Part shown: positions 1-64,000 of the stretch, in pieces
Position numbering within the stretch: position 1 is the first letter of the stretch
How the letters are laid out: each line of letters begins with the position of its first letter
From: Desulfovibrionaceae bacterium
Lineage (GTDB): Bacteria > Desulfobacterota > Desulfovibrionia > Desulfovibrionales > Desulfovibrionaceae
Length of the DNA stretch: 64,000 nt
NCBI GenBank assembly: GCA_963674665.2
Contig: CAXXPL010000011.1
Location: 80,567-144,566 of the forward strand
Direction of reading: 5' to 3'
Translations under genes and position numbers: made by a program
The notes under the pieces: generated by a model
The model's input: the letters and a program-made list of their open reading frames with translations, nothing else
What the model was told of the DNA's origin: nothing
Database searches by the model: none

Positions 1-1581
1 CTCCAGGTGGATGAAGGCGTCCCTGGTTTCCTGGGCGCCCTCGACGGCGCTTTCGGCCTTGTAGCGGATCGTGAGGTCTCCGCTGGCCATGCGCGACAGG
101 AGCGCGGTCAGCTTGTCGAGTTCGCCCCGCTGGTAGGCGTAGACCTGCTGTGCCTCCTCGCCGCTTTGTTCGGCCGTGGCCAGGGCCTCCTGGGCCCGGC
201 GGGCCTCCATGGCGGCCTGGTTGGATTTTTCGCTGATTTCCTGGATGGTGCTGCGCAGCTTGTCGAGCATGGAGGCGAAGGAGTGTTTCAACACCTTGAG
301 TTCGCCGATGAACCTGCCATCGGGTTCGCGCCGCTCCATGTCACCGGAGCTGATGTCGATGGAAAAGCGCTCCAGGGACTTGATGGGACCGGTGAGATAG
401 CGGCTGATGCAGATGCCCAGGCCGATGAAGATGATGACCATGGCCAGGCCGCTGTAAGCCATGACGGTCCATAGGGTCCTTCCGAGCACGTCCTGGAAGT
501 TCCGGCTCTGCTTCGCGGCCTCGGACTCGATGGTGTCCAAGTACACGCCCATGCCCAGGATGATGTTCCAGGGTTTGAACAGACGCACATAGCTGAGTTT
601 GCGAACAGGCCTGTCCCCCCCGGGTTTGGGCCAAAGATATTCGACGAACCCGCTTCCCTTGGTCTTGCACAGCTTGGCCATCTCCTTGAAGAAGAGCTTG
701 CCTTCGGAGTCCGCCACCGTGCTGAGGTCACTGCCTTCCAGTTCCGGGTTCACGGGGTGCATGAGCATGCGCGGGGAGGTGCTTTGCACCCAGAAGTAGT
801 TGCCGTCGGCAAGCCTGAGGTTGCGTATCTCCTCGAGAGCTTCGGCCTTTTTTTCCTCGGCGGTGTCGGACACGTAGACCCCACCACCGAGATACCAGTC
901 CAAGCCGGGCAGATACCGAAGAAATGACATCTTGGGCGAGGGTTCCGTGGCACCAGGCTTGGGCCACCAGTATTCGAGGCGCGCCATGCCGCGCACCTTC
1001 CCGGTGACTGGATCGATCTTGTCCGCCATGTCTACCATCCGCTTGACTATGGGAAAGCCGTTCTTGCGGTCATTGAACACGGCGTCGTCCACAGCCTTGC
1101 CCACCACGATGGACACGGGGTGCCAGATCATCCGGCTTCTGTCGTTGATCCAGATGTAGTTTTCATCGTTGTTGCCAAACCGGGTGTTGCCGACGATTTC
1201 CTTGATGAGCTTGCGTTTTTCCTCGGGAGTGCGGCCGTCTTGGGAATCCACCCAGATGCGGAACAACTGGCTGGACAGTATGTTGATGATCTGTTCGATG
1301 CGTTCGGTGCTCTGGGATTCCTTTTCCAGCTGTTCCAACAGGGAGAATGGTGCCTGCAGCAGGTTTTCGAGGTTCTCCCGCTCTGCTTCGATCATGAACT
1401 GCAGCGTGGCCTGGGATTGTTTCTCCGCAAAGGTGTTCAGATTCACGTAGAGCAGAGTCTGCCCGAGCAACACCTCGAGCAGCATGGCGAGAAAGACCAG
1501 CCCGTAGAGAAGGAAGGCGATGGACTTGTACCAGGATATCCTGGCCCGCCATTGCGTGCTGAGTTCGGAATCATTGGTCAT
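1..1581 (-). CDS. Methyl-accepting chemotaxis protein, N-terminal part (tandem Cache-like sensor, TM2, HAMP); C-terminus lies beyond window start
   Basis: Absent from the ORF track because no stop lies in the window. Manual minus-strand translation from ATG (complement of 1579-1581) is open to position 1. It reads MTNDSELSTQWRARISWYKSIAFLLYGLVFLAMLL (TM1), then NYIWINDRSRMIWHP and GNYFWVQSTSPRMLMHPVNPELEGSDLS (two Cache-type motifs), then WTVMAYSGLAMVIIFIGLGICISRYLTGPIKSLERF (TM2 + HAMP). Confidence 0.75.
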   Translation of the reverse strand, partial: MTNDSELSTQWRARISWYKSIAFLLYGLVFLAMLLEVLLGQTLLYVNLNTFAEKQSQATLQFMIEAERENLENLLQAPFSLLEQLEKESQSTERIEQIINILSSQLFRIWVDSQDGRTPEEKRKLIKEIVGNTRFGNNDENYIWINDRSRMIWHPVSIVVGKAVDDAVFNDRKNGFPIVKRMVDMADKIDPVTGKVRGMARLEYWWPKPGATEPSPKMSFLRYLPGLDWYLGGGVYVSDTAEEKKAEALEEIRNLRLADGNYFWVQSTSPRMLMHPVNPELEGSDLSTVADSEGKLFFKEMAKLCKTKGSGFVEYLWPKPGGDRPVRKLSYVRLFKPWNIILGMGVYLDTIESEAAKQSRNFQDVLGRTLWTVMAYSGLAMVIIFIGLGICISRYLTGPIKSLERFSIDISSGDMERREPDGRFIGELKVLKHSFASMLDKLRSTIQEISEKSNQAAMEARRAQEALATAEQSGEEAQQVYAYQRGELDKLTALLSRMASGDLTIRYKAESAVEGAQETRDAFIHLE

Positions 1582-1867
1582 GGCTGGCTCCCTGTTGTCT
1601 CATGCTGCGGGGCGGCCGGCGCGCAGCCTTTCCCGGCCACGTGCCATGCCATATTCTGTTATCGGCTTGATGTGGATATACATGAGCCCGTTGCCCCCCC
1701 AAAGTAATGAGCCCCATGTCGCGGCGGATGTCCAGAGGAGTTGGACACTCTCCGACGCGCCGGTGATGATTATGCACCAAAGGCGCGGTTTTATCGACCT
1801 TAAAAACCCAGTGTTCCGGATCAGGCGCAGTTTCATTCGCCAAAAGGCGACGAAGGAATATGCTCCG

Positions 1868-3913
1868 CTACAGAGTGAACTTGCGCACCACCGCCTGCAG
1901 CATGTCAGCCACCCGTGTCAACTGATCGGCCAGGGAGTTGACCCGTTTGGCCCCGCTGCTTCCGATCTCGGCGGTCTTGCTCACGCTGAGGATGTTCGAG
2001 GACATGTCGCTGGCGCCTTTGGAAATGTCTCCCGCGTTGCAGGACATGTCGTTCGCCCCCTTGGCCAGCTCCGAGATGGCCTTGGCTATGTCGTCGGCGC
2101 CCTTGCTGGTCTCGGTGATGCTCAGGGTGATCTCGTTGGCGGCGCTGTCCTGCTGCTCCACGTTCCTGGTTATGTCCCGAACCTGGGAGTTGATGGCGTC
2201 GATGATGGTTGAGATGTCCTCCATGACCTTGACCGCGGCCTGGGCGTTTTTCTGAACCCCGGCGATCTTGTCCGCGATGTCCTCGGCGGCCTTGGCGCTC
2301 TGGTTGGCCAGCTCCTTGATCTCGTGGGCCACCACGGCGAACCCCTTGCCTGATTCACCGGCGCTGGCGGCCTCGATGGTGGCGTTGAGGGCCAGGAGGT
2401 TGGTCTGCTCCGCGATACGCTTGATCACCTCGGTGACCTTGCCGATGTCCCTGGCCGCGTCGCCGAGCTGGCTCATGGTGCTGGTGGCGCTGGTGGCCAT
2501 GTTGTTGGCCCTCATGGCCACTTCCGCTCCCTCCTGGGAGTACTCGGCGATGCTGGAGATGGCCTTGCGCAGGTCGATGATGGCCTGGGCAACGTTGTTC
2601 ATGGTCATGGACATCTCCTCGGCGGTGGAGGAGACCGAGTGGATGTTTGTGGATATTTCCTCGGTGGCGGCGGCCATGGTGCTGATATTGGTGGAGATCT
2701 CCTCGGATGCTCCTGCCACGGTGCCGGCGCGCAGGGACAGGTCCTCGGAACTGCCGGACAGGTCCGTGGAGACCTGGGCCAGCTCATGGGAGCATTTCAC
2801 CAACACGTCCGCCTGATCCTTCATGGCGGCGATCATGCCCTTGAGGGACGCGGTGGTTTCGGTCATGGCCTGCTCGATCTCCTTGAAGCTCTCATGGGCC
2901 TGCGGCAGGTCCTCGTCGGCCCGCCCCGCGATGTAGTGGGAGTTCAGGTCACCCCGGGCAAGGTGCTTGAGGGCGTCGGAGAGCTTGTCCACCTCCCGCT
3001 TCTGGTACAGGGACAGGCGTTTGGCGACGGCTTGGGCCTCGGTGGCGTCCTCCATGGCCAGATGCGCGCGTTTGGCCTCTTCCGAGGCCAGGGCCGCGTT
3101 CTGCTGGGCCTCGCTCATCTTGCTCTTCAGCTCCGCCACCATGAAATGGAGATCCTGCCCCAGGCAGCCGAGTTCGTCCACGCCGCTTATGAGAAAATCC
3201 TGGTTCAGGTCGCCCTTGCGGACCTTTTCCGTGCAGGTTGCCAGAGCCTTTACCCTGGAGATGACTGACTTGCGCATGAAGGTGTGCAGCAGCACCAGGA
3301 GCAGAAGGAGGCCGGCCAAGCTGACCAGGGCGCTGCTGCGCTGGGAAGCCCTCAGGCCGCTCATCTCCTTGTCGATGTCCTGCATCAGGACCATGGACCC
3401 GAGGATGGTGTGCTTGCGGCCGTGGCAGTGATGACAGCTGGCCTCGTTTCTGATGGAGAGCACCTGGGCGTAGTAGGGGGTGCCGTCGAGGGTCACCATG
3501 GAGCCGCGCCGAACTGGAGCGCTGAGACTCTCCTCGACCATGGGAGAAAGGGTACCGCTGGAGTCACTGGACCGGAACGTGGCGAGGAGGTCCTTGCGCA
3601 CCATGGCCGGGTCTGTGGAGTAGGTGATGTTGCCTTTGTAATTGGTGAGGTGCACCTTGATGTGGGCGAAATTTTGTCCCAGCTTGTTGAACTGTGCAAC
3701 AGTGCCCTTGTTGTCGCCCACGGCCATGGGCTCGTTCACCGCCATCTGTAGCAGGGCCATGAGCCGCACGGAGAATGACTGCAACTGCTCCATGTTGTGT
3801 TTTTCCTGCGCCGAGGAGTTGATGAAGAACAGACCGATGAAGACGAGAAGGGAGATACCGGTGACCAGCACGGCCACTTTCATGCGGAGGGAGCGTCGGA
3901 TGTTGCATTCCAT
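1868..3913 (-). CDS. Methyl-accepting chemotaxis protein with periplasmic c-type haem-binding motif CHHCH (DcrA-like)
   Basis: 681-aa ORF. TM1 is [19 protein letters not shown], and the periplasmic region contains SCHHCHG. TM2 is [18 protein letters not shown]. The conserved MCP signalling hairpin [37 protein letters not shown] is present. An AAGGA RBS lies about 10 nt upstream of the ATG. Confidence 0.9.
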
Positions 3914-3936
3914 CGGGATATGTCCTTGTTGAACGT

Positions 3937-4440
3937 TCAGGCGATGGCCTTGTCCACGACTTTCAGCAGGTTTCTGGCATTGATGATCAACAGCAGGGAA
4001 TCCTTGAGCCGGCAGACGCCGGTGATGAGGTCCACCGCCTCGGCGCGGTCGTCCGTGGCGAGTTCCTCGTTGACGATGGAGCCGGACTCGATGAGGTTCT
4101 TGTCGGTCTCCACCACGTCGCTGATTGAGTCCACGAGCACGCCGAAGGATTCGCCCACCGTGGGCTTGAACAGGATGAGACGGCTTTTGTCGTCCATCTG
4201 TTTGCTCTTGATGCCCAGGATGCGGCGCAGGTTAAGTATCAGGTGGATACGCCCCCGGATGTTCACATAGCCCATGACCTCTTTGGGGGCGTGGTAGATC
4301 TTGGTGAACGCGGCCTCCTGGTTGACCTCCTTGACATCAAGGATGTCGACGCCGTAACGCCGCCCCGCGAGCATGAAGGTGCAGAACTGCTTGAGGTCGC
4401 TGTCGGCCACGATTTTCTTTTTCTTGAGTCCGTTTTCCAT
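3937..4440 (-). CDS. cheW: Chemotaxis coupling protein CheW
   Basis: 167 aa. Typical CheW core ([23 protein letters not shown] ... [20 protein letters not shown]). The start abuts the cheA stop (TGAcATG). Confidence 0.9.
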
Positions 4441-4441
4441 G

Positions 4442-7400
4442 TCAGTTCCGCTCCCCTGGACGCTCCTCGGTGAGCAACCTGGTCACGTCGGCCAGAAAGA
4501 GCTCCCTGTCCAACTTCACCTGGTAGAGGTCGAAGCCCGCCTTGATGGCGCGGCGCATGTCCTCGTCCGAGTTCAGCGAAGTCAGGGCAAGGGCCGGGAT
4601 ATCGTGCTGCCGAGCATTGTGGCGCAAGTTCTTGATGAACTCCAGCCCGTTCATCACCGGCATCTCGATGTCCGAGACCACGAGGTCGAAATCGTTCTCC
4701 TCCATGGTGTCCAAGGCCTGCTGTCCATGTTCGGTGTCCACCACGTCGTAGCCGTCGGCCTCCAGGTAACGCCGGATCATGTGGCGCAGGAACGAGGAGT
4801 CCTCCACGATGAGGATGCGCCTGTTGTCCTTTGGCGGCGGGTGGGCCTGCCTGCGCTCCTGGAACCACTGGGGCTCTGCCAGCTCGATGAGCCGGAAGAT
4901 GTCCGGGAACAGGGTCAGGTGCCCCCTGATGATATCCGTGCCCAGCAGCCCGTCCTCGTGATAGCTCTCGGTATTCAGTGAGATGTGCGTCTCCTCGATG
5001 TCCAGGATGTGGGACATGAGGATGCCGAAGGGCTTGTTGATGAACTTGGGCAGGATCAGGAACATTTCCTCATTTTCCGCGCAGGGGCTCACCGTGAGCA
5101 GGGAGTCCAGCCTGAGCACCAGGGTGGATTGCCCGTCGATGGTGATGAACTCCTTGTTGCCTACCATCTCGATACTGGAGAGGGAGATCTTCTCGATGCG
5201 TCGGATGAGGGGCAGGGCCAGGGCGAACTGTTCCCTGGGGCCGTTGCGAAAGAGCAGGATGGACTGGGTGTCCTCGTCGCTGGATGTGATTCCCCGCTTG
5301 GTGACGATCTCGTCCGTGGGTTGCTCCATGAACACTCCGGCGTGGCGGGCGATGCCCTCGATGTCCAGGATAAGAGAGACAGAGCCGTCCCCCATGACCG
5401 TGGCGCCCGAATAGCACTTCAGGGTCTTGAGGCTGGGGTGCATGGGCTTGACCACTATTTCCTCGGTACCCAGGACCTTGTCCACGATGAGGCCGAAGCG
5501 CTCGGAACCCACACGCACCACCGCGAAGGACAGGCTTTCCTGCTGCTGCCGCTCCAGATCCTGGGGCAGCAGGGTGAAGTGGCTGTGATCCGAAATGTTT
5601 CCCGCGCTCCCCAGGGGGGGCTCTTCGGAGTCCTGCCCCGGCCCGGCGCGGTGGTACTTTTCAGCGATGTCCGACTTGGTGTCACGGGTGAAGGGCCTGG
5701 GCCGGGCAAGCACCTCGTTGAGGCGGACCATGGGCAGCAGGCGGTTGCGCAGGCGGTAGACCTCCTGGTTCCCGGCCACCTCGATGCGGGTGTGGATGTC
5801 GTCGTCGTACAGGCACACCAGTTCCTCCAGGTTCACCTGGGGGATGGCGAAGTGGTTCTCGCAGACCGTGACGATGAGGCAGGGGATGATTGCCAGGGTG
5901 AGAGGCAGGCGAAGCTGCAGGGTGGTGCCCTGATCGGGCCAGGATTCGAGTTCCAGAGATCCGCCGAGGTCCTCAATGGCGTGACGCACCACGTCCATGC
6001 CCACGCCCCGGCCGGAAATCTCGCTCACGCTTTCGGCCGTGGAGAAGCCGGGCAGCATGATCAGGGACAGCACCTCCTTGTCCGTCATCTGCGAAAGCTC
6101 GAGCTCGCTACGGATGCCTCGCTCGATGGACTTGCGCCGGACCACCCGGGCATCGATGCCCCGGCCGTCGTCCGCGATCTCGATGTTGATCTGCCCCCCT
6201 TCGTGAAAGGCGCGTACGCTGATGGCTCCCGCAGGGTTCTTTCCCAACTTCTCGCGGACTTCGGGCAGTTCGACGCCGTGGTCGCAGCAGTTGCGGATGA
6301 TATGAATCAGCGGGTCGTTGAGGGACTCCAGGATAGTCTTGTCCAGTTCCACCTCGTTGCCCGTGATGTTGATCTCTATCTGCTTGTCCAGGGAATTGCT
6401 CAGATCCCGGACAATACGCGGCAGCTTGTTGAAGATGTTGCCGATGGGCTGCATGCGCGTCTGCATGATGGATTCCTGCAGCTCGGTGGTCACGATGTCC
6501 AGGCGCTGCACCATATCGCGGCTGAGGGCGTCGGAGCGCTCCATGCTCAGCAACTGCTGGTTGCGGACGAGCACCAGCTCTCCGGCAAGGGTCATGAGCT
6601 TGTCCAAAATGGCCACGTTGATGCGGATGGTGCCGCCGCGCTCCTTTTCAACCTTGGTGGGCGGGGTCTTGGGGGCCAGAGCCGCGGCCGCAGCCTTCTC
6701 CGGCACGGCGGGTGTCCTGGCGGGAACCGGTGCAGCAGGTGCCGCCGGAGGTGTCGGCTCGGTGATCTCTTCGGCGTGGTCGCTGTCCGGGGCCAACTGG
6801 CTGACCATGACCACGTCTTCACCTTGGAACGACAGGTTCTTGCGGAAATCTTCCGGGGCCTGGGGGCTGGACAGGATAAATTCGGCAAACAGAGGGATGT
6901 CAAGTGCCATTTCCGGGGCCGCGTCCTCGTGGGAAAAAGCCGCGTGGATAATCTCCCCGGCGGCTTCCACATGGGAAAGCAGTTCCTCGGGACCCGGGTC
7001 GCTGTCGCTTTGGAGGCGCAGGCGCAGGTAGTAGAGAAACTCGGCGTTGTCCAGGGCCTGGTCGGCGAGGTCGCAGGCGGTTTCATCCAACTCCAGCTCA
7101 CTGTCCCCGGGGAGCAGCGCCTGAATGGCTGCCAGACTCTGACTGGGAGCCTGGGGCTTTGATACCGCGGGTTTCGGAGCAGGGGGCGCGGGAAGTTCGG
7201 GCCCAGGCTCGGGGGGCGTGGGCGCCGGTACCACCTCGGGCTCCGGAGCCGGCTTCGGAACTGGCTTCGGAGCTGATTTCTGGACAGGCGCGGGGCGAGG
7301 CGTCGGTGCGGCCTGCGCGGCCTGGGGAATCCCACCGGCCACCAGTTCCTTGAGGTGGGCGTGCAGGGAGGAAATATCCACCTGGTCGCTCTGCAGGGGG

Positions 7401-7714
7401 GCGCCGATCATGGTGGTGAGAAGATCGACCCCCTTGAGCAGCGCGTCGATATGCGCGGACTGGAGCTGCAGCTCGCCGGCGCGGACCTTGGAGAGCAGGC
7501 TCTCCATGACATGGGCCATCTCCTTGATGGTGGTGAGGCCGACAAACGCCGCTCCTCCCTTGACGGAGTGGATGGCCCGGAAGACCTTGTCCACGAGCTC
7601 CTGATCAGGGGCTTCCTTCTGGCGCTCCAGCGCCAGAAAGTCGTCCTCGATTGTGAGCAGGTGCTCATTGGCTTCGGCAATGAACTCGTCGAGCAAAGAG
7701 TCGTCGATGTCCAT
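4442..7714 (-). CDS. cheA: Hybrid chemotaxis histidine kinase CheA (Hpt, Pro-rich linker, dimerisation, HATPase, two CheW-like domains, C-terminal receiver)
   Basis: 1090 aa. Hpt site is FRAIHSVKGGAAF. Kinase core is IHIIRNCCDHG ... DDGRGID ... GRGVGMDVV. Two CheW-like segments are followed by REC (RILIVEDSSFLRHMI ... DLVVSDIEMPVMNG ... ALTS). Confidence 0.92.
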   Translation of the reverse strand: MDIDDSLLDEFIAEANEHLLTIEDDFLALERQKEAPDQELVDKVFRAIHSVKGGAAFVGLTTIKEMAHVMESLLSKVRAGELQLQSAHIDALLKGVDLLTTMIGAPLQSDQVDISSLHAHLKELVAGGIPQAAQAAPTPRPAPVQKSAPKPVPKPAPEPEVVPAPTPPEPGPELPAPPAPKPAVSKPQAPSQSLAAIQALLPGDSELELDETACDLADQALDNAEFLYYLRLRLQSDSDPGPEELLSHVEAAGEIIHAAFSHEDAAPEMALDIPLFAEFILSSPQAPEDFRKNLSFQGEDVVMVSQLAPDSDHAEEITEPTPPAAPAAPVPARTPAVPEKAAAAALAPKTPPTKVEKERGGTIRINVAILDKLMTLAGELVLVRNQQLLSMERSDALSRDMVQRLDIVTTELQESIMQTRMQPIGNIFNKLPRIVRDLSNSLDKQIEINITGNEVELDKTILESLNDPLIHIIRNCCDHGVELPEVREKLGKNPAGAISVRAFHEGGQINIEIADDGRGIDARVVRRKSIERGIRSELELSQMTDKEVLSLIMLPGFSTAESVSEISGRGVGMDVVRHAIEDLGGSLELESWPDQGTTLQLRLPLTLAIIPCLIVTVCENHFAIPQVNLEELVCLYDDDIHTRIEVAGNQEVYRLRNRLLPMVRLNEVLARPRPFTRDTKSDIAEKYHRAGPGQDSEEPPLGSAGNISDHSHFTLLPQDLERQQQESLSFAVVRVGSERFGLIVDKVLGTEEIVVKPMHPSLKTLKCYSGATVMGDGSVSLILDIEGIARHAGVFMEQPTDEIVTKRGITSSDEDTQSILLFRNGPREQFALALPLIRRIEKISLSSIEMVGNKEFITIDGQSTLVLRLDSLLTVSPCAENEEMFLILPKFINKPFGILMSHILDIEETHISLNTESYHEDGLLGTDIIRGHLTLFPDIFRLIELAEPQWFQERRQAHPPPKDNRRILIVEDSSFLRHMIRRYLEADGYDVVDTEHGQQALDTMEENDFDLVVSDIEMPVMNGLEFIKNLRHNARQHDIPALALTSLNSDEDMRRAIKAGFDLYQVKLDRELFLADVTRLLTEERPGERN

Positions 7715-7717
7715 GGG

Positions 7718-8329
7718 CTACTCCGGCACGCTCAGGGTTATGCCGTGGGTCTGAGCGACGCGCATCGTCTGGAGGAGGTGTCTCAGGTTTCCGTTTACAT
7801 TGGCCAGCACCAATCGTTTTCCGCCGTTATTGCGGAGTCGGCGGGCAAAGGTGAGGAGCACGGCCAGGGAGGCGGTGGTGAATCCCGAGATCCCTCGAAA
7901 ATCCAGGCGAATGATCTTTGCGCTGGTTTCATCAGCCATTTCAAGGGTCCGGGCCAGGTCGCCGGAGTGAATGACGGCCATGTCCAGGGCGCAGGTATCG
8001 GCCACCACGGTACAGACCGGGTCGATCTCCGGCTCCTCCTCTTCCGGCCCGTCCAGGGGCAGGGCTGTTGGAGACGGGGATGGGGCGTCATATATTGGCG
8101 AGGGCATGGGACCCTGGTCTGCCTTCAAGGCCTGGGCCATGGGATGGGCTGGAGTGGCGCTGTGGGGCGCGGGGGAGGGCGCCGGGGGTTGCGACGGCTC
8201 CAGCGGCAACGAAGAACGCAACAGCGGGCTGGCGTTTATGTCGCCGAGCACGAGGCTGAAGGCGTCGTCGGGTTCGGTGTCGAAGATCACGGTGTCCTGA
8301 AGCGGATCGGGCTTTTGCTTTGGGGACAT
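7718..8329 (-). CDS. Pro-rich protein with C-terminal STAS (anti-sigma-antagonist-like) domain
   Basis: The track ORF runs to 8386 but overlaps the ParA-like gene. The internal ATG at 8329 lies 1 nt after the ParA-like stop (TGAcATG). The C-terminus KIIRLDFRGISGFTTASLAVLLTFARRLRNNGGKRLVLANVNGNLRHLL is STAS-like, and the N-terminal half is low-complexity and Pro/Ser-rich. Confidence 0.6.
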   Translation of the reverse strand: MSPKQKPDPLQDTVIFDTEPDDAFSLVLGDINASPLLRSSLPLEPSQPPAPSPAPHSATPAHPMAQALKADQGPMPSPIYDAPSPSPTALPLDGPEEEEPEIDPVCTVVADTCALDMAVIHSGDLARTLEMADETSAKIIRLDFRGISGFTTASLAVLLTFARRLRNNGGKRLVLANVNGNLRHLLQTMRVAQTHGITLSVPE

Positions 8330-8330
8330 G

Positions 8331-9080
8331 TCAGGGTTCCATTGCGTCCAGATTATTCGCCAGGGCGAGATACTCCCCGGTAACACGATGTTGCGGCTTG
8401 TATTCGAAAATTGTCAGTCCGGCTCCCGCGGCCTCGGAGATGACCGAGGTATATGAAATCTTGTCGAGCAGCATGGCCGGGAAGTGTTGCTTGAGTTTTA
8501 CCATGATCCGAAAGGTCTTTGACACGCGCTTGTCGTGAAACGTGGGGAGGATGTGGTTCACATCGCGGCCCAACAGCTTCACGGTGCGGAAAAAGCGCAT
8601 CATGCCTCGGATAGCCTGCATCTCCGGAGGAACGGGCACGATGATCCGTTGGGCGTACAGCAAGACGTTGACGAGGAATGAGTCGCTGCCTGGAGCGGTA
8701 TCCAGGATGATGTAGTCAAGCTTTCCGGATGCAGTGAACGATAACGCCGTTTCAAGTACTCTGGCCGGATCTACGCCGGCCTTGTCCGCTATGAGGGGGA
8801 GCTGTGACTTCACCGCAGAGAGCTTGTCCCCCGCGGGCAAGAGAAACAGCCTGGGTCGTGCCTGCTTGATGATGTCCTTGGGAGTGGCCTCGCCAAGGAT
8901 CAATTCGGCCAGACCGGGTTGGAACTGTTGCAGTCCGAGATGGGAAGCGCATTGATCCTGCGTGTCCGTGTCCACCAGTAAAACATTGCGTCCCATTTTC
9001 GCCAAAGCATGGGCGGCGTGAACGGCGCTGGTTGTTTTGCCGGTTCCCCCTTTTTCCACGGCGAATGCGATTTGCTTCAT
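8331..9080 (-). CDS. ParA/MinD-family ATPase (chemotaxis-cluster associated, ParC/PpfA-like)
   Basis: 249 aa. Deviant Walker A is FAVEKGGTGKTTSAVH, followed by LLVDTDTQ. It is the first gene of the minus-strand che operon. Confidence 0.85.
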   Translation of the reverse strand: MKQIAFAVEKGGTGKTTSAVHAAHALAKMGRNVLLVDTDTQDQCASHLGLQQFQPGLAELILGEATPKDIIKQARPRLFLLPAGDKLSAVKSQLPLIADKAGVDPARVLETALSFTASGKLDYIILDTAPGSDSFLVNVLLYAQRIIVPVPPEMQAIRGMMRFFRTVKLLGRDVNHILPTFHDKRVSKTFRIMVKLKQHFPAMLLDKISYTSVISEAAGAGLTIFEYKPQHRVTGEYLALANNLDAMEP

Positions 9081-9283
9081 CCGTTACCCTTATGGAGCAA
9101 TATTCAGTTATCCCTAGCGTGCCTTTCCCTTACATCATATCCAGGGGAGTGTCATCATACAACCATGTCTTGATTTTACCGTCAGTTGCGGCTAGAAAAA
9201 CAGTTACCATGGTGAAGTATCATGCTTGCAACCTATGCGGCGTTCCAATTCCAGCCACAGTATAGTTTCGGTAATATTGGGAA

Positions 9284-10372
9284 ATGCTGAAAGTTTTGTT
9301 GATAGACCCTTCCAGGGATTTCCGCGAGACCCTGAAGCACGGCCTGGAAACGGCCGAGGATGTCACTGTTGTTGCCGCTGTGGCCGACAAGGAGTCCGCG
9401 CTGGGCGTCCTGGAGAGGCAGCGGCCCGATGTTGCCGTTTTCGATGTCGAGATGCCGGGAGCCCTGGACACCCTCAGGAGTATACAGCAGCGCAACGAGG
9501 TGAGCCCCGAGGAGGGGCATGTGGGCGTGGTGCTCATCGCCAAACGGAAGCAGCGGGACGCGGAAAGAACCATTCAGGCCCTGGAGACCGGGGCCTTCGA
9601 CTTCGTGCTCATGCCCGAAAGCGACGACATGAGCATGGTACTGCAGTCCCTTTGCAGACAGCTGTTCGTGAAGATGCGGAACTACTCCTCCAAAAGGATT
9701 TTTTCCAGTATGGCTGCCAGCTCCCGTGCCGCGCAGCAGGCCTCGCCGAGCAGGAAGTTCGAGGAGGAGATCGTGCAGGGCGGGAAGATCAGAGCCATTT
9801 TGGTAGGCATATCCACCGGGGGACCAAAGGCGCTGTCCAGTATCCTGCCCAGGCTCTGCACCCTCACCGATCTACCCATTTGTGTGGTGCAACACATGCC
9901 GCCCAACTTCACCGCCTCCCTGTCCTCCAGTCTGAACGGAAAATGCGCCCACGCCGTGGGCGAGGCGGTGGACGGAGAACCCCTGAAAAAGGGCAGGATC
10001 TACATCGCTCCCGGTGGCAAACACCTCTATTTCTCGCGCAATGAGAACGGCGTGTGCCTGCGCCTGGGTGACGATCCGCCAGAAGAGGGCTGCAGGCCCT
10101 CGGTGAACGTGATGTTCAGGTCCGCGGCCAAGGTGTTGCGGGGGGACGTGGTGGCCCTCGTACTCACGGGAATGGGCTCCGACGGGGCCAAGGGGCTGCT
10201 GGAGCTGAAAAACGCGGGCGCCTACGTCATTGCCCAGGACAAGGCCACCAGCGTGGTCTGGGGCATGCCGGGGAGTGCCGTGGCCACGGGCTGTGTGGAC
10301 AGGATTCTTCCCCTCGACGACATCCCGGAAGCTGTTGTCGAGGCTCTGCGAGGGAACGGCAATGGCGCCTAA
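9284..10372 (+). CDS. cheB: Protein-glutamate methylesterase CheB (REC + methylesterase)
   Basis: 362 aa. REC shows VAVFDVEMPG. The esterase domain shows ILVGISTGGPKAL, VVQHMPPNFT and GMGSDGAKGL ... VIAQDKATSVVWGMPG. Confidence 0.92.
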   Translation: MLKVLLIDPSRDFRETLKHGLETAEDVTVVAAVADKESALGVLERQRPDVAVFDVEMPGALDTLRSIQQRNEVSPEEGHVGVVLIAKRKQRDAERTIQALETGAFDFVLMPESDDMSMVLQSLCRQLFVKMRNYSSKRIFSSMAASSRAAQQASPSRKFEEEIVQGGKIRAILVGISTGGPKALSSILPRLCTLTDLPICVVQHMPPNFTASLSSSLNGKCAHAVGEAVDGEPLKKGRIYIAPGGKHLYFSRNENGVCLRLGDDPPEEGCRPSVNVMFRSAAKVLRGDVVALVLTGMGSDGAKGLLELKNAGAYVIAQDKATSVVWGMPGSAVATGCVDRILPLDDIPEAVVEALRGNGNGA

Positions 10373-11225
10373 GGAACTCCGCGACCTGGAATTCGACCAC
10401 CTGCGCCGGTACATCCACAATCTCTGTGGCCTCTACATCCAGGATGAGAAGCGCTATCTCATCCACCAGCGGCTGGGCGAGCTGGTGGACTCCGTCGGCT
10501 GCGGAAGTTTCGACGAATTCTACAAGCTGCTGGAGGAGCGCCCCTCGCAGGAGCTGCACGACCAGATCATCGCCGCAATGACCACAAACGAGACATCGTT
10601 CTTCCGCGATGGTCACCCCTTTGATTGCTTTGCCAGGAACCTTCTGCCCAAGCTGGCCGACCGCCTGCGCATGGAGTACGCCGCCGGGAGATCGCCCGAG
10701 CCTGTCCGCATCTGGTCCACGGCCGTATCCACTGGGCAGGAGGCTTACAGCCTCGCCATCCTGGTGCGAGAGTACGTCGACGCCCACCCGGGCTTTGCCG
10801 GGTCGCTCAAGGATTTCTACATCCTGGCCACGGACATATCCTCAAGGGTGCTGCAACGCGCCGACACCGGAGTGTTCAACGAGGTCGAGGTTACACGCGG
10901 TCTGTCGCCGGCGCGTTTGAAAAGGTTCTTCAGCAAGAACGAGCGGGTGTGGGAGATCGACGAGGGGCTGCGCAAGATGGTGGACTTCCGCAAAATGAAC
11001 CTGACGCGCCCCTATGGTATTTACGCGGAGTTCGATGTGATCTTCTGCCGCAACGTTTTGATATATTTTGATGACGACACCAAGAGGACCATCGCGGAGC
11101 TTCTCCACAGGCGGCTGCGGGAAGACGGAGCCCTGGTGCTGGGCAGCGCCGAGAACCTCTACAACATCACCGACAAGTTCCACTCGGAGCAGTTGAACGG
11201 CTCCATCGTCTACCGGAAGAACTGA
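10362..11225 (+). CDS. cheR: Chemotaxis protein methyltransferase CheR
   Basis: The track ORF starts at 10230 inside cheB. The ATG at 10362 (MAPKELRDLEFDHLRRYIH) overlaps the cheB stop by 11 nt. Motifs are TTNETSFFRD, RIWSTAVSTGQEAYSLAIL and FCRNVLIYFD. Confidence 0.9.
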   Translation: MAPKELRDLEFDHLRRYIHNLCGLYIQDEKRYLIHQRLGELVDSVGCGSFDEFYKLLEERPSQELHDQIIAAMTTNETSFFRDGHPFDCFARNLLPKLADRLRMEYAAGRSPEPVRIWSTAVSTGQEAYSLAILVREYVDAHPGFAGSLKDFYILATDISSRVLQRADTGVFNEVEVTRGLSPARLKRFFSKNERVWEIDEGLRKMVDFRKMNLTRPYGIYAEFDVIFCRNVLIYFDDDTKRTIAELLHRRLREDGALVLGSAENLYNITDKFHSEQLNGSIVYRKN

Positions 11226-11786
11226 GTTTCCGGCCGGTTCCTTTCAATGAGTTTTCCGGGGGGGAGGGGGGAAGCCTTTCCTGGGGGTAGATCTTTCACA
11301 CCGGGATGATCCGATCAGGTGGAATCATTTCTCATGAAATACGAACCACAATACATCGCGGAATCAACCCTTGCGCTTTTCGGTGCGGAGCGTGTTGCGT
11401 TGGCCATGTCGGCGATAGTGACCATGCCCCGCACGGTGTCGAGATTCCACTGACTGGGAAGCGTAATTCATCGTTCGGGGTGATGTCGACATGAAAGAAT
11501 GTGTCATCCCGGAGCGGGCCTTTGGTTCCGGTATCGTTTCTGGCAAATCCGCCAAGCGCTGCATTCAGACCCACGGCGACATTAGACCGCTTGGAGAGCG
11601 GATGAACAAGGCAAATATGTGTCAAAATTTATGACAGGTATTTCGCGAAGCTTTACGTTTCTTTACAAAATGTCCGGTGGTGTGGGGGGAAGGAGGCGCG
11701 AGCCCCCCTCCTACCCGATGCAAACGAGTTGATTGGTACCCGCATGTTGATAGTTTTACACGCGAATGTTCCCGCCGAAATGCGGA

Positions 11787-12869
11787 CTACTGCTTCTCAG
11801 TCGCCCTGGTCAACTCGGATACGTTGGACTTGGTGAAGAAGCCGTCGAACCCGTCGTAGCGGTGAATGTATTCGTTGACCAGGAAGGTGTGGGGCGACAT
11901 TTGCGAAAACGTCTGCTTAAGCCCCTCCTCGCGCGAGCCCACCAGCTCCAGCAGAAAGCCCATGCCGTCGTCCTTGAGGGCCTGGAACGTGGCGTCGATG
12001 TCACTGGTGTTGAAGGCCAGGTGATGCACGCGCAGGCCGAAGTTGTGAATGAACCGCTCGGTGGGGCCCGAGGTCTCCAGGGATTCGAAGGGCTTGATGC
12101 CCGAGGTGAACACCTGGGCATAGTCGTCCAGTGAGAGCCTGGCCACGTTGGTGATGGAATTCAGGGACTCCACGTATACGGCAAAGGCGAAGTCGTAGTT
12201 GGTGAGCAGCATGAACTCGATGATGGCGTCGTCGCGCTCCGGTGCGCGGACGCGAGTGGCGCTGTGGTCCAGCTCCATGATGTGACGCAGGTGCGCCAGG
12301 GCGGGTTTGGGGAATTTCCAATCCAGAGGGGCGCAGCCGTCGGTAAGATACTGGCCACGCTTGCCATGCCACTGGATGAAGCCCAGAGAGTTTCCCGTGA
12401 ACCTGGAGGGCTCGGTCTGGATGAATGAATAGGTTGGAGTGCGCTGGATCTCCTGGGTCAGGAAGCGGACCCCCCGGGTCTGCTGCAGGGTCACGTAGCG
12501 CTCCAGGTCGTTGGCGCGGTAGACAAAGGTCTCCAGGCGGTTGTCCGGGAGGTCTTCGGATTTGGGCCCCGTGTTGTAGTGCACAAAGGGGTTGGGGCCG
12601 GATTTCCTGGTCTTCACGATGAAGTCGGCGCAACCCTCGCGTTGGAGGAGACAAGCGGTTTGCGCATCGTCCTCCCAGGCCTGCAGGAAGTCCAGACCCG
12701 TGTATCGCAGCAGTTCCTCCACGGCCTGGGGCAGATCCTCCTGCCGCACGTTGATGATCACGGTCTCGAGGCCGCCCACCAGGCCCTCGAGACCGGCGTC
12801 CCGACGTTCCTGGCGCGCCTGGTCCACGCGTTCCAGAAGGCGTTTATCGTCGTTCACGAACTCGGTCAT
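11787..12869 (-). CDS. 4-hydroxyphenylpyruvate dioxygenase-like (VOC superfamily) protein
   Basis: A GGAGAG RBS precedes the ATG at 12869 (MTEFVNDDKRL). Candidate His/His/Glu metal ligands sit in HPPD-like contexts: ELDHSATRV, GLRVHHLAFNTSDI, and FLVNEYIHRYDGFDGFFTKSNVSEL (compare the F.E.IqR.g..GFG.gNf tail). Confidence 0.6.
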   Translation of the reverse strand: MTEFVNDDKRLLERVDQARQERRDAGLEGLVGGLETVIINVRQEDLPQAVEELLRYTGLDFLQAWEDDAQTACLLQREGCADFIVKTRKSGPNPFVHYNTGPKSEDLPDNRLETFVYRANDLERYVTLQQTRGVRFLTQEIQRTPTYSFIQTEPSRFTGNSLGFIQWHGKRGQYLTDGCAPLDWKFPKPALAHLRHIMELDHSATRVRAPERDDAIIEFMLLTNYDFAFAVYVESLNSITNVARLSLDDYAQVFTSGIKPFESLETSGPTERFIHNFGLRVHHLAFNTSDIDATFQALKDDGMGFLLELVGSREEGLKQTFSQMSPHTFLVNEYIHRYDGFDGFFTKSNVSELTRATEKQ

Positions 12870-12906
12870 TCTCTCTCTCCGGGATATTCGTGGTTTCGTC
12901 CGAGGT

Positions 12907-15894
12907 TCAGGCCAGTCCAAGGTCCTCGCTGGTCAGAAATTTGCGGCCGGTGTTGCGCAGGATGTGCGCGATATCCTCCCTCTGTTCGATGCGGCTGCGG
13001 TCCAGCCCGGCCAGGAATAATGCCAGACGTTTTTCCTGCCGCAGATAGGCCCTTGCGATCTCGTCCGGGGAGCGCCGCTGGCTTATACGCTGCAACCAGC
13101 CCACGCCCTCGGCGTAGACGATGCGGGAGGCCGCGTGAGCCGCAACAAGGGCGTACTGATGCCGGCGGGGTACGTTGCGCAGCATCTCCTCGCGGAACTT
13201 CTCCCGCAGCACAGCCGGGCAGTACGAGAGATAGAGTTCGGCCAGCTCAGGATCGTCGGCAACCGGGGTGTTCTGTTGGCAGAGCGCCTCGTTGAAGGCG
13301 TCGGTCACCGTGTTGATCTCCTTGGAGAGCTGGAGCGTGATCTGGGTGAGCGGAACGTTTCCGCCATGGGAGCGATGCTCCCGCAGCATGAGCCGTCCCT
13401 CGTCGCGTGCTCGTATTTCCAGGATGGAGAGCACCTCGGCCACGTAGCGCTTCTTGATGGACATGAAGCGTTTCTCGCCCAGGGCCAACCCGGCCAGGAT
13501 CTCGTAGGAGGAGCAGATCACGCCGGTCTTGTTTGCGGAGGAGCCGTGGACGATGAGCACACCGTGCTCCTGGAGCTTGTCCCGTGCCTCCGGGGAGATG
13601 AATATGTTGGCCCCCTCCACCACGGCGCGGGCCGCTGGCGTGCCGTCCGCATGGATGAATGCGTGCCAGTTCTTCATGTTGATAGTCTCGGGGCGCCCCC
13701 CGGAGGGGATGAACAGATCGGCCCGGACCATGTTGTGCAGTGTGTTGCGGCGTTTCACGTTCTCCGGGGTGTCTGCGGGAAGGACAAAGGCGTCGCCCCC
13801 GGAAAGCCTGCCCGCGTCGAAGTCCGTGATGGGCAGCTCCTCCATGATCAGCCGCGTGAGCTCTCCATGGTCCAGGCCCTTCGAATCGTATGCGCAACCA
13901 TGGCCGTCGGCCATGGTCAGGATGCGGGCGTTGCTCCCGTATTTCTCCATGAGCAGCTTTACCGCGTTTCCGGCCACATCGCCGCGCGGCCCCCCGGTGA
14001 AGGATACGCTGAAGGGCGTGGTGAGGGGGTCGATACCCAGGTACCGCAGGATCTCCTCGGCAAAGACGATAACGCCCAGGCTGGTGACGCCGTACTCCTT
14101 ATGGTTGATGCCGGCGCCGGGCTTGGAGCTCATGAAGGCGTCGGGCCATGGGTAGCCGCGAGCCCTGGCTCTCTCCACTATCCAGGTGATGTGCTCCGGA
14201 GTGATGTGCTCGTCCGGCCCCAGGTAGATGATCTCCTCGCGCTCCAGGTAGTCTCGGACCTGGGGCAGGGTGCGGCTGTTCTCCCCCTGAAGGAGCAGGT
14301 CGAGCATGGAGTCCACCATGCCCTTCACAGCCAGGTCCATGTCGCCTTCGGGGCCGAGAAGCAGCACGGCCTTTGCGCCCCCTTCAGGGATATCCTTGTT
14401 CTTGAGTTGCTGCGCCCAGGCCAGATTGGTGACCTCGTCGAACAGACGGTTGGACTCGAGTTCGAACTGTTCCTGGGTGCGGGTGGTGACCACGCGCATT
14501 CCGCCGCGCGCCATTTCCCGGTAGCGCACGTGAAACCCCTGGGCATAGGCCCCGTGGTAGAAGTAGATGCCGTAGGGTTCCTCCTGCTCCCCAAAGCCGG
14601 GCATGCGCCGCAGAAAGGCGGGGTCGAGCCGGAAGCACAGGCCGTGGGGCGCGGGGAGGAAATAGTTGGTGCGCAGGGTGTGCTTGAAAAAGGTGAACAG
14701 GCAGAACAGTGTGGCGCGGGCTATCTCGTGCTCCACAGCCTCGATGCGGGCGGACAGCTCCTGCTCCATGGCCGCGGAGGCCTCGGGAGCGTCGGGGCGC
14801 GACGGATCGAAGCGGGTGAGAAAATAGTCCGTGACCAGCTCGCACTCCTCGCTGTGCGCCAGCAGGGCGCGGGTGATGTTGTCCGAGGAGAATCCCCAGA
14901 GGTTGCGCTTGAGCAGGAACTGGTGGGCGAACTCCGCACCCGCCTGGATCAGCATGACGCGCTTGAGTGGCCAGCCGCGCTGGTCCGCGAAGCTCTCCAG
15001 GGCGTGCTTGGCGAAAAGCCATTTGAGCAGGGAGAGTTCACGCCTGAGGCGTTGCCAGAGTTCGGATTTCTCGTCCAAAGGCCTGCCTTCGAAGCAGACG
15101 TAAAAGCTGATTATGCCAATGGGGCGCTTTTTGCCATTGGGGCACAGGCTAAAGGTGTCGGCATACCCCCTGTGCACGGTGACCCCTTCGCGGCCGAGGA
15201 TCTTCACTGCCTGGAAGAGCAGTCCGCGTGACGGGGGATCCACCATGGCCAGGCTGATGCGGCTTTCCCCCTTGTCCGGCTGCGGCTCCAGGTCTATGGC
15301 CACGGCCTCGCGGCATTCCAGCATGCGGGCCAGGCGGAAGTGCCTGTCCGCGCGAACGGGTTCGAACTTGTCCACGTAGTCTTCACTGGCGCCGGAAATG
15401 AACACGGAAAAGGCCTTGTCCTGGTCCGGGGTCCAGTCCTGTGGCCAGAGTGGCGGGGTGCGGCGGTATTCACGCATGGCGGCCATGGCCTTGCGAAAGG
15501 CTGCGCCCTTCTTGTCCGGGCGGGGTTGGGGCGCCAGCAGCACGGTGTCCAGGCGTAGGCGGCCGTCCAAGGAGGTGTAGAAGCGGGCATTGACTATGTC
15601 GAAGCGGAGGTTGCGCCCCAGCATGTTCGCCAGGGCATCAGGGGAACCGGGCGACAGGTAGGTATAGCGGGTGTCGCAGTGGCTGCGCAGGGTCATGGTC
15701 TGATTTTCCGTGAGCACCTGGCCGGAGAGCAGGGCCTTGAGATGGCGCAACTGTTCCTCCATGGTGTGGGTACGGAAGTAATACTCGGGCATGTTCTCAA
15801 GGAACCAGGGGGTGAAGTCGGCTGCGCTCTTCCGAAGGTCGTTGCGGAGTTTGTTCAGGACACGAGTGGTGTAGGGGCGCTCCTCGTTGGACAT
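12907..15894 (-). CDS. Large NAD-specific glutamate dehydrogenase (about 1000-aa class)
   Basis: 995 aa. The central Glu/Leu/Phe/Val-dehydrogenase-like catalytic region reads KGGMRV-type ARGGMRVV, IPEGGAKAV, GPDEHITPE, INHKEYGVTSLGV and FTGGPRGDVAGNAV. It has the long N- and C-terminal extensions typical of large GDHs. Confidence 0.8.
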   Translation of the reverse strand: MSNEERPYTTRVLNKLRNDLRKSAADFTPWFLENMPEYYFRTHTMEEQLRHLKALLSGQVLTENQTMTLRSHCDTRYTYLSPGSPDALANMLGRNLRFDIVNARFYTSLDGRLRLDTVLLAPQPRPDKKGAAFRKAMAAMREYRRTPPLWPQDWTPDQDKAFSVFISGASEDYVDKFEPVRADRHFRLARMLECREAVAIDLEPQPDKGESRISLAMVDPPSRGLLFQAVKILGREGVTVHRGYADTFSLCPNGKKRPIGIISFYVCFEGRPLDEKSELWQRLRRELSLLKWLFAKHALESFADQRGWPLKRVMLIQAGAEFAHQFLLKRNLWGFSSDNITRALLAHSEECELVTDYFLTRFDPSRPDAPEASAAMEQELSARIEAVEHEIARATLFCLFTFFKHTLRTNYFLPAPHGLCFRLDPAFLRRMPGFGEQEEPYGIYFYHGAYAQGFHVRYREMARGGMRVVTTRTQEQFELESNRLFDEVTNLAWAQQLKNKDIPEGGAKAVLLLGPEGDMDLAVKGMVDSMLDLLLQGENSRTLPQVRDYLEREEIIYLGPDEHITPEHITWIVERARARGYPWPDAFMSSKPGAGINHKEYGVTSLGVIVFAEEILRYLGIDPLTTPFSVSFTGGPRGDVAGNAVKLLMEKYGSNARILTMADGHGCAYDSKGLDHGELTRLIMEELPITDFDAGRLSGGDAFVLPADTPENVKRRNTLHNMVRADLFIPSGGRPETINMKNWHAFIHADGTPAARAVVEGANIFISPEARDKLQEHGVLIVHGSSANKTGVICSSYEILAGLALGEKRFMSIKKRYVAEVLSILEIRARDEGRLMLREHRSHGGNVPLTQITLQLSKEINTVTDAFNEALCQQNTPVADDPELAELYLSYCPAVLREKFREEMLRNVPRRHQYALVAAHAASRIVYAEGVGWLQRISQRRSPDEIARAYLRQEKRLALFLAGLDRSRIEQREDIAHILRNTGRKFLTSEDLGLA

Positions 15895-16182
15895 GTGCCG
15901 CTCCTTGTCGATGTAGGTTCGGGCTTATTGAGGTTCTGCGCAAGCATAACCCAAAAGGAAACAAAAACCCAACACAAGAACGTGAACCTTCGAGGATGAC
16001 ATCGTTACCGGGACTGCGAGGTGAACACGTGGAATGCCTCCACATCCCGGCAAGACTGTATTGCCTGTGTGGCGGCCGGCCGGTCAAGGCCTTTCAGGAG
16101 GGAAAACCAGACCATGGCGGCGGGTTCGAATTGCATTGGCAACGCAAGACACACGGCAGGGATGAAATCGGTCGGAAAAGGG

Positions 16183-16557
16183 TTACTCCCCCATATACTG
16201 CAAGGTGACGGACTCGGGGAGAAGTTTCATGACCTTGAACGAATGCCCCTGAAGGGAGAAAAGTGTATCCGCCCCCTCTCCCTGAAAGGGGATGAACAGG
16301 TTCATGGCGCCTTGCTGCCTGGCCACTCCGATGCTGAAACTTCCACTGGCGGGGATGCCCGCATAGTAGAGGCAAAGGGGCTTGCAGTTCCATTTTTTAT
16401 TCTTGAGACAGAACTCGTCTCCGAGCTTGATGGTGTGCTCGCTGCCCACGAACTCGTCGTAGCAGCCGGCAAGGGCGGAAGACGTGAAAAACCCCGCGCA
16501 AAGGAGACAGAGCAGACATACGACCGGTGGAAGAGAAGCAAACAAAGCTGTTTTCAT
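16183..16557 (-). CDS. Small Cys-containing secreted/lipoprotein-like hypothetical protein
   Basis: 124 aa. Signal peptide MKTALFASLPPVVCLLCLLCAGFFTSSALAGC with a lipobox-like LAGC. No recognised domain. Confidence 0.45.
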   Translation of the reverse strand: MKTALFASLPPVVCLLCLLCAGFFTSSALAGCYDEFVGSEHTIKLGDEFCLKNKKWNCKPLCLYYAGIPASGSFSIGVARQQGAMNLFIPFQGEGADTLFSLQGHSFKVMKLLPESVTLQYMGE

Positions 16558-16565
16558 GGCAAGAT

Positions 16566-16940
16566 TCAGTTCCCGGAGTTGTCCAAAAGGCGTTGCAATT
16601 CGCTAACGGTGCAGTCCAGTTCCTGTTCGAATTTGATACCCCATTCGCGTCCTTCCATCCAGCGAATTTCAGAGCGTATGGGGGCTTCCGGAGCGGTTAT
16701 TTCCGCAAGGGATTGCAACTGCAAGAGGATTTCCACGTACTTGCCGGGAACAAGGGGGGCATTGGCGTTCTGGAGTTGCAGACGGGCTCCTGCGGGGGTG
16801 ACGTCTATGAGTCTTGCCGTTCTGCGCGATCCGTTGAGCAGAATGTCGCAGAAGTGATTGTAGCCGTAAGCCTTGAGTGAAATACGCACGTACTTGCGGC
16901 GGTCGTCTCCCATGGCCTGGATATTGTTTTGTATGGACAT
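16566..16940 (-). CDS. PilZ domain protein (c-di-GMP binding)
   Basis: 124 aa. RRKYVR (RxxxR-type) is followed by DVTPAGARLQL (D/NxSxxG-type). GGAG lies upstream of the ATG. Confidence 0.7.
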   Translation of the reverse strand: MSIQNNIQAMGDDRRKYVRISLKAYGYNHFCDILLNGSRRTARLIDVTPAGARLQLQNANAPLVPGKYVEILLQLQSLAEITAPEAPIRSEIRWMEGREWGIKFEQELDCTVSELQRLLDNSGN

Positions 16941-17138
16941 GAAGGAGGCTCCTTAAGAAAAAGGGAAAAGAGTCAATTTGGACAATTATAGCATGGAGTC
17001 GATGTCGCGTCCATTGATGATCGATAAAAAACGTGAAGCAATGCTAAGGTGACACTGCCAAAGGCGTGCAGTGTAAATCAATACTTAACTTATTCGCGCT
17101 TCCTTAAATTCCATAGAAAATATTATTCAGTCTATGCG

Positions 17139-17472
17139 TTACCGCCCTTGCATGGCGTCGATAACCGTTTCTATGGCATCCAGGATACGTCTCTTGGGGT
17201 TGTCCTTGCAAATGGATCCAACGACTTCCCCCAGCCCTTCCCATCGATCCGGAGTAAAGGTGTCGATATTGCTCTTCCCGACGTAGTATTCGTCGACCCA
17301 TACCAGGATGATGCCCACCACGGCCTTGTCCCTTGCCACGAGTTCGCCGCAGGTGAGTTCGCGGATGTCCACGGTGAGGGGAAGGGGAGCCGCCGGAGAG
17401 GGAATCCGCCATGGCCGGGGCAACGAAAAGGAGCACGAGAGCGATCTTGACGTACTGAGGGATTGTTCGCAT
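17139..17472 (-). pseudogene. HdeA/HdeB-like periplasmic protein, reading frame broken just after the signal peptide
   Basis: ATG at 17472 gives signal peptide MRTIPQYVKIALVLLFVAPAMADSLSGG, then junk. A different frame (shift within CCCCTTCCCCTC, about 17385-17400) gives LPLTVDIRELTCGELVARDKAVVGIILVWVDEYYVGKSNIDTFTPDRWEGLGEVVGSICKDNPKRRILDAIETVIDAMQGR ending at 17139. Confidence 0.5.
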
Positions 17473-18413
17473 GGGATACCCCCGGTGGATGCTTTAAAAA
17501 TGTTTCGGCGCAAGGTTCATGTGTTGAAAAAAGTGCCATAGTGTATCCTGAAACAAAGATGGTCGCAATGAGTTGTGGAGGAGGGCATGCTCTCATGCCA
17601 TTGGCGTAAGGGATGGTGTTTTGAAATTGAAGTTGATGTTGTGCAAAATGCTGACAAGTTGCGCACCAATGATTTGGTAATGGTATATGTCCAGAGGACG
17701 CTGAAAAGAATATAGATCTGTAACTGGCTGATGATGGTAATGGATCTGGATGAATCTTTGTGAGGCGGCAACTACGAATATCAGGAAAAGAAGTCCCGAA
17801 ATGGAGTGGAAATACTTGAATTGCTGCTGAACCAGTGGACAGAAAGCAGCTTATCTGGGATAATAAATATTAAAAAGAACTGTGTTGACAAGGGGATCAA
17901 CCGCCAGCCGTGTTGCCTGCGGCAGCAATGACAGACACGCGGGAGAATGAAATGACGGTAACGGGATCAGTGGTCGCAAGTTTCGTGACACGTAACGATG
18001 ACATGCCCGGAACAATTCGAAACATTCGTGTTGCCATCGGTGATCAGGGGCGGGAGGGGGTCACGTCCAAAACAGTTCGCCTCGAGGCCTGTGGAACTCT
18101 TTTACTGCAGGGGTTTCAAATCCTCGGGAAACGGAGGCGGGGCCGACTTGACCTGCGGAGTGCGGGAATGAACTCCTGACATCGTTTCCCCGGAGATGAC
18201 AGCATTGTATTTCTCAGGGTCCTTGGGCGGTACTGCCGCGCCACTATTCGTTCCAACTTCCCGCCCCACAGGAAGTAGTCTCTTCGATGCAAAATTGACA
18301 AAAGCGTTTTCTTGACAAGGCCGTTACAAGGGGGCATCCAATCGGGGTTTTCTTTTGCCATTGGGGGAGGCCCGATCGTTGACCTTGGCCATTCACTTTA
18401 CCTAGGAGGAAGC

Positions 18414-19088
18414 ATGGCTCCGTACACCGCCGAAAACTTGGTGCAGGCACCCAAGCCGGGTACGCAAGCGGCCTGGTTGGATTGGCTGCAAATGCTGACC
18501 GGAGCGGCGTTGATTCTGTTCATGTGGTCGCACATGATCCTGGTGTCCAGCGTGTTATTGGGGGCTGGCGCCATGAATGCGCTGGCATGGTTTTTTGAAG
18601 CCACGGGCATGGCCCAGGTGGGCGGTCCGTTGATTGGACTCGGCTTTTTGCTGCACTTCGTGCTGGCATCCCGCAAGGTGCCGTTCCGGGTGGAGCACCA
18701 GCGCCTGATCTGGCGCCAGGCCAAGATGCTCAGACACAAGGATACCTGGCTGTGGTTGGTCCAGGCCGGGACCGCGATGATCGTCCTGATCATGGGCGCG
18801 GCGCACATGTGGGTGGTGCTCACCGACCTGCCCATCACCGCGGCCAAGAGCGCCGCCCGTATCCAGCATTGGCCCTGGTTGCTGTTCTACCTGGTGCTGC
18901 TGCCCATGGTGGAGCTGCACGTGAGTGTCGGTTTCTACCGGATAGGCGTGAAATGGGGCTTCATCAAGCGGGCCAACCGGGCCAAGGGCAAGAAGATAGA
19001 GAAGATCCTGCTGACCATTTTCCTGACCATCGGGTTCCTGACCTTGATTCGCTTCCTGACCTTAAGCACGGCCGTGACAACCGGATAG
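18414..19088 (+). CDS. frdC: Fumarate reductase/succinate dehydrogenase dihaem cytochrome b subunit (Wolinella type)
   Basis: An AGGAGGA RBS precedes the ATG at 18414 (MAPYTAENL). The protein has five hydrophobic helices with His residues (MWSHMILV, LLHFVLASRK, GAAHMWVV, VELHVSVGFYR). Gene order is C-A-B. Confidence 0.8.
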   Translation: MAPYTAENLVQAPKPGTQAAWLDWLQMLTGAALILFMWSHMILVSSVLLGAGAMNALAWFFEATGMAQVGGPLIGLGFLLHFVLASRKVPFRVEHQRLIWRQAKMLRHKDTWLWLVQAGTAMIVLIMGAAHMWVVLTDLPITAAKSAARIQHWPWLLFYLVLLPMVELHVSVGFYRIGVKWGFIKRANRAKGKKIEKILLTIFLTIGFLTLIRFLTLSTAVTTG

Positions 19089-19096
19089 GGGGAGCC

Positions 19097-20974
19097 ATGG
19101 AAACAATTTATACTGATCTGTTGTGCATTGGCGCCGGGCTGGCCGGCGAACGCTGCGCCGTGGAAGTTGCAGGCGCCGGCTTCGACGTGGTCTGCCTGAG
19201 CGTGGTACCAGCCAGACGCTCCCACTCGGTTTGCGCCCAGGGCGGATTTCAGGCGGCGCTTGGAAACTGTGCCATGGGCGAGGGTGACAACCCGGACGTC
19301 CACTTCGCCGACACGGTGAAGGGGTCGGACTGGGGCGCGGACCAGGAAGTTGTCCGCATGTTCGTTGACACCGCTCCCATCGAGATGCGGCGCCTAGCCT
19401 TTTGGGGTGTGCCCTGGAACCGCGTGGTTCCAGGTGTGCACACCTACTACAAGGGCGGCAAGCCTTTCGATAAAGAGGAAAAAGAGGAAAACCGGGGCCT
19501 GATCCATGCCCGCGCCTTTGGCGGCACCGCCAAGTGGCGCACCTGCTACGCCTCGGACGGCACCGGACACTCGGTGCTCTATACCATGGACAACCGCGCG
19601 GCCCAGCTCGGCGTGAACGTGCACGACCGTACCGAGGCCGTGGCCCTGATCCATGACGGCGCCAACTGCATGGGCGCGGTGGTTCGCTGCCTGCGCACCG
19701 GCGAACTGCGGGCCTATCTCTCCCGGGCCACCCTCATCGCCACCGGCGGTTTCGGCCGCATCTACAGAAATTCCACCAACTCGGTGATCAACGACGGCGG
19801 CGGCGCCATCGCGGCCCTGGACACCGGCGTGGTGCCCCTGGGCAACATGGAGGCCGTACAGTTTCACCCCACGGGCATCGTGCCCACGGACATCCTGGTC
19901 ACCGAAGGGTGCCGGGGTGACGGCGGAACCCTGCTCGACGTGGACGAACAGCGCTTCATGCAGGTCTATGAGCCGGACAAGGCCGAACTTGCCAGCCGCG
20001 ACGTGGTCTCACGCTGGATGACCCATCACATCCGCGAGGGCAAGGGCGTGAAGAGCCCCTATGGCGAGCACCTCTGGCTGGATATCCGCCACCTGGGCGA
20101 AAAGCACATCCGCACAAAGCTGCGTGAAGTGGACGACATCTGCCAGCATTTCCTGGGCATCGACCCCCTGCACAAGCTCATCCCGGTGCGCCCCACCCAG
20201 CATTACAGCATGGGCGGCGTGCGTACGGACAAAACCGGCGCGGCCTACGGCCTCAAGGGTCTGTTCTCGGCCGGCGAATCGGCCTGCTGGGACATGCACG
20301 GCTTCAACCGTCTTGGCGGCAACTCCCTCACCGAGACCGTGGTGGCCGGCGGCATCGTTGGCCAGCACATCGCCGAATTCCTGCAGGGCTGCGAGGTCTC
20401 CATTCCCACCTCGGCCATCCGCGAGACCAAGGCCAAGGTGCGGGATCAGATGGATCGCCTGCGCTCCGGTGCCGACGGCAACGAGAGCGTGTACCAGGTG
20501 CGCGAGGCCATGTGGAACGTCCTGGACTACGCCGCGGGCATCTACCGCAACGGCAAGGACCTGGAGCGCGGTGTCGAGGAGCTCAAGGAGGTGCACGAGC
20601 GTGCCCAGAAGCTGGCCATCAAGACCAAGGGCGTGGGCGCCAATCCCGAGATCGCCCTGGCCATGAAGCTGCCCGGCATGGTCAAGCTGGCGCTGTGCGT
20701 CACCTACGGCGCCCTGATGCGCACCGAGAGCCGTGGTTCCCACGCCCGCGAGGACTTCCCGGAGCGCAACGACCGCGACTGGCTCAAGCGCACCCTGGCC
20801 TACTGGAAGCCCGGCGCGGAGCTGCCGACCCTGGAGTACGAGACCGCATCCCCGAGCATTGAACTGCCTCCGGGAGACCGTGGCTACGGCGGCGGCAAGA
20901 TCATCAGCGCGGACACCCCGAAAGAAAAAGTTTCGGCCCCCAAGTCGAAGAAAGCCAAGAAAAAAGAGGACTAG
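19097..20974 (+). CDS. frdA: Fumarate reductase/succinate dehydrogenase flavoprotein subunit
   Basis: Start METIYTDLLCIGAGLAGERCA (FAD fold) with GGGGGAG upstream. Motifs are RSHSVCAQGG (covalent-FAD His context), HPTG, HYSMGG and RGSHAREDFPERND. The N-terminal 115 aa of the track ORF overlap frdC and were rejected. Confidence 0.92.
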   Translation: METIYTDLLCIGAGLAGERCAVEVAGAGFDVVCLSVVPARRSHSVCAQGGFQAALGNCAMGEGDNPDVHFADTVKGSDWGADQEVVRMFVDTAPIEMRRLAFWGVPWNRVVPGVHTYYKGGKPFDKEEKEENRGLIHARAFGGTAKWRTCYASDGTGHSVLYTMDNRAAQLGVNVHDRTEAVALIHDGANCMGAVVRCLRTGELRAYLSRATLIATGGFGRIYRNSTNSVINDGGGAIAALDTGVVPLGNMEAVQFHPTGIVPTDILVTEGCRGDGGTLLDVDEQRFMQVYEPDKAELASRDVVSRWMTHHIREGKGVKSPYGEHLWLDIRHLGEKHIRTKLREVDDICQHFLGIDPLHKLIPVRPTQHYSMGGVRTDKTGAAYGLKGLFSAGESACWDMHGFNRLGGNSLTETVVAGGIVGQHIAEFLQGCEVSIPTSAIRETKAKVRDQMDRLRSGADGNESVYQVREAMWNVLDYAAGIYRNGKDLERGVEELKEVHERAQKLAIKTKGVGANPEIALAMKLPGMVKLALCVTYGALMRTESRGSHAREDFPERNDRDWLKRTLAYWKPGAELPTLEYETASPSIELPPGDRGYGGGKIISADTPKEKVSAPKSKKAKKKED

Positions 20975-20976
20975 CC

Positions 20977-21714
20977 ATGGGCAGGCAGCTTACCTTTGAG
21001 ATATTCCGCCACAATCCCCAGGACCCGGCCTCCATGCCGCACATGGACACCTTCCGGATGGAGGAGACCGAGAGCATGACCCTGTTCATCGCCTTGAACA
21101 GGATCAGGGAGGAGCAGGACCCCTCCCTGATGTTCGACTTCTGCTGCCGCGCCGGTGTGTGCGGCTCCTGCGGCATGGTCGTCAACGGCCGCCCCGGCCT
21201 GGCGTGCCACACCAAGACCAAGGACCTGCCCGAGAAGATCACCTTGTTGCCCCTGCCGTTCTTCAAGCTGGTGGGCGACCTCTCCGTGGACACCGGCACC
21301 TGGTTCCGCGAGATGTATCAGCGGGTGGAATCCTGGATTCACACCACCAGGGAGTTCGACCCCTCTGCGCAGGAAGAGCGCATGGAGAACGATGTGGCGG
21401 AGCAGATCTACGAGCTGGACCGCTGCATCGAGTGCGGCTGCTGCGTGGCGGCCTGCGGCACGGCGCGCATGCGCGAGGACTTCCTGGGCGCCGCGGGCCT
21501 GAACCGAGTGGCCCGTTTCGTGGTGGACCCCCGTGACCAGCGCACGGACAAGGACTACTTCGACGTCATCGGCACGGACGAGGGCATCTTCGGCTGCATG
21601 GGCCTGCTGGCCTGTGAGGACGTCTGCCCCAAGAGCCTGCCTTTGCAGGACCAGTTGGGCTACCTGCGTCGCAAGATGGCCATGAGCGTACTGCCCTGGA
21701 AAAAGAAGAAATAG
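20977..21714 (+). CDS. frdB: Fumarate reductase/succinate dehydrogenase iron-sulfur subunit
   Basis: 245 aa. Cluster motifs are CRAGVCGSCGMVVNG (2Fe-2S), CIECGCCVAAC (4Fe-4S) and CMGLLACEDVCPK (3Fe-4S). Confidence 0.92.
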   Translation: MGRQLTFEIFRHNPQDPASMPHMDTFRMEETESMTLFIALNRIREEQDPSLMFDFCCRAGVCGSCGMVVNGRPGLACHTKTKDLPEKITLLPLPFFKLVGDLSVDTGTWFREMYQRVESWIHTTREFDPSAQEERMENDVAEQIYELDRCIECGCCVAACGTARMREDFLGAAGLNRVARFVVDPRDQRTDKDYFDVIGTDEGIFGCMGLLACEDVCPKSLPLQDQLGYLRRKMAMSVLPWKKKK

Positions 21715-21741
21715 GGAAGGGGGGATGTCCCCCCTTTTTTA
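21715..21741 (+). terminator. Rho-independent terminator after frdB
   Basis: GGGGGGA-TGTC-CCCCCC hairpin followed by TTTTTTATT, immediately after the frdB stop. Confidence 0.75.
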
Positions 21742-22085
21742 TTACTCCCCGGGGAGCGTTTCAATTATCCGGGAATGGAGCGGATGCGGCACGAGTATTT
21801 TTCCCGCGGGATTCAGGACCTTGATCCTCGCGGAAAACAAGACGGATGGGCCTCCGGCCTGTCTTTCCACGCTGCGATGACAGCGGGCGGCCGATAAGGC
21901 CGTTTCTCCGGCCGTGTTACGACGACTGAGCCCATGTCAATAAATCGTAATTCGGATACGAGAGAGATGTGAAATGATAAGGAGTGGCTTTCCGGGCCTG
22001 CCCGGCGGCCACTCGATTCCGTAACCAGGCGTATTCCCCGGCAGGAGCCCGGGAAGACGCCGTTCACCGTTTGCAAGGAGAGGGC

Positions 22086-22925
22086 ATGAAAACCATTCCC
22101 GCGCAAGAAATCGTGGACGCGGTGGCCAAGCTCTGTATCGACGGCAATCGTTATCTTCCCGATGACGTTTGCCGCAGCTTCGATGCCGCTGCAGAGCGCG
22201 AAAGCTCGCCCGTGGCCAAGGAGATCTTCAGACAGCTGAAGGAGAACGAGCAGTTGGCCAGGAACACCGGCCTGCCTCTGTGTCAGGACACCGGTCTGGC
22301 CGTGCTGTTCGTGCAGCTGGGCAGCGAGGTGCTGATCGGAGACATGACCTTGAACGAGGCCATCAACGAGGGCGTGCGCAAGGGCTATGCCGAGGGGTAC
22401 CTCCGCAAGTCCGCCTGCGACCCCATGACCCGCAAGAACACGGGCGACAACACGCCCGCCGTCATTCACATCGAGACCGTTCCAGGCGATACCCTGCACA
22501 TCGCCTACATGGCCAAGGGCGGCGGTAGCGAGAACATGTCCCGCGTGACCATGCTGGCCCCGGCCCAGGGATGGGAAGGCATCAAGAAGTTCGTGCTGCA
22601 GCGCGTGGCCGAGGCCGGTCCCAACCCCTGCCCCCCCATCATCCTGGGCATCGGCGTGGGCGGCACCTTTGACTACGCCCCCATCCTGGCCAAGAAGGCG
22701 CTCATGCGCAAGCTGGACGACACCCACCCCGATCCGGACGTGGCGGCCAAAGAGGCCGAACTGCTGGAGCTTGTGAACAAGCTCGGGATCGGGCCCATGG
22801 GCCTTGGCGGCGAGACCACCTGCCTGGCCGTGAAGATCTCCATGGAACCCTGCCACATCGCCAGCCTGCCGCTGGCCGTGAATGTGCAGTGCCACTCCGC
22901 GCGGCACAAGGAGGTCACGCTCTGA
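22086..22925 (+). CDS. Class I (Fe-S) fumarate hydratase, alpha (N-terminal domain) subunit
   Basis: A GGAGAG RBS precedes the ATG at 22086 (MKTIPAQEIVDAV). Motifs are LCQDTGLAVLFV, GDNTPAVIHIE and KGGGSENMS. The stop overlaps the next start (TGATG). Confidence 0.88.
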   Translation: MKTIPAQEIVDAVAKLCIDGNRYLPDDVCRSFDAAAERESSPVAKEIFRQLKENEQLARNTGLPLCQDTGLAVLFVQLGSEVLIGDMTLNEAINEGVRKGYAEGYLRKSACDPMTRKNTGDNTPAVIHIETVPGDTLHIAYMAKGGGSENMSRVTMLAPAQGWEGIKKFVLQRVAEAGPNPCPPIILGIGVGGTFDYAPILAKKALMRKLDDTHPDPDVAAKEAELLELVNKLGIGPMGLGGETTCLAVKISMEPCHIASLPLAVNVQCHSARHKEVTL

Positions 22926-23470
22926 TGGCTGAATACAGATTGCATACACCGCTTTTCGACGAGGACATCATGAAGCTGCGCAGCGGCGACGTGGTCTTTC
23001 TCTCCGGCATAATCTACACCGCCCGCGACGCGGCCCACAAGCGCCTCGTGGACACCCTGGACCGCGGCGAGGAGCTGCCCTTTGATCTCAAGGGCGCGGC
23101 CATCTACTACGTGGGCCCCTCTCCGGCCCCTCCGGGGCGCCCCATCGGCTCCGCCGGCCCCACCACCAGCTACCGCATGGACACCTATGCCCCCAGGCTG
23201 CACAGCCTCGGCCTCAAGGCGTCCATAGGCAAGGGTAAGCGCAGCGAAGAGGTCCGGCAGGCCATGCAGGATCACAAGGCCGTGTACTTCGGCGCCACCG
23301 GCGGCGCCGGCGCGCTGCTCTCCCAGTGCATCAAGGAAGCCCGGGTCATCGCCTACGAGGAACTGGGCCCCGAGGCCATTCGCGAACTCTCGGTGGAGGA
23401 CCTCCCCCTGCTGGTGATCAACGACGCCTACGGCAACGAGTTGTACGCCAAGCCCAAGCTGGACATCTGA
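22925..23470 (+). CDS. Class I fumarate hydratase, beta (C-terminal domain) subunit
   Basis: MAEYRLHTPL...; GIIYTARDAAHKRL; GPTTSYRMD; KGKRS. The track start at 22889 lies inside the alpha subunit. Confidence 0.88.
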   Translation: MAEYRLHTPLFDEDIMKLRSGDVVFLSGIIYTARDAAHKRLVDTLDRGEELPFDLKGAAIYYVGPSPAPPGRPIGSAGPTTSYRMDTYAPRLHSLGLKASIGKGKRSEEVRQAMQDHKAVYFGATGGAGALLSQCIKEARVIAYEELGPEAIRELSVEDLPLLVINDAYGNELYAKPKLDI

Positions 23471-23494
23471 TCCTTCCAGGCGCAAGAAACCTTG

Positions 23495-23531
23495 AACCGC
23501 GCATCGGCATCGGGTCGGTGCGCGGTTTTTT
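23495..23531 (+). terminator. Rho-independent terminator after the fumarate hydratase genes
   Basis: AACCGCGCA ... TGCGCGGTT stem followed by TTTTTT. Confidence 0.7.
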
Positions 23532-23659
23532 GTGCGTTCATGCCCAACCTGAAATTCGGATTGACAAAACATCCCTCACAAAGGGTATGCTGAGGCAATA
23601 TCTGCCTGTTTCGTTCGTTACCAATCCTGGGACGGCCCGAGTGAGAGCGAGGACAACTA

Positions 23660-25738
23660 TTGGCGGCTGAATTGACAATCCACGAGAAATTCCACTCGTT
23701 CGCTGCGCTGGGGCTGGGGGGACTCCTGCTGCTGGCCTCGCTGTTTCTTATCGAGGCGCGGGTTCTTGCTGAGCAGCCGACCCATGGCTCGGTGACCCTG
23801 CAGCTCAAATGGTTCAACCAGTTCCAGTTCGCGGGATTCTACGCGGCAAAGGAGAAGGGCTTCTACAGGGACGCGGGGCTGGATGTCGAAATCGTGTCCC
23901 ACAGGCCGGGCATGGACAACCTTCAGGCCGTGGCCTCGGGCCAGGCCGACTTCGGCGTGTCCGGCCCGGAGCTTCTGCTCGAGCGCATGAACGGAGCGCC
24001 CCTTGTGGCCCTGGCCGTCGTCATGCAGCACTCCGCCTATGCCATCATGGCCAAGGCGGACAGCGGTATCGCCACTCCCCACGACCTCTTAGGCAAGCGG
24101 ATTATGCTCACGAAAAAAGGTGGCGCGGACATCTGGGCCATGCTGCGCAACGAGGGGGTCCGGGAAGAGCAACTGATCTTTCCCAATATCTCCTGGGACC
24201 TGGCCAATCTCGTCAACGGCGATGTGGACGCCATTGTCACCTATGTCACGGACATGCCCCCTCAAATGCGGCACCTGGGCGTTCCCTTCACCCTGATCCT
24301 GCCCCGCACCTATGGCGTGGACTTCTACGGCGACACCATCTTCACCAGCAAATCCTTTCTCCGGAAAAGGCCGGGCGCGGTGGCCGCCTTTCGCGCGGCC
24401 AGCCTGCGCGGATGGGAGTACGCCATGGCCCATCCCGGGGAGATGGTTCAGCTCATCATGGACAAGTACCCCACGAACAGGACAAGGGCTCAGCTCGAGT
24501 ACGAGTCGGCCACGCTACGGCATTTGATCATGCCGGACATAGTGCCTGTGGGGCACATGAACTCCGGGCGCTGGGAATACATGGCCGAGACCTTCGCGGC
24601 CCTGGCCATGGCCCCGCCGATCAGAAACCTGGACGACTTCATCTATAATCCCGGGGAAGCCAGCTCCGGCGGGGGGTGGCTGTTGGGGACCCTGGGCATT
24701 GCCGTGGCGGCCCTTGCCCTTGCCGGGTGGCTCCTGTTCTTCAACGCCAGACTAAAGAGCGCGGTTCGCAAGCGTACCCTGGAGCTGTCCACCCTGAACC
24801 TCGAGCTCACCCGTGAGATCGGGGTGCGCGAGGAAGTGGAGTTCGCACTGCGCGACAGCGAGGAGACAATCCGGGCCATGAGCAACGCCTCCCTCGATCC
24901 CATGGTGATGATCGAGGACGACGGCACGGTATCTTTCTGGAACAGCGCGGCGGAGCGCGTGTTCGGGTATACCGAGGACGAGGCCATGGGGCGGGACGTG
25001 CATGCTCTCATAGCCCCTGACGAGTTCCGGGAGCGGATATCCATCGGTATGCAGAGTTTTTCCGTGACCGGCCAGGGCAGGGTGGTGGGCAAGACCCTGG
25101 AGTTGATCGGCAGACGCAAGGATGGCGGCGCCATCCCCGTGGAGATCGCGGTGGCGGCCTTCCGTCACGGCGGCAGTTGGCGCGCGGTGGGCGTGATCCG
25201 GGACATCACGGCCCGCAAGCGTACCGAGGAAAAGCTGCGGGAGATGGCCATTACGGACAGCCTCACAGGAGTCTCCAACCGCAGGCACTTCATGTACCAG
25301 GCAACCCAGGAAGTGGAGCGCTCCCGCCGCTATGACAGGATGTTCTCCCTGATCATGCTGGACATCGACCATTTCAAGTCCATCAACGACACCCACGGAC
25401 ACGACACCGGGGACAAGGTCCTGGTCACCTTTGTGGAGCTCGTGCGCATGGAACTGCGGCAGAACGACCTGCTGGCGCGTTTTGGCGGCGAGGAGTTCGT
25501 GGCCCTGCTCCCGGAGACCGATCTCGAAGGAGGGGTGCACGTGGCGGAGCGCATCCGCAAGCGCGTGGAAGGGGTACGCCTCGGGGATGGGGAAAAGTCA
25601 CTGAGCATGACGGTGAGCGCCGGGGTGGCGGTATATTCAGAGGAGTACGCGGAACTGGAGCCGCTGATCAAGAAGGCGGACCAGGCCCTGTACAGGGCAA
25701 AGGAAGGCGGCAGGAACCGCGTGGAGGCGGCGGAGTAG
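23660..25738 (+). CDS. Diguanylate cyclase with periplasmic NMT1/SsuA-like solute-binding domain, TM, PAS and GGDEF
   Basis: 692 aa with a TTG start as given by the track. The periplasmic part is LQLKWFNQFQFAGFYAAKEKGFY. TM is WLLGTLGIAVAALALAGWLLFF. PAS is FWNSAAERVFGY. GGDEF is active (RFGGEEFVALLP), with DIDHFKSINDTHGH. Confidence 0.85.
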   Translation: MAAELTIHEKFHSFAALGLGGLLLLASLFLIEARVLAEQPTHGSVTLQLKWFNQFQFAGFYAAKEKGFYRDAGLDVEIVSHRPGMDNLQAVASGQADFGVSGPELLLERMNGAPLVALAVVMQHSAYAIMAKADSGIATPHDLLGKRIMLTKKGGADIWAMLRNEGVREEQLIFPNISWDLANLVNGDVDAIVTYVTDMPPQMRHLGVPFTLILPRTYGVDFYGDTIFTSKSFLRKRPGAVAAFRAASLRGWEYAMAHPGEMVQLIMDKYPTNRTRAQLEYESATLRHLIMPDIVPVGHMNSGRWEYMAETFAALAMAPPIRNLDDFIYNPGEASSGGGWLLGTLGIAVAALALAGWLLFFNARLKSAVRKRTLELSTLNLELTREIGVREEVEFALRDSEETIRAMSNASLDPMVMIEDDGTVSFWNSAAERVFGYTEDEAMGRDVHALIAPDEFRERISIGMQSFSVTGQGRVVGKTLELIGRRKDGGAIPVEIAVAAFRHGGSWRAVGVIRDITARKRTEEKLREMAITDSLTGVSNRRHFMYQATQEVERSRRYDRMFSLIMLDIDHFKSINDTHGHDTGDKVLVTFVELVRMELRQNDLLARFGGEEFVALLPETDLEGGVHVAERIRKRVEGVRLGDGEKSLSMTVSAGVAVYSEEYAELEPLIKKADQALYRAKEGGRNRVEAAE

Positions 25739-25767
25739 TGTCCCGTCCGTTTGGTTCGAATTAGGGC

Positions 25768-26463
25768 CTACAAGGACGTGGGGCAGGCGTCCCCCAGATA
25801 GGTGTTCACTTCCACTACATACTCCCGGATCTGCTCCTGCAGACTGTCCGGTACGTCCTGAAACTGCATCCCCAGAAATGCCTTGCCCTTGTCCACGGTC
25901 ACCGTGCGTATGGCGCCCTTAAGCTTTTCCGGTCCATTGTGCCGCCCCAGAATCTGAAACTCGCATTCCATCTCCGTGTCCGGTACAATGCCCAGTTGCT
26001 CAACCGCCTCATGGGGCAGGCCGATGCGGCACCCCCCGTTGGAGAGATTCAGGATGTGCCCGCCCAGGCGCTCCTCGCCGATCACCAGGGACGCGGGGAG
26101 AAAGCAGTCCACCCGGTTCTCCTTGCGCAGGCTGAAGACCTCCACGAAATCCGGATAGTCAAGGAACAGCAACGGCTGCGGCTTGTAGCTCAGTCCCTGG
26201 ATGGCGCACTCGAAGCCGCAGACCTCGCCGGTGCAGCTGAGGTACCGGACAATGACGAGCTTGCCGCTGTAGAGGTGGTCGCGGAGCTCCAGCTTGGAGG
26301 GCAGGCGCAGAATGACGCAACGCCCCGCTTCCCAGCCCACGAAGCCGGTCTTGAAGCGCTCCCCCACGCCCTGGGGCTCCACCAGCGCGATGTCGCCCAC
26401 GTTTACGGACATGCTGGTCTGCGCCCTGCGCTCGATTTTTCGCGCATCAACCCTGGTGGCCAC
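25768..26463 (-). CDS. YcgR-like PilZ protein (PilZN + PilZ)
   Basis: 231 aa. LRKENRVD (RxxxR) and NLSNGGCRI (D/NxSxxG) lie in the C-terminal half. The N-terminal beta-rich domain resembles YcgR. Confidence 0.7.
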   Translation of the reverse strand: MATRVDARKIERRAQTSMSVNVGDIALVEPQGVGERFKTGFVGWEAGRCVILRLPSKLELRDHLYSGKLVIVRYLSCTGEVCGFECAIQGLSYKPQPLLFLDYPDFVEVFSLRKENRVDCFLPASLVIGEERLGGHILNLSNGGCRIGLPHEAVEQLGIVPDTEMECEFQILGRHNGPEKLKGAIRTVTVDKGKAFLGMQFQDVPDSLQEQIREYVVEVNTYLGDACPTSL

Positions 26464-26599
26464 GCCACACCTCCCGGAAATCGCCCTCAGGACAGCATAA
26501 TGTACACAATACTCGTAGTTTTAACGGTGATAGCGGTAATTATGGCCCGTGAAAACGGTTCTGTCAATCATGCCGGGGAGTTTTACACGCAAGAACGTA

Positions 26600-26899
26600 T
26601 CACTCGGCCCCTGTGTGCAGGATGGTTCCGAGGATACCGGTGGGCACCGTACCGGTGTTATGGCAGTACAGGGCATAGAGCCCCAGGGCCAGCATGGTCG
26701 CCCCTGCCAGCAGGTAGAGGCTGATCATCACGTTGAAGCGTTTGGGAGCGTTCTCCCTCGTGACCATGGCGCGGGGGCGGAAGCTGAAGAGCCGGTTGCC
26801 AAAGCCGATGCTCCCCCTGAGTTTGGAAAAGATCCCGTGGATGAGCAGCAGGCCGCCGCATCCGGCGTAGACCACGACGTTTTGAAGCATGGGTTCCAT
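26600..26899 (-). CDS. Small hypothetical membrane protein
   Basis: Start taken at the internal ATG (MEPMLQNVVVYAGCGGLLLIHGIF). Two hydrophobic helices and no known motif. Confidence 0.3.
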   Translation of the reverse strand: MEPMLQNVVVYAGCGGLLLIHGIFSKLRGSIGFGNRLFSFRPRAMVTRENAPKRFNVMISLYLLAGATMLALGLYALYCHNTGTVPTGILGTILHTGAE

Positions 26900-27302
26900 G
26901 ACAAACCTCTGGTTTCGCTGTGCTGAATTCGCCTCGGCCAGGCCAGGGAAGGCGGTCGGGGCGGGGGCAGTATGCGCAAACCAGGGGCCGAACACAAGTG
27001 GCGGATCGGGGCGTACAGGGAGGAAGTGGCCGATGAGCCGGGCCTGGGCAGGATCAGTGAGGAATTCCGGGAATGGTTACTGTGGGGTGATGCGGCGGAC
27101 AAGAATTGGTTTCCCGCGTCATGGGGTTGGGTACGCTTGAAAATTCGTGAGGAAATTAAAGGAGATTGGCGATCATTGTGCAAGGTTGAAAAAAACTGTT
27201 GCAAGGGGCCTGCAAGTGGGATAGACACGCCGAACGCCACACGGATGCGGCAACGGATTCCAAAGGGCGTAGAGGTGAAAATGGAATAGGGTAAAAAAAC
27301 AG

Positions 27303-27337
27303 TTGACATGCTCCCGGTGTTTTTAGTAAACACTCTT
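27303..27337 (+). promoter_or_regulatory. Possible sigma70-type promoter for the tRNA-Val/tRNA-Asp pair
   Basis: A perfect TTGACA lies at 27303-27308, about 40 nt upstream of tRNA-Val. Only a weak -10 candidate (TAGTAA) is present. Confidence 0.35.
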
Positions 27338-27344
27338 CTTCCGG

Positions 27345-27420
27345 GGGCGGGTAGCTCAGCTGGGAGAGCATCGGCCTTACAAGCCGAGGGTCACAGGTTC
27401 GAGCCCTGTTCCGCCCACCA
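27345..27420 (+). tRNA. tRNA-Val (anticodon TAC)
   Basis: Hand-folded cloverleaf. Acceptor is GGGCGGG/TCCGCCC, D arm GCTC-AGCTGGGA-GAGC, anticodon arm TCGGC-CTTACAA-GCCGA and T arm ACAGG-TTCGAGC-CCTGT. CCA is encoded. Confidence 0.9.
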
Positions 27421-27481
27421 CCTTCAGGCAAATGCCTGTAAATTTGATTCAGGCCAGGATTCATGCCTGGATACCATATGC

Positions 27482-27558
<77 letters not shown>

Positions 27559-27567
27559 CAAAAGAAA

Positions 27568-27600
27568 GGGGTCGCATCGCAAGATGTGACCCCAATTTCT
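27568..27600 (+). terminator. Hairpin after tRNA-Asp (weak terminator)
   Basis: GGGGTCGCAT-cgcaag-ATGTGACCCC (one mismatch) followed by AATTTCTT. Confidence 0.45.
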
Positions 27601-27648
27601 TAATTACATCACGCTAGTAAGCCACGCACAGGGCTTTACTATACCTAA

Positions 27649-27678
27649 GGGCTGGGAGAGTACTCCTGGCCCTTTTTT
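27649..27678 (+). terminator. Rho-independent terminator
   Basis: 10-bp stem GGGCTGGGAG / CTCCTGGCCC (two G-U pairs), 4-nt loop, then TTTTTT. Confidence 0.65.
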
Positions 27679-28438
27679 CGTTGGGCACAAAACGCGGACA
27701 CAAAGAACATATGGAGTTGGTACTTCAGGTAGTTATGACCGGAAATTTGGTGTTGCAGTATGAAATCATTGAAGCTATTGTTTAAAAAATACTATTGGAG
27801 ACTACTGAATGCATTTCTTGTTAGGTATAATTCCTGGAGTTGTAGCTTGCTAGCTTTTATACAGCGAAAGTACATATGTATTCTACTTTGCTGTTCTCGC
27901 ATCCATTTTGTACATCATATCTTCAATGACTGTCATTATAGACGCTATTCGTATTGTTAGCGAAAGAACAAATATGGAAAAATTACTCAAGAGCTTCAAC
28001 GGTGTTGATCTAGCATCATCAGTCAGTATAAGTGCACTGATTGCCAATTGTACAATGCCGACGTAGACAACGAACAACGGGTCAGATCGACATCTGAAAA
28101 ACTTGTTTCGCCCCCTAGCTTGCCAAAGGCCGACGAAATAATGAGGAGCAGAAGCACGGATTCCCATCTGTGCCAGGCACCATGAGCAAGAGGCTAGATA
28201 AATAGTAGCATCTGACTTCTCGCATAACAAAGTCGTTGACCCCAGAGCAGGCCATATCTGGGGACTACTTGTATGGGCCTGTACAAATTTAGTATAATTG
28301 GTTAATTAGTATGACCATTCAGGTTAAAATAGACCGAAGGAATTGTGACGTAATGCACCCTAACGACACATGAAAATAAATTTACTATGACTGCCTTGCT
28401 AATTTCTCCTATTGCTCTCTCATGAGAATATCTTCCCT

Positions 28439-29668
28439 ATGACAACTTATCAGATAACTACAAACGCAGATTGGGGAGACTATGTAAAACCTAAATTCTT
28501 GCGTTATACACCAATACACCGCTGGCTCGTCTTCCCGCATAGCTTCACGCCCGAATTAGTTGATGACCTCATTAATAAATGGGGATTAAATAGTTCTGAC
28601 AAAATCCTAGACCCATTTGTTGGAGCTGGAACGACCCTGATTGCTGCACAAAAAGCGGGAATCCCCTCTCAAGGCTATGATCTTTCGCCGTTCGCCGTAT
28701 TGGCCTCAAACGTAAAAACAGCAAACTATATAGCAAATGACTTGTGTAAGGATTGGGATACGATCAAAAGGCGCTTAAGCACTCCTTTTAAAGGCCCCCT
28801 AAAAAAAGAATACCCTGATTTAATCCGCAAAGCTTTTGCACCCAACATTCTACTTGCCCTTGAAGAGACACGGTCTCAAATCATCCAACGAACCTCAAAT
28901 AATCAGTCTAGGGCATTCTTTTTACTAGCCCTACTTGCTATCATTCCTGAAATAAGCAGGGCGGAGGCAACTGGCGGTTGGCTGAAATGGGTGGAAAAAG
29001 AACCATCCATAGATGACCTTAAAACTGCGTTCACTGACCAAGTTATGCTTATGCTTAATGACGTTCAAACTCTAAATGACAAGGAACTGGCTAAGGCGAG
29101 CTCTCAGATTACGGACGCGAGGTACCTGCCTGAAACTGACCCAACTTACTCTGCTATTATAACATCTCCACCGTATCCTAATAGGCATGACTACACACGT
29201 GTGTTCGGGGTGGAATTGATGTTTGAGTTTTTAGACTGGGGCCAAACCCGATCATTAAGATATCAAAGCATCCATTCTCATCCAGAGGCAAAGCCTATGC
29301 GCCCAGAGGTACAGGGCTATGTTCCTCCAATGGGATTACAAAAAAGTCTTGAAAAAATCGAAAAGTCGGCTCCAAAACGTATCGTCAAAATGCTAAAAGG
29401 CTATTTTCTAGATTTATTTTGCTGCTTTAAAGAAATGAACAGAGTAGCACTAAACGACGCAAAGATTGCGGTCGTACTTGGAAATGCTCAGTATTATGGT
29501 GAGCCTTTTCATGTAGACGAATATGCTGCCGAAATAGGCGAACAAGTAGGATTGGTGTGCCAAAAAATCGTAACTGCCCGAATTAGAGGAAACAGTGCTC
29601 AGCAAATGAAAAAATACGGTCGCAATCCATCTCGTGAAAGTGTGGTTATTTTTAACAATAAAAGCTGA
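28439..29668 (+). CDS. DNA methyltransferase (N6-adenine or N4-cytosine; SPPY type) with motif I preceding motif IV
   Basis: AdoMet motif I is LDPFVGAGTTLIAAQKAGIPSQGYDLSPFA near the N-terminus. Catalytic motif IV is IITSPPYPNRHDY about 185 aa later. The ATG at 28439 is preferred over the TTG at 28412. Confidence 0.8.
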   Translation: MTTYQITTNADWGDYVKPKFLRYTPIHRWLVFPHSFTPELVDDLINKWGLNSSDKILDPFVGAGTTLIAAQKAGIPSQGYDLSPFAVLASNVKTANYIANDLCKDWDTIKRRLSTPFKGPLKKEYPDLIRKAFAPNILLALEETRSQIIQRTSNNQSRAFFLLALLAIIPEISRAEATGGWLKWVEKEPSIDDLKTAFTDQVMLMLNDVQTLNDKELAKASSQITDARYLPETDPTYSAIITSPPYPNRHDYTRVFGVELMFEFLDWGQTRSLRYQSIHSHPEAKPMRPEVQGYVPPMGLQKSLEKIEKSAPKRIVKMLKGYFLDLFCCFKEMNRVALNDAKIAVVLGNAQYYGEPFHVDEYAAEIGEQVGLVCQKIVTARIRGNSAQQMKKYGRNPSRESVVIFNNKS

Positions 29669-29678
29669 AAAAAAAATT

Positions 29679-30065
29679 TTAAAGAGAAACTATCTTCTTA
29701 GAAATCATAATTGCCATATCAATAGCTCGTTTATCATAACTTAGCTTAGCGACCTCAGCTAGTTGCACTGTTATGTCAAATACAACAGAATCATTTTTTA
29801 AAGCGTGCTCATCTGCCGATGAAACGAACGCCCAAAAATTTTTCGCAAACTCAAACAACTCATCTGGCGTATTGTTTGACTTTGAAATCTCAAGAGCATC
29901 CTTAAGGTTATCATTATTTGCGTACGTATTGAGCAGATCATCTGAATTCCCTTGCAAGTACTGTCTCAGCTGAGACCATTTTGCATGAGTGTCAGGCGCA
30001 GATACGTTCACATTATGGGCCATAAACTTCCCCACAAAACCAGTACGAGTTTTAAGTTGTGCCAT
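29679..30065 (-). CDS. Hypothetical small protein (gene 5 of the island operon)
   Basis: A strong AGGAGG RBS lies 6 nt upstream of the ATG at 30065 (MAQLKTRTGFVGKF). The ATG sits inside the last codons of the upstream gene. The protein has 128 aa and no recognisable motif. Confidence 0.55.
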   Translation of the reverse strand: MAQLKTRTGFVGKFMAHNVNVSAPDTHAKWSQLRQYLQGNSDDLLNTYANNDNLKDALEISKSNNTPDELFEFAKNFWAFVSSADEHALKNDSVVFDITVQLAEVAKLSYDKRAIDMAIMISKKIVSL

Positions 30066-30840
30066 CTTTATCCTCCTGCGGGCGTTTAGCCTGCATCTTC
30101 GCAATAATCTCTTCTAATGATTGAATGTCATCCTTCAAACTTGGCGCGTCCTTCATTTCTTCCGCGATTTGAGAAAGCAACTGTACCCCAATAACCTTTG
30201 CGAGGTCCATACCGATTTCCACCTTATGTGCCCCAGGCTGAAGGCTGCTCTCTTTGTATCGTTTATAGGACTCTCCAAGAGCATTGCCCTTTTCTCCATT
30301 AACATCAATAGCTTGTAATACGCATTTCCTTGCAAACTCCCAAACATTACTATCATCAACGTTATTCATGATCTCGCTGACTAAAGGCCTAAGTTTAGTA
30401 TTTCGTATTATACCATACTGATGGTAAAGAACCGCATGAATCTTTTGGAAAAGGATCTGCAAAACTATTGATACTTTTTTATCAGCCTCACTCTGATCCG
30501 GACGATAGGAAGTTATGAGTGCAAAACCTACGCCTCCAATTAGGACTGCTAATAGATATGGGTGATCGCTAATTGAAAGTGACAAAATGTGTATTTCAAA
30601 AGTTTCTAAAACCTTGAAGGCTATGACAGCCAATGTGCCGTTGTAAACAGCGTACATATGGCAGGGCCACGACCTAAGAACTACCATCGGCTTGTCGGTA
30701 AAATCATTTATAAATAAGACTAAGCCGACAAGGCCTCCAATAAAAAAGGCAAGGCAGGGAGCAAGGAATGCTTGTACCATAGGGGCGTATACAAATGCCT
30801 GAGTGTCGGCCAAGACAGATGTAAACCAAGTGTTCATCAT
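30052..30840 (-). CDS. Hypothetical membrane protein (three or more N-terminal TM helices + soluble C-terminal domain; gene 4 of the island operon)
   Basis: 262 aa. TM segments are FLAPCLAFFIGGLVGLVLFI, MYAVYNGTLAVIAFKVL and YLLAVLIGGVGFALITSY. A GAGGG RBS is present. Confidence 0.6.
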   Translation of the reverse strand: MMNTWFTSVLADTQAFVYAPMVQAFLAPCLAFFIGGLVGLVLFINDFTDKPMVVLRSWPCHMYAVYNGTLAVIAFKVLETFEIHILSLSISDHPYLLAVLIGGVGFALITSYRPDQSEADKKVSIVLQILFQKIHAVLYHQYGIIRNTKLRPLVSEIMNNVDDSNVWEFARKCVLQAIDVNGEKGNALGESYKRYKESSLQPGAHKVEIGMDLAKVIGVQLLSQIAEEMKDAPSLKDDIQSLEEIIAKMQAKRPQEDKDGTT

Positions 30841-30880
30841 ACCCTCAAATTAGTTTGCTGCTTTCATTATACTAATCATT

Positions 30881-33136
30881 CTACTTTTGTGTTAATCGTT
30901 CAACTTCATAATCATTGCCTACTAAAGATGTAGAAAAAATTAATCGCCCTTTATACTTAGCATTTAACTTTTTATTGTAGGAAGTATCAGGCTCATTGCA
31001 GCGGAAAAAGCGTAGTTGGCCAATTCGGTAACCAGGGAAAAGTCGAATAGGATTTGGACCTGCATTATATATCTCAAAAGTTATCGCTCCATGGAATCCA
31101 GGATCTATTAAATTTGCAGTCATATGGACCTGCACTCCCAATCTGGCAAAACTACTTCGTCCTTCTATTTGTGCTGCAACACTGTTTGGGAACCCAAAAT
31201 ACTCCATCGTATGGGCCAACACGAACTGACCAGGCGCTAAAACAATTCCTGTCTTAAAATCAAGGTCTACAATAGACGAATTAGTCAAAACATTTTGAAC
31301 AGATTCTGGATTCGTAAAATCAATCACACCACTTTGGTTTGGTTGGTAAGTTTGAAAAGTCGGTCCAAGTCGAATATCAAGAGAAGCTGAACCAAGTTGG
31401 GTCTTCAAATCAATCAACGGAATTACTTTTAGCTCATCATCTTCGAGTAGTTTCTTAATTTCCCTATCCACAAGAACAGCAGGGATATATATAGAATTTT
31501 CTTCACATTTTTCTGTGTTACTTCGTACTGGCTCCTGGCTTTCTATATCGGTATTCTTGGGCTTAAGCAAAGAAACCCATTCGCTTATTTGAAGAGATCG
31601 AAGAACAGCTTGATTAAACCTTTCAAAATATGGAGCTATATTTTCTTCAAACACTTTCCATTGCTCTTTATCCTGACTATTATGCAGTACACCAATGTGG
31701 CTAAAAAACTCATTCATCACTTCATCGCACAACGCCGTATCATGAGAAACCCAGGCAGCCAGCATTATGTCATATATAGATGTTTCTACCTCTTTAGATA
31801 TATTTTCTTCTAATGAAATAGACGGAATAGGGTATCCCCCATTCAACCTGTCCACAAGCCGTTTTAAAATCTTATTGTCAAATAACTGAGCAGCCGCTTT
31901 TAGCTTTTTCACATGCTGTTTTACATTCTCCGTGCCTTTGTCATCCATCTTGAAATGATCATTAAAGAAGGATGCAAACCACATTGCTATTTCGTATGCA
32001 TCATCAAGCACCTTCTCGTTTTCATGCTTAAGCAAGTCTGACAAGGAAAAGTTCAATGGAGATACATCGTATTCAAGTGGGTAATCAAACTGCCATTGGT
32101 GATTTTCAAATATATGTTCGAGAACTAATAGACGCAAATAAAATGAAGGGTGCGTAGATGTTCCGATGTCCCGATGCCAATTTCTTTGAAGAACGAACGC
32201 GTTACGTTGAGCAAAGAGTATCGCTGGACCTGTAGCAAAATAGGCATATATATCGCACCAACATTCAGTTAACCAAGAACCTAAAACATCTTTTTTATCA
32301 GTGTTCTCTTTCGCTACTTCATTAATTCTTGAGAGTTGTCTAATAAAAGCCTTATGATATTCGTTTCGATATGGATCTTTAAAAAAAGCATCTACAATAT
32401 TTTTGTGTTCTAACAATGCCCACTTCATCACCTGATGCCCAACTTCATGGGCTAACACTGGCCAAGACAGAGGGTTTTGAGTTTCTTCTCGTGGTATGCT
32501 AATATGATATGACTCGTCATTTTCCTGGGTTAGCCCTGCGTACGCATCTGAATACACATTTCGCAAAGTTGGAATTAAGACCATGTTTTCGTATTTTTTT
32601 AACGGGTGATTCTCATAGGTAACCGTTCCGCAGTCAACACCCGAATACAGCACAAACTTTGTTTCATTCGATATTTCGCTAACTTCGTTAGAATTCTCAT
32701 TTTCAGCACTCCCCTGCTTCGATTCGCCACTCTGATCTGCAATTCCCTCTCTATTGAAAATTCTCAAAAATCTATATAGCTCTATAAGGATGTCTGGTTT
32801 AGGTAAAATAACCAACTCATCTGACAACAGAATTACTGATTCGTACAAGCTTAGCAGTTCAGTATAGAGCTTTTTTTTCTCAGAATCATCAACACACGAC
32901 TCGTATGAAGACAGCGAATAAATGAGCGCGCTAAAGATCTCCCGCAAACTCCTAATAAAATGTTTATTTTTATTTTTATGGCGGGAGTTTATATTTTTAT
33001 GCCATGTGGAGGCTGTAGACTGAAGCTGGTCAAAAAGGACCGAAATGCGTTCAAGTATTACAAATACCAGATTATAAAGAAAAGGATCATTCTTTAACAA
33101 ATGAATTCGGTTAAAAGTCATAGTCGCCACCTTCAA
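30881..33136 (-). CDS. Fusion protein: N-terminal HExxH metallopeptidase-like region + C-terminal complete dCTP deaminase (Dcd) domain (gene 3 of the island operon)
   Basis: HEVGH is encoded at 32435-32449. Residues about 553-735 parallel E. coli Dcd along its whole length. DREIKKLLEDDELKVIP matches DRDIEAWLDEGRLSINP, and SLDIRLG matches VDVRLG. GRSSFARLGVQVHMTANLIDPGFHGAITFEIYN matches [33 protein letters not shown], and the catalytic Glu is retained. The probable ATG start is at 33121; the track start at 33136 is TTG. Confidence 0.85.
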   Translation of the reverse strand: MKVATMTFNRIHLLKNDPFLYNLVFVILERISVLFDQLQSTASTWHKNINSRHKNKNKHFIRSLREIFSALIYSLSSYESCVDDSEKKKLYTELLSLYESVILLSDELVILPKPDILIELYRFLRIFNREGIADQSGESKQGSAENENSNEVSEISNETKFVLYSGVDCGTVTYENHPLKKYENMVLIPTLRNVYSDAYAGLTQENDESYHISIPREETQNPLSWPVLAHEVGHQVMKWALLEHKNIVDAFFKDPYRNEYHKAFIRQLSRINEVAKENTDKKDVLGSWLTECWCDIYAYFATGPAILFAQRNAFVLQRNWHRDIGTSTHPSFYLRLLVLEHIFENHQWQFDYPLEYDVSPLNFSLSDLLKHENEKVLDDAYEIAMWFASFFNDHFKMDDKGTENVKQHVKKLKAAAQLFDNKILKRLVDRLNGGYPIPSISLEENISKEVETSIYDIMLAAWVSHDTALCDEVMNEFFSHIGVLHNSQDKEQWKVFEENIAPYFERFNQAVLRSLQISEWVSLLKPKNTDIESQEPVRSNTEKCEENSIYIPAVLVDREIKKLLEDDELKVIPLIDLKTQLGSASLDIRLGPTFQTYQPNQSGVIDFTNPESVQNVLTNSSIVDLDFKTGIVLAPGQFVLAHTMEYFGFPNSVAAQIEGRSSFARLGVQVHMTANLIDPGFHGAITFEIYNAGPNPIRLFPGYRIGQLRFFRCNEPDTSYNKKLNAKYKGRLIFSTSLVGNDYEVERLTQK

Positions 33137-33491
33137 TAATTAAAGTTATTTTATATTGAATATAAAATATATTTTTTAACTCATCGATGGTTTTGACAGA
33201 ATCTATACCCAGTGCTGTTTTTTTGGTGAGGTAATTTACTAAATGATTTGGTGTAACAGTCCGATACCCATGAATAATCTTCAGTTCTAGCTCTCCTGAT
33301 TCATGTTTGACCATCCCGTTTACAACCGCTTCGAGAATGGATGCCAATGGGTACGAGAACATGCACCAACGAAGGTCAAGGGTCACCTGTTGAGGCAATT
33401 CATAACTATTAATTTCCGAGAGCAACTTATCAAGGTGTGGTCGACTAGTCGGACGACGATAGCCCATTTCTCTGAAACTTATTATCATCAC
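33111..33491 (-). CDS. Small STAS-like (DUF4325-like) protein (gene 2 of the island operon)
   Basis: 126 aa. VTLDLRWCMFSYPLASILEAVVNGMV resembles the v.lDf.gv...s.sfldE strand-helix of STAS-like domains. Its start (GTGATG context, 33486-33491) overlaps the stop of the upstream gene. Confidence 0.5.
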   Translation of the reverse strand: MMIISFREMGYRRPTSRPHLDKLLSEINSYELPQQVTLDLRWCMFSYPLASILEAVVNGMVKHESGELELKIIHGYRTVTPNHLVNYLTKKTALGIDSVKTIDELKNIFYIQYKITLIIEGGDYDF

Positions 33492-34546
33492 AACTGTTCC
33501 TCACATTCCAAAAAGTAATAAAATGGGGTTTTTCCAACAACTCTAAAACTTGATCGCCACACATCGTTGTACGAGGGAGGGTCTTGGTCGATTGGACTAA
33601 GAGAACTTAAGACAAGACGACTATACTGATCAAATACAGATATGTTAGTACCTATAGCAAGGCAATTGTTAACTATACTCGACATGCCGCAGCCGTAATT
33701 CTCCTCAGAATCGCTACCTGAAACCTCATCTGTCAAAGCGAGCTTATAACCATCTGCAAAGTTGCCTTTATTTTTTTTTGATGGATATGGAGCAAAAAAT
33801 TTTTCAGAAATATGCTGATATATACCTGGTCCTAGGTCTCCAACAAGAAGATTGATCTTTGTTTTAGTCTCTGTTTCGATAACATCCAACCCTAAAAGTC
33901 CATCAGCATTCGCATGATCTGCAATATTTTTAACAATTTCTTCTAGGACATGGGTTAGCTGATTACCCTTGTCTTGGTTACGCACAAAAACAGAATCAAA
34001 AACGGGATCAACATGATCAAAGAGCTTTTGAAGAATATCCCTTCTTCTTTCAGTGTATTGACTAAAATCAAGATGACATAGGGGCATAGAGTTAACCCTT
34101 CTTAAAAATGACGCATGAACTACTGGCTCTAAACGATTTTGGCAGTACTCATCGGCAAGCTCTTTTGAAAGACGAGTTTTTATAGCTTCAAAAAAACCTA
34201 GCTGTGAACACAACTTCATCATTTTGGGATCATCGTGCTCAACAACCCGTGTAACGAACGGTTCTTTATTGTCAGCATCTAGCTGCTTTTTCATATTTTT
34301 AATAATCGATCCTTGAAATAAACTGAGCTGTCCCCCAGTTGTTTCCTTCTCTTCCAACCTTTCGGGAAAACGAAGGTTAAACAGGTAGTGTAAGTTCAAT
34401 GCTGAAGCTGCAAGGCCGCAAGACTCAAAACCTTCGCACTGACTTAAATCCAAAATACAGGTATTTTTGATATCAGCCCAAGAATTCGCAAGAGGAGAAC
34501 AACCCATCTGTTCAGGCCACAAAGTCAACCGTGTGTCACGTGTCAT
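33488..34546 (-). CDS. GHKL-type ATPase (RsbW/SpoIIAB-like HATPase fold) with N-terminal STAS-like region (gene 1 of the island operon)
   Basis: 352 aa. N box is LEEIVKNIADHA, G1 is VGDLGPGI and G2 is YGCGMSSI. No H-box/DHp is seen. The N-terminus ILDLSQCEGFESCGLAASALNL is STAS-like. A GGAGG RBS is present. Confidence 0.65.
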   Translation of the reverse strand: MTRDTRLTLWPEQMGCSPLANSWADIKNTCILDLSQCEGFESCGLAASALNLHYLFNLRFPERLEEKETTGGQLSLFQGSIIKNMKKQLDADNKEPFVTRVVEHDDPKMMKLCSQLGFFEAIKTRLSKELADEYCQNRLEPVVHASFLRRVNSMPLCHLDFSQYTERRRDILQKLFDHVDPVFDSVFVRNQDKGNQLTHVLEEIVKNIADHANADGLLGLDVIETETKTKINLLVGDLGPGIYQHISEKFFAPYPSKKNKGNFADGYKLALTDEVSGSDSEENYGCGMSSIVNNCLAIGTNISVFDQYSRLVLSSLSPIDQDPPSYNDVWRSSFRVVGKTPFYYFLECEEQL

Positions 34547-35066
34547 TTTGGAGTCCCTCCTCTTCAGTGGACACGTTTTCTATGGTTCAACTCTATCAAT
34601 ATTAGAAATTTGTCTGTCTGTATTTTTTGTAGTTAGAGGGAAAAGAAATTACCTTTTCAGGCAGTTAAAAAAAGTTCAATTATTCCACAGGAAATCTCCT
34701 GGATCGTACCTGATCAGCCAAGTTCATACCTTACCTTGATCGTCAGAATCATCATTTCAAAATATTGCGGTATATTCATAAATATCTCTGCTTATGAGTC
34801 TGGTTGCAGGATATACTTTTAACTATTGAATGTGAAGATTTGAACCAGAAAAAAGGCCAGAACTCATGTCCTGACCCTTCATAGTGGTTTTATGGCTCCT
34901 GCCCTGCTACTTCAGCTTCAAGGTCGTCTCCAGGGCATCACGGCTTCCTTCTCTCCCAGGATATTCAAACCATCAGGCAACGGGCTTTCCCGTCTTATAC
35001 AAATCGGTTGCGATGAGGCGAGGTATCACATGACAGCTGGAGCGTTTCACACTGGGCATACAACGG

Positions 35067-35112
35067 AAAACCGCCCGTAGGGGCCGAGGAGGGACCCACC
35101 ACGGGCGGTTTT
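35067..35112. terminator. Possible bidirectional terminator between the island and dgoK
   Basis: AAAACCGCCCGT ... ACGGGCGGTTTT stem with a 22-nt loop and A/T runs on both sides. It lies about 75 nt downstream of the dgoK stop. Confidence 0.45.
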
Positions 35113-35184
35113 GATGAGGCTCCGGCCACAAGGCCGGTTACGACAGGTGCTATGTATCAGCGGATTATTCAAAAATCCGCTTAA

Positions 35185-36108
35185 TTACTTTTCTCCGCCA
35201 ACTTCCTGGATTCGCCCCACAAGCATTTGCATGCCGGCCAGGGACAGCTCCCCGCCGTCGTGCAGCTCATAGTCATAGCCAAAGATGTCCAGGGCCCGGG
35301 CATAGTTCTCGCCTAGGGAACCGGCAGCCACCACATGGATTTTGGCGCTGGTGTCGTACTGCTGCTTCATGTTCTCGATCTCGTCGCCGATGAGCGCGCC
35401 GGAGACCATGGACTCCACATGTTTGAGGGGCAGTTTCTTGAACAGCAAGGCCCCCCTGATGCTGAAGATGTGCGACATCAGGCAGCCGGGTGTCCGGGCG
35501 AGGCGCACGCCGCGCTCGAACGCCTGGTCCGAGGACTCCTGGGGCTGGTCCAGGCTCATGGCGATGATGGTCTTGCCGCAGATGGCCTCGAAGAAATCAC
35601 CGGTCATCACCGTGGTGAAGGAGCCGATGACATTGTCGCTGTCCACCATCAGCCACTTGCTGTGCGTGCCTGGGAGGCAGAACAGGTGGTTGCCCCTGGG
35701 CAGCTTGGAGAGCAGCCCGAAGACCTGCACCTCCTCGCCACGGATGACGTCGTAGGTGTCCCGCTCCGCGCAGTAGTAGGAGAAGCCGCCTACGATGTAC
35801 ACATCCTCCATGGAGCGCATCTTGTAGATGGAGTCGCCGATGGTGTCCGGGGAGGCGGGCAGGGGAATGTACGGCGCCTCCTCCCAGCCGTTGGCGCTGC
35901 CGACCATGCCGGCCATGAGGGTGAACCTGGACTTGTCGCGCCAGCCGTCGGTGACCTCGTTGTATGTGGACGGGTATTCACCCTTGGCCACGAACTTGAT
36001 GCCCTTGTGACTGTGCCTCGAGTCCACGACCACCCCCTCGCTGTCCAGCAGAAAGGCCCGGACATTGGAGGACCCCCAATCGATGAATATTGTATGATCT
36101 TTTTTCAT
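35185..36108 (-). CDS. dgoK: 2-dehydro-3-deoxygalactonokinase
   Basis: Start MKKDHTIFIDWGSSNVRAFLL at 36108. MAGMVGSANGWEEAPY, VIRGEEVQVFG and LPGTHSKWLMVD ... FTTVMTGDFF parallel E. coli DgoK. The N-terminal extension of the track ORF was rejected. Confidence 0.88.
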   Translation of the reverse strand: MKKDHTIFIDWGSSNVRAFLLDSEGVVVDSRHSHKGIKFVAKGEYPSTYNEVTDGWRDKSRFTLMAGMVGSANGWEEAPYIPLPASPDTIGDSIYKMRSMEDVYIVGGFSYYCAERDTYDVIRGEEVQVFGLLSKLPRGNHLFCLPGTHSKWLMVDSDNVIGSFTTVMTGDFFEAICGKTIIAMSLDQPQESSDQAFERGVRLARTPGCLMSHIFSIRGALLFKKLPLKHVESMVSGALIGDEIENMKQQYDTSAKIHVVAAGSLGENYARALDIFGYDYELHDGGELSLAGMQMLVGRIQEVGGEK

Positions 36109-36112
36109 GGGC

Positions 36113-37069
36113 TTACACAAGCTTGTAGGGCAACGGTTCCCGCAACACGGCGTTCCTGGCCTGCTCACCGGCCATGATGTGCAGGTTGTGCTCGGCCTGG
36201 GCGGTCTTCCAGGACACATGCGGGGAGAGCAGCACGTTTTCCCGGTTGAAGAGGGGCGAATCCTTTGTCAGCGGCTCGAACTCGTACACATCCAGGACCG
36301 CGCTGCCGATGGTGCCGTTGTCCAGGGCCTCGATGAGGGCCTCGGTGTCTATGACCGGACCTCTGGACGTGTTGACCAGGCAGACGCCCTTTTTCATGGC
36401 CGCGAACCGCTCCCTGGAGAGCAGGTGGTGGGTGCTTTTGGTCAGGGGGCAGTGCAGGGTGATGACGTCGGACTCCCTGATCAGGGTGTCCAGGTCGCAC
36501 TTCGACTCCTCCGGGATGCACGTGCTCACCGGGTCGGAGATCAGGAACCTGAAGTCAAAGCCCGAGAGCTTCTTGTGGACCTTCTGGCCGATGCCGCCGA
36601 AGCCGATGATGCCCAGGGTCAGGCTGCCGGTCTCATGGGCGTAGGGCACCTCGCTCTGCTGCCAGCCAAGTCGGCTGAAGCGGCAGTCGAGCAGCTTGAG
36701 CCGCATGACATTGGCCATGATGGCGGCGGAAGCGAACTCGGACACCGCGTTGAGGCCGTATGTGGGCAGGTTGCTCACCGTGATGCCGAGCTCCCTTGCC
36801 GCGTCCAGGTCGATGTTGTCCACGCCGATGCCGTATCGGATGAGGACTGTTCCCGGCTGCAGCTGCGACAGGCGCGCCTTGTCGAATTGCACGTACTGCA
36901 CCAGGATGACGGTGTATTGCGGCAGCATCTCGTCGAGCTGCTCGTCGGCGCATTCCACAAGGTCGATGCCGGCCTTTGCAAGGATGCCCCGCTCTATGTC
37001 CAGATTTTCATAGCCGTTGCTGGTGGCCAGAACGGTCTGTCTACCATTCCGCGATTGAGCCATCTTCAT
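36113..37069 (-). CDS. D-isomer-specific 2-hydroxyacid dehydrogenase family protein
   Basis: 318 aa. NAD fold is LGIIGFGGIGQKV, with YGIGVDNIDLDAAR and a catalytic-region NTSRG ... H. The start may be the ATG at 37063, which has better RBS spacing. Confidence 0.8.
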   Translation of the reverse strand: MKMAQSRNGRQTVLATSNGYENLDIERGILAKAGIDLVECADEQLDEMLPQYTVILVQYVQFDKARLSQLQPGTVLIRYGIGVDNIDLDAARELGITVSNLPTYGLNAVSEFASAAIMANVMRLKLLDCRFSRLGWQQSEVPYAHETGSLTLGIIGFGGIGQKVHKKLSGFDFRFLISDPVSTCIPEESKCDLDTLIRESDVITLHCPLTKSTHHLLSRERFAAMKKGVCLVNTSRGPVIDTEALIEALDNGTIGSAVLDVYEFEPLTKDSPLFNRENVLLSPHVSWKTAQAEHNLHIMAGEQARNAVLREPLPYKLV

Positions 37070-38189
37070 GTCTCCATGTGGGATTTTTCCAATTGGTGCG
37101 GGTGTCCTTGGCCTTGAGAACCGCCTCCTCGTCTATGGTGACGCCGAGGCCGCTGGCGGTGGGCATGGTGACCCAACCGTTCTCAAAGGCGAAGACTTCC
37201 TTGTTCCGCACGTAATCCAGCACGTCGTTGCTCTGGTTGTAGTGAATGCCCATGCTCTGCTCCTGGATGAAGGCGTTGTAGCTCACGGCGTCCACCTGCA
37301 GGCAAGAGGCCAGGGCCAGGGGCCCGAGGGGGCAGTGCGGGGCCAGGGCCACGTCGTGGGCCTCGGCCATGGCCGCGATCTTTTTCACCTCAGTGATGCC
37401 CCCGGCATGGGAGAGGTCCGGCTGGATGATGTCCACACCGCCTATGGAGAACAGGCGCTTGAAGTCATAGCGGTTGAAAAGGCGCTCCCCTGTGGCGATG
37501 GGGGTGTGGGTGCAGGCGGCGATCTCCGGGAAATACTCCATGTGCTCGCACAGCACCGGCTCCTCGATGAACAGAAGGTTGAACTCCTCCAGGGCGCGCA
37601 CCAGGGTCTTCACCATGGGCTTGTGCACCCTGCCGTGGAAGTCCACGGCAATGCCGAAATCCTTGCCGCAGGCGGTGCGGATGGCCGCCACCCGCTCGGC
37701 CACGGCGTCGATCTTGGCATGGGAGTCCACCATCTGCAGCTCCTCGGTGCCGTTCATCTTCACGGCCTGAAAGCCCGTGCCCTTGGCCGCCAATGCCCCG
37801 GCCGCCACATCATCGGGGCGGTCGCCGCCGATCCAGGTGTAGACCTTGATCCTATCGCGGCATTTGCCCCCAAGCAGTTCATACACGGGGGCGTCGAAGT
37901 ACTTGCCCTTGATATCCCAGAGAGCCTGGTCCACGCCCGCGATGGCGCTCATCAGCACTGGGCCGCCCCTGTAGAAGGAGCCACGGAACATGTCGTTCCA
38001 AAGCCCTTCGATATTCGCCGGGTCGCGGCCGATGAGGTGATCGGCCAGCTCTTCCACGGCGGTCTCCACGGTGCGTGCCCTTCCTTCCACAACAGGCTCG
38101 CCCCATCCGGTATACCCGTCATCCGTGGTCACCTTCACGAACAACCAGCGGGGGGGGAGCAGGAACGTCTCTATTTTATCTATGCGCAT
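37041..38189 (-). CDS. dgoD: D-galactonate dehydratase (enolase superfamily)
   Basis: 382 aa, collinear with E. coli DgoD (also 382 aa). Shared segments are LPPRWLFVKV, GWGEPVVEGRARTVE, FYRGGPVLMSAIAGVDQALWDIKGK, LFIEEPVL, QPDLSHAGGITE, LAPHCPLGP and WRHEDGSIAEW at the C-terminus. Confidence 0.95.
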   Translation of the reverse strand: MRIDKIETFLLPPRWLFVKVTTDDGYTGWGEPVVEGRARTVETAVEELADHLIGRDPANIEGLWNDMFRGSFYRGGPVLMSAIAGVDQALWDIKGKYFDAPVYELLGGKCRDRIKVYTWIGGDRPDDVAAGALAAKGTGFQAVKMNGTEELQMVDSHAKIDAVAERVAAIRTACGKDFGIAVDFHGRVHKPMVKTLVRALEEFNLLFIEEPVLCEHMEYFPEIAACTHTPIATGERLFNRYDFKRLFSIGGVDIIQPDLSHAGGITEVKKIAAMAEAHDVALAPHCPLGPLALASCLQVDAVSYNAFIQEQSMGIHYNQSNDVLDYVRNKEVFAFENGWVTMPTASGLGVTIDEEAVLKAKDTRTNWKNPTWRHEDGSIAEW

Positions 38190-38195
38190 GGCTAC

Positions 38196-39245
38196 CTACT
38201 TTGTTTCCGAGAACACCAGTTGCACTTTGATGCTGTCCGCCCCGCCGGCGCTCTGCATGGCCTTATCGCAGTCCTCGGCCGTGAACGCGGCCGTGAGCAG
38301 CGGTTCGGGTTGGATATACCCGCGCCGCAGCATGTCAGCCGAGGTGGCGAATTCATCAAAGCAACGGAAAACACCCTTCCATTTGATCCCCTTGGTCAGG
38401 AAGGGGCCGAAGTCCCGGGGCTCCTTGCCCGGAGAGAAGACCCCCACCTGGACGCAGGTGGATTCGGGCAGACACATGTTCATGCCGTCCACCAGGGCGC
38501 GCGCATTGCCCGAGGCCTCGATCATGTGGTCGAAATGCCCCTTGTTCTCTTTCCACTGCGCCACCTGTTCCGGGTGCTCCAGCATGTTGAGGGCGACATC
38601 CGCGCCCATTGCCAGGGCCACGTCAAGGGTCTGGCTCCGGACATCCAGCACCGTGACCGTGCCCGCGCCGAAGCGCTTTGCCACAGCAGCGCAGAGGATG
38701 CCGATGGGTCCCGCCCCCATTATGAGGATGTTCCTGCCCACGATGTGGTCGATGCGCTTCACGCCGTTGATGGCCACGGACAGGGGCTCTGCAAAGGCCG
38801 CGGCCCTGGACGAGCAGCCGTTGATGGCGAATGCCTGGGACTCGTGAACAACGACGTATTCGGCGAACAGGCCGTCCGTATGGGGATTGGTGGACGCAGA
38901 GCCCGAGTGGGTGAGATGTGTGCAGTAGGTGTGCAGCCCCTTGCGGCACAGCTCGCAGTCGTAGCAGGCATGGGAGGGGAGCACCACGGCCTGGTCGCCC
39001 TTGGCGACCTTTGTGACCGCATTGCCTGTTTCCGTCACCACGCCCACAGCCTCGTGCCCCAGGATGAACGGGTGTTGCACAATACAGGTGGGGCCGTTGC
39101 TGCCCTCGTTGTAGTAATGCATGTCCGAACCGCAAATTCCGGCTCGCAGTATTTTCAGTTTCACCTGGTCAGGCCGCGTGATGCCGGGCTCCTGAACCTC
39201 GGTGAAAAGTATGTCCTGTTTTTTCTGTAGGACGCATGCCTTCAT
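38196..39245 (-). CDS. Zinc-dependent medium-chain alcohol/polyol dehydrogenase
   Basis: A GGAGA RBS precedes the ATG at 39245 (MKACVLQKKQD). Motifs are GICGSDMHYY, GHEAVGVV, CYDCELCRKG (structural Zn) and IMGAGPIG. The track ORF to 39710 is an artefactual extension. Confidence 0.88.
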   Translation of the reverse strand: MKACVLQKKQDILFTEVQEPGITRPDQVKLKILRAGICGSDMHYYNEGSNGPTCIVQHPFILGHEAVGVVTETGNAVTKVAKGDQAVVLPSHACYDCELCRKGLHTYCTHLTHSGSASTNPHTDGLFAEYVVVHESQAFAINGCSSRAAAFAEPLSVAINGVKRIDHIVGRNILIMGAGPIGILCAAVAKRFGAGTVTVLDVRSQTLDVALAMGADVALNMLEHPEQVAQWKENKGHFDHMIEASGNARALVDGMNMCLPESTCVQVGVFSPGKEPRDFGPFLTKGIKWKGVFRCFDEFATSADMLRRGYIQPEPLLTAAFTAEDCDKAMQSAGGADSIKVQLVFSETK

Positions 39246-39271
39246 GTCTGTCTCCAACCAATGAGTGGGAG

Positions 39272-40030
39272 TTACGTATTGATCATCAGGCCGCCATCGA
39301 TGATGATGGTCTGGCCCGTGATGTAATTGGCCGCGGGAGAGGCGAGGAACACGGCGCAGGCGCCGATGTCCTTGGGCTCGCCCCAACGTTTCGCCGGGAT
39401 TCGCTGCATCAGGTAGTCGTTGAGCGCCTTGTCCTGGAGAAGCTTGGTGTTCAGCTTGGTGGCGATGTAGCCCGGCGCGATGGCGTTGGCCTGGATATTG
39501 TAGACGCTCCACTCGTTGGCCATGGCCTTTGTGAGCTGGCGAACGCCTCCCTTGGCCGCGCAGTATGGGCCGATTGTGGGGCGTGACAGCTCGGCCATGA
39601 GGGAGCTGATGTTGATGATCTTGCCGTTGCCGCTCTGTTTGAGGAAAGGTAGCATGGCCCTGGAGACCTTGAGGACTCCGGTGAGGTTGGTCTGGATGAC
39701 CTGGTCCCACATCTCGTCTTCCATTTCCTCCAGAGGGGCGCGCAGGTTGACGCCCGCGTTGTTGACCAGGATGTCCAGCCCCATTCCCATTTCCTCGATG
39801 GCCTTGCGGGCCCTCTCGATGGAGGGGGAGTGCATGACGTCAAAGACAACATACTCCGCGCGTCCGGATCCCATGCCCCCTAGTTCCTGCACAGCTTCCA
39901 CAAGGGTGGCCTCGGTTCTTCCGGAAATGATCACATTGGCGCCCTGGGAGGCCAGGGCCTCGGCAATGGCTCTGCCTATGCCCTGACCACCGCCGGTGAT
40001 GAGGGCTGTCTTGTTGGCTACGGAAAACAT
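39272..40030 (-). CDS. Short-chain dehydrogenase/reductase (gluconate 5-dehydrogenase / KduD-like)
   Basis: 252 aa. Motifs are TGGGQGIGRAIA, NNAG, a YCAAK catalytic YxxxK and ITGQTIIIDGG. Confidence 0.88.
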   Translation of the reverse strand: MFSVANKTALITGGGQGIGRAIAEALASQGANVIISGRTEATLVEAVQELGGMGSGRAEYVVFDVMHSPSIERARKAIEEMGMGLDILVNNAGVNLRAPLEEMEDEMWDQVIQTNLTGVLKVSRAMLPFLKQSGNGKIINISSLMAELSRPTIGPYCAAKGGVRQLTKAMANEWSVYNIQANAIAPGYIATKLNTKLLQDKALNDYLMQRIPAKRWGEPKDIGACAVFLASPAANYITGQTIIIDGGLMINT

Positions 40031-40045
40031 TTCTCTTCTTCCTTG

Positions 40046-41365
40046 TTACATCGGCTGTTTCGCCGGGATAAGAAAGCCGTCTGAGTCAAAGGCCATTTCA
40101 TGTTCGGCCTCGTGCAATTGCACATTGCCGCCTGCCACGGCCTCCTCCCAGAGGGATTCCGAAATCTCGATGTATTCGATGTCGCTGGTGTCCTTGATCA
40201 GGACGATCCTGGGGTTGGTGGCTGTCCTTGTGGTGGAGGCGTAGATGGCGGTCCGAATGGCCAGTTCGTCATGAGGGAGCAGGACCGGTATCTTGGCCAC
40301 GCTGCTCACCCTGGAGGTCAGGGCGTTGGTGTACGTGGGCACGGGGTCCACCTGCTCGAAGACCCTGAGCGTGGAGTAGTCGGCCATGCCCAGGCCGATG
40401 GAGCTCCCGTGGGTCTCCTCGGTGAGCCCGAGCACCACGCGGCTCGCGGCCTGCAGGCCGTTACCGGCGTAGGGGGTGGGGTAGGTGCCGGTTATGTTGG
40501 GGTCCATGCCGTCACCGCTGATATTCTTGCCGATCTCACGGACCACGAGGACATCGAGGTTGTCGAAGTAGATACGCCCCATGTAGTCGAAGGCCTTTTT
40601 CAGCAGCTTGGGCTCCTCCTCCACCAGACGCTCGGCCGGTACAACATCCACGGAGCAGGTTTCATGGAAGGCGTTCTCGATGAGCGCCACGCCGAAAAGC
40701 ACGGGGGTCTTGTCGAGAATCATGGCCCCTGCGAGGGGAATGAGCTCCCGGAAGACGCCGAAGCCGTATTTGTGGCTTTCCAGGGCGCCGTTGTGCTTTC
40801 CCAGTCCGATGACGAATATCTTCATGAAGCCGCTTTCATACTCGCCCCTGAAGGCGGTATGCGGCTTGATCCTGGCAATGGGCACCACGCCGTCGGCCTC
40901 GAGGGCGTCCTTGGCCACATGAACGTCCACGTCGCCGAGCACGGTTCCCACAACCCGGGTTTCCAGCGAACTGACAATGGGAGCGCCCACAGACGCCTCG
41001 GTGACGCCGAGGGTCGCCAGCATGTCAATCTGGCCTTCGGCGGTGGCGCCCCCATGACTCCCCATGGTGGGGATGATGAACGGCTCACCGCCACGGGAGC
41101 GGATGGCGCTCACGGTGTGCTGAACAACGGACACAATGTTGGCGATACCCCGGCTCCCCACACAGATGGCGATACGCATCCCGGGTTGGACCTTGTCCAG
41201 GCAGCCGGGGGCGGAAAAGCCGGTGTCCAGGGCGGCCGTGACGCTTTCGACGGTATCCCTGGGGAACAGCTGTCTGGCCCACTTCATGCGCGGGATACGC
41301 GCATCTCCGATGAGCTTCTCGAAATGCGCCGCCGCGCCCTGTATTTTATCAGAAAACAACGACAT
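40046..41365 (-). CDS. LarA-like (DUF2088 / nickel-pincer lactate-racemase family) protein
   Basis: 439 aa. IIPTMGSHGGAT and IARIKPHTAFRGEYESGFMKIFVIGLGKHNGALESH resemble the LarA N-terminal domain and its His/Lys-rich cofactor-binding core. The assignment rests on remembered motifs only. Confidence 0.5.
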   Translation of the reverse strand: MSLFSDKIQGAAAHFEKLIGDARIPRMKWARQLFPRDTVESVTAALDTGFSAPGCLDKVQPGMRIAICVGSRGIANIVSVVQHTVSAIRSRGGEPFIIPTMGSHGGATAEGQIDMLATLGVTEASVGAPIVSSLETRVVGTVLGDVDVHVAKDALEADGVVPIARIKPHTAFRGEYESGFMKIFVIGLGKHNGALESHKYGFGVFRELIPLAGAMILDKTPVLFGVALIENAFHETCSVDVVPAERLVEEEPKLLKKAFDYMGRIYFDNLDVLVVREIGKNISGDGMDPNITGTYPTPYAGNGLQAASRVVLGLTEETHGSSIGLGMADYSTLRVFEQVDPVPTYTNALTSRVSSVAKIPVLLPHDELAIRTAIYASTTRTATNPRIVLIKDTSDIEYIEISESLWEEAVAGGNVQLHEAEHEMAFDSDGFLIPAKQPM

Positions 41366-41374
41366 GACGACTCC

Positions 41375-42652
41375 TTAATGCAGTAGATTCATGGGTACGG
41401 TGATCAACTGCGGGAACAGGATAAAGAGAATGAGAACCGCGATCTCGACGAGCAGGAACGGGAACACGCCCCGTACCACCTGGCCGAGCTTCAAACCGCT
41501 CACCGAGCACCCGACATAGAGCACGGTGCCCACAGGCGGCGTGAGCAGGCCTATGCAGAGGTTCAGCACCATGATGATGGCGAAGTAGTAGGGGTCGATG
41601 CCCGCGGCCCGCACCAGCGGGAAAACCACTGGCGCGAAGATGAGGATGATGGGGGTCAGGTCCATCACCATGGCGATGAGCAGGAACAGTATGTTGAGCG
41701 TGATCAGCAGCAGGGTGGGGTAGTCCGTGAGGCCGTGGAACAGGGCCATGATCTGCTGGGGCACCTGGGCGATGGTGATGAGCCAGCCGATGGCGTAGGC
41801 CGTGGCCACGATGAACATGACCGATGCCGAGGCGCGCACCGCGCCGAACAGGACATCGGGCAGGATGCGCCAGGGCATCTCCTTGTGCACGAACTTGGCG
41901 ATGATGAAGGCGTAGACAGCCGCAACAGCTCCGCCTTCCGTGGGAGTGAACAATCCCATGCGAATACCCACGATGATGATGATCGGCATCATCATGGCGG
42001 GGATGGCGTCCAGAATGGTTGGCCAAACCTGGTCCCTGGCGATCTTCTTCTTGTGCGTGTAACCGTCCCTCTTGGCCACGAAAAACCAGGTGACCATGAG
42101 CGCCATGCCCAGGAGCAGGCCGGGAAACACGCCCGCCATGAAGAGCTTTCCAATGGACAGCTCAACGGTGACGCCAAGCACTATCAACGGCAGGCTCGGC
42201 GGGATGATCGGGGCGGTCAGGGAGCTGGCGCAGACGATGCCGGTGGCCCTGTCCGCGCTGTAGCCGGCCGTGACCATGAGCGGGATAAGCACGCTGCCCA
42301 GGGCAGAGACATCGGCAATGGCCACGCCTGAAAGTCCGGCGAAAAGGATGCTGGCGAAAATGGTCACATAGCCAAGACCACCCCTGAATCGGCCCACGAT
42401 CATTTCAGCGAAATTGATGAGCCGCTTGGAGATGCCGCCGTGGTGCATGATCTCGCCGGCAAGGATGAAGAAGGGAATGGCGATCAGGATGTAGTTGTCC
42501 GTTCCCGTGACCATCTGCTGGGCCAGGATCATGGGGTCGTACATGGATATCCAGTACATCAATACGAGTGCGCACAGCATCAGGACAATGGCGATGGGAA
42601 TCCCGGTGCACAGCAGGACAAAAAGCGAGACGAGAAAAACAAAAAGTTCCAT
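41375..42652 (-). CDS. dctM: TRAP transporter large permease
   Basis: Start MELFVFLVSLFVLLCTGIPIAIVL at 42652, 3 nt after the dctQ stop. The 425-aa polytopic protein carries typical DctM segments (PFFILAGEIM, GGLGYVTIFASILFAGLSGV). Confidence 0.9.
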   Translation of the reverse strand: MELFVFLVSLFVLLCTGIPIAIVLMLCALVLMYWISMYDPMILAQQMVTGTDNYILIAIPFFILAGEIMHHGGISKRLINFAEMIVGRFRGGLGYVTIFASILFAGLSGVAIADVSALGSVLIPLMVTAGYSADRATGIVCASSLTAPIIPPSLPLIVLGVTVELSIGKLFMAGVFPGLLLGMALMVTWFFVAKRDGYTHKKKIARDQVWPTILDAIPAMMMPIIIIVGIRMGLFTPTEGGAVAAVYAFIIAKFVHKEMPWRILPDVLFGAVRASASVMFIVATAYAIGWLITIAQVPQQIMALFHGLTDYPTLLLITLNILFLLIAMVMDLTPIILIFAPVVFPLVRAAGIDPYYFAIIMVLNLCIGLLTPPVGTVLYVGCSVSGLKLGQVVRGVFPFLLVEIAVLILFILFPQLITVPMNLLH

Positions 42653-42654
42653 GC

Positions 42655-43131
42655 CTATCCCCTGCTGAATTTTTGCTTGAGCAGTTGGTAAATCTCGATG
42701 ATCGTCATGCAACCCATGGTAATTCCGGCGAAAACAACCGAGAATATGATCCACGCAAATGGTATCTTTATCATCTGCCCAAGGGAGTGCATATTGAATG
42801 ACATGTAGATCAGGCCACCATGAATCATGACATAGAGGGCATATATTATGACGCAATCAGAAATGAGTTTGAGATAGAATGCGTATTTTTCTGAAAGCTT
42901 TTCTACCACAACAGTGACGCTTATGTGCGAATTTGTCTTGTAAACAGCGACAATCCCGAGAAAGGAGATCCAAATGAACAGGTATCTCAACATCTCCTCG
43001 GATGCGGCCATGCCATAATTGAATCCATAGCGAAGCACCGTGTTGACAAACACTGTAAGAGTCATGGTCGCTAAAATTGCAGCGCAAAGATACTTGTAGG
43101 CTATACCAATAATTTCAGCTGCGCGATTCAT
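42655..43131 (-). CDS. dctQ: TRAP transporter small permease
   Basis: 158 aa, four TM helices, located between dctP and dctM. Confidence 0.85.
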   Translation of the reverse strand: MNRAAEIIGIAYKYLCAAILATMTLTVFVNTVLRYGFNYGMAASEEMLRYLFIWISFLGIVAVYKTNSHISVTVVVEKLSEKYAFYLKLISDCVIIYALYVMIHGGLIYMSFNMHSLGQMIKIPFAWIIFSVVFAGITMGCMTIIEIYQLLKQKFSRG

Positions 43132-43273
43132 AAAAAACTCCTGTGGATGAAATCGTCCACTATTAATCCATTACTTTACAACATTTCATGCAGAGTCTTT
43201 GTTAAATGAAATTTGTCGTTCTTTTGCGTTCAGCAGGGCAGGAGTGTTTCTCCTGCCCTGCATCGATGACGTG

Positions 43274-44266
43274 CTATCTGGGAAGCTCTTCCATTTTCTT
43301 GATGATCTCACGGGAGTGAGGAATGGTTTCGAAGTACCATTCGTAGAATTCCTTGAGGGAATCCTTCATCTTTTGACGGAAAGCGGGGTCGGGCACAGTG
43401 ATCTCAAGTCCCTTTTCCAGAAGGAACTTCTTGGAGGCCTCATCCTGCTCCTCGGAGATCTTCCAGTTGTAGTCGATGGCCTTTTTGACGTTCTCGTCGA
43501 AGATCTTCTGGAGGTTTGCGGGCATGTCGTCATAGAAGCCCTTGTTCACGAGCCAGGGGTTGGCCACGAACATGTGGCGGGACTCCAGCATGTACTTCTG
43601 CACCTCCCACCAGCCAGTGGTCTGAACCGTGGTGTAGGGGTTGTCCTGGCCGTCGACAACGCCGGTTTCCAGGGCGTTGTAGATCTCGCCCATGGGCATC
43701 ATGACGGTGGCCACGCCAAAGGCCTTGAACATCTTCACGTAGATTTCGTTTGTGGGGACGCGCAGTTTGGCCTTGGCCAGATCTTCCGGGGTCTTCACGG
43801 GCACGCTGGAGGAGATCTCGCGGAAGCCGTTGACGCTGTAACCCACGACCAGCACGCCGGTGTTCTTGGTATAGTCGCCGACGATCTCCTTGCCGATCTC
43901 TCCGGTGTAGGCGGCCTTGGCCTGTTTCCAGGTCTCGAACACGAAGGGCGGCTCAACAAGGGCCATCATGAGTTCGTCCTTCTTGATGAGCCCGCCGGCC
44001 ACGGCCATCTGAATGGTGCCGCGTTTAACCGAGTCGATGAAGGCCTCTTCGTTGCCCAACTGGTTGTTGGGGAAGATCTGCATGACGATTTCACCGTCAC
44101 TGTCCTTGGCCAGGTTGTCCTTCAGAAACAGCAACGACTTGTGCAGCGGATGGCTCTCAGCGAAATACGTGGCGACTTTGATGACGTGCTTTGCGGAAGC
44201 GACGGTCGCCATCATGCCGACCATGAGACATGCGGCCAGAAGGATAATCAGGGTGCGCTTTTTCAT
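43274..44266 (-). CDS. dctP: TRAP transporter substrate-binding protein
   Basis: A GAGGAGG RBS precedes the ATG at 44266 (MKKRTLIILLAACLMVGMMATVASA signal peptide). DctP-type body with LRVPTNEIYVKMFKAFGV and DGQDNP. Confidence 0.9.
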   Translation of the reverse strand: MKKRTLIILLAACLMVGMMATVASAKHVIKVATYFAESHPLHKSLLFLKDNLAKDSDGEIVMQIFPNNQLGNEEAFIDSVKRGTIQMAVAGGLIKKDELMMALVEPPFVFETWKQAKAAYTGEIGKEIVGDYTKNTGVLVVGYSVNGFREISSSVPVKTPEDLAKAKLRVPTNEIYVKMFKAFGVATVMMPMGEIYNALETGVVDGQDNPYTTVQTTGWWEVQKYMLESRHMFVANPWLVNKGFYDDMPANLQKIFDENVKKAIDYNWKISEEQDEASKKFLLEKGLEITVPDPAFRQKMKDSLKEFYEWYFETIPHSREIIKKMEELPR

Positions 44267-44381
44267 CTGTCCTCCTCGAAGGTTACCTTTTGGTTCCATA
44301 TACGGAACTCGGTTGCAGTATACAAGACCGAAAAAAGCCTACACAAATCCATATATTCCACGAAAAAATGGAATCTAATGG

Positions 44382-45011
44382 CTACAGAGCAAGGCGGGCA
44401 AACTCGGCTGCCCGAACTTTCAGCTTGGCGTAATCCCCTGCGGTGACCTCAGATTTGTTCACCAGGCAGGAGCCGACTCCGGCCGCCACGGCTCCGGCTT
44501 CGAAGAACTGGGCGATGTTCGTCTGATCCACTCCGCCCACGACCATGAGTTTCGCGTCATTCAAGGGGGCGAGGACGCTTTTCATGTACCCGACGCCCAG
44601 GTTTCCGGCCGGGAATAGCTTGACCATGTCCGCTCCCGCGCGCACCGCGTTCTGAATCTCCGTGGGCGTCATGGCGCCCGGGATGGAAAACAATCCCGCG
44701 TGCTTGGTTCCGCGGATCACGTCGGTCTGGCAGTCCGGGGAAAGAATGAAGGAAGCGCCTGCGTCGATGGCGCTGGAGAGTTGTTCGAGGTTGGTGACCG
44801 TACCGGCGCCTATGGCCATATCATTGGCAAAGCGCTTGCCCAGGGCGGTGATGATCTTGGCCGCGCCGTCGGTGTTGAAAGTGACTTCAATGGCTCGGAT
44901 TCCGGCTTCGCAAAGCACCTCCGCAACCTTCATGGCCTGATCGGGTGTTACTCCTCGTAAAATGGCGACCAGCCGGATCAAACGTGTATTGCTGTAGATA
45001 TCCAGACCCAT
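44382..45011 (-). CDS. KDPG / 2-dehydro-3-deoxy-6-phosphogalactonate aldolase (Eda/DgoA family)
   Basis: VAILRGVTPDQA, IEVTFNT, GAGTV and the catalytic Lys context VKLFPA. The start is taken at MGLDIYSN; the track start at 45062 is also possible. Confidence 0.85.
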   Translation of the reverse strand: MGLDIYSNTRLIRLVAILRGVTPDQAMKVAEVLCEAGIRAIEVTFNTDGAAKIITALGKRFANDMAIGAGTVTNLEQLSSAIDAGASFILSPDCQTDVIRGTKHAGLFSIPGAMTPTEIQNAVRAGADMVKLFPAGNLGVGYMKSVLAPLNDAKLMVVGGVDQTNIAQFFEAGAVAAGVGSCLVNKSEVTAGDYAKLKVRAAEFARLAL

Positions 45012-45087
45012 GATGTTTCGTTGTCCTTGTTGCGTCGGTGCCCGCATGGCCGTGACCGGCATGGCGGGACCTCGGCTTGTCAGAGCT

Positions 45088-45855
45088 TCATTTCTGGTAG
45101 CCCATCTTGCCGGAGAGGTGCCTGCAGGCCTCCAGGACGCCCTCGCTGGCGCTCTCCAACTGGTTCAGGGAAATTTGGCGCAGTGTGCCGCATACACTGA
45201 TGGAGGCGACGACCTCACCGTGCAGCCCCCGCACGGAGGAAGCCACGCAGCGCAGTTCGTACCCGTCCTCCTCGTCATCGATGGCCCAGCCCCGTTCGCG
45301 GGTTTTGGCGAGTTCTTCGCGAATCTTCACCGGGTCGGTGATAGTGTTCCGGGTATAGGGCTCGGGGAGCTCGGTTGCGATCACCTCCTCGATGAGGTCC
45401 GGGGACTGCCAGGCCATCAGGGCCTTGCCTATGGCGGAGCTGAGCAGGCGGATCCTCTTGCCCTCCCAACTGGTGATCTTGATGATGTTTTCCACTTCCT
45501 CTTTCAGCAGGTATCTGCCTTCGCTGCCCTGCATTATGCCCAGATGCGTGGTGAGCTGCAGATTGTTCGCCAGGTCGCGGATAATGGGGCGCGCCTCGGC
45601 ACGCAGGTTGATGCTGGCGGCGGCAAGGGTTCCCAGCTCGAAGAGCTTGAGGCCAAGAGAGTATTTTCCGGAGGGGTTCTGTCTGACGAAGCCGAAATGC
45701 TCCAATGTGGTGAGCAGGGAGTAGGCACTGCTCTTGGGCAACTCGAGATCTTCGTAGATACGCGTGAAACTGACATCTTTATGCTTTGCAATGTAGGCGA
45801 TGATTTTTTCGGCCTTTGTCAATGCTGGTACAAGCTGTTTTTGCGTAGTATTCAT
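45088..45855 (-). CDS. IclR-family transcriptional regulator
   Basis: 255 aa. It has an N-terminal wHTH (ALTKAEKIIAYIAKHKDVSFTRIYEDLELPKSSAYSLLTTLEHFGFV) and a C-terminal IclR effector domain. Confidence 0.88.
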   Translation of the reverse strand: MNTTQKQLVPALTKAEKIIAYIAKHKDVSFTRIYEDLELPKSSAYSLLTTLEHFGFVRQNPSGKYSLGLKLFELGTLAAASINLRAEARPIIRDLANNLQLTTHLGIMQGSEGRYLLKEEVENIIKITSWEGKRIRLLSSAIGKALMAWQSPDLIEEVIATELPEPYTRNTITDPVKIREELAKTRERGWAIDDEEDGYELRCVASSVRGLHGEVVASISVCGTLRQISLNQLESASEGVLEACRHLSGKMGYQK

Positions 45856-45872
45856 ATGGCCTCCTGTTCTCT

Positions 45873-45893
45873 ATATTGAACCTGTTTCAATAT
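45873..45893. promoter_or_regulatory. Perfect inverted repeat ATATTGAA-N5-TTCAATAT, candidate IclR operator
   Basis: Read directly from the sequence. It lies 18-38 nt upstream of the iclR-family ATG (45855, minus strand). Confidence 0.45.
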
Positions 45894-46530
45894 TAGGAAC
45901 CGAAAAGAGCTTGCAATGATTATCGACAGGCATCCCTGATCGTGGTGAGAGCCATGTGGAGCATAGTAATGAACGCTGTGAACTTGTCATATCTTCAATT
46001 CAGGTATAATTTTTAAATCAATGATTTGCCTTGGATTGCCTGAAAAACCTAAGCAGGTTCTATTGATGGAACCGAATTGCGAAATACAGGACTTGTCCAG
46101 GCTCGCAAGGTATTTTCAAACGGGTTTTTCCGAGTTTGATAAGCTTTTTCCAGTTTCCCGGGTTGTCGGATATTCAGGAGATCCTTGCGGGTTGCGCATT
46201 AGAGGGTGATTGCTCATCCGTTTTCCAGAATGCGAAATAAATACTGCCTGGTTCTGTATGCTGAACTTAATATCAGTATACCAGACTCGCTTTCGGTTGC
46301 AAAGAGATTTCGCTCCCACGGCAAGCGATTTTTCCGCAAGCGTTCGAGATCCGAATGCCGAATTCGGGTGCTGCGTTGCCTTACCTCTGTGAATTCCCGA
46401 GAAAAAATATCATGCAGGGATTCGAGTTCACGCCCGCTCCTGGCCGGCGCGCATGACTATGCGGTGTGGCACATGCGCGCCGGTCGTGGACATTACCCGG
46501 ATCGTGCGGGGAGCGGTTGAAAAAGAATGG

Positions 46531-48030
46531 CTACAGGGTCACGCCGGTCTTGAAGATCCCCAACTGCCGGTCGTTCCTCTTCTCCGCCGCGGAGGGCGCC
46601 CCGTTGATGGTATTCACCATGGTGCGCAGCAGGTCGGCCAACACCTGGTCGTGATCCACCCCGCTATCGGCCAGCACCCCGGCGTCGAAATCTATCCATC
46701 GGGGTTTGAGCTGCGCCAGGTTGGAGTTGGATGAGATCTTGATGGTGGGAACGAACCCGCCAAGGGGCGTTCCCCGCCCTGTGGAGTACAGCACCAGATG
46801 GCTCCCCGCGGTACCCAGGGCCGTGGTGGCCACGAGGTCGTTGCCCGGGGAGTGCAGAAGGTTCAATCCGGTCTTGCTCACCCGTCCATCCACCTTGACC
46901 ACGTCCACGATCTTGGACTTGCCCGCTTTCCGGATGCAGCCCAGGGATTTCTCCTCCAGGGTGGTGATGCCCCCCGCGTGGTTGCCAGGAGAGGGGTTTT
47001 CGTAAATGGGCTGGTTGTGGGAGCTGTAGTAGTGCTTGTAGGCGTTGATCATCTCCACGGTGTGGGTGAAGATCTCCCGGTTTTCGCACTGGTTCATGAC
47101 CACCTGCTCGGCGCCGAACATTTCCGGCACCTCGGTGAGAACCGCCGTACCCCCGCGCTGCGTGACATAATCCGAGATCCGGCCGATGAGCGGGTTGGCG
47201 GTGATGCCGGAAAAGGCGTCCGAGCCGCCGCACTCCAGGCCGATGACCATGTCCTTCCACTCCCCGGGTTCACGCTTGTCCTGGCTGGCCTTGGCATACA
47301 GCCGGGTGAGCATGTCCACGCCCGCCTCGATCTCGTCCGGCACGGTCTGAGCCACCATGAACAGGAGCCGCTCCGGGTCGTAGTCTCTGGGCATGCTCTC
47401 CATCAATTGGTCCACCTGGTTGTTTTCGCACCCCAGCCCAAGGATGAGCACGCCTCCGGCATTGGGGTGCAGGGCCAGATTTTGCAGGATCGTCCTGGTT
47501 CGCTCGTGGTCGTCCCCCAGCTGGGAGCAGCCATAGGGGTGGGGGAAGCTGTACACGCCATCCACGCCTTCGCACGTGTTCGCGGCTTTGAAGGCGGCAA
47601 CGATGTTCTGGGCAGTGGCGTTCACGCAGGCCACCGTGGGGATGACCCACAGTTCGTTGCGAATGCCGATCTTGCCGGTGGATCTCCTGTAGATCCGCAA
47701 AGGAGGCTCCGCGTCCCAGGTGAAGGTGTCGGGAAAGGAATTGTCCGGGCTGTACACGTACTCCATGTGCTCCCGCAGCCCTGTCCGCACGTTGTGGGTA
47801 TGCACCCACTGCCCTTTCCGGATATCCGTTGTGGCCACGCCCATGGGGGCGCCGTATTTCAGGATCACCCCCCCCGCCTCGATGTCGCGCAGGGCGACCT
47901 TGTGCCCCTTGGGGATGGCATCGGAAACGTGAAAGGTCTCACCCGCGAGACTGACCTCGGCCCCTTGTTCCAGCGCGTTGAAGGTCAGGGCGACATTGTC
48001 GGCCGCATCGATTTGATATAGCGCGGTCAT
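46531..48030 (-). CDS. uxaA: Altronate dehydratase
   Basis: 499 aa, collinear with E. coli UxaA. Shared segments are GHKVAL, IYRR..G.IGIRNELWVIPTV.CVN, YGCSQLGDDH, HPNAGGVL.LGLGCENNQV, GLECGGSD..SGITANP, VLTEVPEMFGAEQ, QPIYENPSPGN.AGGITTLEEKSLGC, STGRGTP.GGFVPT.KI and a FKTGVTL C-terminus. Confidence 0.95.
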   Translation of the reverse strand: MTALYQIDAADNVALTFNALEQGAEVSLAGETFHVSDAIPKGHKVALRDIEAGGVILKYGAPMGVATTDIRKGQWVHTHNVRTGLREHMEYVYSPDNSFPDTFTWDAEPPLRIYRRSTGKIGIRNELWVIPTVACVNATAQNIVAAFKAANTCEGVDGVYSFPHPYGCSQLGDDHERTRTILQNLALHPNAGGVLILGLGCENNQVDQLMESMPRDYDPERLLFMVAQTVPDEIEAGVDMLTRLYAKASQDKREPGEWKDMVIGLECGGSDAFSGITANPLIGRISDYVTQRGGTAVLTEVPEMFGAEQVVMNQCENREIFTHTVEMINAYKHYYSSHNQPIYENPSPGNHAGGITTLEEKSLGCIRKAGKSKIVDVVKVDGRVSKTGLNLLHSPGNDLVATTALGTAGSHLVLYSTGRGTPLGGFVPTIKISSNSNLAQLKPRWIDFDAGVLADSGVDHDQVLADLLRTMVNTINGAPSAAEKRNDRQLGIFKTGVTL

Positions 48031-48739
48031 TGTGTGTTCTCCTGAAACATTGGCAGCATGCTACGGCAATGAAGGCCTCGGTGGAGTCCAAGGAGGGCAC
48101 GCTGCTGGTGAAGGAAATGCCTGCTCCATTGTCAGATGATTTCAAACGAAGTTTGTCTGGGATTGGGTACATAGTAGAAACCCGCCCCTTTTTACAAGGG
48201 GGGATCTGTGGCAGGGATTATCGAATGTGAAGGTTGGTCAGGGCTGTCTTTCGATGTTGGTGTAAAACGTTTCGAAGCACCGAGTCACACGGCGTATCGA
48301 TTATTATGGATGACGATCTTGCTGTTATTAATGTGGAAATGGTGAGCCCGCTGCCAGCGGCTGATGTTCGAGGTCGCAGGCTTGACCTGGTGTGGTGTTT
48401 GCCAACCTGGTCATGCGCGCTGCTCCGGTAAGCCCTTCGTCTGATTTGGGAATTCTGGAATCAATATTGTGCCCACCTCCCTGGCGGCAGGAGTCAGATC
48501 ATTTTCTCTGTGCCCATAAATCTGCCACACTTGATCGCCACACAACTGGATGGCCCGCTGTCCGGGCAATAAGGGGAGAAACCTGCATACCGGGGTGATC
48601 ACATAGCCTGTCGCCGCATAAATCCTGGAACCAGGCCCCGCACTGTCCATTTCATCGTTCGCAAGGAACGTTGGCACGCCAAGTGCTACTGGGGGGAAAT
48701 AGACACCTTTTCCCTGATATGTATCGGAGGACCTGATTG

Positions 48740-49388
48740 ATGCGTATACATGGACTGGTTCCCACCCTGTCCCTGGCAGTGATTCTGTCATTTGGTGCAC
48801 GTCGCGTTGGCTGCAGAGCCTGAAATCAGGTCCAACGGAGATTCAGACAACGGGCTGGAATTCCGGATGGGAGCGGTGCCCCCGGCCTTGAAATCCATGC
48901 GCCGGATCCTGCTCCTCCTTCCCGAAGAGGTGTTCGACAACACCACCGAGGGAATGTTCGAAAAGAACAAGGCCCTGCTGGCCCATGACGGCGTGAGCGA
49001 TATCTTTGACGGCGGTGAGGCCAGATATGAACTCTCGGAAGAGGGAGTTGATTATCTGAGCGTTCGCTATCCCGAGGGCCAGATAATTATGCTCCGTTTT
49101 CCGGGGCAAGACGGGAGCGCGGTCATTGCCGCGGCAACGGACAACATGAGGGCGAACGCCTTCGAGCTCTGGCGCATCCCCCCGGACGGTTCCGCTCCAG
49201 AACTTTTGCCACTCGATCAGACCTTTGCCCGTCCGGAGGGCGGAACGCCCTCACCATATCCCGATCCCATGTCACCGGAGGTCGAGTCAGTGTACTATTC
49301 CCTGAATCCTGAATCGGCCGAGATACAGATTCAATGGAACCTGGCAGGCAGCGAGGAGGAGCACACGCTCTCCCTCGCCCGGGACTGA
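48740..49388 (+). pseudogene. Hypothetical secreted protein; signal peptide and mature part lie in different frames
   Basis: GGAGG + ATG at 48740 gives MRIHGLVPTLSLAVILSFGA..., which stops at about 48821. The 198-aa track ORF (48792-49388, TTG start) continues in another frame with HVALAAEPEIRSNGD (an ALA-A cleavage-like site). No family was recognised. Confidence 0.4.
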
Positions 49389-49811
49389 TATGGCTTCGCT
49401 CCGGCGGATTGATCTCCCGGCCATGGATGGCTCCAGGGCAAGGGGGGGCAACAGGTTCACGCTCATAGAAATGCCACGCTCCCCTGGATTTGGTGAAAAT
49501 TGGAGCCCCGGCTAGCCACACCGGAGGCCGCGAGACAATACCATTTCGTGTTTCAAATCGCAGCTGCTTCGCTTGAGTCGCTTTTATTGGAGGGGCATCC
49601 GGGTAACGTGTGCTTTGCCTCAGAAAGATCCGTGACCCGGAGTTTGAATAGTCTTTGTATCGGTAACCGGAAGCCTGCCTCTTGATGGGTTGGATTGTGA
49701 CTCATCAGTTCAGGCGGATTATGCTTAAAATGATGCGACTCCTCATCCATAACGAAGACTTTTCAATTGCCGTTCTTTTTGTAAACATATCATTTCCGAC
49801 GGACTACAGGT

Positions 49812-50726
<915 letters not shown>

Positions 50727-51007
50727 GGGGGGCAATTTCCCGAAACAAATGGTGCGAACAAGCGGTCTCCGTTATTAATTGCATGGCTTTTCCGGCTGAC
50801 AGCAAGGACTTCCGCCCGAGAACACGAAACGTCCGTTTGTCAAAGTAAGTTTGAACCGGATGGAGATTTCTAGAGCGTCGGGTGTGCCAGTGGTCCGAGG
50901 AACCGAGGCCACCTTTGTGGGCTTCGTGATATTTCCACCTCACAGCGATTCAGGAACACTCCAGCCAGCAAGGTAGATGTCATGAACGAGGAATCAACGG
51001 GAGCGCC

Positions 51008-52012
51008 ATGGGAAAGCTGAGCCGGTTCATAGGCGGGATAATCTTTTGGCTCATCGCCGTGGGTATGATCGCCTGGGCATGTTACGCCATCTACTATTCC
51101 AACCTCTCGCCCCAGGCCCTGCGCAGTGCCCTTGCCATGGGATTCGGCGTCCTGGCGCTGGGTTGGCTCGTCCTGGTAAAACTCCCCTTGATACGGGTGG
51201 GGGTGTTTCTGGCCGCGTTTATGGCAGTGGCCGCATGGTGGACCACCATTCCCGCCTCCAACGACCGGGACTGGATGCTCGATGTGGCGGTCCTGTCCTC
51301 GGCAACCGTGGAAGGCGATCTGGTAACCATACGCAATGTCCGGGACTTCAAATACAGGACCGAGACGGACTACACAGTCCATTATTATGACAGGACATAC
51401 GATCTGAAATTGCTGCAAAGCGTCGATCTCATCTCGGTCTACTGGATGGGCGACGCCATTGCGCATACCATGCTGAGCTTCGGCTTTTCCAACGGCGACC
51501 GGGTGGTCTTTTCCATCGAGATCCGCAAGGAAGAGAACGAGGAGTACTCGACGATCAAGGGCTTGTTCAAGCAGTACGAGCTGATCTACGTGGTTGCCGA
51601 CGAGCGCGACGTCTTGTGGCTGCGCACCAGCGTCAGGGACCCCAACGAGGATGTCTATGTCTACCGCACTCGCATGCCCAGGCGGAACATCGGGAAGTTG
51701 TTCCTCGAGTATATCAAGCGGGTGCGCTCCCTGGAGCATCACCCGGAGTTTTACAACACCCTGACCACCAACTGCACCACGGATATCATCGGCAACATCC
51801 GCGCCTTCGGAGGCAGGGCCAAGTACAGCTGGAAGATCATCCTTTCGGGCTACACCCCCTTGTATGCCTATGAAAACGGCGCACTGGACATGTCCCTGCC
51901 ATTTCCCGAACTGCACGACAGGAGCCTGATCAACCACATCGCCAACAAGGTCGGCAATGTCCCGGACTTTTCCTCGCGCATCCGCGAGGGATTGCCCGGC
52001 ATGGGGGAATGA
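51008..52012 (+). CDS. DUF4105 (Lnb N-terminal periplasmic domain) family membrane protein
   Basis: 334 aa with N-terminal TM helices. DRDW, AHTMLSFGF, FSIEIRKEENEEYS, YELIYVVADERD and FYNTLTTNCTT match the remembered DUF4105 pattern. Confidence 0.75.
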   Translation: MGKLSRFIGGIIFWLIAVGMIAWACYAIYYSNLSPQALRSALAMGFGVLALGWLVLVKLPLIRVGVFLAAFMAVAAWWTTIPASNDRDWMLDVAVLSSATVEGDLVTIRNVRDFKYRTETDYTVHYYDRTYDLKLLQSVDLISVYWMGDAIAHTMLSFGFSNGDRVVFSIEIRKEENEEYSTIKGLFKQYELIYVVADERDVLWLRTSVRDPNEDVYVYRTRMPRRNIGKLFLEYIKRVRSLEHHPEFYNTLTTNCTTDIIGNIRAFGGRAKYSWKIILSGYTPLYAYENGALDMSLPFPELHDRSLINHIANKVGNVPDFSSRIREGLPGMGE

Positions 52013-52167
52013 TTCTCCCGCCAGTTGTGGCCTTTGTTTTCGATGACAGGAACGCGATATTGCACCCCTCCCTGGACAATGAAAGCATCATGTAATGTCC
52101 GCACGATTGTGACGTCATCTCCATGTGGCTTGACTTTTAGAAAAAAGCGCAAAGGAAAGCATCCACC

Positions 52168-52640
52168 ATGGAGAAAGAAAAACTGCGCACCGCAACGGCA
52201 TTTATGCGTGACACCTGGCGGCGGGCAAAGCCCTCCTTGTTTTCCGAGATCCGCTGATACGGACGGGGCTGCGCGCCGTGGTCGTGGCCATGAGCCTGGG
52301 GCCGCTGGAGTCCGTGGTGCCCCTGGTGGCATTCGTGAGCATCCTCTGGGGGCTCTCCGGCGCGCTCTCCTTCACTCTTGGGGGATCGGCAACACCATCC
52401 CCGGCTACATGGTCTGGGTGGCACGGGTGTACGCCATCGTGAAACGGCAGAAGCGCCTGGCCTGGCTCACCATCGGTTATGCCCAGGCCGCCGTGGTTTT
52501 TCCGTTTCTTGCCGCCGCCCCCCGCTATTTGGCCGGCACCATGCAGCAGGGCGGCCTCATGCGGACCTTCGGTCTTTGGCCAGGTGCAAGGCTCCCTGAG
52601 CTGGTTCGCGAACGTCTACACCTCCCTGACAAACAATTAG
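52168..52640 (+). pseudogene. Remnant of an SbmA/BacA-type ABC transporter (ATP-binding/permease) gene
   Basis: Fragments lie in several frames. They read MEKEKLRTATAFMRDTWRRAKP (N-terminus), LVAFVSILWGLSGALSFTLGG, TIPGYMVWVARVYAIV, VVFPFLAAAPRYLAGTMQQGGLM and FGQVQGSLSWFANVYTSLTNN. Only about 0.47 kb remains of a gene family that is normally much longer. Confidence 0.6.
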
Positions 52641-52860
52641 ATCCTGCCGAGCAACATGGAACCGGTCTTCCTGCCACCCTATTCACCAGAGCTAAATCCT
52701 GTCGAGCTTCTGTGGCAGTGGCTTAAGCGGAACAGCCTTCGCAATCGCTGTTACGAGAATTTGGAGGCAATCATGGATGCGGTCTAAGATTGCTTCCAAA
52801 GTGCGATATCGGAAGTCATTAAAACCTTTGCCGATGTGAATATTCATTACTCTAGAACCA
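52641..52860 (+). mobile_element. IS630-family transposase C-terminal remnant (right end approximate)
   Basis: 52641-52787 encodes ILPSNMEPVFLPPYSPELNPVELLWQWLKRNSLRNRCYENLEAIMDAV*. This is the DDE-region LPPYSPELNP.E..W signature. No upstream transposase sequence is present. Confidence 0.7.
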
Positions 52861-52974
52861 GGAAATGGTGTATTACCCCGAGCGCAAAAGAATTAACACC
52901 GTGCTTCGCCGCCAGGACCCGCCTTTTGCGGGCCTGTCCTTATGCCTTCGAGCTACAAAATGTTAAACATGTAG

Positions 52975-53081
52975 TGCTCTCATTAATAACACCAACACAC
53001 GAGCCTGGAACCATGATGCTGCTGGGCTCCGGCGTTCTGGCCCTCTTTGGCCTGCGCAGGAAAAGCAACCGAAACTCATAA
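52975..53081 (+). pseudogene. PEP-CTERM sorting-signal remnant
   Basis: The C-terminus of the 81-aa ORF reads THEPGTMMLLGSGVLALFGLRRKSNRNS (PEP-motif variant + TM + Arg-rich tail). No credible mature domain lies upstream of it. Confidence 0.5.
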
Positions 53082-53107
53082 CATAAGCCATTGAAATCAC
53101 ATAGTTG

Positions 53108-53146
53108 GCGCCACTCGGCCGGAAAAGGCCGAGTGGCGCTTGTTGG
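53108..53146 (+). terminator. Rho-independent terminator
   Basis: Perfect 13-bp stem GCGCCACTCGGCC / GGCCGAGTGGCGC, loop GGAAAA, then TTGTTGG. Confidence 0.55.
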
Positions 53147-53381
53147 TGTATAGATTTCCTTATACTGTGTCTGGTTTTCCGACAAAAACAATCCGAATAT
53201 TTGATCGACGTGAGCTCTACTTCCGTGCTGAAGCCTGAGTCCTTCCCAACCACTCAACACCCAACAGGCAAAGTTGGGGACATCCGCTCCGCTTCTCACG
53301 GTAATCTCTTCTCTTGACTCCGGGGCATGAAAACGTTCCAACTGGCATGAACGTCATTTCATTCAAAGGAACACGCACCAC

Positions 53382-55514
53382 ATGTCAGACACGCATATTC
53401 AGATCATTTCCCGGGAACTGTCCCTGCAGCCCGGGTACGTCAAGGCAGTGGCCGATCTGTTGGAAGAGGGAGGCACGGTCCCGTTCATCTCCAGATACCG
53501 CAAGGAGGCCACCGGCAGCATGGACGAGGTGGCCGTGGCCAAGGTCCGCGACAGGCTGGCCGAACTGGCCGAGCTGGACAAGCGGCGCGAGGCCATCCTG
53601 GCGTCCCTTGTGGAGCAGGGCGTGCTCACGGACGAGCTCAAGGGCTCCATCGAAGGGGCCAAGGACAAGGCCGAGCTCGAGGACCTCTATTTGCCGTACC
53701 GCCCCAAGCGGCGGACCCGGGCCTCCATGGCCAGGGAGCGCGGGCTGGAGCCCCTGGCCGACGCCCTGTTCAAGCAGCGCGGCCTGGATCCGAAAACAGA
53801 GGCCAGGAAATTCGTCGCCCAGGACAAGGATGTGCCCGACGTGGACGCCGCACTTGCAGGGGCGCGGGACATTATCGCCGAGAACATCAGCGAGAACTTC
53901 CAGTCCCGGGCCGCCATGCGCACCCTGTTCGTGAAGCGCGGCCGCTTCGTGTCCCAGGTGGTCAAGGGCAAGGAGGAGGAAGGCGCCACCTACCGGGACT
54001 GGTTTGACTGGGACGAACCCCTGGCTCGCATCCCCGGCCACAGGGCCCTGGCCATGTTCCGGGGGGAGAACGAGAAGATCTTAAAGCTGTCGCTGCGCCC
54101 CCCTGAGGAGGAGGCCACCGGCCTGTTGCGCCGGGCCATCCTCAAGGGCAGCGGCGCGGATTCCCGCGAGGTGGGGCTGGCCCTGGAGGACTGCTACAAG
54201 CGCCTGCTGGGCCCCTCCATGGAGAACGAGATCCGCGGCGAGGTCAAGAAACGCGCGGATGCCGAGGCCATCGGCGTGTTCGCGGCCAACCTGCGCGAGC
54301 TGCTCCTGGCCTCCCCGCTGGGGCAGAAGCGCGTCCTGGCCCTGGATCCGGGCTTCCGCACCGGCGCCAAGCTCACGGTGCTGGACGCCCAGGGCGCGCT
54401 CAAGGAGTACACCACCATCTTTCCCACGGGTTCGCAGAAGCAGCGGGGCGAGGCCGAGGAGACCCTGCGCGGCCTGTGCTCCAGGTACGGCATCGAGGCC
54501 ATTGCCATCGGCAACGGAACGGCCGGACGCGAAACAGAGGCCTTTGTGCGGGGGCTGAACCTCGGCATCCCTGCCGTGCTGGTCAACGAGTCAGGCGCTT
54601 CCATCTATTCGGCGTCCGAGGTGGCACGTCGGGAGTTTCCGGACCTGGACCTCACGGTGCGCGGCTCCGTGTCCATTGGCCGCCGCCTCATGGACCCTCT
54701 GGCCGAGCTGGTGAAGATCGACCCCAAGTCCATCGGGGTGGGGCAGTATCAGCACGACGTGGAGCAGAAGGCCCTGAAAAAGGAACTGGACGACGTGGTG
54801 GAGCGTTGCGTCAACTCCGTGGGCGTGGACCTGAACACCGCCAGCCGCGAGCTCCTGGCATACGTGTCCGGCCTTGGGCCGGTGCTGGCCGGGAACATCG
54901 TGGAGCACCGCGACGAAAACGGACCGTTCCCCTCCCGGCGTGAGCTGCTCAAGGTCAAGCGCCTCGGCCCCAAGGCATTTGAGCAGGCCGCCGGGTTCCT
55001 GCGCGTCAACGGCAAGGAGGTGCTGGACAGCAGCGCCGTACACCCGGAGCGCTACAAGCTGGTGAAGCAGATGGCCAAGGACGCGGGCTGTTCCGTGGCC
55101 GACCTCATACGGGACGAGTCCGCTCGCCAGCGCTTGAACATCCGGGACTACGTGTCCGACGAGGTGGGCCTGCCCACGCTGCGCGACATCATGGAGGAAC
55201 TGGCCAAGCCGGGGCGCGATCCCCGCGCCGCGTTCAGCGCGTTCTCCTTTGCAGAGGGCGTCAACGACATCTCGGACCTGCACGTGGGCATGAAGCTGCC
55301 CGGCATCGTCACCAACGTCACCAAGTTCGGCGCCTTTGTGGATATCGGCGTGCACCGCGACGGACTCGTGCACATCAGCCAGCTGGCCGACACCTTTGTG
55401 CGCGATCCGGCCGACGTGGTGGCGGCGGGGCGCGAGGTCGAGGTCACGGTCATCGGCGTGGACCAGGCCCGTGGCCGCATCAACCTGAGCATGAAGAAGA
55501 AAGTTTCACTATAG
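53382..55514 (+). CDS. tex: Transcription accessory protein Tex (YqgF/HhH/S1 domains)
   Basis: 710 aa. The N-terminus ISRELSLQPGYVKAVADLLEEGGTVPFISRYRKEATG is the Tex signature. The C-terminal S1 domain reads GMKLPGIVTNVTKFGAFVDIGVHRDGLVHISQL. Confidence 0.93.
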   Translation: MSDTHIQIISRELSLQPGYVKAVADLLEEGGTVPFISRYRKEATGSMDEVAVAKVRDRLAELAELDKRREAILASLVEQGVLTDELKGSIEGAKDKAELEDLYLPYRPKRRTRASMARERGLEPLADALFKQRGLDPKTEARKFVAQDKDVPDVDAALAGARDIIAENISENFQSRAAMRTLFVKRGRFVSQVVKGKEEEGATYRDWFDWDEPLARIPGHRALAMFRGENEKILKLSLRPPEEEATGLLRRAILKGSGADSREVGLALEDCYKRLLGPSMENEIRGEVKKRADAEAIGVFAANLRELLLASPLGQKRVLALDPGFRTGAKLTVLDAQGALKEYTTIFPTGSQKQRGEAEETLRGLCSRYGIEAIAIGNGTAGRETEAFVRGLNLGIPAVLVNESGASIYSASEVARREFPDLDLTVRGSVSIGRRLMDPLAELVKIDPKSIGVGQYQHDVEQKALKKELDDVVERCVNSVGVDLNTASRELLAYVSGLGPVLAGNIVEHRDENGPFPSRRELLKVKRLGPKAFEQAAGFLRVNGKEVLDSSAVHPERYKLVKQMAKDAGCSVADLIRDESARQRLNIRDYVSDEVGLPTLRDIMEELAKPGRDPRAAFSAFSFAEGVNDISDLHVGMKLPGIVTNVTKFGAFVDIGVHRDGLVHISQLADTFVRDPADVVAAGREVEVTVIGVDQARGRINLSMKKKVSL

Positions 55515-55684
55515 AATGAATAGAAGAGTATTCCGGGGGGAACCCTTTTGGTAAAGGCGTTTCCTCCCGGCCCCCCCTCCAAAAGCCTGTTATACGGGTA
55601 TGTTTTTTGAGGTTCCCTTTCGCATACACCCTTTATGATCCTTTACCATTCGGACTCCCTGAGCAATTGTGCGCCGGAACCAAA

Positions 55685-55699
55685 GTTGATAGTATCAAC
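55685..55699. promoter_or_regulatory. Perfect 15-bp palindrome GTTGATAgTATCAAC upstream of moxR
   Basis: Read directly from the sequence. It lies about 30-40 nt upstream of the MoxR-like start. Confidence 0.3.
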
Positions 55700-55726
55700 T
55701 GAATTTTGCATAACCATTAAAAATGA

Positions 55727-56677
55727 TTGGGTATCCGAATGGTTTTCGAGAGCTGCAAAGGTCTTGTGGAGAATATCGCCAGGGTCATCATCGGGAAGAG
55801 GGACTCCATCGAGCTGTTGCTGGTGGCCATGTTGTCCGGGGGGCACGTACTGCTCGAGGATGTCCCGGGAGTGGGTAAGACCTTGCTGGCCAAGTCCCTG
55901 GCCAAAAGCATCGGAGGCAGCTTCAAGCGGGTGCAATTCACGCCCGACCTGCTCCCGGCGGACATCACGGGCTTCAACATATTCAACCAGCGCACCGGCG
56001 GTTTCGAGTTCCAGGCCGGGCCAGTGAACAGCAACGTGCTCTTGGCGGACGAGATCAACCGCACCGTGCCCCGCACGCAGGCCGCGCTGCTGGAGAGCAT
56101 GGAGGAGCACCAGGTCACGGTGGACGGCGTGAGCTTCGAACTGCCCAGGCCTTTTGTGGTGCTGGCCACCCAGAACCCCATCGAGCAGGAGGGCACCTTC
56201 CCCCTGCCCGAGGCGCAGCTGGACCGCTTCCTGGTGAAGATCCACCTTGGCTATCCCACCGAGGAAGAGGAGATCGAGATCATGAACCGGTTCCAGGGGG
56301 ACTCCCCCCTGGCGGCGCTGGAGCCAGTGCTCGACCCGGAGCGCATCGTGGAACTGCAGCGGCGGAGGAAGCGGGTTCATGTCTCGGACGCCGTCAAAAA
56401 GTACATCGCGGACATGGTCATGGCCACGCGCAGGGACGAACGTCTGCGCTTCGGGGCCAGCCCCCGGGGCTCCCTGGGGCTGTTGCACGCGTCCCAGTCC
56501 CTGGCCGCACTGGATTCCCGGGACTTCGTGCTCCCGGATGATGTGAAACGTCTGGTCACCCCGGTGCTGGGGCACAGGCTGGTGCTGCGGGACCAGGAAA
56601 AGCTGCGCGGCGGGAACGCCGCCGACATCCTGCGGGACATCGTCCAGAGCGTCGCGGTGCCGGTCAATGGAGCCTGA
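55727..56677 (+). CDS. MoxR-family AAA+ ATPase
   Basis: Walker A is EDVPGVGKT, Walker B is VLLADEINR, with ATQNPIEQEGTFPLPEAQLDRF. The start is TTG at 55727 or ATG at 55739. Confidence 0.9.
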   Translation: MGIRMVFESCKGLVENIARVIIGKRDSIELLLVAMLSGGHVLLEDVPGVGKTLLAKSLAKSIGGSFKRVQFTPDLLPADITGFNIFNQRTGGFEFQAGPVNSNVLLADEINRTVPRTQAALLESMEEHQVTVDGVSFELPRPFVVLATQNPIEQEGTFPLPEAQLDRFLVKIHLGYPTEEEEIEIMNRFQGDSPLAALEPVLDPERIVELQRRRKRVHVSDAVKKYIADMVMATRRDERLRFGASPRGSLGLLHASQSLAALDSRDFVLPDDVKRLVTPVLGHRLVLRDQEKLRGGNAADILRDIVQSVAVPVNGA

Positions 56678-57893
56678 AAACTGGAGCGACGCCCGCTTCG
56701 ACGAGCTGCAGCGCGGGGTCTTCCTCTCTCTGTTCGGAGTGGTTGTCGCGGCGCTTATCCTGTTTTTTTCCGCCATCTGGGGGCAGCGCGACCTGGTCAT
56801 CCTGTCCACGATCATATTGCTGTTTGGAGGGGCGTTGCGGCTCTGGAGCAAGAAGAGCCCCGGCAATGTCCTTTGCTCCATCCTTTCGGACCGGCGTGCC
56901 GTGTTCCCCGGCGATGTGGTGAACCTGTCCATCGACATCCGTAATGGCAAGACGCTCCCCATTTATGCAAAGGTGCGGGTGGGCATCCAGGGTTCCCTGG
57001 GATCAGCCGCCTCCGGGATCGACATCTGCGAGTCGGGCACCATCCTTTGGCACCAGGACATGCGCATAACCAGGACTCTGCGCCCGGAGAGGAGGGGGAT
57101 CTACGAGGTGGGCTCCCCGTGGCTGATCACAGGGGATTTCTTTGGCGCATTTCCGCGCAGAAAGGAGATCCAACAGGACCTGCGGATCATCGTCTACCCC
57201 CGTATCGTCGCGCTACGCCCCTTCAATGTCCTGAAGCGCGCCATGTTCGGCAAGCCCGCCTCCACCAGCCCTTTCCTGGACCCGGTGTATATCATGGGCA
57301 CCCGGGGCTACCAGGACTCGAGCCCGGCGCGGCACATCCACTGGAAGGCCAGCGCCCGGCACGACAGGTTGCAGGAGAAGATCTTCGAGCCCAGCGAGCA
57401 GGAAAAAGTGGTGCTCATCCTGGAGGCGGACGGCTTTGCCGACAACCAGGCCGACCAGGACTTCGAAAGGGCGGTGGAGACCCTGGCCTCCCTGGCCACG
57501 CTGCTGGACTCACACAACTATGCCGTGGGGCTGCTTAGCAACTGCGACATAAACGGTAACGGCGGCATCGAGGAGGCGCATGGCCGGGTGCTGCGCCCCG
57601 GACGGTTGCCCGGACAGCTTCCCAGGCTCCTGGAACTCCTGGCACGGGTCGGGATGCGCAAGACCTGCGGCATGGGCGGCCTCATGCAGGAAACGGGGAA
57701 CATCCCCACAGGGTCGGCCTGCGTCTGTTTCTCCTACCGGGGCGGGGAAGCGGTGGAGCTGCTGCACAGGAGAAAGACCCCCGTGGTGAATGTCACGGCA
57801 AAGGAGGACCCGGACCGGGGCGGTTTCGCGTCGGCCCTGGTGCGCTCGTATATGCTGGACGACCTTTGCCTGGAGGACTCGCATGCAGGATAG
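56667..57893 (+). CDS. DUF58 (vWA-like) domain protein
   Basis: 408 aa. It has two N-terminal TM helices and the DUF58 signature GTRGYQDSSPARHIHWKASARHDRLQEKIFE. It overlaps moxR by 11 nt. Confidence 0.85.
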   Translation: MEPENWSDARFDELQRGVFLSLFGVVVAALILFFSAIWGQRDLVILSTIILLFGGALRLWSKKSPGNVLCSILSDRRAVFPGDVVNLSIDIRNGKTLPIYAKVRVGIQGSLGSAASGIDICESGTILWHQDMRITRTLRPERRGIYEVGSPWLITGDFFGAFPRRKEIQQDLRIIVYPRIVALRPFNVLKRAMFGKPASTSPFLDPVYIMGTRGYQDSSPARHIHWKASARHDRLQEKIFEPSEQEKVVLILEADGFADNQADQDFERAVETLASLATLLDSHNYAVGLLSNCDINGNGGIEEAHGRVLRPGRLPGQLPRLLELLARVGMRKTCGMGGLMQETGNIPTGSACVCFSYRGGEAVELLHRRKTPVVNVTAKEDPDRGGFASALVRSYMLDDLCLEDSHAG

Positions 57894-59337
57894 GGAGAGG
57901 GGGGGGGCCCAGCCGGGATTGATGTCCCTGGCGGCGGGCTTTCTGCCCGCCTCGGCCATGGAGCTGTGCTGGCTCATGGCCTGTATGCAGTTCCTGCTGC
58001 TGGCCCTGTTCAAGTGCCGGGCCGGGATCCTCTTCCCGGTGCTGATCTACGCCGGCGGCGCCTTCACCGTCTGGCTCTGCGGGCTCAGGTCGCGGCGCAG
58101 AATAACGGTCCTGATCATGCACGCACTCCTGTTCGCGGGCACATTCTTCGCTTCGGTGCACCTGTCCCTGTACCGTATCAACAATTTTCCGCCAGCCCTG
58201 TCCTTCGAGGGGCTGATTTCGATGCACAAGGGGCCCCTCGAGTGGGGGCTGGTCCTGGTCATCATGATCTGCTCCCTGGTCATATGGCAAAGAGGCAAGG
58301 CCTCGGTAGCCAGGGTCATTGACGTGGACAACATGTTCAATCGCCTGGACTTGGGGCTGGCCGTGTTTTTCCTGCTGCTGATCATCCAGTCCATGATGCT
58401 GGTGCGCGGAGGTATACAGCCGGTATTGCCCGATGTGTCTCGCTACTTCCTGCCATTCCTGGTGTTCGCGCTGTTCAGCCTGGGAGTGTTGCAGAGCGGG
58501 GGTAACAGGCACCGGGTTTCAGGATCCGGAGTCCACAAGCTCGGCATGGTCCTGGTTTTTACCGGCGTGCTCTTGTTGCTGGGGCTGGCCTTTGTGCTGC
58601 TGTTCCATGCGCAACTGTCCTCCAGCGCCCTGTTCGTGTCCAATGTCGTCTCCGAGCACGGCACTCCGGTGTTTAAGAGGATCCTGCTGGCCATTCTTTT
58701 TTTTCTCACCGGACACCGCAAATCCGTGGCCAAGCCCGCCGGGAGCGGGAAAACCGCCCAGAACGATATCAATCTGCAGGACATGGGCGACGGCTCCGGA
58801 TTTCCGTTCGTGGAAATCTTCGTGTCCCTGGCCATGGCTGTTTTCGCGTTGCTACTGTTGTTCATGCTCTTCCACCTGTTCAAGTGGCTCCTCGCCTACC
58901 TGCTGCAACCCGCGCAGCCCGGGCCGGACAGGGAGTTGCCGCGCTTCCAGGGTTTTGATGTGTTTGTCAGGCTCTGGAACCTGTTGCTGCGCGTGGTGGA
59001 TCGCCTCAGGAGAGGGATGCGGCGCCCCGCCAATGGCGAGGAGCTGTTTTTCCGCCTCAGGGCATGGGCCCGGCGCAGCGGTATGAGGCACCGCCCCTGT
59101 GAGACCCCGGCGGAGTTCGTCGCCAGGCTGGTCCGTGAGTTTCCTGAACTCGCCCCCGATTTGTCCCGGCTGCTGCAATGGATCTGCAGGGACATCTACG
59201 CCGACCGGGGCATGACTTCCGAGGAGCTGCGGCAGGCGCAAGAGGTTCTCGGGATCCTGGCCCGCCCCGGATATTGGAAGGCGCGGATGAGGTGCTGGCT
59301 CTTCGGAGGGCGCGTCAGAGCCCGAAATGGGGGATGA
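57883..59337 (+). CDS. Polytopic membrane protein with C-terminal DUF4129 domain
   Basis: The ATG at 57883 overlaps the DUF58 stop. Multiple TM helices are present. The C-terminus is ETPAEFVARLVREFPELAPDLSRLLQWICRDIYADRGMTSEEL (DUF4129 pattern). No transglutaminase Cys-His-Asp core was seen. Confidence 0.7.
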   Translation: MQDRERGGAQPGLMSLAAGFLPASAMELCWLMACMQFLLLALFKCRAGILFPVLIYAGGAFTVWLCGLRSRRRITVLIMHALLFAGTFFASVHLSLYRINNFPPALSFEGLISMHKGPLEWGLVLVIMICSLVIWQRGKASVARVIDVDNMFNRLDLGLAVFFLLLIIQSMMLVRGGIQPVLPDVSRYFLPFLVFALFSLGVLQSGGNRHRVSGSGVHKLGMVLVFTGVLLLLGLAFVLLFHAQLSSSALFVSNVVSEHGTPVFKRILLAILFFLTGHRKSVAKPAGSGKTAQNDINLQDMGDGSGFPFVEIFVSLAMAVFALLLLFMLFHLFKWLLAYLLQPAQPGPDRELPRFQGFDVFVRLWNLLLRVVDRLRRGMRRPANGEELFFRLRAWARRSGMRHRPCETPAEFVARLVREFPELAPDLSRLLQWICRDIYADRGMTSEELRQAQEVLGILARPGYWKARMRCWLFGGRVRARNGG

Positions 59338-59479
59338 CCTCTCTCCCTGCCTTGCGTTTCGCGTTTTTCTGCGATGGCGGTGCCGCATCATGAAGAGATA
59401 GCACGGTCACAACACCACATTCATTGGATGGTGGGGGGAGGCTGTCTGCCGCGCTCCCCGTTGTGTCTCACCCCTGACA

Positions 59480-60170
59480 ATGGAGTGTACCATGCCGTGT
59501 TTTATCCATAATTCACATATATTATATTATCGTGAACAGGGAGCTGGCCCGCATCTTGTTCTCCTTCCTGGAAACACCGCGTCATCGGCTTCCCACGAGC
59601 AGGAACTGGCCATTTTCAGCCGCCACTTTCGCGTGGTGGCCCTGGATTGTCTTGGAACAAAGCGATCCGGCAGGTGCGGCTGGTGGGATATCGACTGGTT
59701 GCGCCATGGCACCTTTCAGGCCAGGGATTTGTTGGAACACCCGGGGAGTGGTGCTGCGTGGTCATGGGGACCAGCGGGGCGGTGGCGGCACTGCTCATGG
59801 CCCTGCGCTTTCCCGATGCCGTATCCGCAGTGGTGGCGGACAGTTGCGTGGAGACCTTCTCTCCGGATGCCCTGTGTGAAGAGGTTGCCATGCGCAGGCA
59901 CCCCCTGAGGAACTGATCGCGTTCTGGAAGACCGCTCATGGCAACGACTGGCGGGTTGTTGTTGACGCAGACAGCGGGCTGTTGCTGCGCATGGTCCAGA
60001 ATGGGGGCGATTGCTTTGCCGGTTGGCTGGGGCGCATAACCTGCCCGGCACTGCTTACCACCAGCCGCCAGGACTCCCGCCTTCCGGATCTTGCGACCCA
60101 GATGCTCGGTATGCACCGACAGATCCTGGGCAGCAGGCCCTATCTACACGGCGTCGGCGACCACCCCTGA
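59480..60170 (+). pseudogene. Alpha/beta-hydrolase gene broken by at least two frameshifts
   Basis: Three consecutive pieces lie in three frames. They read ILYYREQGAGPHLVLLPGNTASSASHEQELAIFSRHFRVVALDCLGTKRSG, then VVMGTSGAVAALLMALRFPDAVSAVVADS, then ITCPALLTTSRQDSRLP ... LHGVGDHP. Confidence 0.7.
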
Positions 60171-60229
60171 TGTGGACGCAACCGGATGTCTTCAGGGAGC
60201 AGGTCGGCTCATTTCTTCAGACTCTGCCC

Positions 60230-60788
60230 CTGTGATGCGGACACGCCCTTGGACAGTGCGCTGCTCCGGCCGTGACGATGCGCTTGACGCGATCGAGGTC
60301 GGTGCTGTCACGGTCGTGCTCAGCCTCCATTTCCGCCACGTCTACCTGTGCCTGCTCCAGGCTGGTCTGTTCCGATTCCAGGCTCGCCATTTTTCGTCAA
60401 TGACGTTTCTTGCCGCGGAGACCGCCGCCTTCGCCTCGGTAACGGAGGCCTTGACGGATTCCAGCCTGGCCATGGCCACATCCAGCTCCACCTGGTAGTC
60501 ACGGGGGTCTAGAGTGGTCAGCACCTGGCCGGTTTTCACCAACGAGTTGTCCTTAACCCGCACGGTGGCCATATGGTCGGCCACCCTGGGGCTGATGTTC
60601 ACCATATGGGATTCAAGATACGCGTCATCCGTGGATTCATGCGACATTGAGTGAAGGTGGAAGGGGAAGCCGACAAACCCCAGCAGGGCAAGAAGTGCCG
60701 GGATCAGAACTGGCGCCAGGATGCGCCTGCTCTTTGCCCGTTTTGCCGGGTTTATGGAGTCGGGCGACGCTGACTGAATATCGCTCAT
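60230..60788 (-). pseudogene. HlyD/EmrA-family membrane-fusion protein, frameshifted and 3'-truncated
   Basis: From the ATG at 60788 the sequence reads MSDIQSASPD ... ILAPVLIPALLALLGFVGF (TM) ... STDDAYLESHMVNISPRVADHMATVRVKDNSLVKTGQVLTTLDPRDYQVELDVA. The coiled coil then continues in another frame (ASLESEQTSLEQAQVDVAEMEAEHDR). The gene ends against the hydrolase pseudogene. Confidence 0.65.
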
Positions 60789-61572
60789 GAATTCCTCACG
60801 ATTATTTCGTTGTGTTGATGTGTCTCGGAAAAGGTCCGGACGCGTCATCAGGAGGCTTGCAGCACCTTGTGGAAGGGGTGCTCCGAGAAGAGACCGGGGC
60901 GGCATCCAGGATACGTGATTTTTTGTTGTTTCTCGTTGGCAATAAATGTCTGTAAAAAACATCGACGGAATAGTAGTGTGTCTGCGGGGTATGGAATTTT
61001 CCCCGGGTTTAAGGAGTTGATCGGTGTATTTCCTGGATTGGGATGTTTTGAGATCCTGGCAAGGGGTGCATCATCCAGTTCGGCAATTGTGAATTGATTT
61101 GCGATCCGTTTATTGATCAAGACCGGATTTGCCATGGCTTCTGCACGGCGATGATCCGTTGCATCTGAATATACAATCGTAGTTATTCAGTAGCTTGGCT
61201 CATGGATATATAGTGGTGGATCGATTCATGGCTCCGTATTAGTTCGGACAGAAACATTGGACAAAAGTGGCAAGGGATACATTTTTGTATGAGATGCTTG
61301 CAAGTGAATTTTATGTAAAGTTGATTTCGAAGGTAACAAAATATCAGTATTGTATAGTCGATTTAAAAAATCAGCGCTAATTAATTGTGTAGATTAATTG
61401 AGTTCACATCGGTGTCGACAATAATTGTGGCATTTTTCGCGGTTATGGAGTAATATTTAAGACAAAGTGTGAGGACATTAAAACTTCAAGAGTTGAACCG
61501 ACAGCGATCATGTGCGGTTTGCAGGGATAATCTCGAAAGGAATATCACATTTTTTATGTAGAGGGGGAGGAT

Positions 61573-63696
61573 GTGAATATCGATGCCGTTGCCCAACACA
61601 AGGAAGCCCTGCTGCGTTCAATGCCGGACGTGGTGAATTATATCTCCACATTTCGCTCAATCAATAAGCGTTGGGACGGCGCCATAACCGCCGGCATGAT
61701 CGAGACCGGCCGCATGGAGGACGAGGCCTCCCGGCTCTTCGCCCCGCTCATTCAGGACATGGGCTCCACCAAGAACCGGTACAGCGACATACAGAACCGG
61801 CTGGTGGACGCCATCATGTTCGAGATGGCCAAGAAGGTCATCTTCGAGATCAAGGACGCAGCCAAATTCGCCATAAACATCCTCAAGCGCAATCTCTTCG
61901 AACGTACCGCCGATGTGGGCTATCTGGCCACTGACGCGGAGATCGTCAATCTGCTCCGGATGGTTGTCGACGGTCGGGATGAGCGCGATTTGGCCGATCA
62001 GGGCAAAGTCATCCGCCAACGCCTGGCCGAATATCAGTACGAATACACCGTGTATGACGAAATCCTCGTCATGGACAGGGATGGTTACGTGCGGGCCAAC
62101 CTGTGCCGGGACAATCACCTGAAGGTATCGCATGATCCCTGCCTGGAGCGGGCGCAGGCGGTGAATCTGCGCGGCAACCAGGACGAGGACAAGTACATCG
62201 AGATCATGCGGGAGACTGATCTGCACCACCGCCAGGGCAAAACTCTCGCCTATGCGCAAAAAATCGAGGATCCGGAGACCCGGCGATCCCTGGGAACCCT
62301 GTGCCTGTGCTTCAACTTCGAACAGGAGATGGAGAGCATTTTCAGCGACCTGCACCAGGGAAACCAGCACCTGACGGTCGCAATCCTGGATGCGGAGGGT
62401 GGTGTGCTGAGTTCCAACAATCCCGAAGTCCTGCCCGCAAGGGCAAAAGTGAGCGCGGATCTGGGCGCAGATTTCAGGGTTCTCAGCATCAATAACAGGC
62501 AATACCTGGCCAACATAGCGGCCACGGACGGGTATCAGGGATTTTACGGCCTCACATGGTACGGCCTTGCAATGGTGGAGGTGACCTCCGCCTTCAGCCA
62601 GACCGGTCTGCGGGACACCACTGATGGGGATCTGATGGAAAAACTGCAGAACTTTTCCCAGGAACTCACCGGCATAAAGGACGAGTCGGACGGGCTGTTG
62701 GCGGACATGAAGCTCGACAGCATCAACGGGCAGGTCAAGGCCGCCAAGTACGAGGCCAACGGGTTTGTGGAGGTGCTGCGCTTCGTGGATTTCATCGGCG
62801 ACGAGATCGACGGGCTCTTGTCCCAGGCCATCAGAAACCTCCAGAAGACCATTGTCACGTCCCTGTTCAACGATCTGCAGTTCCGCGCCTTCCAGGGCAA
62901 CAACATCGCGGACAGAAATCTCTACGAGCGCGCCAACGACGTCTGCTGGTGGGCGCTCACCCCAATGTTCCGCAGGCTGCTCACCAAACATGCGGATGAG
63001 GGACTCACCGTCGAGGAGTGTCAAAGCCTCCGGGACAACCTGCAGTATATCAACGACCTCTACACACCCTATCTGCGCCTCGTACTGGCGGACGCCCGGG
63101 GGACCGTGGTGGCTCTGTCCGACCCCCCGAGCGAGCTCAATGAGCGTTTTCTCATGGAGGGCATGCCCCAGGGGCAGGAGTTCGTGGGAACAAGGCTGGA
63201 TAAGGAACTGGTGGCCAAGGCCATGACCCTGCCTTCCAGCAAGGACTACTGCGTGTCCGGGTTCGTGGCCACCGACCTTTATGGGGGGCGCCCCACCTAT
63301 GTGTACAGTACCGCTGTGAGGAGCCCGGAGAACATGGACCGTACAGTTGGAGTGGTGCAGATCGTGTTCGACGCAGAGCCGCAGTTCAAGGATATGCTCA
63401 ACGATGTTCTGCCGCGCGACGAGAACAAGCAGGTTGTGGAGGGGAGCCTGGGATTTTTCGTGGACAGGGGCGGCAAGATCATCGCGTCGACCTCGCAGGA
63501 GTTTGCGCCCGGTGATATCCTTCCATTGCCGAAATCCCTGTATCTCGGCGAAAAGGGAGCGCGCAACTCATCGGTGGTGGAGTTGAAGGGCCGTTCCTAC
63601 ACCGTGGGGCGGCAGGTGTCCGAAGGGTACCGGGAGTACAAGCGCAGTGACGGCTACGTCAACGACGTGATCTGTCTGATTATGATCCCCATCTAG
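61573..63696 (+). CDS. Cytoplasmic protein built from two tandem Cache/PAS-like double-sensor modules, no output domain
   Basis: 707 aa (GTG start with GGGGGAGG RBS) and no TM or signal peptide. Internal duplication is visible by eye. RNLFERTADVGYLATD pairs with RNLYERANDVCWWALTP. YEYTVYDEILVMDRDGYVRANL pairs with DLYTPYLRLVLADARGTVVALS. LGTLCLCFNFEQEMESIFSDL pairs with TVGVVQIVFDAEPQFKDMLNDV. Confidence 0.65.
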   Translation: MNIDAVAQHKEALLRSMPDVVNYISTFRSINKRWDGAITAGMIETGRMEDEASRLFAPLIQDMGSTKNRYSDIQNRLVDAIMFEMAKKVIFEIKDAAKFAINILKRNLFERTADVGYLATDAEIVNLLRMVVDGRDERDLADQGKVIRQRLAEYQYEYTVYDEILVMDRDGYVRANLCRDNHLKVSHDPCLERAQAVNLRGNQDEDKYIEIMRETDLHHRQGKTLAYAQKIEDPETRRSLGTLCLCFNFEQEMESIFSDLHQGNQHLTVAILDAEGGVLSSNNPEVLPARAKVSADLGADFRVLSINNRQYLANIAATDGYQGFYGLTWYGLAMVEVTSAFSQTGLRDTTDGDLMEKLQNFSQELTGIKDESDGLLADMKLDSINGQVKAAKYEANGFVEVLRFVDFIGDEIDGLLSQAIRNLQKTIVTSLFNDLQFRAFQGNNIADRNLYERANDVCWWALTPMFRRLLTKHADEGLTVEECQSLRDNLQYINDLYTPYLRLVLADARGTVVALSDPPSELNERFLMEGMPQGQEFVGTRLDKELVAKAMTLPSSKDYCVSGFVATDLYGGRPTYVYSTAVRSPENMDRTVGVVQIVFDAEPQFKDMLNDVLPRDENKQVVEGSLGFFVDRGGKIIASTSQEFAPGDILPLPKSLYLGEKGARNSSVVELKGRSYTVGRQVSEGYREYKRSDGYVNDVICLIMIPI

Positions 63697-63863
63697 ATGA
63701 GCGTTTCATCATTGCACGCCGGCTTTGTCGTTGCGGAAAAGACAACTCCTTGTGTATGTCTGACTACGCGTCAGCCTTGCCTTTTCCTTGCGCTTTGCCA
63801 GCGAGCAATTCTACTGTACTTCCGGCAAATGTGATTGGTCAGCGTTTCCTTGGAAGCACGCGG

Positions 63864-63998
63864 TCACCAATGGCTCCCGGGTTCGCCGGGGGCATCCAGG
63901 TAGTTCAGGACCTTCCCGACCTCGTCCTTGTCCAGCCCCAGCCTTTTCAGGGTGGATTCGCACTGTGCGCGGAGCTCGTCGAGGTCCTTTTCGAATTC
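63864..63998 (-). CDS. C-terminal end of an unidentified gene that starts beyond the window end
   Basis: The minus strand reads ...EFEKDLDELRAQCESTLKRLGLDKDEVGKVLNYLDAPGEPGSHW*. It is open to the window edge, and no family was recognised. Confidence 0.35.
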   Translation of the reverse strand, partial: EFEKDLDELRAQCESTLKRLGLDKDEVGKVLNYLDAPGEPGSHW

Positions 63999-64000
63999 CT

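Follow-up and report, generated by a model that had tools for sequence, protein, structure and literature searches.

Deamination of dCTP is a proven chemistry of defence. The defensive dCTP deaminase described by Tal and colleagues in 2022 is said to join a zinc-dependent cytidine-deaminase fold, with C370 and C401 as ligands, to a kinase domain, and both this enzyme and AvcD are reportedly single genes with an N-terminal kinase or P-loop domain. A different organisation is found in VapKSC, an experimentally validated anti-phage system made of a kinase, a STAS antitoxin and a toxin, to which CapK/CapS is related (Chambers et al., EMBO J 2026, PMC13373217). PUA-Cal-HAD relies on the Dam methylase of the host, on a PUA-like sensor and on phosphatases, and in it Dam-derived m6-dAMP triggers dNTP depletion (bioRxiv 10.64898/2026.01.15.699771).

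Here we analysed a 64,000-nucleotide stretch of Desulfovibrionaceae DNA (the window) that carries what looks like an immune system not described before. The reading that we favour, and to which we give about an even chance, is that six genes form a mobile immune cassette that is switched by a kinase, linked to a methylase and acts by depleting dCTP.

A six-gene cassette in an AT-rich tRNA-locus island

Direct reading of the sequence located five packed ORFs, g1 to g5, on the minus strand, with the coordinates and junctions that an earlier note on this DNA had given for them (Table 1). The sequence GAGGAGGG precedes g1. The g1 stop and the g2 start lie in the context TTGTGATGATA, in which the g2 start overlaps the g1 stop (GTGATG at 33486-33491), and the end of g2 overlaps g3 by 11 nt when counted from the ATG at 33121, or by 26 nt with the TTG at 33136 as start. 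The ribosome-binding site of g4, GAGGG, comes behind a 40-nt spacer. AGGAGG stands before the ATG of g5, and g4 and g5 share 14 nt. The methyltransferase gene g6 is convergent to g1-g5, and its stop is found 10 nt from that of g5. Public gene calls were concordant, with 746 aa for g3, 128 aa for g5 and 409 aa for the methylase.

Table 1. Features of the cassette and of its left boundary, in window coordinates
Feature	Coordinates	Strand	Description
g1	33488-34546	-	352 aa; STAS-like N-terminus and anti-sigma-type GHKL kinase/ATPase (VapK/CapK-like), predicted
g2	33111-33491 (feature 33111..33488)	-	125-aa small partner, placed like the STAS antitoxin VapS
g3	30881-33136 (ATG 33121; TTG 33136)	-	fusion of a HExxH domain and a predicted Dcd-type dCTP deaminase
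g3 N-terminal domain	31562..33121	-	about 520 aa, all-alpha, zincin-like HExxH...ExxxD signature, uncharacterised
g3 HExxH motif H230-E231-V-G-H234	32435..32449	-	residues numbered from the TTG at 33136
g3 E291-C-W-C-D295 (ExxxD)	32252..32266	-	candidate third zinc ligand; two conserved Cys
g3 C-terminal domain	30884..31477	-	complete Dcd-type (dUTPase-fold) dCTP deaminase, predicted
g4	30052-30840	-	262-aa membrane protein, cassette-specific
g5	29679-30104 (ATG 30065)	-	128-aa small helical protein
g6 DNA methyltransferase	28412-29668 (feature 28439..29668)	+	409 aa; motif I FVGAGT, then motif IV SPPY
SPPY of g6	29165-29176	+	motif IV
tRNA-Val and tRNA-Asp	27345..27558	+	ARAGORN; left island boundary, likely insertion site

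Within the window, the cassette forms an AT-rich island that sits beside tRNA genes, with housekeeping genes on either side. Its GC content is 0.38-0.44, compared with ~0.62 in the flanks, and the drop from 0.62 to ~0.40 occurs immediately past the tRNA-Val and tRNA-Asp genes, which are the likely site of insertion. A flanking direct repeat was sought around the island and none was found. No other defence genes lie beside the island within the window, where it stands alone. The cassette is horizontally acquired and mobile.

Homologous loci revealed 19 complete cassettes, including that of the window, in which g1-g5 and the methylase occur together. Their hosts are Desulfovibrionaceae, Bacteroidota, Desulfobacterales, Ignavibacteria and one archaeal MAG. 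The order g1-g5 is kept in about 20 independent loci whose proteins share just 11-66% identity, a recurrence that places the arrangement far beyond chance. The flanking genes vary between loci, with no seventh gene common to all. The methylase changes its position (convergent, downstream or upstream) and is nevertheless present in every complete cassette. These results agree with the proposal of the earlier note that the genes are one conserved, operon-like unit, and they enlarge it: g1-g5 are linked as proposed, but the system has six genes rather than five, since the methyltransferase is an integral and not an optional part.

Elsewhere, the cassette usually lies next to known anti-phage genes; co-occurrence of the genes in other genomes and such neighbours are the reverse of the findings that would have spoken against the earlier note. 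PADLOC analysis of 84 flanking proteins, some of whose matches are to generic ATPases or methylases, identified a CBASS 2TM effector, cyclase and TRIP13, SoFic, AbiLi, PsyrT, the DISARM methylase DrmMII and AriA, and immediate neighbours matched PADLOC models in 6 of 10 cases. Other copies of the cassette are carried on integrase islands or on an ICE that encodes TraG and ArdC, or lie at the margin of a Mu-like prophage. In loci L017 and L018, g3 is disrupted by two different IS elements, and in L009 g1 is fragmented, as would be expected for an effector system that is costly to its host. The cassette is rare overall: PLSDB plasmids and INPHARED phages contain no copy, and in IMG/VR the sole match was one unrelated phage Dcd (L043).

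The earlier note knew of no named defence system with these genes, and the searches agree. In PADLOC-DB 2.0, g1-g5 gave zero matches at E<=1, whether to the models of BREX, DISARM, MADS, Mza and Detocs or to others; the methylase alone matched, to generic MTase_II models. Literature searches likewise retrieved no description of the gene set.

The deaminase fusion and its partner proteins

The C-terminal domain of g3 matched PF22769 (1.6e-42) and TIGR02274 (9.4e-49), the latter with 165.5 bits against a cut-off of 92.8, and aligned with residues 3-182 of the 193 residues of E. coli Dcd (1XS1; 1.2e-29). In this alignment, GRSSFARLG, VHMTA and TFEIYN of g3 correspond to GRSSLARLG, VHVTA and VLEFYN of Dcd, so that the equivalents of E. 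coli G-R110-S111-S112-x-A-R115, H121 and E138 are kept and the triphosphate-binding residues are retained. Catalytic positions were checked against the mutant entries E138A, E138D and H121A; the equivalent of E138 is E688 (codon 31073-31075). Across the family the catalytic S, R and E do not vary, and the catalytic residues persist even in its most divergent members. Judged by sequence, the domain is a catalytically complete, predicted dCTP deaminase, as the earlier note had supposed.

In the N-terminal part of g3, the HExxH motif already pointed out in that note proved nearly invariant across the family: it is at least 90% conserved over 84 sequences that have a mean column identity of 22%, and it is retained in the most divergent members. 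In the same 84 sequences E291 and D295 reach at least 90% conservation, as do H230, E231 and H234, and by analogy with gluzincins the ExxxD may provide a zinc ligand. The complete ECWCD is invariant in two further comparisons and is present in L044 and L045. No Pfam family, peptidase family, kinase or P-loop match was obtained for this region. Its AF2 model (pLDDT 75, pTM 0.78) is all-alpha, and Foldseek returned no significant PDB or viral match, the best PDB match having an E of 0.37; ACE, ACE2 and M32 carboxypeptidase appeared as weak matches at E 1-2 with TM ~0.1. Because the HExxH domain lacks a significant structural relative, peptidase activity of g3 is a motif-level guess. When the N-terminal domain was searched for exhaustively, its relatives fell into 87 clusters (50% identity), of which all those of full length are fused to DCD; within the cassette, the Dcd domain is always the C-terminal part of a fusion of 700-770 aa.

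The earlier note had also proposed an RsbW/RsbV-like pair of GHKL and STAS proteins. The first half of this proposal held for g1. Members of its family matched HATPase_c in 14 of 15 cases (best 7e-7), and the N box (E203-x-x-K-N207-x-A-D-H211), G1 (D237-x-G-x-G241) and G2 (G285-x-G287-M) are invariant. The AF2 model of g1 (pLDDT 69.5, with low confidence at residues 1-27 and 59-93) retrieved anti-sigma F/UsfX (prob 0.99), SpoIIAB (0.98) and RsbW as top PDB matches in Foldseek, and hhalign with the g1 profile gave VapK at a probability of 88% (E 3e-6, 106 columns) and SpoIIAB at 42%. By profile and predicted structure, g1 is thus an anti-sigma-type GHKL kinase that is closest to VapK. A STAS-like motif, in contrast, could be recognised at the N-terminal end of g1 rather than in g2. 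There, LDxSxCxxxxS-x-GL aligns weakly with the DSSGL region of SpoIIAA (E 0.08), Pfam STAS/STAS_2 matches are weak (E ~0.01, in 2-3 of 15 members), and the alignment with the VapK N-terminus is also weak (E 0.21).

In all complete loci g2 directly follows g1. Its only invariant residues are M1, C43 and Y47, and the family alignment contains no invariant Ser/Thr phospho-acceptor. No Pfam or PDB sequence match was found for g2, and hhalign gave no significant alignment with SpoIIAA; with VapS it gave a weak alignment (E 0.0025, prob 12%) that is in register and sets Y47-P48 opposite S48-P49 of VapS. A STAS fold of g2 is therefore at most a tentative suggestion from its position and this weak alignment. 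The description of g4 as a membrane protein was correct, and it is the sole one of the set: it has 1-3 N-terminal hydrophobic helices followed by a soluble domain of ~150 aa, and Kyte-Doolittle analysis found hydrophobic segments in 18/18 homologues. It had no Pfam, PADLOC or PDB match, and a profile search of 5.8e9 proteins matched only 'hypothetical proteins' of 230-264 aa. Finally, g5 is kept in all loci and matched only designed helical repeat proteins in the PDB, which is explained by its composition and helicity.

The methyltransferase g6 matched PADLOC MTase_II (2.1e-59) and N6_N4_Mtase, and contains both motifs of type II R-M-type methyltransferases, FxGxG (FVGAGT) and (D/N/S)PP(Y/F) (SPPY). 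SPPY is typical of N4-cytosine methyltransferases, and from this motif alone g6 is predicted to be of that type. The methylases of the cassettes are of two unrelated architectures, a long one (motif I then IV) and a short one (IV then I), with SPPY in every copy. A cognate endonuclease of a type II R-M system was looked for in g1-g5, which gave no nuclease-family match in Pfam, NCBIfam, PHROGs or PADLOC, and no DNA-binding, nuclease or modified-base-reading domain could be recognised in them; g2, g4 or g5 may have a divergent nuclease fold.

Proposed mechanism and alternative readings

Several lines of evidence lead to the reading as a kinase-switched, dCTP-depleting immune cassette. The strict co-conservation of six genes across several phyla amid differing neighbours, and flanks that are rich in defence genes and mobile elements, argue for an immune cassette. 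The effector part of the reading follows from the complete Dcd domain and the persistence of its catalytic residues in the most divergent members, and the switch from the resemblance of g1 to anti-sigma kinases and VapK together with a g1-g2-g3 order that mirrors vapK-vapS-vapC. The fixed fusion of the N-terminal and Dcd domains, combined with the established role of dCTP deamination in defence, gives further support, as does the disruption of g3 and g1 in some loci. Several observations stand against it: g1-g5 contain no recognisable reader of the methyl mark, g2 has an invariant Tyr where the phospho-Ser of VapS aligns, the HExxH domain has no significant structural relative, the cassette is rare, the island of the window has no defence genes beside it, and some of the flanking matches are generic. 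Conservation, linkage, domain identities, motifs and context are all observed; the anti-phage function is what we infer.

Our proposal covers every activity, the sequence of steps and what g2, g4, g5, the HExxH domain and the methyl mark might do, and would run as follows. At rest, g3 would be held inactive by g2, by its own N-terminal domain or by both. Infection would activate the g1 kinase, the signal possibly being single-stranded or damaged DNA by analogy with CapK and VapK, and the kinase would alter the state of g2 and so free g3. The Dcd domains would then convert dCTP to dUTP, leaving phage replication short of dCTP and the pool flooded with dUTP, and the outcome may be an abortive or bacteriostatic protection. 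The methylase would mark host DNA, and the mark could either prevent self-firing or supply the signal.

A more specific version of the immune reading is that immunity centres on the N4 amino group of cytosine, the m4C mark being chemically coupled to the Dcd-fold deaminase as alarm ligand or as shield. We consider this unlikely. If true, a DNA methyl mark would serve immunity in a new way and a deaminase of the dUTPase fold would for the first time take part in defence, and in the m4-dC alarm form the cassette would be a self-contained methylome alarm.

It is improbable, in our view, that the cassette is an addiction module whose selected function is not phage defence but stabilisation of a mobile element by post-segregational killing, its loss unleashing a long-lived deaminase or leaving DNA unmethylated. 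The location on an ICE, in integrase islands and beside a prophage would suit such a module, as would the toxin-like effector with a small partner in the toxin-antitoxin layout of VapKSC and the IS disruption of the effector gene in two loci. However, a set of six genes with a kinase and a membrane protein among them is elaborate for addiction, and bona fide anti-phage systems are enriched next to the cassette. The two roles are also compatible, as R-M systems and VapKSC serve both.

The methyl mark might itself be the trigger, phage degradation of the chromosome releasing m4-dC nucleotides that activate the dCTP deaminase, as in PUA-Cal-HAD; we regard this as quite improbable. A nucleotide-depleting effector is here combined with a dedicated methylase and with neither a nuclease nor a recognisable DNA reader, a Dcd domain inherently binds deoxycytidine nucleotides, and depletion of dNTPs in response to methylome-derived nucleotides has a published precedent (bioRxiv 10.64898/2026.01.15.699771). 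SPPY is, moreover, found in all methylases although one clade swapped to an unrelated architecture, but the g3 tree implies a single swap, so that this retention counts as one observation and not many. Against a trigger, the cassette has no PUA/EVE-like sensor of modified bases, the m4C specificity is predicted from a single motif, and the Dcd active site could more readily be expected to be inhibited than activated by an N4-methyl analogue.

Restriction by deamination, in which a Dcd-fold enzyme guided by the N-terminal domain deaminates cytosines of unmethylated invading DNA and N4-methylation blocks the same amino group, seems highly improbable. Methylase and deaminase would both work at the exocyclic N4 of cytosine, SPPY is maintained across the two methylase architectures, and another restricting activity is needed where no nuclease is present. 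On the other hand, g3 aligns with E. coli Dcd from end to end and conserves the triphosphate-binding residues and the C-terminal stretch (to 182/193), which argues for a free-nucleotide substrate, and we know of no dUTPase-fold enzyme that acts on polymeric DNA. Equally remote is a non-immune pathway of nucleotide metabolism or DNA modification of a mobile element, adjusting dUMP/dTTP supply or making a modified base, with the methylase contributing to the modification chemistry. Dcd ordinarily does housekeeping work in thymidylate synthesis and phages encode homologues (phrog_1663; L043), but no thymidylate synthase, dUTPase, glycosylase or transferase is encoded in the cassette, which is all but missing from viral contigs and from phage genomes, includes a kinase switch and a membrane protein, and has defence genes as neighbours.

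Comparison with described systems

With housekeeping Dcd (E. coli 1XS1; TIGR02274) the effector domain of g3 shares end-to-end homology and all catalytic residues, and it scores above the NCBIfam equivalog cut-off. Whereas Dcd is a stand-alone metabolic enzyme of ~190 aa, the g3 domain ends a cassette fusion of ~750 aa that is linked to five genes in an AT-rich mobile island. The earlier note had tied g3 to the defensive dCTP deaminases, and the tie holds for chemistry but not for homology. The predicted output is the same as that of the Tal 2022 enzyme and AvcD, deamination of deoxycytidine nucleotides that depletes dCTP during infection; since the Dcd/dUTPase and cytidine-deaminase folds are unrelated, chemistry is all that is shared, and the g3 domain is in addition fused to HExxH within a six-gene methylase cassette.

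Like BREX, DISARM, MADS and Ambrosia, multi-gene defence systems that have a methylase but no classical restriction enzyme, the cassette includes a DNA methyltransferase of its own, and in Ambrosia the methylase is likewise combined with a HATPase-type signalling protein. Beyond the class of the methylase these systems share no component with the cassette, whose predicted effector targets the nucleotide pool and not DNA. Like PUA-Cal-HAD, the cassette would tie DNA methylation to dNTP depletion and abortive infection with no nuclease effector; it differs in having no PUA domain, its own SPPY methylase and a deaminase as effector.

With respect to VapKSC and CapKS, the survey of Chambers et al. 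(PMC13373217) did not recover g1, and its supplements name no deaminase or methylase. The cassette differs from these systems in its effector, a zincin-like/Dcd fusion where they have a PIN nuclease or an operon under transcriptional control, in three extra conserved genes (membrane protein, helical protein and methyltransferase) and in the absence from g2 of the invariant Ser/Thr phospho-acceptor. It resembles them in gene order, in the similar size class of g2 and VapS (125 and 116 aa) and in its defence-island contexts, and its logic of kinase, small partner and effector has a named published precedent in VapKSC/CapKS.

A conserved six-gene cassette and its genomic setting

All five minus-strand ORFs proposed in the earlier note were found in the window at the coordinates claimed, and direct reading of the sequence bore out the junctions described between them. 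The sequence GAGGAGGG precedes g1, the stop codon of g1 and the start codon of g2 share GTGATG, the ATG chosen in the public gene call gives g3 an 11-nt overlap with g2, GAGGG precedes g4, and AGGAGG precedes g5, whose overlap with g4 is 14 nt. Together with the adjoining methyltransferase gene, g6, the cassette spans ∼6.1 kb of an AT-rich island of ∼7.5 kb (GC 0.38-0.44 vs ∼0.62 outside). The island starts immediately past tRNA-Val and tRNA-Asp genes and is flanked by housekeeping genes, with GGDEF and PilZ protein genes on one side and galactonate catabolism genes on the other; a TRAP transporter gene lies further out, at 41-43 kb of the window. No att-like direct repeats were found around the island in the window, nor any integrase or integrase remnant inside it.

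Genes of the cassette in the window
Gene	Product	Coordinates	Strand	Length
g1	GHKL kinase	33488-34546	-	352 aa
g2	small partner protein	33111-33491	-	125-126 aa
g3	HExxH domain-Dcd fusion	30881-33136	-	746-751 aa
g4	membrane protein	30052-30840	-	262 aa
g5	small helical protein	29679-30104	-	128 aa (counted from ATG at 30065)
g6	DNA methyltransferase	28439-29668	+	

Two AT-rich spacers without a convincing gene border the cassette, one towards tRNA-Asp (27560-28410, ∼850 bp) and one towards dgoK (34550-35110, ∼550 bp). They contain terminator-like hairpins at 27568-27593, 27647-27674 and 34851-34880 (minus strand), and a GC-rich inverted repeat is located at 35067-35112. The window shows two more GC dips, at 16000-18000 (0.49-0.54) and 61000-62000 (0.47), which may be further acquired DNA. 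The first holds ORFs 16021-16857 and 17171-17596, without a Pfam match, and an ORF for a dCache_1-domain protein (61573-63696) starts within the second, at 61573.

Only 14 relatives of g3 came up when 5.8 billion proteins were searched by word index, and an exhaustive HMMER search of 1.84 billion representatives with its N-terminal 545 residues gave 87 clusters at 50% identity. Loci (designated L003 to L045 below) were collected from contigs encoding g3 relatives and by scanning a single genome for each GTDB species, and the cassette genes in them were recognised by a local iterative profile search. This yielded 19 cassettes, including the one in the window, 18 of which carry the full six-gene set; L017 is the sole cassette with no detected g1. 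The order g1-g2-g3-g4-g5 is invariant, with protein identities to the window genes of just 11-66%, and L045, whose g3 N-terminal domain is among the most distant from that of the window, still has the full gene set. The five packed genes described in the earlier note were confirmed, but the unit comprises six genes rather than five, since the methyltransferase is present in every cassette. Its position varies: in the clade of the window it lies downstream in convergent orientation, most Bacteroidota loci have it downstream on the same strand as g1-g5, and in L010 and L015 it lies upstream, again on the same strand. No further gene, such as a PP2C phosphatase, was conserved alongside the six, and the neighbours vary between loci. 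Chance packing of ORFs was rejected, as the gene order recurs across loci.

Several of the hosts are Bacteroidota; the others are MAGs of Desulfovibrionaceae, Desulfobacterales and Ignavibacteria, one each, and a single MAG labelled Methanobacteriota. In this last case (L015, VGTM01000090.1) the complete cassette sits on a 7.5-kb contig of the archaeal-labelled MAG, which reflects either a transfer between domains or an error of binning. Neither PLSDB plasmids nor INPHARED phages contained the cassette, and IMG/VR viral contigs yielded no cassette and only one unrelated phage Dcd. The reading of the cassette as phage-borne auxiliary genes was rejected.

We scanned 84 flanking proteins from 11 loci with PADLOC models. 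Many of them gave a match, among others to a CBASS cyclase, TRIP13 and a 2TM effector, SoFic, AbiLi, PsyrT, the DISARM methylase and AriA, and 6 of 10 immediate neighbours had a match. A CBASS 2TM effector (3.6e-111) lies directly upstream of the cassette in L012, and SoFic (2.3e-116) and AbiLi (9e-73) lie directly downstream in L010 and L013, respectively. Mobile elements are also represented: L007 is an integrase-excisionase islet and L003 an ICE segment with TraG, ArdC, RadC and SSB. In L042 (5259-13892) the cassette adjoins the Mor-GemA end of a Mu-like prophage (Mu transposase, AAA_22, DUF3164, GemA, Mor) and may be prophage cargo. The earlier note had held that its proposal of an anti-phage system would fail if the genes did not co-occur elsewhere or lay outside defence islands; with co-occurrence in 19 cassettes and defence-rich flanks both found, the proposal survives on these two points.

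The deaminase fusion protein and its downstream partners

Residues 554-751 of g3, counted from the TTG at 33136, form the complete Dcd-type dCTP deaminase domain that the earlier note had recognised (PF22769, 1.6e-42; TIGR02274, 165.5 bits vs a cut-off of 92.8). The domain aligns to residues 3-182 of E. coli Dcd (1XS1, 1.2e-29), and the equivalents of R110, S111, S112, R115, H121 and E138 are all kept, the catalytic positions having been checked against PDB entries for the mutants E138A, E138D and H121A. The catalytic motifs are also retained in the most divergent g3 members. The reading of g3 as a housekeeping dcd gene was rejected.

The N-terminal ∼520 residues have no Pfam family. Their AF2 model is all-alpha (pLDDT 75, pTM 0.78) and gave no significant Foldseek match in the PDB or BFVD; the gluzincins ACE, ACE2 and M32 surfaced at just E 1-2. 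The HExxH motif pointed out in the earlier note held up well: H230-E231-x-x-H234, together with E291-C-W-C-D295, is nearly invariant across 84 sequences with a mean identity of 22%. At the motif level, this HExxH...ExxxD arrangement is a gluzincin-like signature. Every full-length member of the N-domain family carries the Dcd fusion, and no alternative effector fused to this domain was found in the family. The HExxH domain could act as a sensor, as an autoinhibitor or as a protease on the disordered linker (residues 528-545).

Some loci carry interrupted genes. In L018 (8552-10016), g3 is split by an IS with a 158-aa ORF, whose sequence (...DNGSQFE...) is DDE-integrase-like as judged by eye, and a 103-aa ORF. 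In L017 (2022-3100), g3 is split by another IS with two ORFs that look transposase-like by eye. The two insertion points fall on either side of the end of the N-terminal domain of g3, and the effector gene seems to have been knocked out independently in the two loci. In L009 (8583-9553), a Bacteroidia MAG, g1 is present as three ORF fragments and g2-g6 are intact; gene decay or a frameshift introduced by sequencing could account for this. The g3 interruptions and the g1 fragmentation fit a costly, toxic effector.

As for the last two genes of the operon, g4 has 1-3 hydrophobic helices at its N-terminus in addition to a soluble domain and was found in this six-gene cassette only, and g5 is a small helical protein. 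Scans of both with PADLOC, Pfam, NCBIfam and PHROGs returned nothing usable, and PDB profile searches gave nothing or designed helical repeat proteins alone.

The kinase, its partner and the methylase

The earlier note had proposed that g1 and g2 form a GHKL-STAS pair. The GHKL half of this assignment is well founded: the N, G1 and G2 boxes of g1 are invariant, and its AF2 model (pLDDT 69.5) is closest to the anti-sigma kinases UsfX, SpoIIAB and RsbW (Foldseek prob 0.98-0.99, E 0.01-0.04). The N-terminus of g1 carries an LDxSxCxxxxS-x-GL motif, with weak STAS matches. The STAS half is tentative for g2, in which PADLOC, Pfam, NCBIfam, PHROGs and PDB profile searches detected no family. In hhalign comparisons, g2 was not significantly similar to the g1 N-terminus or to SpoIIAA.

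A precedent for such a pair is provided by Chambers et al. (EMBO J 2026, PMC13373217), in which CapK, an ssDNA-activated HTH-STAS-GHKL kinase, phosphorylates CapS, a STAS-wHTH repressor located upstream of immune operons, and VapK (STAS-GHKL) phosphorylates the 116-aa STAS antitoxin VapS to release the toxin VapC. VapKSC protects against phage Bas42; the supplements of that study mention neither a deaminase nor a methylase. Using VapK and VapS sequences from its supplementary AF3 model file, we found that the g1 profile aligned with VapK over 106 columns (hhalign probability 88%, E 3e-6), compared with 42% and E 2.6e-4 for SpoIIAB, and that the VapK alignment took in a segment between the G1 and G2 boxes left unaligned against SpoIIAB. 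Because of this match, g1 is credibly VapK-like. The g2 profile aligned with VapS weakly (E 0.0025, prob 12%) and in register. Besides Met1, the only invariant residues of g2 are C43 and Y47, and in this weak alignment Y47-P48 (Y47 codon, 33350-33352) stands opposite the VapS phospho-acceptor S48-P49. The g2 family alignment contains no invariant Ser or Thr; possibly the acceptor is not a Ser, or the switch works without phosphorylation. Thus g2 occupies the position of VapS, and position and this weak alignment would be the basis of a STAS identity. As a side observation, g1 matches the PHROG phrog_3364 of unknown function (4.4e-16), so GHKL proteins related to g1 occur in phage genomes; tblastn of g1 against INPHARED phages gave nothing at E≤1e-3.

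The sixth gene encodes a DNA methyltransferase (PADLOC MTase_II, 2.1e-59) that comes in two forms among the cassettes. The long form (407-423 aa) has motif I ahead of motif IV, and the short form (274-301 aa; L011-L016, L019 and L045) is circularly permuted, with motif IV ahead of motif I. On the g3 tree, the loci with the short form group in a single monophyletic clade, implying one non-orthologous replacement of the methylase. Among amino-methyltransferases, N4-cytosine enzymes typically have Ser in motif IV and N6-adenine enzymes Asp or Asn. Every copy of both forms has SPPY in this motif (29165-29176 in the window), never DPPY or NPPY, and on this one motif we predict the cassette methylases to be of the N4-cytosine type. 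If so, the cytosine N4 amino group would be central to both the methylase and the deaminase, a common focus that motivates readings in which the methyl mark is coupled to the deaminase.

Proposed function and relation to known systems

We infer the function of the cassette wholly from these comparisons, and at about even confidence we regard it as a kinase-switched, methylase-linked immune system with dCTP deamination as its output. The g1 kinase would sense infection, by analogy via ssDNA or DNA damage, and would act on g2 so that g3 is released; the Dcd domains of g3 would then convert dCTP to dUTP, and the methylase would mark self. No DNA reader or nuclease was recognised in the cassette. 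Among the alternatives, an addiction module is unlikely. Ranking next, and likewise improbable, is a trigger by methylome-derived m4-dC nucleotides, as in PUA-Cal-HAD, one of the readings that the shared focus on cytosine N4 motivates. Restriction by DNA deamination and a metabolic or modification pathway are both highly improbable.

Were the immune reading true, a newly described kinase/STAS-partner switch would reach a metabolic effector, and a methylase-linked defence would operate without a nuclease, raising the question of how a methyl mark would govern an attack on the nucleotide pool. It would also give a functional context to the HExxH...ECWCD domain, g4 and g5, families without known relatives. 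The compact cassette (∼6.1 kb) should be readily cloned and tested.

PADLOC 2.0 models matched none of g1-g5, and membership of MADS, Mza, BREX, DISARM or Detocs was rejected; the 'DCD' of BREX and YprA papers is the development and cell death domain, irrelevant to Dcd. Full-text literature searches, which surfaced the VapKSC/CapKS precedent, found no description of this gene set, and sources label its members only generically, as 'hypothetical protein' or, for one g3 homologue, 'dCTP deaminase'. The earlier note had linked g3 to the published defensive dCTP deaminase, which combines a zinc-dependent cytidine-deaminase domain (ligands C370 and C401) with a kinase domain. That enzyme shares no homology with the Dcd fold of g3, and the link is therefore one of chemistry and not of ancestry. 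A Dcd-fold defence effector would be an independent invention, and if the cassette works as proposed, immunity by dCTP depletion would have arisen twice, from enzyme folds unrelated to each other. The g1-g2-g3 order copies the kinase-STAS antitoxin-toxin order of VapKSC. All in all, dCTP depletion, the kinase/STAS switch and methylase-linked immunity each have precedents, so the cassette is not categorically new, and what it brings to these principles is three uncharacterised protein families.

Follow-up and report, generated by a model that had tools for sequence, protein, structure and literature searches.

A 64,000-nucleotide stretch of Desulfovibrionaceae DNA (referred to in full as the window) carries a gene, gene C, in which a putative zinc-peptidase module is joined to a dCTP deaminase (Dcd). 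Gene C belongs to a conserved six-gene cassette, and we give a little better than an even chance to the interpretation that this cassette is an undescribed nucleotide-depletion defence system under kinase and peptidase control, with gene C as its effector; the likely targets would be phages or other invading DNA, which would be starved of dCTP. The interpretation draws on the intact Dcd domain, the invariant peptidase motifs, the pairing of the two modules as fused or split genes, the conserved cassette, and the CapK/VapK-like regulators. It also draws on the mobile and defence context, signs of cost, and the precedent for dCTP deamination.

The open reading frame of gene C (30881..33136, reverse strand) is a 751-aa frame opening at a TTG at 33136, from which all gene C residues are numbered here. 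The ATG at 33121 is the likely start, since a Shine-Dalgarno-like site (GAAGGTGG) lies upstream of it and the resulting 746-aa product is already in public records; on the basis of the frame, the start context, and the homologues, we place gene C at 30881..33121 (reverse strand). The homologues are 718 to 757 aa long with the architecture unchanged. The peptidase-deaminase fusion reported in the original prediction is real and conserved, and gene C is, as that prediction had it, distinct from a housekeeping Dcd. A variable linker (residues 525 to 553; 31478..31564, reverse strand) connects the peptidase module to the Dcd domain. It has a pLDDT below 50 in the AlphaFold2 (AF2) model, and the homologue alignment revealed neither conserved columns nor a conserved cleavage site within it. 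The same linker is the point of an insertion sequence (IS) insertion in locus L018 and corresponds to the gene boundary in split relatives. Gene C has no hydrophobic segment (maximum Kyte-Doolittle 19-mer score of 1.48).

The Dcd domain, which has a dUTPase-type fold, spans residues 554 to 731 (30944..31477, reverse strand). Residues 554 to 712 match Pfam DCD (PF22769; E = 1.6e-42), residues 554 to 730 score 165.5 bits against NCBIfam dCTP_deam (TIGR02274; curated cutoff, 92.8), and residues 555 to 731 align with residues 3 to 182 of the 193 residues of Escherichia coli Dcd (1xs1; E = 1.9e-28). The domain is a full-length Dcd, in agreement with the full-length deaminase initially assigned to residues ∼553 to 735, and it falls with Dcd rather than with dUTPases, as the dut models gave only 32 to 34 bits, far under their cutoffs of about 103. 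The motif set that had led to the domain being called apparently active (GRSS.ARLG, IDPG, and the catalytic Glu) is invariant in 15 homologues. This set includes the GRSSFARLG motif (nucleotides 31136 to 31162, reverse strand) and E688 in TFEIYN (nucleotides 31073 to 31075, reverse strand), the predicted catalytic residue; residues G659-R660-S661-S662...R665, H671, D678 (of IDPG), and E688 are all invariant in the 15 sequences. Equivalents of the Dcd Ser111/Arg115 motif (GRSSxxRxG), His121, Asp128, and Glu138 are all found in gene C. Judged by sequence, the Dcd domain is complete, with all catalytic residues conserved, and we infer from homology that its substrate would be dCTP and its product dUTP or dUMP.

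Housekeeping Dcd enzymes (E. coli 1xs1; TIGR02274, PF22769) share with this domain their fold along an end-to-end alignment, the catalytic set (GRSS..R.G and the His121, Asp128, and Glu138 equivalents), and a C-terminal AKY lid. However, the housekeeping enzyme is a stand-alone, chromosomal protein of ∼190 aa, whereas the Dcd of this family is fused to a peptidase module of ∼550 aa or encoded next to one. Unlike the housekeeping enzyme, the Dcd of gene C is borne on an island inside a regulated multigene cassette and carries a conserved DYE tail, a family-specific feature C terminal to the Dcd domain.

The N-terminal module of gene C contains a zincin-like catalytic core (residues 155 to 350; 32087..32674, reverse strand), for which the AF2 models (pLDDT, 75; pTM, 0.73 to 0.80) predict strands followed by the HExxH helix and then a Glu helix. 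The HEVGH motif, noticed from the start at nucleotides 32435 to 32449 (reverse strand), was found at exactly that position and would supply two zinc ligands and the catalytic Glu (H230, E231, and H234). It is invariant across the superfamily, and all 13 homologues spanning the site carry an HExxH. The region ∼55 aa further on had been compared to the third-ligand helix of ImmA/IrrE-like or MA-clan peptidases. A candidate third-ligand helix is indeed there: ECWCD (E291...D295; 32252..32266, reverse strand), an ExxxD motif with the putative third zinc ligand, lies 57 residues past HEVGH, and E291 and D295 are invariant. A likeness to ImmA/IrrE was not detectable, with no Pfam match. A third motif, HPSFYLR (H329...R335; 32132..32152, reverse strand), follows the pattern HPxxxxR, with P330 and R335 invariant and H329 nearly so. 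Because H230, E231, H234, E291, D295, G303, P304, P330, and R335 are invariant even in relatives of 15 to 20% identity, the HExxH of gene C is not a chance motif. These alignments support the view that conservation of the HExxH and of the ECWCD helix reflects a metal site of the gluzincin type.

Which peptidases this module resembles most was judged from its motif layout and from fold searches. The spacing from E291 to D295 equals that from E415 to D419 in ZMPSTE24, in which the HExxH is H335-H339, and the spacing from H329 to R335 equals that from H459 to R465. A Foldseek search of the core against the PDB returned M48 proteases (Ste24p/ZMPSTE24) as all of the top five matches, although these were weak (best E = 0.028, probability of 0.94, TM score of 0.33), and M48 entries recurred, again weakly (E = 0.6 to 8), in a fold search of a viral library. 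The whole 548-residue N-terminal model gave nothing below an E value of 0.9 against the PDB. There was no Pfam or NCBIfam peptidase match for the module at E values up to 0.1, profiles A2 and A8 gave only unrelated chance matches among PDB sequences, and no family from Pfam, NCBIfam, PHROGs, or PADLOC was assigned to it. No identity with ImmA/IrrE (M78) or CapP was detectable, gene C having no corresponding Pfam or PADLOC match; a CapP match was seen in one distant relative only (P0092; E = 0.0034 over 45 residues). Together, the motif layout and the weak fold matches point to M48 (Ste24/ZMPSTE24) rather than ImmA/IrrE as the closest likely kin. M48 peptidases (Ste24p/ZMPSTE24, HtpX, and BepA) and gene C share the order HExxH, 57 to 76 residues, ExxxD, 38 to 44 residues, HPxxxxR. 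M48 peptidases are membrane embedded or membrane anchored, whereas the gene C module is soluble by hydropathy, lacks a Pfam M48 match, and has ∼350 additional residues with a helical fold. Control by zincins that cleave a regulator once a signal has activated them is well established (BlaR1 [M56], ImmA/IrrE, and CapP).

The family is rare. At an E value of <1e-30, the gene C family comprises 66 clusters, mostly of 700 to 767 aa. With clustering at 50% identity, 1.84 billion representatives thus contain about 66 clusters of the family, and only 14 close homologues were found among 5.8 billion proteins, with a patchy distribution over phyla. The family is absent from PADLOC 2.0, so annotation pipelines return “dCTP deaminase” or no name at all. 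Relatives also exist in which the peptidase stands alone, and in all 25 loci with a readable downstream gene, the next gene downstream is a separate Dcd gene. Typical members of these split-clade Dcd proteins retain the catalytic motifs; the one in locus L043 diverges. The pairing of peptidase and Dcd is therefore obligatory, fused in one clade and encoded by adjacent genes in the other. The original prediction had also suggested auto-activation by self-cleavage, a proposal that gained no direct support: the linker is variable and without a conserved site, and because the peptidase and the Dcd are separate proteins in 25 related loci, linker cleavage cannot be how the Dcd is released in general. 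Loci L017 and L018, considered as natural split genes, were discarded since both have IS transposase genes inside gene C. Several copies of the cassette carry IS insertions in gene C or frameshifts in gene A, a sign of cost, as expected for a costly or toxic gene. A phage origin was likewise set aside, as a scan of viral contigs gave a single, Dcd-only match.

In the split clade, the peptidase and Dcd genes sit behind a CapK/CapS-like regulator pair, and the profile of the second gene of this pair (fam1) matches Vibrio cholerae CapS (9z72; E = 8.8e-6) and VapS (9z7o; E = 2e-5). The clade has no methyltransferase and no gene D or gene E. The lack of the methyltransferase implies that methylation is not intrinsic to the peptidase-Dcd core.

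In the window's clade, the cassette comprises genes for a STAS+GHKL kinase (A), a small protein of 125 aa (B), the peptidase-Dcd fusion (C), a membrane protein (D), another small protein of 128 aa (E), and a DNA methyltransferase (F). Its conservation extends to 16 other distinct loci in Desulfobacterota, Bacteroidota, Ignavibacteria, and one archaeal metagenome-assembled genome (MAG), with the position and orientation of the methyltransferase gene varying among cassettes. Gene A (33488..34546, reverse strand) encodes a STAS-like N-terminal domain followed by a GHKL (HATPase_c) kinase/ATPase domain, the latter detected in 12 of the 14 members. It has an N box (EIVKNIADH; 33914 to 33940, reverse strand), a DLGPG G1 box, and a GxG G2 box, and E203, N207, H211, D237xGxG241, and G285xG287 are invariant. 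Positions 3 to 85 of the gene A profile (A12) match STAS proteins (E = 1.3e-3 to 3e-2), with the anti-sigma antagonist TM1442 (E = 1.3e-3) and SpoIIAA (E = 6e-3) among the PDB matches, and positions 225 to 313 match CheA (E = 4.6e-6), histidine kinases, and SpoIIAB (E = 0.012). In its predicted domain composition, gene A thus resembles a STAS+GHKL kinase of the CapK/VapK kind.

Gene B (33111..33488, reverse strand; 125 aa) occupies the VapS/CapS position in all cassettes, and its junction sequences revealed translational coupling to both gene A and gene C. A by-eye impression that it might be a STAS protein was not borne out, as hhalign gave a probability of 3% against the N terminus of gene A; the probabilities were 4% against the CapS-like fam1 and 0.2% against fam4. 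A candidate phospho-acceptor Ser/Thr at position 51 is missing from some of the 15 members. With no detectable STAS similarity and no universal Ser/Thr at position 51, the analogy of gene B to VapS is one of position and size only.

Downstream of gene C, gene D (30052..30840, reverse strand) encodes a predicted membrane protein of 262 aa with hydrophobic segments at ∼19 to 48, 70 to 88, and 94 to 112 and a helical C-terminal part; it had no match in Pfam, NCBIfam, or PADLOC. Gene E (29679..30065, reverse strand) encodes a helical protein of 128 aa, and its start overlaps the end of gene D by 14 nucleotides. A relationship of gene E to split-clade fam5 or fam4 was rejected (hhalign probability of 0.2 to 0.3%), and genes B, D, and E belong to no family in Pfam, NCBIfam, PHROGs, or PADLOC. 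Gene F (28439..29668, forward strand; alternative TTG start at 28412) is convergent with the operon and encodes a DNA methyltransferase (PADLOC MTase_II, E = 2.1e-59; Pfam N6_N4_Mtase) with FVGAGT as motif I and TSPPY as motif IV (29165 to 29176, forward strand). TSPPY occurs in every cassette methyltransferase of both architectures, and gene F probably forms N4-methylcytosine (m4C). The methyltransferase was the only cassette component with a PADLOC match. Searches of genes A to E against Pfam, NCBIfam, and PADLOC found no nuclease, helicase, or BREX/DISARM component, no methylation reader was found in the cassette, and a promoter/terminator scan gave nothing over the shuffled expectation.

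The cassette is the only content of a low-GC island of ∼7.5 kb (27600..35000), with 40% GC versus 59.6% for the rest of the window. A tRNA-Val gene (27345 to 27420) and a tRNA-Asp gene (27482 to 27558) lie directly beside the island; no convincing direct repeat flanks the island edges, and no integrase gene was found within the window. At other cassette loci, genes for integrases, TraG, and ArdC lie close by, and the cassette travels within islands, integrative and conjugative elements (ICEs), and defence neighbourhoods. Among 10 sampled neighbour genes, 4 match PADLOC models of defence systems or candidates (LmuB, PDC-S27, mad8/HerA, and LmuA/DRT), a fifth encodes a C5 methylase matching the DrmMII and Type II methyltransferase models, and two more have marginal PADLOC matches only. 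These data support horizontal acquisition of the cassette and a mobile, defence-type island context.

That bacteria can fend off phages by deaminating dCTP has been proven, although for an enzyme unrelated to Dcd (Tal et al.; Hsueh et al.). In that case, AvcD converts dCTP to deoxyuridine nucleotides upon infection, which is the outcome predicted for gene C. However, AvcD-type proteins combine a kinase-like N terminus with a zinc cytidine-deaminase (CDA) domain, a fold unrelated to the dUTPase-fold Dcd of gene C, and they act as single-gene systems without peptidase, GHKL kinase, membrane-protein, or methyltransferase partners. Gene C has no match to the PADLOC dCTPdeaminase model, and we found no Dcd-fold or peptidase-linked dCTP deaminase defence system described in the literature.

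The closest parallel for the regulators comes from CapK/CapS and VapKSC, for which experiments have shown activation by DNA damage and control over immune operons and an anti-phage toxin, with single-stranded DNA as the activating signal of CapK/VapK; VapKSC is a toxin-antitoxin-like module that protects against phage (Chambers et al., EMBO J 2026; PMC13373217). Gene A shares the STAS+GHKL architecture of VapK, and the order of the VapK-VapS-VapC operon recurs here, with gene A first, then a small protein, then the effector. The second gene of the split clade is demonstrably CapS/VapS-like, whereas gene B of the window has no detectable STAS similarity. The effectors of CapK/VapK systems are CBASS, Bub, or VapC, in contrast to the peptidase-Dcd pair found here, and the window's clade has three additional genes (D, E, and the methyltransferase). 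Neither the CapK/CapS paper nor its data sets contain a deaminase or peptidase operon (PMC13373217). The conserved partners of gene C, which the original prediction had not picked out, suggest that control lies at least partly with a kinase switch of the CapK/VapK type. Restriction-modification (R-M), BREX, DISARM, and MADS systems also have an obligatory DNA methyltransferase in a multigene, island-borne cassette. Unlike them, the cassette has no nuclease, helicase, PglZ, or BrxC-type component, genes A to E match none of their PADLOC models, and the predicted effector targets the nucleotide pool and not DNA.

If the cassette is a defence system, the Dcd would be kept inactive in a resting cell, with protein B, the attached peptidase module, or both holding it in check. 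Infection or DNA damage would produce a signal that switches on kinase A, which, by analogy with VapK-VapS-VapC, may modify B and so release the effector. The peptidase would then license the Dcd through cleavage of a partner or segment that inhibits it, and the Dcd, presumably trimeric, would convert dCTP to dUTP or dUMP, so that replication stops in the invader and the cell. The methyltransferase, probably m4C forming, may mark self DNA so that the host is spared. A further version, methylation-gated nucleotide-depletion immunity, holds that m4C marks the host and that kinase A responds to foreign single-stranded DNA only if it is unmethylated, perhaps acting together with D and E at the membrane, where phage DNA enters. 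Modification of B by A would follow, and the Dcd would be licensed by the attached M48-like peptidase. We consider this version distinctly unlikely. If it were true, self/nonself discrimination in the style of R-M would be tied to a metabolic effector with no nuclease, and a Dcd-fold enzyme together with this protease class would be new to bacterial immunity.

Parts of the same evidence can be read differently. Instead of being dedicated to phage defence, the cassette may serve mobile elements as a module for stress response or addiction (toxin-antitoxin-like); dCTP depletion by the Dcd and growth arrest would then follow when DNA is damaged or the element is lost, with the methyltransferase acting in a postsegregational or epigenetic circuit. 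CapK/VapK-type kinases answer DNA damage generally, VapKSC is itself toxin-antitoxin-like, the cassette is carried on ICEs and other integrase-bearing elements, the IS-inactivated copies suggest toxicity, and a solitary methyltransferase without a nuclease resembles addiction logic. Nevertheless, we regard such a module as unlikely: some neighbour genes fit PADLOC models of defence systems, the cassette has no demonstrated labile antitoxin, and VapKSC is anti-phage, so the two roles are compatible. A second doubt concerns the HExxH module, which may be a zincin-derived regulatory or scaffold domain (for Dcd oligomerization or for binding a ligand, a peptide, or DNA) with no working protease, leaving control purely to allostery or phosphorylation. 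That the module has no significant sequence or fold match to characterized peptidases, consists of ∼550 aa of mostly extra helical parts, is followed by a linker without a conserved cleavage site, and is a protein separate from the Dcd in the split clade would all fit such a role. We think it improbable, as all expected catalytic residues are invariant at 15 to 20% identity, whereas inactive derivatives usually lose them, and M48 proteases are the consistent best, if weak, fold matches.

A nucleotide- or DNA-modification pathway of a mobile element, in which the Dcd supplies dUTP or dUMP, the methyltransferase alters DNA chemistry, and no invader is sensed, would account for the strict co-occurrence, in the window's clade, of the cytosine-directed Dcd and a methyltransferase that carries TSPPY and probably acts on N4 of cytosine, and phages do use Dcd homologues for base replacement. 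However, no locus has genes for a thymidylate-synthase-like enzyme, a kinase, a glycosyltransferase, or a polymerase belonging to such a pathway, the split clade has no methyltransferase, viral contigs almost entirely lack the family, and regulators of the kinase/STAS type suggest that the response is inducible; this makes the pathway highly unlikely in our view. We give almost no credence to the last alternative, an unusual housekeeping dCTP deaminase serving dTTP synthesis. Its Dcd domain does exceed the TIGR02274 equivalog cutoff, and no second Dcd or dUTPase open reading frame occurs within the 64-kb window, but the gene lies in a low-GC island beside tRNA genes, is patchily distributed over phyla with 14 close homologues among 5.8 billion proteins, exists in IS-disrupted copies, and is always inside the six-gene cassette.

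Should the preferred reading of the cassette as a nucleotide-depletion defence system be true, bacterial immunity would have arrived at dCTP starvation at least twice, in this case through recruitment of the housekeeping Dcd fold. The controllers of metabolic effectors would come to include an M48-like zinc peptidase and a CapK/VapK-type kinase switch, and the newly described CapK/CapS regulon would gain a new class of effector. In the window's clade, a methyltransferase, probably m4C forming, would be linked to a nonnucleolytic effector, and methylation gating of an abortive response would become testable.

The original prediction described gene C as an HExxH peptidase-like N-terminal region joined to a full-length, apparently active dCTP deaminase (Dcd). 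The open reading frame, 30881..33136(-) in the ORF listing of the window, encodes 751 aa from a TTG, and the publicly recorded product of 746 aa starts at the ATG at 33121, which follows GAAGGTGG and opens an 11-nt overlap with the 3' end of the gene upstream. Residues are counted here from the TTG, as in that prediction. The Pfam model DCD (PF22769) matched residues 554-712 (E 1.6e-42). The NCBIfam model dCTP_deam (TIGR02274; curated cutoff, 92.8 bits) scored 165.5 bits over residues 554-730, whereas dUTPase models, with cutoffs of about 103 bits, scored only about 32-34. The best solved-structure match of C was E. coli Dcd (1xs1, E 1.9e-28), with residues 555-731 placed on residues 3-182 of 193. 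In C, GRSSFARLG, H671, IDPG, and E688 (TFEIYN) align with R110/S111/R115, H121, D128, and E138 of the E. coli enzyme and are invariant in 15 homologues. Judged by these motifs, the Dcd active site of C is intact, and the call of a full dCTP deaminase rather than a dUTPase held. Past the canonical Dcd end, residues 732-751 (30881-30943) form a tail with conserved L732, S737, D742, and E744 (DYEV/DYEY). This tail is common to fused Dcds and the stand-alone Dcds of split loci (L044-L074), is absent from E. coli Dcd, and may serve in regulation or docking.

The N-terminal module carries HEVGH (nt 32435-32449), with ECWCD 57 residues further on. Close homologues of C numbered only 14 among 5.8 billion proteins, and all but one, which is N-terminally truncated, share the architecture of ~720-757 aa; W288, L289, E291, C292, W293, C294, and D295 are invariant among them. 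Among 1.84 billion representatives, 493 proteins matched a profile built from the N-terminal 548 residues at E <=1e-3; 66 of them scored below E 1e-30 and were mostly 700-767 aa, and a distant set consisted of stand-alone proteins 430-490 aa long. When C was aligned with 20 of the latter at 15-20% identity, P215, H230, E231, H234, E291, D295, G303, P304, P330, R335, I457, and W462 were invariant and H329 nearly so, which therefore gives the signature HExxH ... ExxxD ... GP ... HPxxxxR. A chance HExxH motif is thus excluded, since it is kept in these 20 relatives and in every close homologue covering the region.

We take this layout to be that of M48 peptidases. When the core (residues 155-350) was modeled with AlphaFold2 (pLDDT 75, pTM 0.73), its five best PDB matches were M48 CAAX proteases only, namely, Ste24p (4il3) and ZMPSTE24 (5syt and 6bh8), although the Ste24p match was weak (E 0.028, probability 0.94, TM 0.33). 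Peptidase M48 and BepA entries also recurred among the weak top matches of the core in an independent viral library. In the PDB sequence of ZMPSTE24 the motifs are H335ExxH339, E415xxxD419, and H459PxxxxR465, compared to H230ExxH234, E291xxxD295, and H329PxxxxR335 in C; the within-motif spacings are identical, and the gaps are 76 and 44 residues in ZMPSTE24 versus 57 and 38 in C. Counting against M48 membership, a Pfam search of C gave no M48 match, C is predicted to be soluble, and no known structure matched the full module of 548 residues, which outside the core is modeled mostly as extra helices. On these grounds, together with the weak structural scores, we call the module M48-like rather than a member of the family. 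The ImmA/IrrE assignment that had been suggested was not borne out, as C had no such match in Pfam or PADLOC.

Does the pairing of peptidase and deaminase extend beyond the fusion? In all 25 split loci with a readable downstream gene, the stand-alone relatives of 430-490 aa sit directly 5' of a discrete Dcd gene encoding about 205-225 aa. Typical split Dcds retain GRSTWGRxG, the His, DPGF, and FELxN, and their tail, AKY...DYEY, is the family-specific tail of the fusion. One Dcd (L043:2126-2794) is more divergent, with GRSAWGRDG and with the His121 and Asp128 equivalents replaced by Ala and His, respectively (IDPG to VHPG); it keeps the catalytic Glu and may differ in substrate specificity. Neighbor clustering defined a second, split operon type in which fam3 (STAS+GHKL, about 320-385 aa) comes first, then fam1 (about 207 aa) and fam4 (about 150 aa), and then the peptidase and Dcd genes. 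In five split loci Dcd is followed by a protein of about 127 aa. The split type has no methyltransferase and neither gene D nor gene E of the window operon. Fusion in one clade and adjacency in another are classical evidence of a functional pair, and the comparison points to the peptidase-Dcd pairing as the core of the system; the pairing of the conserved zincin active site with Dcd is obligatory. The same separation rules out, as a general mechanism, cutting of the linker to free Dcd. The fusion linker is variable in sequence and of low model confidence; a subset of homologues (P0002-P0006; columns ~607-622 of alignment A1) carries a C-x2-C-x2-C motif there (e.g., FKCDECLNCD), where the window protein has just one Cys.

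In the window, C belongs to a 40%-GC stretch of 7.5 kb (about 27.6-35.0 kb; 59.6% GC elsewhere) that holds six genes only and starts directly after tRNA-Val(TAC) and tRNA-Asp(GTC) (27345-27558). This stretch (27600-35000) holds no integrase, and no direct repeat flanking it was detectable. On the minus strand are A (33488-34546), a STAS+GHKL kinase/ATPase of 352 aa; B (33111-33488; 125 aa); C (30881-33121 from its ATG); D (30052-30840), a 262-aa membrane protein whose hydrophobic segments span about 19-48, 70-88, and 94-112; and E (29679-30065), a 128-aa helical protein. F, a DNA methyltransferase, is convergent (28439-29668, plus strand). The A stop overlaps the B start (TGATG), B and C overlap by 11 nt and D and E by 14 nt, and Shine-Dalgarno-like sequences lie 5' of B, C, and E, an arrangement indicative of translational coupling. 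Searches of Pfam, NCBIfam, PHROGs, and PADLOC assigned no family to B, D, or E. Homologue look-ups, a genome scan, and jackhmmer placed the six families together in 16 distinct loci (one of them, L017, is truncated by the contig start and so is without A) from Desulfovibrionaceae, Desulfobacterales, Bacteroidota, Ignavibacteria, and one archaeal MAG. Elsewhere in the window, GC dips to 51-54% versus about 60% (16001-18000, 42001-44000, 48001-50000, and 60001-62000) might be further acquired segments. Upstream of the tRNAs, translations read by eye gave a PAS/GGDEF-type diguanylate cyclase-like ORF (23660-25738, plus strand) and a PilZ-like ORF (25768-26463, minus strand), ordinary host genes with no relation to the cassette.

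A CapK/VapK-type kinase heads both operon types. In a profile of A built jointly from both types, the C-terminal half matched CheA/histidine-kinase ATP-binding domains (E 4.6e-6) and SpoIIAB (E 0.012), and the N-terminal 85 positions matched STAS proteins: the anti-sigma-factor antagonists TM1442 (E 1.3e-3) and SpoIIAA (E 6e-3), prestin, and MlaB. The GHKL N-box (E203, N207, H211), G1 (D237xGxG241), and G2 (G285xG287) are invariant. A also matched phrog_3364, a PHROG family of unknown function (E 4.4e-16); therefore, phage genomes also encode STAS+GHKL proteins like it. In profile searches against the PDB, the winged-helix part of fam1 matched V. cholerae CapS (9z72, E 8.8e-6) and its STAS part Escherichia VapS (9z7o, E 2e-5), identities confirmed by the data statement of PMC13373217. 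CapK phosphorylates the repressor CapS, which derepresses the downstream immune operon, and VapS phosphorylation releases a toxin (Chambers et al., EMBO J 2026, PMC13373217); the text and data sets of that study do not mention a deaminase or peptidase operon. From the fam3 and fam1 matches, the regulators appear to be of the CapK/VapK-CapS/VapS kind, and split operons place CapK/CapS-like regulators ahead of a three-gene effector module. The window operon has a VapK-like order of A, small protein B, and effector. A STAS assignment of B was not supported: the PDB profile search was empty, hhalign probabilities were 3-4%, and the candidate Ser/Thr at position 51 is not in all members. The winged helix of the CapS-like protein (L052:7906-8538; alignment A13) weakly resembles MecI/BlaI repressors (1okr, E 0.0095; Pfam Penicillinase_R, E 0.036). 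The M56 zinc protease BlaR1/MecR1 has MecI and BlaI as its natural targets, a possible hint that the peptidase cuts the CapS-like repressor.

Every cassette locus has a methyltransferase, placed 3' convergent, 3' codirectional, or at the 5' end. One form is about 410-440 aa, with motif I ahead of motif IV; the other is about 275-297 aa and classical beta-class (PF01555, E 1.9e-52). All, in both forms (L001-L019), have TSPPY at motif IV (29165-29176 in the window), which is usually associated with N4-cytosine methylation and favors that specificity here. If so, both cassette enzymes would act on the cytosine N4 position.

We infer the function of the cassette from sequence, synteny, and one recently characterized regulator family, and we lean, by a modest margin over even, toward licensed dCTP depletion. 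Dcd would be held latent. An infection or DNA damage signal (single-stranded DNA in characterized relatives) would activate A, which would act on a small partner protein, and the peptidase would remove an inhibitory partner or segment, for which B, fam4, and the DYE tail are candidates. Active Dcd would then convert dCTP to dUTP/dUMP, and DNA synthesis would stop. In the window clade the TSPPY methyltransferase presumably blocks self-activation; no methylation reader was identified, and the split clade operates with no methyltransferase.

Other cassette copies adjoin integrases, TraG/SLT/ArdC/RadC conjugative genes, and Schlafen-like or HEPN genes. Four of 10 sampled neighbors matched PADLOC defense-system or candidate models (LmuB, PDC-S27 at E 5e-204, mad8/HerA, and LmuA/DRT), a fifth neighbor, a C5 methylase, matched DrmMII and Type II MTase models, and two more gave marginal matches only. 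The cassette is mobile and lies in a defense-type neighborhood. C is interrupted by IS elements with transposase ORFs in two Bacteroidota/Ignavibacteria copies, at the peptidase-Dcd linker (L018:6552-8016) and inside the peptidase module (L017:2022-3100), and in L009, L018, and L021 A is broken into two ORFs. Repeated inactivation of this sort would be expected if the cassette were costly or toxic, and it suggests that it is. A mobile-element stress or addiction module, which partly overlaps with licensed dCTP depletion, seems unlikely to us, and a non-catalytic, regulatory role for the peptidase-derived domain just as unlikely. We regard a pathway of DNA or nucleotide modification as improbable and a housekeeping enzyme as very improbable.

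The kinase-plus-CDA dCTP deaminase of Tal et al. is an enzyme unrelated to C with the same predicted outcome, and a 2026 review lists dCTP deaminase defense as the Tal-type enzyme only. No cassette component except the methyltransferase matched PADLOC 2.0, and we found no description in the literature of a peptidase-linked or Dcd-fold dCTP deaminase defense system. Nucleotide-depletion immunity and CapK/VapK-controlled immune operons are already known kinds; the M48-like peptidase and Dcd-fold deaminase as an effector pair and the six-gene, methyltransferase-linked architecture are new.

Follow-up and report, generated by a model that had tools for sequence, protein, structure and literature searches.

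Background

The closest described systems are VapKSC and CapKS, in which a STAS-GHKL kinase and a small STAS protein gate a toxic effector by phosphorylation (PMC13373217). In VapKSC, which protects against phage and whose VapK/VapS switch was described in 2026, VapS is the antitoxin of VapC and a phospho-mimic mutation frees VapC; in CapKS, CapK phosphorylates Ser54 of CapS given single-stranded DNA (PMC13373217). The capK and capS genes lie at the 5' end of their operons, CapKS was found beside restriction-modification (R-M) systems in 88 of 443 cases, and the function of CapS requires its C-terminal winged helix-turn-helix (wHTH) domain (PMC13373217). In BREX systems, the effector PglZ has a regulatory partner, BrxB, which is an inactive STAND fold (PMC12839542).

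Here, these systems are compared with an operon in a 64,000-nucleotide stretch of a Desulfovibrionaceae contig (CAXXPL010000011.1; this whole stretch is called the window, and all coordinates refer to it). The original prediction for this DNA placed an RsbW/RsbV-like partner-switching pair, i.e., a GHKL ATPase and a STAS-like protein, at the head of the operon and directly upstream of a deaminase effector.

The six-gene cassette and its genomic setting

The open reading frames of both members of the pair exist where they had been placed. Gene 1 (33488..34546, reverse strand) has an ATG start, encodes 352 aa and opens the operon, with a ribosome-binding site, GAGGAGGG, 8 nt 5' of the ATG. Gene 2 (33111..33488, reverse strand), the candidate switch or substrate, had been listed as an ORF of 126 aa starting with GTG (33491..33111), and the start in the public record (ATG at 33488) gives 125 aa. 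The stop of gene 1 and the start of gene 2 overlap (TGATG), as do genes 2 and 3 (11 nt), and by sequence analysis the three genes are translationally coupled. Upstream, the consensus scan returned a terminator-like hairpin that closes the preceding host gene (34880..34851, reverse strand), followed by a promoter-like site ahead of gene 1 (34836..34808, reverse strand; TTCACA-17-TATCCT); the number of promoter-like sites was not above shuffle expectation, and this one is only suggestive as the promoter of gene 1.

Gene 3 (30881..33121, reverse strand; 746 aa from the recorded ATG at 33121, residue numbers following the 751-aa ORF) is the predicted effector, a fusion of an HExxH domain with a dCTP deaminase, and the pair lies upstream of a deaminase, as predicted. 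Its uncharacterised N-terminal domain (31478..33121, reverse strand) carries residues that are invariant in 11 diverged cassettes, namely H230, E231 and H234 (HEVGH) as well as E291, W293, C294 and D295 (WLTECWCD), and no relatives of this domain were found in Pfam or among PDB sequences. The C-terminal part (30881..31477, reverse strand; motifs EGRSSFARLG and TFEIYN) matched TIGR02274 (E 9.4e-49, 165.5 bits, cut-off 92.8) and Pfam DCD (E 1.6e-42), and aligned end-to-end with E. coli Dcd (1xs1, E 1.2e-29), keeping its GRSS-AR and E138 positions, so that the dCTP deaminase is intact as judged from its sequence.

Gene 4 (30052..30840, reverse strand; 262 aa), which had no Pfam or PDB match, is a membrane protein by prediction: three segments (aa 15-48, 70-88 and 94-112) are hydrophobic, and its C-terminal half is soluble according to the hydropathy prediction. 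Gene 5 (29679..30065, reverse strand; 128 aa, start as on record) encodes a small, probably helical protein whose PDB matches were de novo designed helical repeats only, a compositional similarity. Gene 6 (28439..29668, forward strand; 409 aa) is convergent with the operon and encodes an amino-type DNA methyltransferase with motif I DPFVGAGTT and motif IV TSPPY (Pfam N6_N4_Mtase, E 2e-8; PADLOC MTase_II PDLC03224, E 2.1e-59), an SPPY-type and thus probably an m4C enzyme.

This set, i.e., the STAS-GHKL protein, the small protein, the HExxH-dCTP deaminase fusion, the membrane protein, the small helical protein and the DNA methyltransferase, was present in identical order in all 12 contexts examined, which reach gene 1 relatives as distant as E 2e-4, and it was retained where gene 1 identity drops to ~15–20%. 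Genes of similar size occupy the positions of genes 4 and 5 in each context; the methyltransferase differs in position, size and architecture and keeps TSPPY throughout. The first two genes were never found apart from the other four. The island that carries the cassette has a GC content of 0.38–0.44 vs. 0.62 and adjoins tRNA-Val and tRNA-Asp, and the neighbours in other genomes include conjugation genes, a Mu-like prophage, an integrase, HipAB, an SLFN/AlbA ATPase and a helicase-PLD protein. In one context (L032), a single sigma-70 gene lies ~4 kb off, amid housekeeping genes. The six-gene cassette was not found in the 2023 defence catalogue, which was searched. The cassette may be a horizontally mobile candidate anti-phage system with genes 1 and 2 as its sensing and switching module, a possibility that we put forward tentatively.

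Gene 1 combines a STAS and a GHKL domain

Sixteen close homologues of gene 1 were found, and its family comprises 141 representatives at E ≤ 1e-3. Across 100 relatives, STAS, STAS_2 and HATPase families were the sole recurrent Pfam matches (no family beyond the GHKL and STAS groups was matched by more than two), and when PDB sequences were compared with the family profile, STAS proteins fell on the N-terminal half and CheA on the C-terminal half. The AF2 model was of moderate quality (pLDDT 69.5, pTM 0.75), with pLDDT below 50 at aa 1-27 and 59-93, the latter being a disordered insertion.

The N-terminal domain (aa ~1-135; 34142..34546, reverse strand) had been described as STAS-like, which is confirmed at the family level by the profile and alignment evidence: Pfam STAS_2 was matched by 15 and Pfam STAS by 14 of the 100 relatives (best 4.5e-6; the two sets may overlap), and the N-terminal profile matched the prestin STAS domain, SpoIIAA and SpoIIAA-like chains among PDB sequences at E ≤ 1 (E 0.013–0.52). 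The one further match starting in this half was an unnamed chain, 9lni_A 'ZZ1' (E 0.01, profile positions 52-178). Column counts gave the family consensus D-F-S-x-C/V-x-x-V-D-S-x-G-L, to which the motif LDLSQCEGFESCGLAA of gene 1 (D33, S35, C37, S42, G44, L45) belongs, and an LGFF motif follows at aa 116-119. In an ungapped hhalign alignment, S42 falls on S58 of SpoIIAA (E 0.0016, not significant).

The C-terminal domain (aa ~165-352; 33488..34054, reverse strand) is a GHKL (Bergerat) ATP-binding domain according to Pfam, column counts, hhalign and Foldseek. All three motifs quoted in the original prediction are present (EEIVKNIADHA at aa 202-212, DLGPGI at 237-242, GCGMSSI at 285-291), and the box residues are conserved in 114 diverged relatives: in the N box, E203, N207 and D210 in all 114 and H211 in 113; in the G1 box, D237 in 103 (with E in 11), G239 in 113 and G241 in 114; in the G2 box, N283 in 112, G285 in 114 and G287 in 113. 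Within the N box, E203 corresponds to the glutamate that has been proposed to act as the catalytic base in SpoIIAB. Pfam HATPase_c was matched by 70 of the 100 relatives and by gene 1 itself at E 1.6e-5, where its 25.7 bits are just under the gathering cut-off of 26.4. Neither HisKA nor any other H-box family matched; as predicted, gene 1 lacks an H-box, and it has no histidine-phosphotransfer domain.

The fold matches of the model were all confined to the catalytic domain, and they bear out its assignment to the kinase or anti-sigma type of GHKL proteins rather than to the MORC, Hsp90 or MutL type: the best Foldseek matches were the anti-sigma serine kinases UsfX and SpoIIAB (8jzt_B, E 0.012, probability 0.99; 1l0o_A also among the top, every E-value being > 0.01), with CheA and the catalytic domains of histidine kinases next, and none of MutL, MORC, Hsp90 or GyrB was named among the 50 matches listed. 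In hhalign comparisons, whose E-values are against single sequences and not database-calibrated, the GHKL profile scored 97.4 with VapK (probability 98.2, E 3.9e-14) and 74.1 with CapK (probability 96.8, E 3e-10), against 45–68 for ten histidine kinases, a stringent control since they were pre-selected for carrying the G1 motif of gene 1, and 36 for SpoIIAB, the weakest comparison. The match to VapK and CapK spans the boxes and the lid segment between G1 and G2. In these profile comparisons no control came as near to the domain as VapK. By sequence analysis, gene 1 belongs to the CapK/VapK type of STAS-GHKL proteins, and its ATP-binding site is intact.

Gene 2 is a small alpha/beta protein

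Gene 2, for which 22 homologues were found, has a confident AF2 model (pLDDT 89.5) with the topology b-a-b-a-b-a-a-b, and contains the motif VTLDLRWCMFSYP. The form on which the STAS-like call had been based, VTLDLRWCMFSYPLASIL (LDLRGCvFSYP), is present, but STAS membership failed every statistical test run. In Pfam, neither STAS nor DUF4325 matched any of nine family members at E ≤ 10; no STAS protein was found among the PDB sequence matches, though VapS (9z7o) was in the library searched; and hhalign against VapS, CapS, SpoIIAA and RsbV gave E 0.09–0.6 at a probability below 1%. Foldseek with the gene 2 model returned nothing at E ≤ 0.001 (best E 0.27 in PDB, 0.2 in BFVD). The best compact PDB fold match of gene 2 was SiaC, a STAS-related kinase substrate (TM 0.44–0.46), and other matches were Rossmann- or P-loop-like (Rab GTPases, SDRs, receiver domains). 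Pfam found no wHTH or other DNA-binding domain in gene 2, which is a single 125-aa domain.

In the hhalign alignment with VapS, the register does not shift between helix 1 and helix 2 (46 columns), and the phospho-Ser48 of VapS falls on Y46 of gene 2, beside S45. The serine is kept in the close clade and is replaced in divergent cassettes by Thr (one) or Asp (three); the adjacent Tyr46 is invariant. Ser, Thr and Asp are the usual helix N-cap residues, so a structural role of S45 is as likely as that of a phospho-acceptor, and we know of no precedent for a Tyr acceptor among anti-sigma-type GHKL kinases.

Proposed mechanism and alternative explanations

We favour, with some reserve, the reading that genes 1 and 2 act as a trigger of the VapKSC kind by which dCTP depletion is gated. 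In its favour are the architecture and active site of gene 1, its affinity to VapK and CapK, the experimental precedent, the conserved gene order and coupling, the VapS register and SiaC fold match of gene 2, the intact deaminase, and a genomic setting that is mobile and typical of defence genes. In an uninfected cell, the small gene 2 protein would bind the HExxH-Dcd fusion and keep it inactive. An infection cue would then switch on gene 1 as the kinase; CapK responds to single-stranded DNA bound between its STAS and GHKL domains. Phosphorylation of gene 2 would take place in the loop that precedes helix 2, on S45 or on Y46, which is invariant, and the freed deaminase would turn dCTP into dUTP, leaving phage DNA synthesis starved or uracil-loaded. 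The phosphotransfer and the sequestration are both steps that we infer. The methyltransferase would mark host DNA, and therefore some component likely tells self from foreign, as in R-M or BREX systems. Of the partner-switching pair predicted at the head of the operon, the STAS-GHKL protein and the precedent of VapKSC and CapKS stand; the STAS fold of gene 2 is unsupported and S45 is not conserved, which counts against the trigger reading, as does the fact that the cassette has no phosphatase to reset the switch and that the model gives no role to the methyltransferase, the membrane protein and the HExxH domain.

Alternatively, gene 1 would be an ATP-driven conformational switch without phosphotransfer, its STAS domain binding protein or nucleic acid, and gene 2 a non-catalytic adaptor, e.g., a BrxB-like inactive P-loop-like protein. 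Both would be structural parts of a machine, similar to those of BREX or R-M systems, that joins the methyltransferase, reads unmethylated DNA and then activates the Dcd fusion. We consider this rather unlikely. A methyltransferase in all 12 contexts, with TSPPY kept despite the variation, is what would be expected of a required self-marking enzyme; the missing phosphatase, the candidate phospho-Ser that is not conserved, the Rossmann- and P-loop-like matches of gene 2 and the fact that the pair always comes with genes 3 to 6, in contrast to the modular CapKS, point the same way. In addition, the top PDB sequence match of the gene 2 profile was BrxB/DUF1788 (E 0.15; the 71 matched columns contain the PYL motif as well as the invariant Tyr), and BrxB regulates PglZ as an inactive STAND fold (PMC12839542). 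This E-value is, however, about chance level, both PDB entries are the same protein, and the other BREX components (BrxC, PglZ, BrxA) are absent. The GHKL domain of gene 1 is nearest to VapK/CapK, CheA and the anti-sigma kinases, not to the dimerising MutL-, MORC- or GyrB-type ATPases, and E203, presumably the catalytic-base position in SpoIIAB, is invariant in the family.

The remaining explanations carry much less weight. Transcriptional control of the CapK/CapS type, with gene 2 as a repressor of the downstream genes that is let go by phosphorylation after DNA damage, is very unlikely: by Pfam, gene 2 has no wHTH, which CapS needs, CapK has an N-terminal HTH that gene 1 lacks, in 12 of 12 contexts the pair comes with one cassette and does not head diverse operons, and the overlap and translational coupling of genes 2 and 3 leave no operator or promoter space between regulator and target. 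These points outweigh the location at the operon 5' end as for capK/capS, the STAS-GHKL core and LGFF-type motif common to gene 1 and CapK, and the frequent placement of CapKS beside R-M systems. Still more improbable is a classical RsbW/RsbV or SpoIIAB/SpoIIAA switch, with gene 1 sequestering a sigma factor and gene 2 as its antagonist. RsbW and SpoIIAB are single-domain proteins, and anti-sigma kinases have ~145 aa vs. the 352 aa of gene 1 with its fused STAS domain; no cassette-linked sigma factor or PP2C phosphatase was found among the six genes and the Pfam-annotated neighbours in the 12 contexts, and the RsbW/RsbV module of the original prediction is therefore not upheld in the strict sense. 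The best Foldseek matches of gene 1 (UsfX and SpoIIAB, in complex with sigma F or with their antagonists) would fit such a switch, as would the matches of 15 of the 100 relatives to HATPase_c_2, which we take to be the anti-sigma kinase family (the tool names only a histidine kinase-like ATPase domain), but SpoIIAB had the lowest hhalign score and the locus, a mobile island of low GC content, ends in a nucleotide-depleting enzyme. Lastly, fortuitous GHKL boxes and STAS-like motifs, or non-functional genes, would agree with the sub-threshold Pfam score of gene 1 as a single sequence and with the fact that no gene 2 match was significant; this is the least probable explanation and is effectively refuted by the conservation data, i.e., near-absolute conservation of the ATP-site residues in a family of 141 representatives, intact reading frames, a six-gene order kept over deep divergence and the confident model of gene 2.

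Comparison with known systems

The trigger that we propose departs from both precedents. CapKS is modular and heads diverse operons, whereas genes 1 and 2 are bound to one cassette in all 12 contexts, and gene 1 differs from CapK by having no N-terminal HTH. Two further differences count against the trigger reading. Single-stranded DNA is contacted by an aromatic residue in both VapK (F54) and CapK (W68), for which gene 1 has no conserved aromatic equivalent, position 40 being V, I or L in most relatives; and the methyltransferase, membrane protein and HExxH domain of the cassette have no counterpart in VapKSC. Gene 1 and CapK have the STAS-GHKL core in common, and the NRLGFF of CapK corresponds to QLGFF in gene 1. 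Among the described systems, the pair formed by genes 1 and 2 most resembles the VapK/VapS switch.

Organization of the cassette

The cassette is located in a low-GC island (27560-35100) that starts straight after tRNA-Val and tRNA-Asp (27345-27558), with a GC content of 0.38-0.44 over approximately 28-35 kb vs. approximately 0.62 in the flanks (1-kb bins; 0.48 in the 27-28 kb bin) and a high-GC boundary near 34890, adjoining a terminator-like hairpin (34851-34880). Among the ORFs of at least 50 aa listed for 28-35 kb, none is of integrase size, and the end of the tRNA is not copied in any direct repeat. GC dips were also recorded in the bins 17001-18000 (0.486) and 61001-62000 (0.472) vs. approximately 0.6; these may be other small acquired segments.

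Five tightly packed genes occupy the minus strand of the island, namely gene 1 (34546..33488, 352 aa), gene 2 (33488..33111, 125 aa from the ATG start used in public data), gene 3 (33121..30881, 746 aa), gene 4 (30840..30052, 262 aa), and gene 5 (30065..29679, 128 aa), and a convergent methyltransferase, gene 6 (28439..29668, 409 aa), lies on the plus strand. The genes are coupled: the stop of gene 1 and the start of gene 2 have bases in common (TGATG), and genes 2 and 3 share 11 nt, a ribosome-binding site (GGTGG) lying within gene 2. The ribosome-binding site of gene 1 is GAGGAGGG.

Gene 1 and its nearest kinases

The original prediction took genes 1 and 2 for an RsbW/RsbV-like partner-switching pair, and the N, G1, and G2 boxes that it quoted for gene 1 are all present in the sequence. 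By these boxes (N box E-x3-N, G1 D-x-G-x-G, G2 G-x-G), gene 1 belongs to the GHKL (Bergerat-fold) superfamily. Its close family comprised 16 proteins among 5.8 billion, while searching 1.84 billion representative sequences (one for each 50%-identity cluster) with a profile yielded 141 relatives at E ≤ 1e-3. The ATP-site residues are nearly invariant in 114 full-length relatives, with E203, N207, D210, G241, and G285 each found in 114/114, H211, G239, and G287 in 113, N283 in 112, and D237 present as Asp in 103 and as Glu in 11. Residue 276, in the ATP-lid 'G-x-S/T-T-K', is Ser or Thr in all 114 (71 Ser, 43 Thr).

Pfam HATPase_c matched gene 1 alone with E 1.6e-5, slightly below the gathering score, and 70 of 100 relatives when these were scanned singly (best E 5.9e-9). 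The other recurrent families were HATPase_c_2 (15/100, gene 1 itself not being matched), HATPase_c_5 (11/100), STAS_2 (15/100, best 2.9e-4), and STAS (14/100, best 4.5e-6), all remaining ones reaching at most 2 of 100 relatives each. The claim that gene 1 lacks an H-box held as well, since there was no HisKA-type Pfam or NCBIfam match for gene 1 and none among the 25 most-hit families of the 100 relatives. A sensor histidine kinase was rejected on this absence, on a STAS domain preceding the GHKL domain, and on a cassette that holds no response regulator or receiver domain.

The close-family profile of gene 1 matched 0 PDB chains in a sequence search, and the AF2 model is of moderate quality (pLDDT 69.5, pTM 0.75; residues 1-27 and 59-93 disordered). 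Foldseek gave no PDB match at E ≤ 0.001; the top ranks were taken by the anti-sigma Ser kinases UsfX (8jzt_B, E 0.012, prob 0.99) and SpoIIAB (1l0o, with 1l0o_A at E 0.036, and 1tid), and the next by CheA P4 and histidine-kinase catalytic domains, with RsbV chains lower and as short matches. This ranking is coherent despite the weak E-values, and it speaks against the MORC/Hsp90-type fold that had been named as contradicting the partner-switch reading of gene 1. A GHKL protein of MORC/Hsp90/MutL type was rejected: none such, nor GyrB, is described among the 50 Foldseek matches listed, and the PDB-sequence matches of the gene 1 profile consisted of kinases, STAS proteins, and one unnamed chain.

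The N-terminus of gene 1 had been described as STAS-like, which is supported by the Pfam matches of the relatives, by PDB-sequence matches, and by the column consensus. The N-terminal half of the profile retrieved prestin STAS, SpoIIAA, and SpoIIAA-like chains (E 0.013-0.52, positions 14-99) together with the unnamed chain 9lni_A 'ZZ1' (E 0.01), and the C-terminal half of the 100-sequence profile retrieved CheA (E 8e-6, positions 195-307). The family consensus D-F-S-x-C/V-x-x-V-D-S-x-G-L corresponds to the textbook STAS signature. In an ungapped hhalign alignment, 'ESCGLA' of gene 1 was placed on 'DSSGLG' of SpoIIAA (E 0.0016, probability 16%, not significant alone), with gene 1 S42 on phospho-Ser58 of SpoIIAA. 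Judged by sequence, the N-terminus is a STAS domain, followed directly by the GHKL domain as in CapK and VapK (Pfam and PDB-sequence matches). An insertion of approximately 35 aa with low model confidence (59-93) breaks this STAS domain and differs in length between homologues.

VapK is the STAS-GHKL kinase of VapKSC, next to the DUF4325/STAS antitoxin VapS and the PIN toxin VapC, and CapK (HTH-STAS-GHKL) phosphorylates CapS (STAS-wHTH) on Ser54 with single-stranded DNA (Chambers et al., EMBO J 2026, PMC13373217). The sequences of these four VapK, VapS, CapK, and CapS proteins were taken from the supplementary files of that paper. A profile of 114 gene 1 sequences was compared by hhalign with single sequences, the E-values being pairwise and without database calibration. 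VapK came out nearest (prob 98.2, E 3.9e-14, score 97.4, 115 columns), followed by CapK (prob 96.8, E 3e-10, score 74.1, 114 columns), ten sensor histidine kinases (prob 86.9-96.5, E 1e-9 to 4.2e-6, score 45-68, 67-111 columns), and SpoIIAB as the weakest comparator (prob 71.6, E 3.5e-5, score 36.4, 100 columns). The ten histidine kinases are a stringent control because they were picked for sharing the G1-box pattern of gene 1; they originate from a metagenome contig scan with a narrow gene 1 alignment that gave 15 loci, all ordinary sensor histidine kinases with no cassette. The VapK match also spans the lid segment, which lies between boxes G1 and G2, and CapK, aligned over the GHKL domain, scored just above the best control (68). 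Since VapK and CapK scored above the controls, gene 1 is filed, by sequence comparison, with STAS-GHKL proteins such as CapK and VapK, nearest to VapK.

The narrow alignments of gene 1 and gene 2 (A1, A3) gave no significant hhalign match to single VapK and VapS sequences, so that the clear result is confined to the 114-sequence profile of gene 1. CapK and gene 1 have in common the 'RLGFF' that closes the STAS domain. At the groove between STAS and GHKL, single-stranded DNA stacks on an aromatic residue (CapK W68, VapK F54; PMC13373217). VapK F54 falls on G39/F40 of gene 1 in the hhalign register, but this N-terminal alignment is not significant (E 0.11), and most of the 114 relatives have V, I, or L at position 40. 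As for the anti-sigma Ser-kinases, gene 1 lies outside their format, with 352 aa and a fused STAS domain vs. a single HATPase_c_2 domain of approximately 145 aa. Kinases of that class bind a cognate sigma factor, which is encoded with them, alongside a STAS antagonist and, in most cases, a PP2C phosphatase.

Gene 2

A profile search identified 22 homologues of gene 2. Its AF2 model is confident (pLDDT 89.5, pTM 0.84), with the elements b-a-b-a-b-a-a-b, and places S45/Y46 in a 7-residue loop ahead of helix 2. STAS domains combine a sheet of four or five strands with helices and have their acceptor where helix 2 begins. The original prediction also called this protein STAS-like, for which each statistical assignment failed. 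Pfam STAS (PF01740), PF13466, and PF14213 had no gene 2 match in 9 close members at E ≤ 10 or in 3 divergent ones at E ≤ 5, unlike VapS, which scores E 2.7e-17 on DUF4325. Gene 2 profiles retrieved no STAS chain from the PDB sequences, VapS (9z7o) included, which the library contains; hhalign against VapS, CapS, SpoIIAA, and RsbV gave E 0.09-0.6; and the best Foldseek E-values of the model were 0.27 (PDB) and 0.2 (BFVD), with none at E ≤ 0.001. The STAS identity is thus unproven, and the features that point to it are suggestive: a single alignment register with VapS over 46 columns, which begins in helix 1, takes in the LD(L/F) strand, and ends in helix 2; SiaC as the best compact PDB fold match (TM 0.44-0.46, E 0.57, not significant); and the 'LDFSxC' strand of the gene 1 STAS profile aligning to 'LDLRGC' of gene 2 (E 0.0033).

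The best PDB-sequence match of a broadened gene 2 profile was BrxB/DUF1788 (9zll_E, E 0.15, not significant), with residues 28-98 on BrxB 59-129 and common D/S-Y and PYL motifs; Pfam DUF1788 did not match gene 2, and BrxB has 192 aa vs. 125 aa. BrxB comes from another methyltransferase-linked defense system, in which it is an inactive, P-loop-like STAND subunit of BREX (PMC12839542).

S45 is invariant in the 22-sequence alignment (window protein and close homologues), and in the cassettes of four divergent loci the position holds Thr (L029) or Asp (L030, L031, L032). Ser, Thr, and Asp are the usual helix N-cap residues. Tyr46 is invariant in 26/26 sequences, and it is on Tyr46 that the VapS acceptor Ser48 falls in the alignment. 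The BrxB match and the variable S45 are awkward for the original view of gene 2, which we regard as a candidate switch protein with neither STAS identity nor Ser phosphorylation established.

Effector, accessory genes, and methyltransferase

The C-terminus of gene 3 scored 165.5 bits against TIGR02274 (cut-off 92.8), and E. coli Dcd (1xs1) matches it end to end (residues 3-182, E 1.2e-29). GRSSxARLG and the catalytic Glu ('LEFYN'; TFEIYN in gene 3) are conserved, and invariant in 8 cassettes. By these homologies, this part of gene 3 is a Dcd-type dCTP deaminase. In the N-domain (31478-33121, minus strand; approximately 545 aa), HExxH (HEVGH) and WLTECWCD are invariant in 11 diverged cassettes and no Pfam or PDB-sequence relative was detected; the part fused to the deaminase could be a metallopeptidase of zincin-like type or a metal-binding sensor.

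Three stretches of gene 4 are hydrophobic, of which the first could accommodate two membrane spans; Pfam and PDB sequences gave nothing meaningful for this gene. Nor did Pfam for gene 5, whose profile matched solely de novo designed helical repeats among PDB entries (E as low as 9e-22), a similarity that is compositional, of the idealized-helix kind, and not homology.

SPP[YF] is the N4-cytosine signature in the classification of amino-methyltransferases, with known exceptions. Every cassette methyltransferase carries motif IV as 'TSPPY', both in the window (28439-29668) and in the divergent loci (L029:402-1232; L030:5296-6549; L031:5617-6483; L032:13005-13928), across two architectures (motif I first, 405-418 aa; motif IV first, 276-307 aa) and with a placement relative to the operon that is upstream, downstream co-directional, or convergent. 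Such retention across architectures and positions suggests, as a reading of the sequences, selection for an m4C-type mark beside a cytosine deaminase.

Genomic contexts and defense status

Twelve contexts were compared, i.e., the window and 11 gene 1 relatives, ranging from 59% identity to distant ones matched by profile at E 1e-17, 4e-8, and 2e-4. All 12 carry the same six-gene set, comprising a STAS-GHKL protein, a protein of 122-160 aa, one of 708-770 aa with a DCD end, two of 233-318 and 128-152 aa, and an N6_N4 methyltransferase. The flanks vary (conjugation genes, Mu-like prophage, integrase and AlpA, HipAB, SLFN/AlbA ATPase, helicase-PLD protein, plain chromosomal genes), and varied flanks around a fixed cassette are the pattern expected of a mobile defense-type module. 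A Mu-like prophage (Mor, GemA, DUF3164, Mu transposase C-terminal domain) on one metagenomic contig has the cassette at its end (L024:6759-11270), and the cassette therefore can travel as phage cargo. No cassette-linked sigma factor or PP2C phosphatase was present in the 12 contexts.

With the PADLOC-DB v2.0.0 HMMs, genes 1-5 had no match at E ≤ 1 and the methyltransferase alone was matched (MTase_II), while ten broader-family relatives of gene 1 gave a single weak match (PDC-M65A, E 0.005). No description of the six-gene cassette was found in the literature library searched or in PADLOC. Ambrosia, which consists of a methyltransferase, a histidine kinase, a receiver domain, and an HNH nuclease, was rejected, as its components differ from those of the cassette. 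No relatives were recovered by a profile scan of genome contigs with the gene 1 alignment, by a genome contig scan with the single protein P0044 (a single query finds close relatives only), by viral contig scans with the alignments A1 and A7, or by tblastn of gene 1 against plasmid and phage collections. We consider the cassette a well-delimited candidate defense system outside PADLOC v2.0.0, whether or not the switch model discussed below holds.

Proposed mechanism and alternatives

The best-supported model, held tentatively and with slightly less than even confidence, is by analogy a VapKSC-like trigger that gates a dCTP deaminase. Gene 2 would hold the Dcd fusion (gene 3) inactive, an infection cue (single-stranded DNA in the case of CapK) would activate gene 1, gene 1 would modify gene 2, and the released deaminase would deplete dCTP. 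The sequences establish the domain architecture, the integrity of the ATP site, the coupling of the genes, and what the effector is; the model presumes kinase activity of gene 1, an acceptor, an interaction between genes 2 and 3, and an activating cue. The observation behind the RsbW/RsbV-like pair was largely right, but that label is too narrow for a cassette with no sigma factor or PP2C, and a classical sigma-factor partner switch, rejected on the same absence of a cassette-linked sigma factor or phosphatase, is hardly worth retaining. The core idea of a kinase/partner-type switch gating the deaminase is reasonable and has a published precedent in VapKSC/CapKS, but phosphorylation of a gene 2 serine is not established. 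Control of transcription in the style of CapKS was rejected too and appears very improbable, genes 1 and 2 having no DNA-binding domain.

The main rival, rather unlikely in our judgment, is a methylation-reading complex in which gene 1 would be an ATP switch and gene 2 a BrxB-like adaptor with no phosphotransfer; it would better explain why the methyltransferase is obligatory, why the Ser is not conserved, and why there is no phosphatase. A more speculative reading, to which we attach a low probability, is a new cytosine-centered R-M-like immune system with an m4C self-mark and a Tyr46-partner switch. The SPPY methyltransferase would write N4-methylcytosine as the self mark, a membrane-associated complex would sense foreign or unmethylated DNA, and the STAS-GHKL protein would turn on the Dcd-fold enzyme via a small partner that is either non-STAS or highly derived. 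The conserved contact or acceptor of this partner would be Tyr46 and not a serine, so that a GHKL kinase of anti-sigma type would phosphorylate Tyr or the switch would work independently of phosphorylation. Taken furthest, this reading has the HExxH domain (545 aa) guide the Dcd domain, which would act on cytosines without N4-methylation, its substrate not being limited to free dCTP.

If the VapKSC-like model is true, the STAS-GHKL kinase/STAS-like substrate switch (CapKS, VapKSC), shown only in 2026, would also drive a very different effector, a dCTP deaminase of the dUTPase fold joined to an HExxH domain within an obligatory six-gene unit that needs a DNA methyltransferase and a membrane protein as well, and a new family would be added to the nucleotide-depletion defenses, with 141 gene 1 representatives and the cassette in 12/12 contexts examined. 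Kinase-based sensing would be joined to methylation-based self-marking within one system. Testable residues would be N207/D237 of gene 1, S45/Y46 of gene 2, the HExxH and the TFEIYN Glu of gene 3, and the SPPY of the methyltransferase, and it is an oddity, specific and open to checking, that a methyltransferase of m4C type is paired with a cytosine deaminase.

Comparison with known systems

The anti-sigma modules SpoIIAB/SpoIIAA, RsbW/RsbV, and UsfX/RsfB resemble the cassette in the Bergerat-fold Ser-kinase type, which provided the top Foldseek matches of gene 1, and SpoIIAB has the E-x3-N-x3-H N box in common with gene 1. They differ in that the cassette contains no sigma factor or PP2C, in that the kinase-like gene 1 protein has its own STAS domain, and in an output that is an enzyme effector and not transcription. 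In SiaB/SiaC, a kinase and a DUF1987 STAS-related protein govern the diguanylate cyclase SiaD, so that a small STAS-related kinase substrate directly controls an enzyme instead of a sigma factor (PMC8457831), as gene 2 would in the switch model; SiaC, however, activates its target, acts in biofilm signaling, and has no sequence relationship to gene 2. Common to BREX and other R-M-like systems are an obligatory DNA methyltransferase of varying placement and the weak match between gene 2 and BrxB (E 0.15), whereas the cassette has no BrxC, PglZ, BrxA, or nuclease and carries an SPPY (m4C-type) methyltransferase vs. the N6-adenine type PglX.

With the nucleotide-depletion defenses (dCTP deaminase, dGTPase, AvcID), the cassette would share the predicted output, i.e., dCTP depletion on infection, but gene 3 uses a trimeric dUTPase-fold Dcd. 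The known defensive dCTP deaminases adopt the cytidine/dCMP-deaminase fold, which depends on zinc, and their N-domains are of kinase or P-loop type. A 'dUTPase' domain is among the predicted, unvalidated defense domains of DefensePredictor (PMC13092281).

CapS phosphorylation de-represses adjoining immune operons (PMC13373217). CapK/CapS and the cassette agree in the STAS-GHKL core with its 'RLGFF' motif and in a position at the head of immune operons, often near methyltransferase or R-M genes, and differ in that gene 1 has no HTH and gene 2 no wHTH; moreover, the pair of genes 1 and 2 is not modular, the gene 1 family having been found solely with one cassette, in contrast to CapKS, which stands ahead of CBASS, Bub, Thoeris, and others. 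In VapKSC, VapK is proposed to phosphorylate VapS (STAS and a short tail) on Ser48, freeing VapC (PMC13373217). The window effector is an HExxH-Dcd dCTP deaminase, compared with a PIN RNase in VapC, and the cassette adds three obligatory genes (membrane, small helical, SPPY methyltransferase). Further differences are that gene 2 goes undetected by DUF4325, that the acceptor Ser48 lies on Tyr46 while S45 varies in divergent cassettes, that VapK Phe54 has no conserved aromatic counterpart in gene 1, and that approximately 35 disordered residues are inserted within the gene 1 STAS domain. Both systems nonetheless consist of a two-domain STAS-GHKL protein without HTH, then a single-domain protein of approximately 120 aa with the motif 'V-x-LD-(L/F)-x-x-x-...-F-x-(S/Y)-P', and then a toxic effector; both occur in a defense-island or mobile setting, and VapK is the best comparator of the gene 1 GHKL domain.
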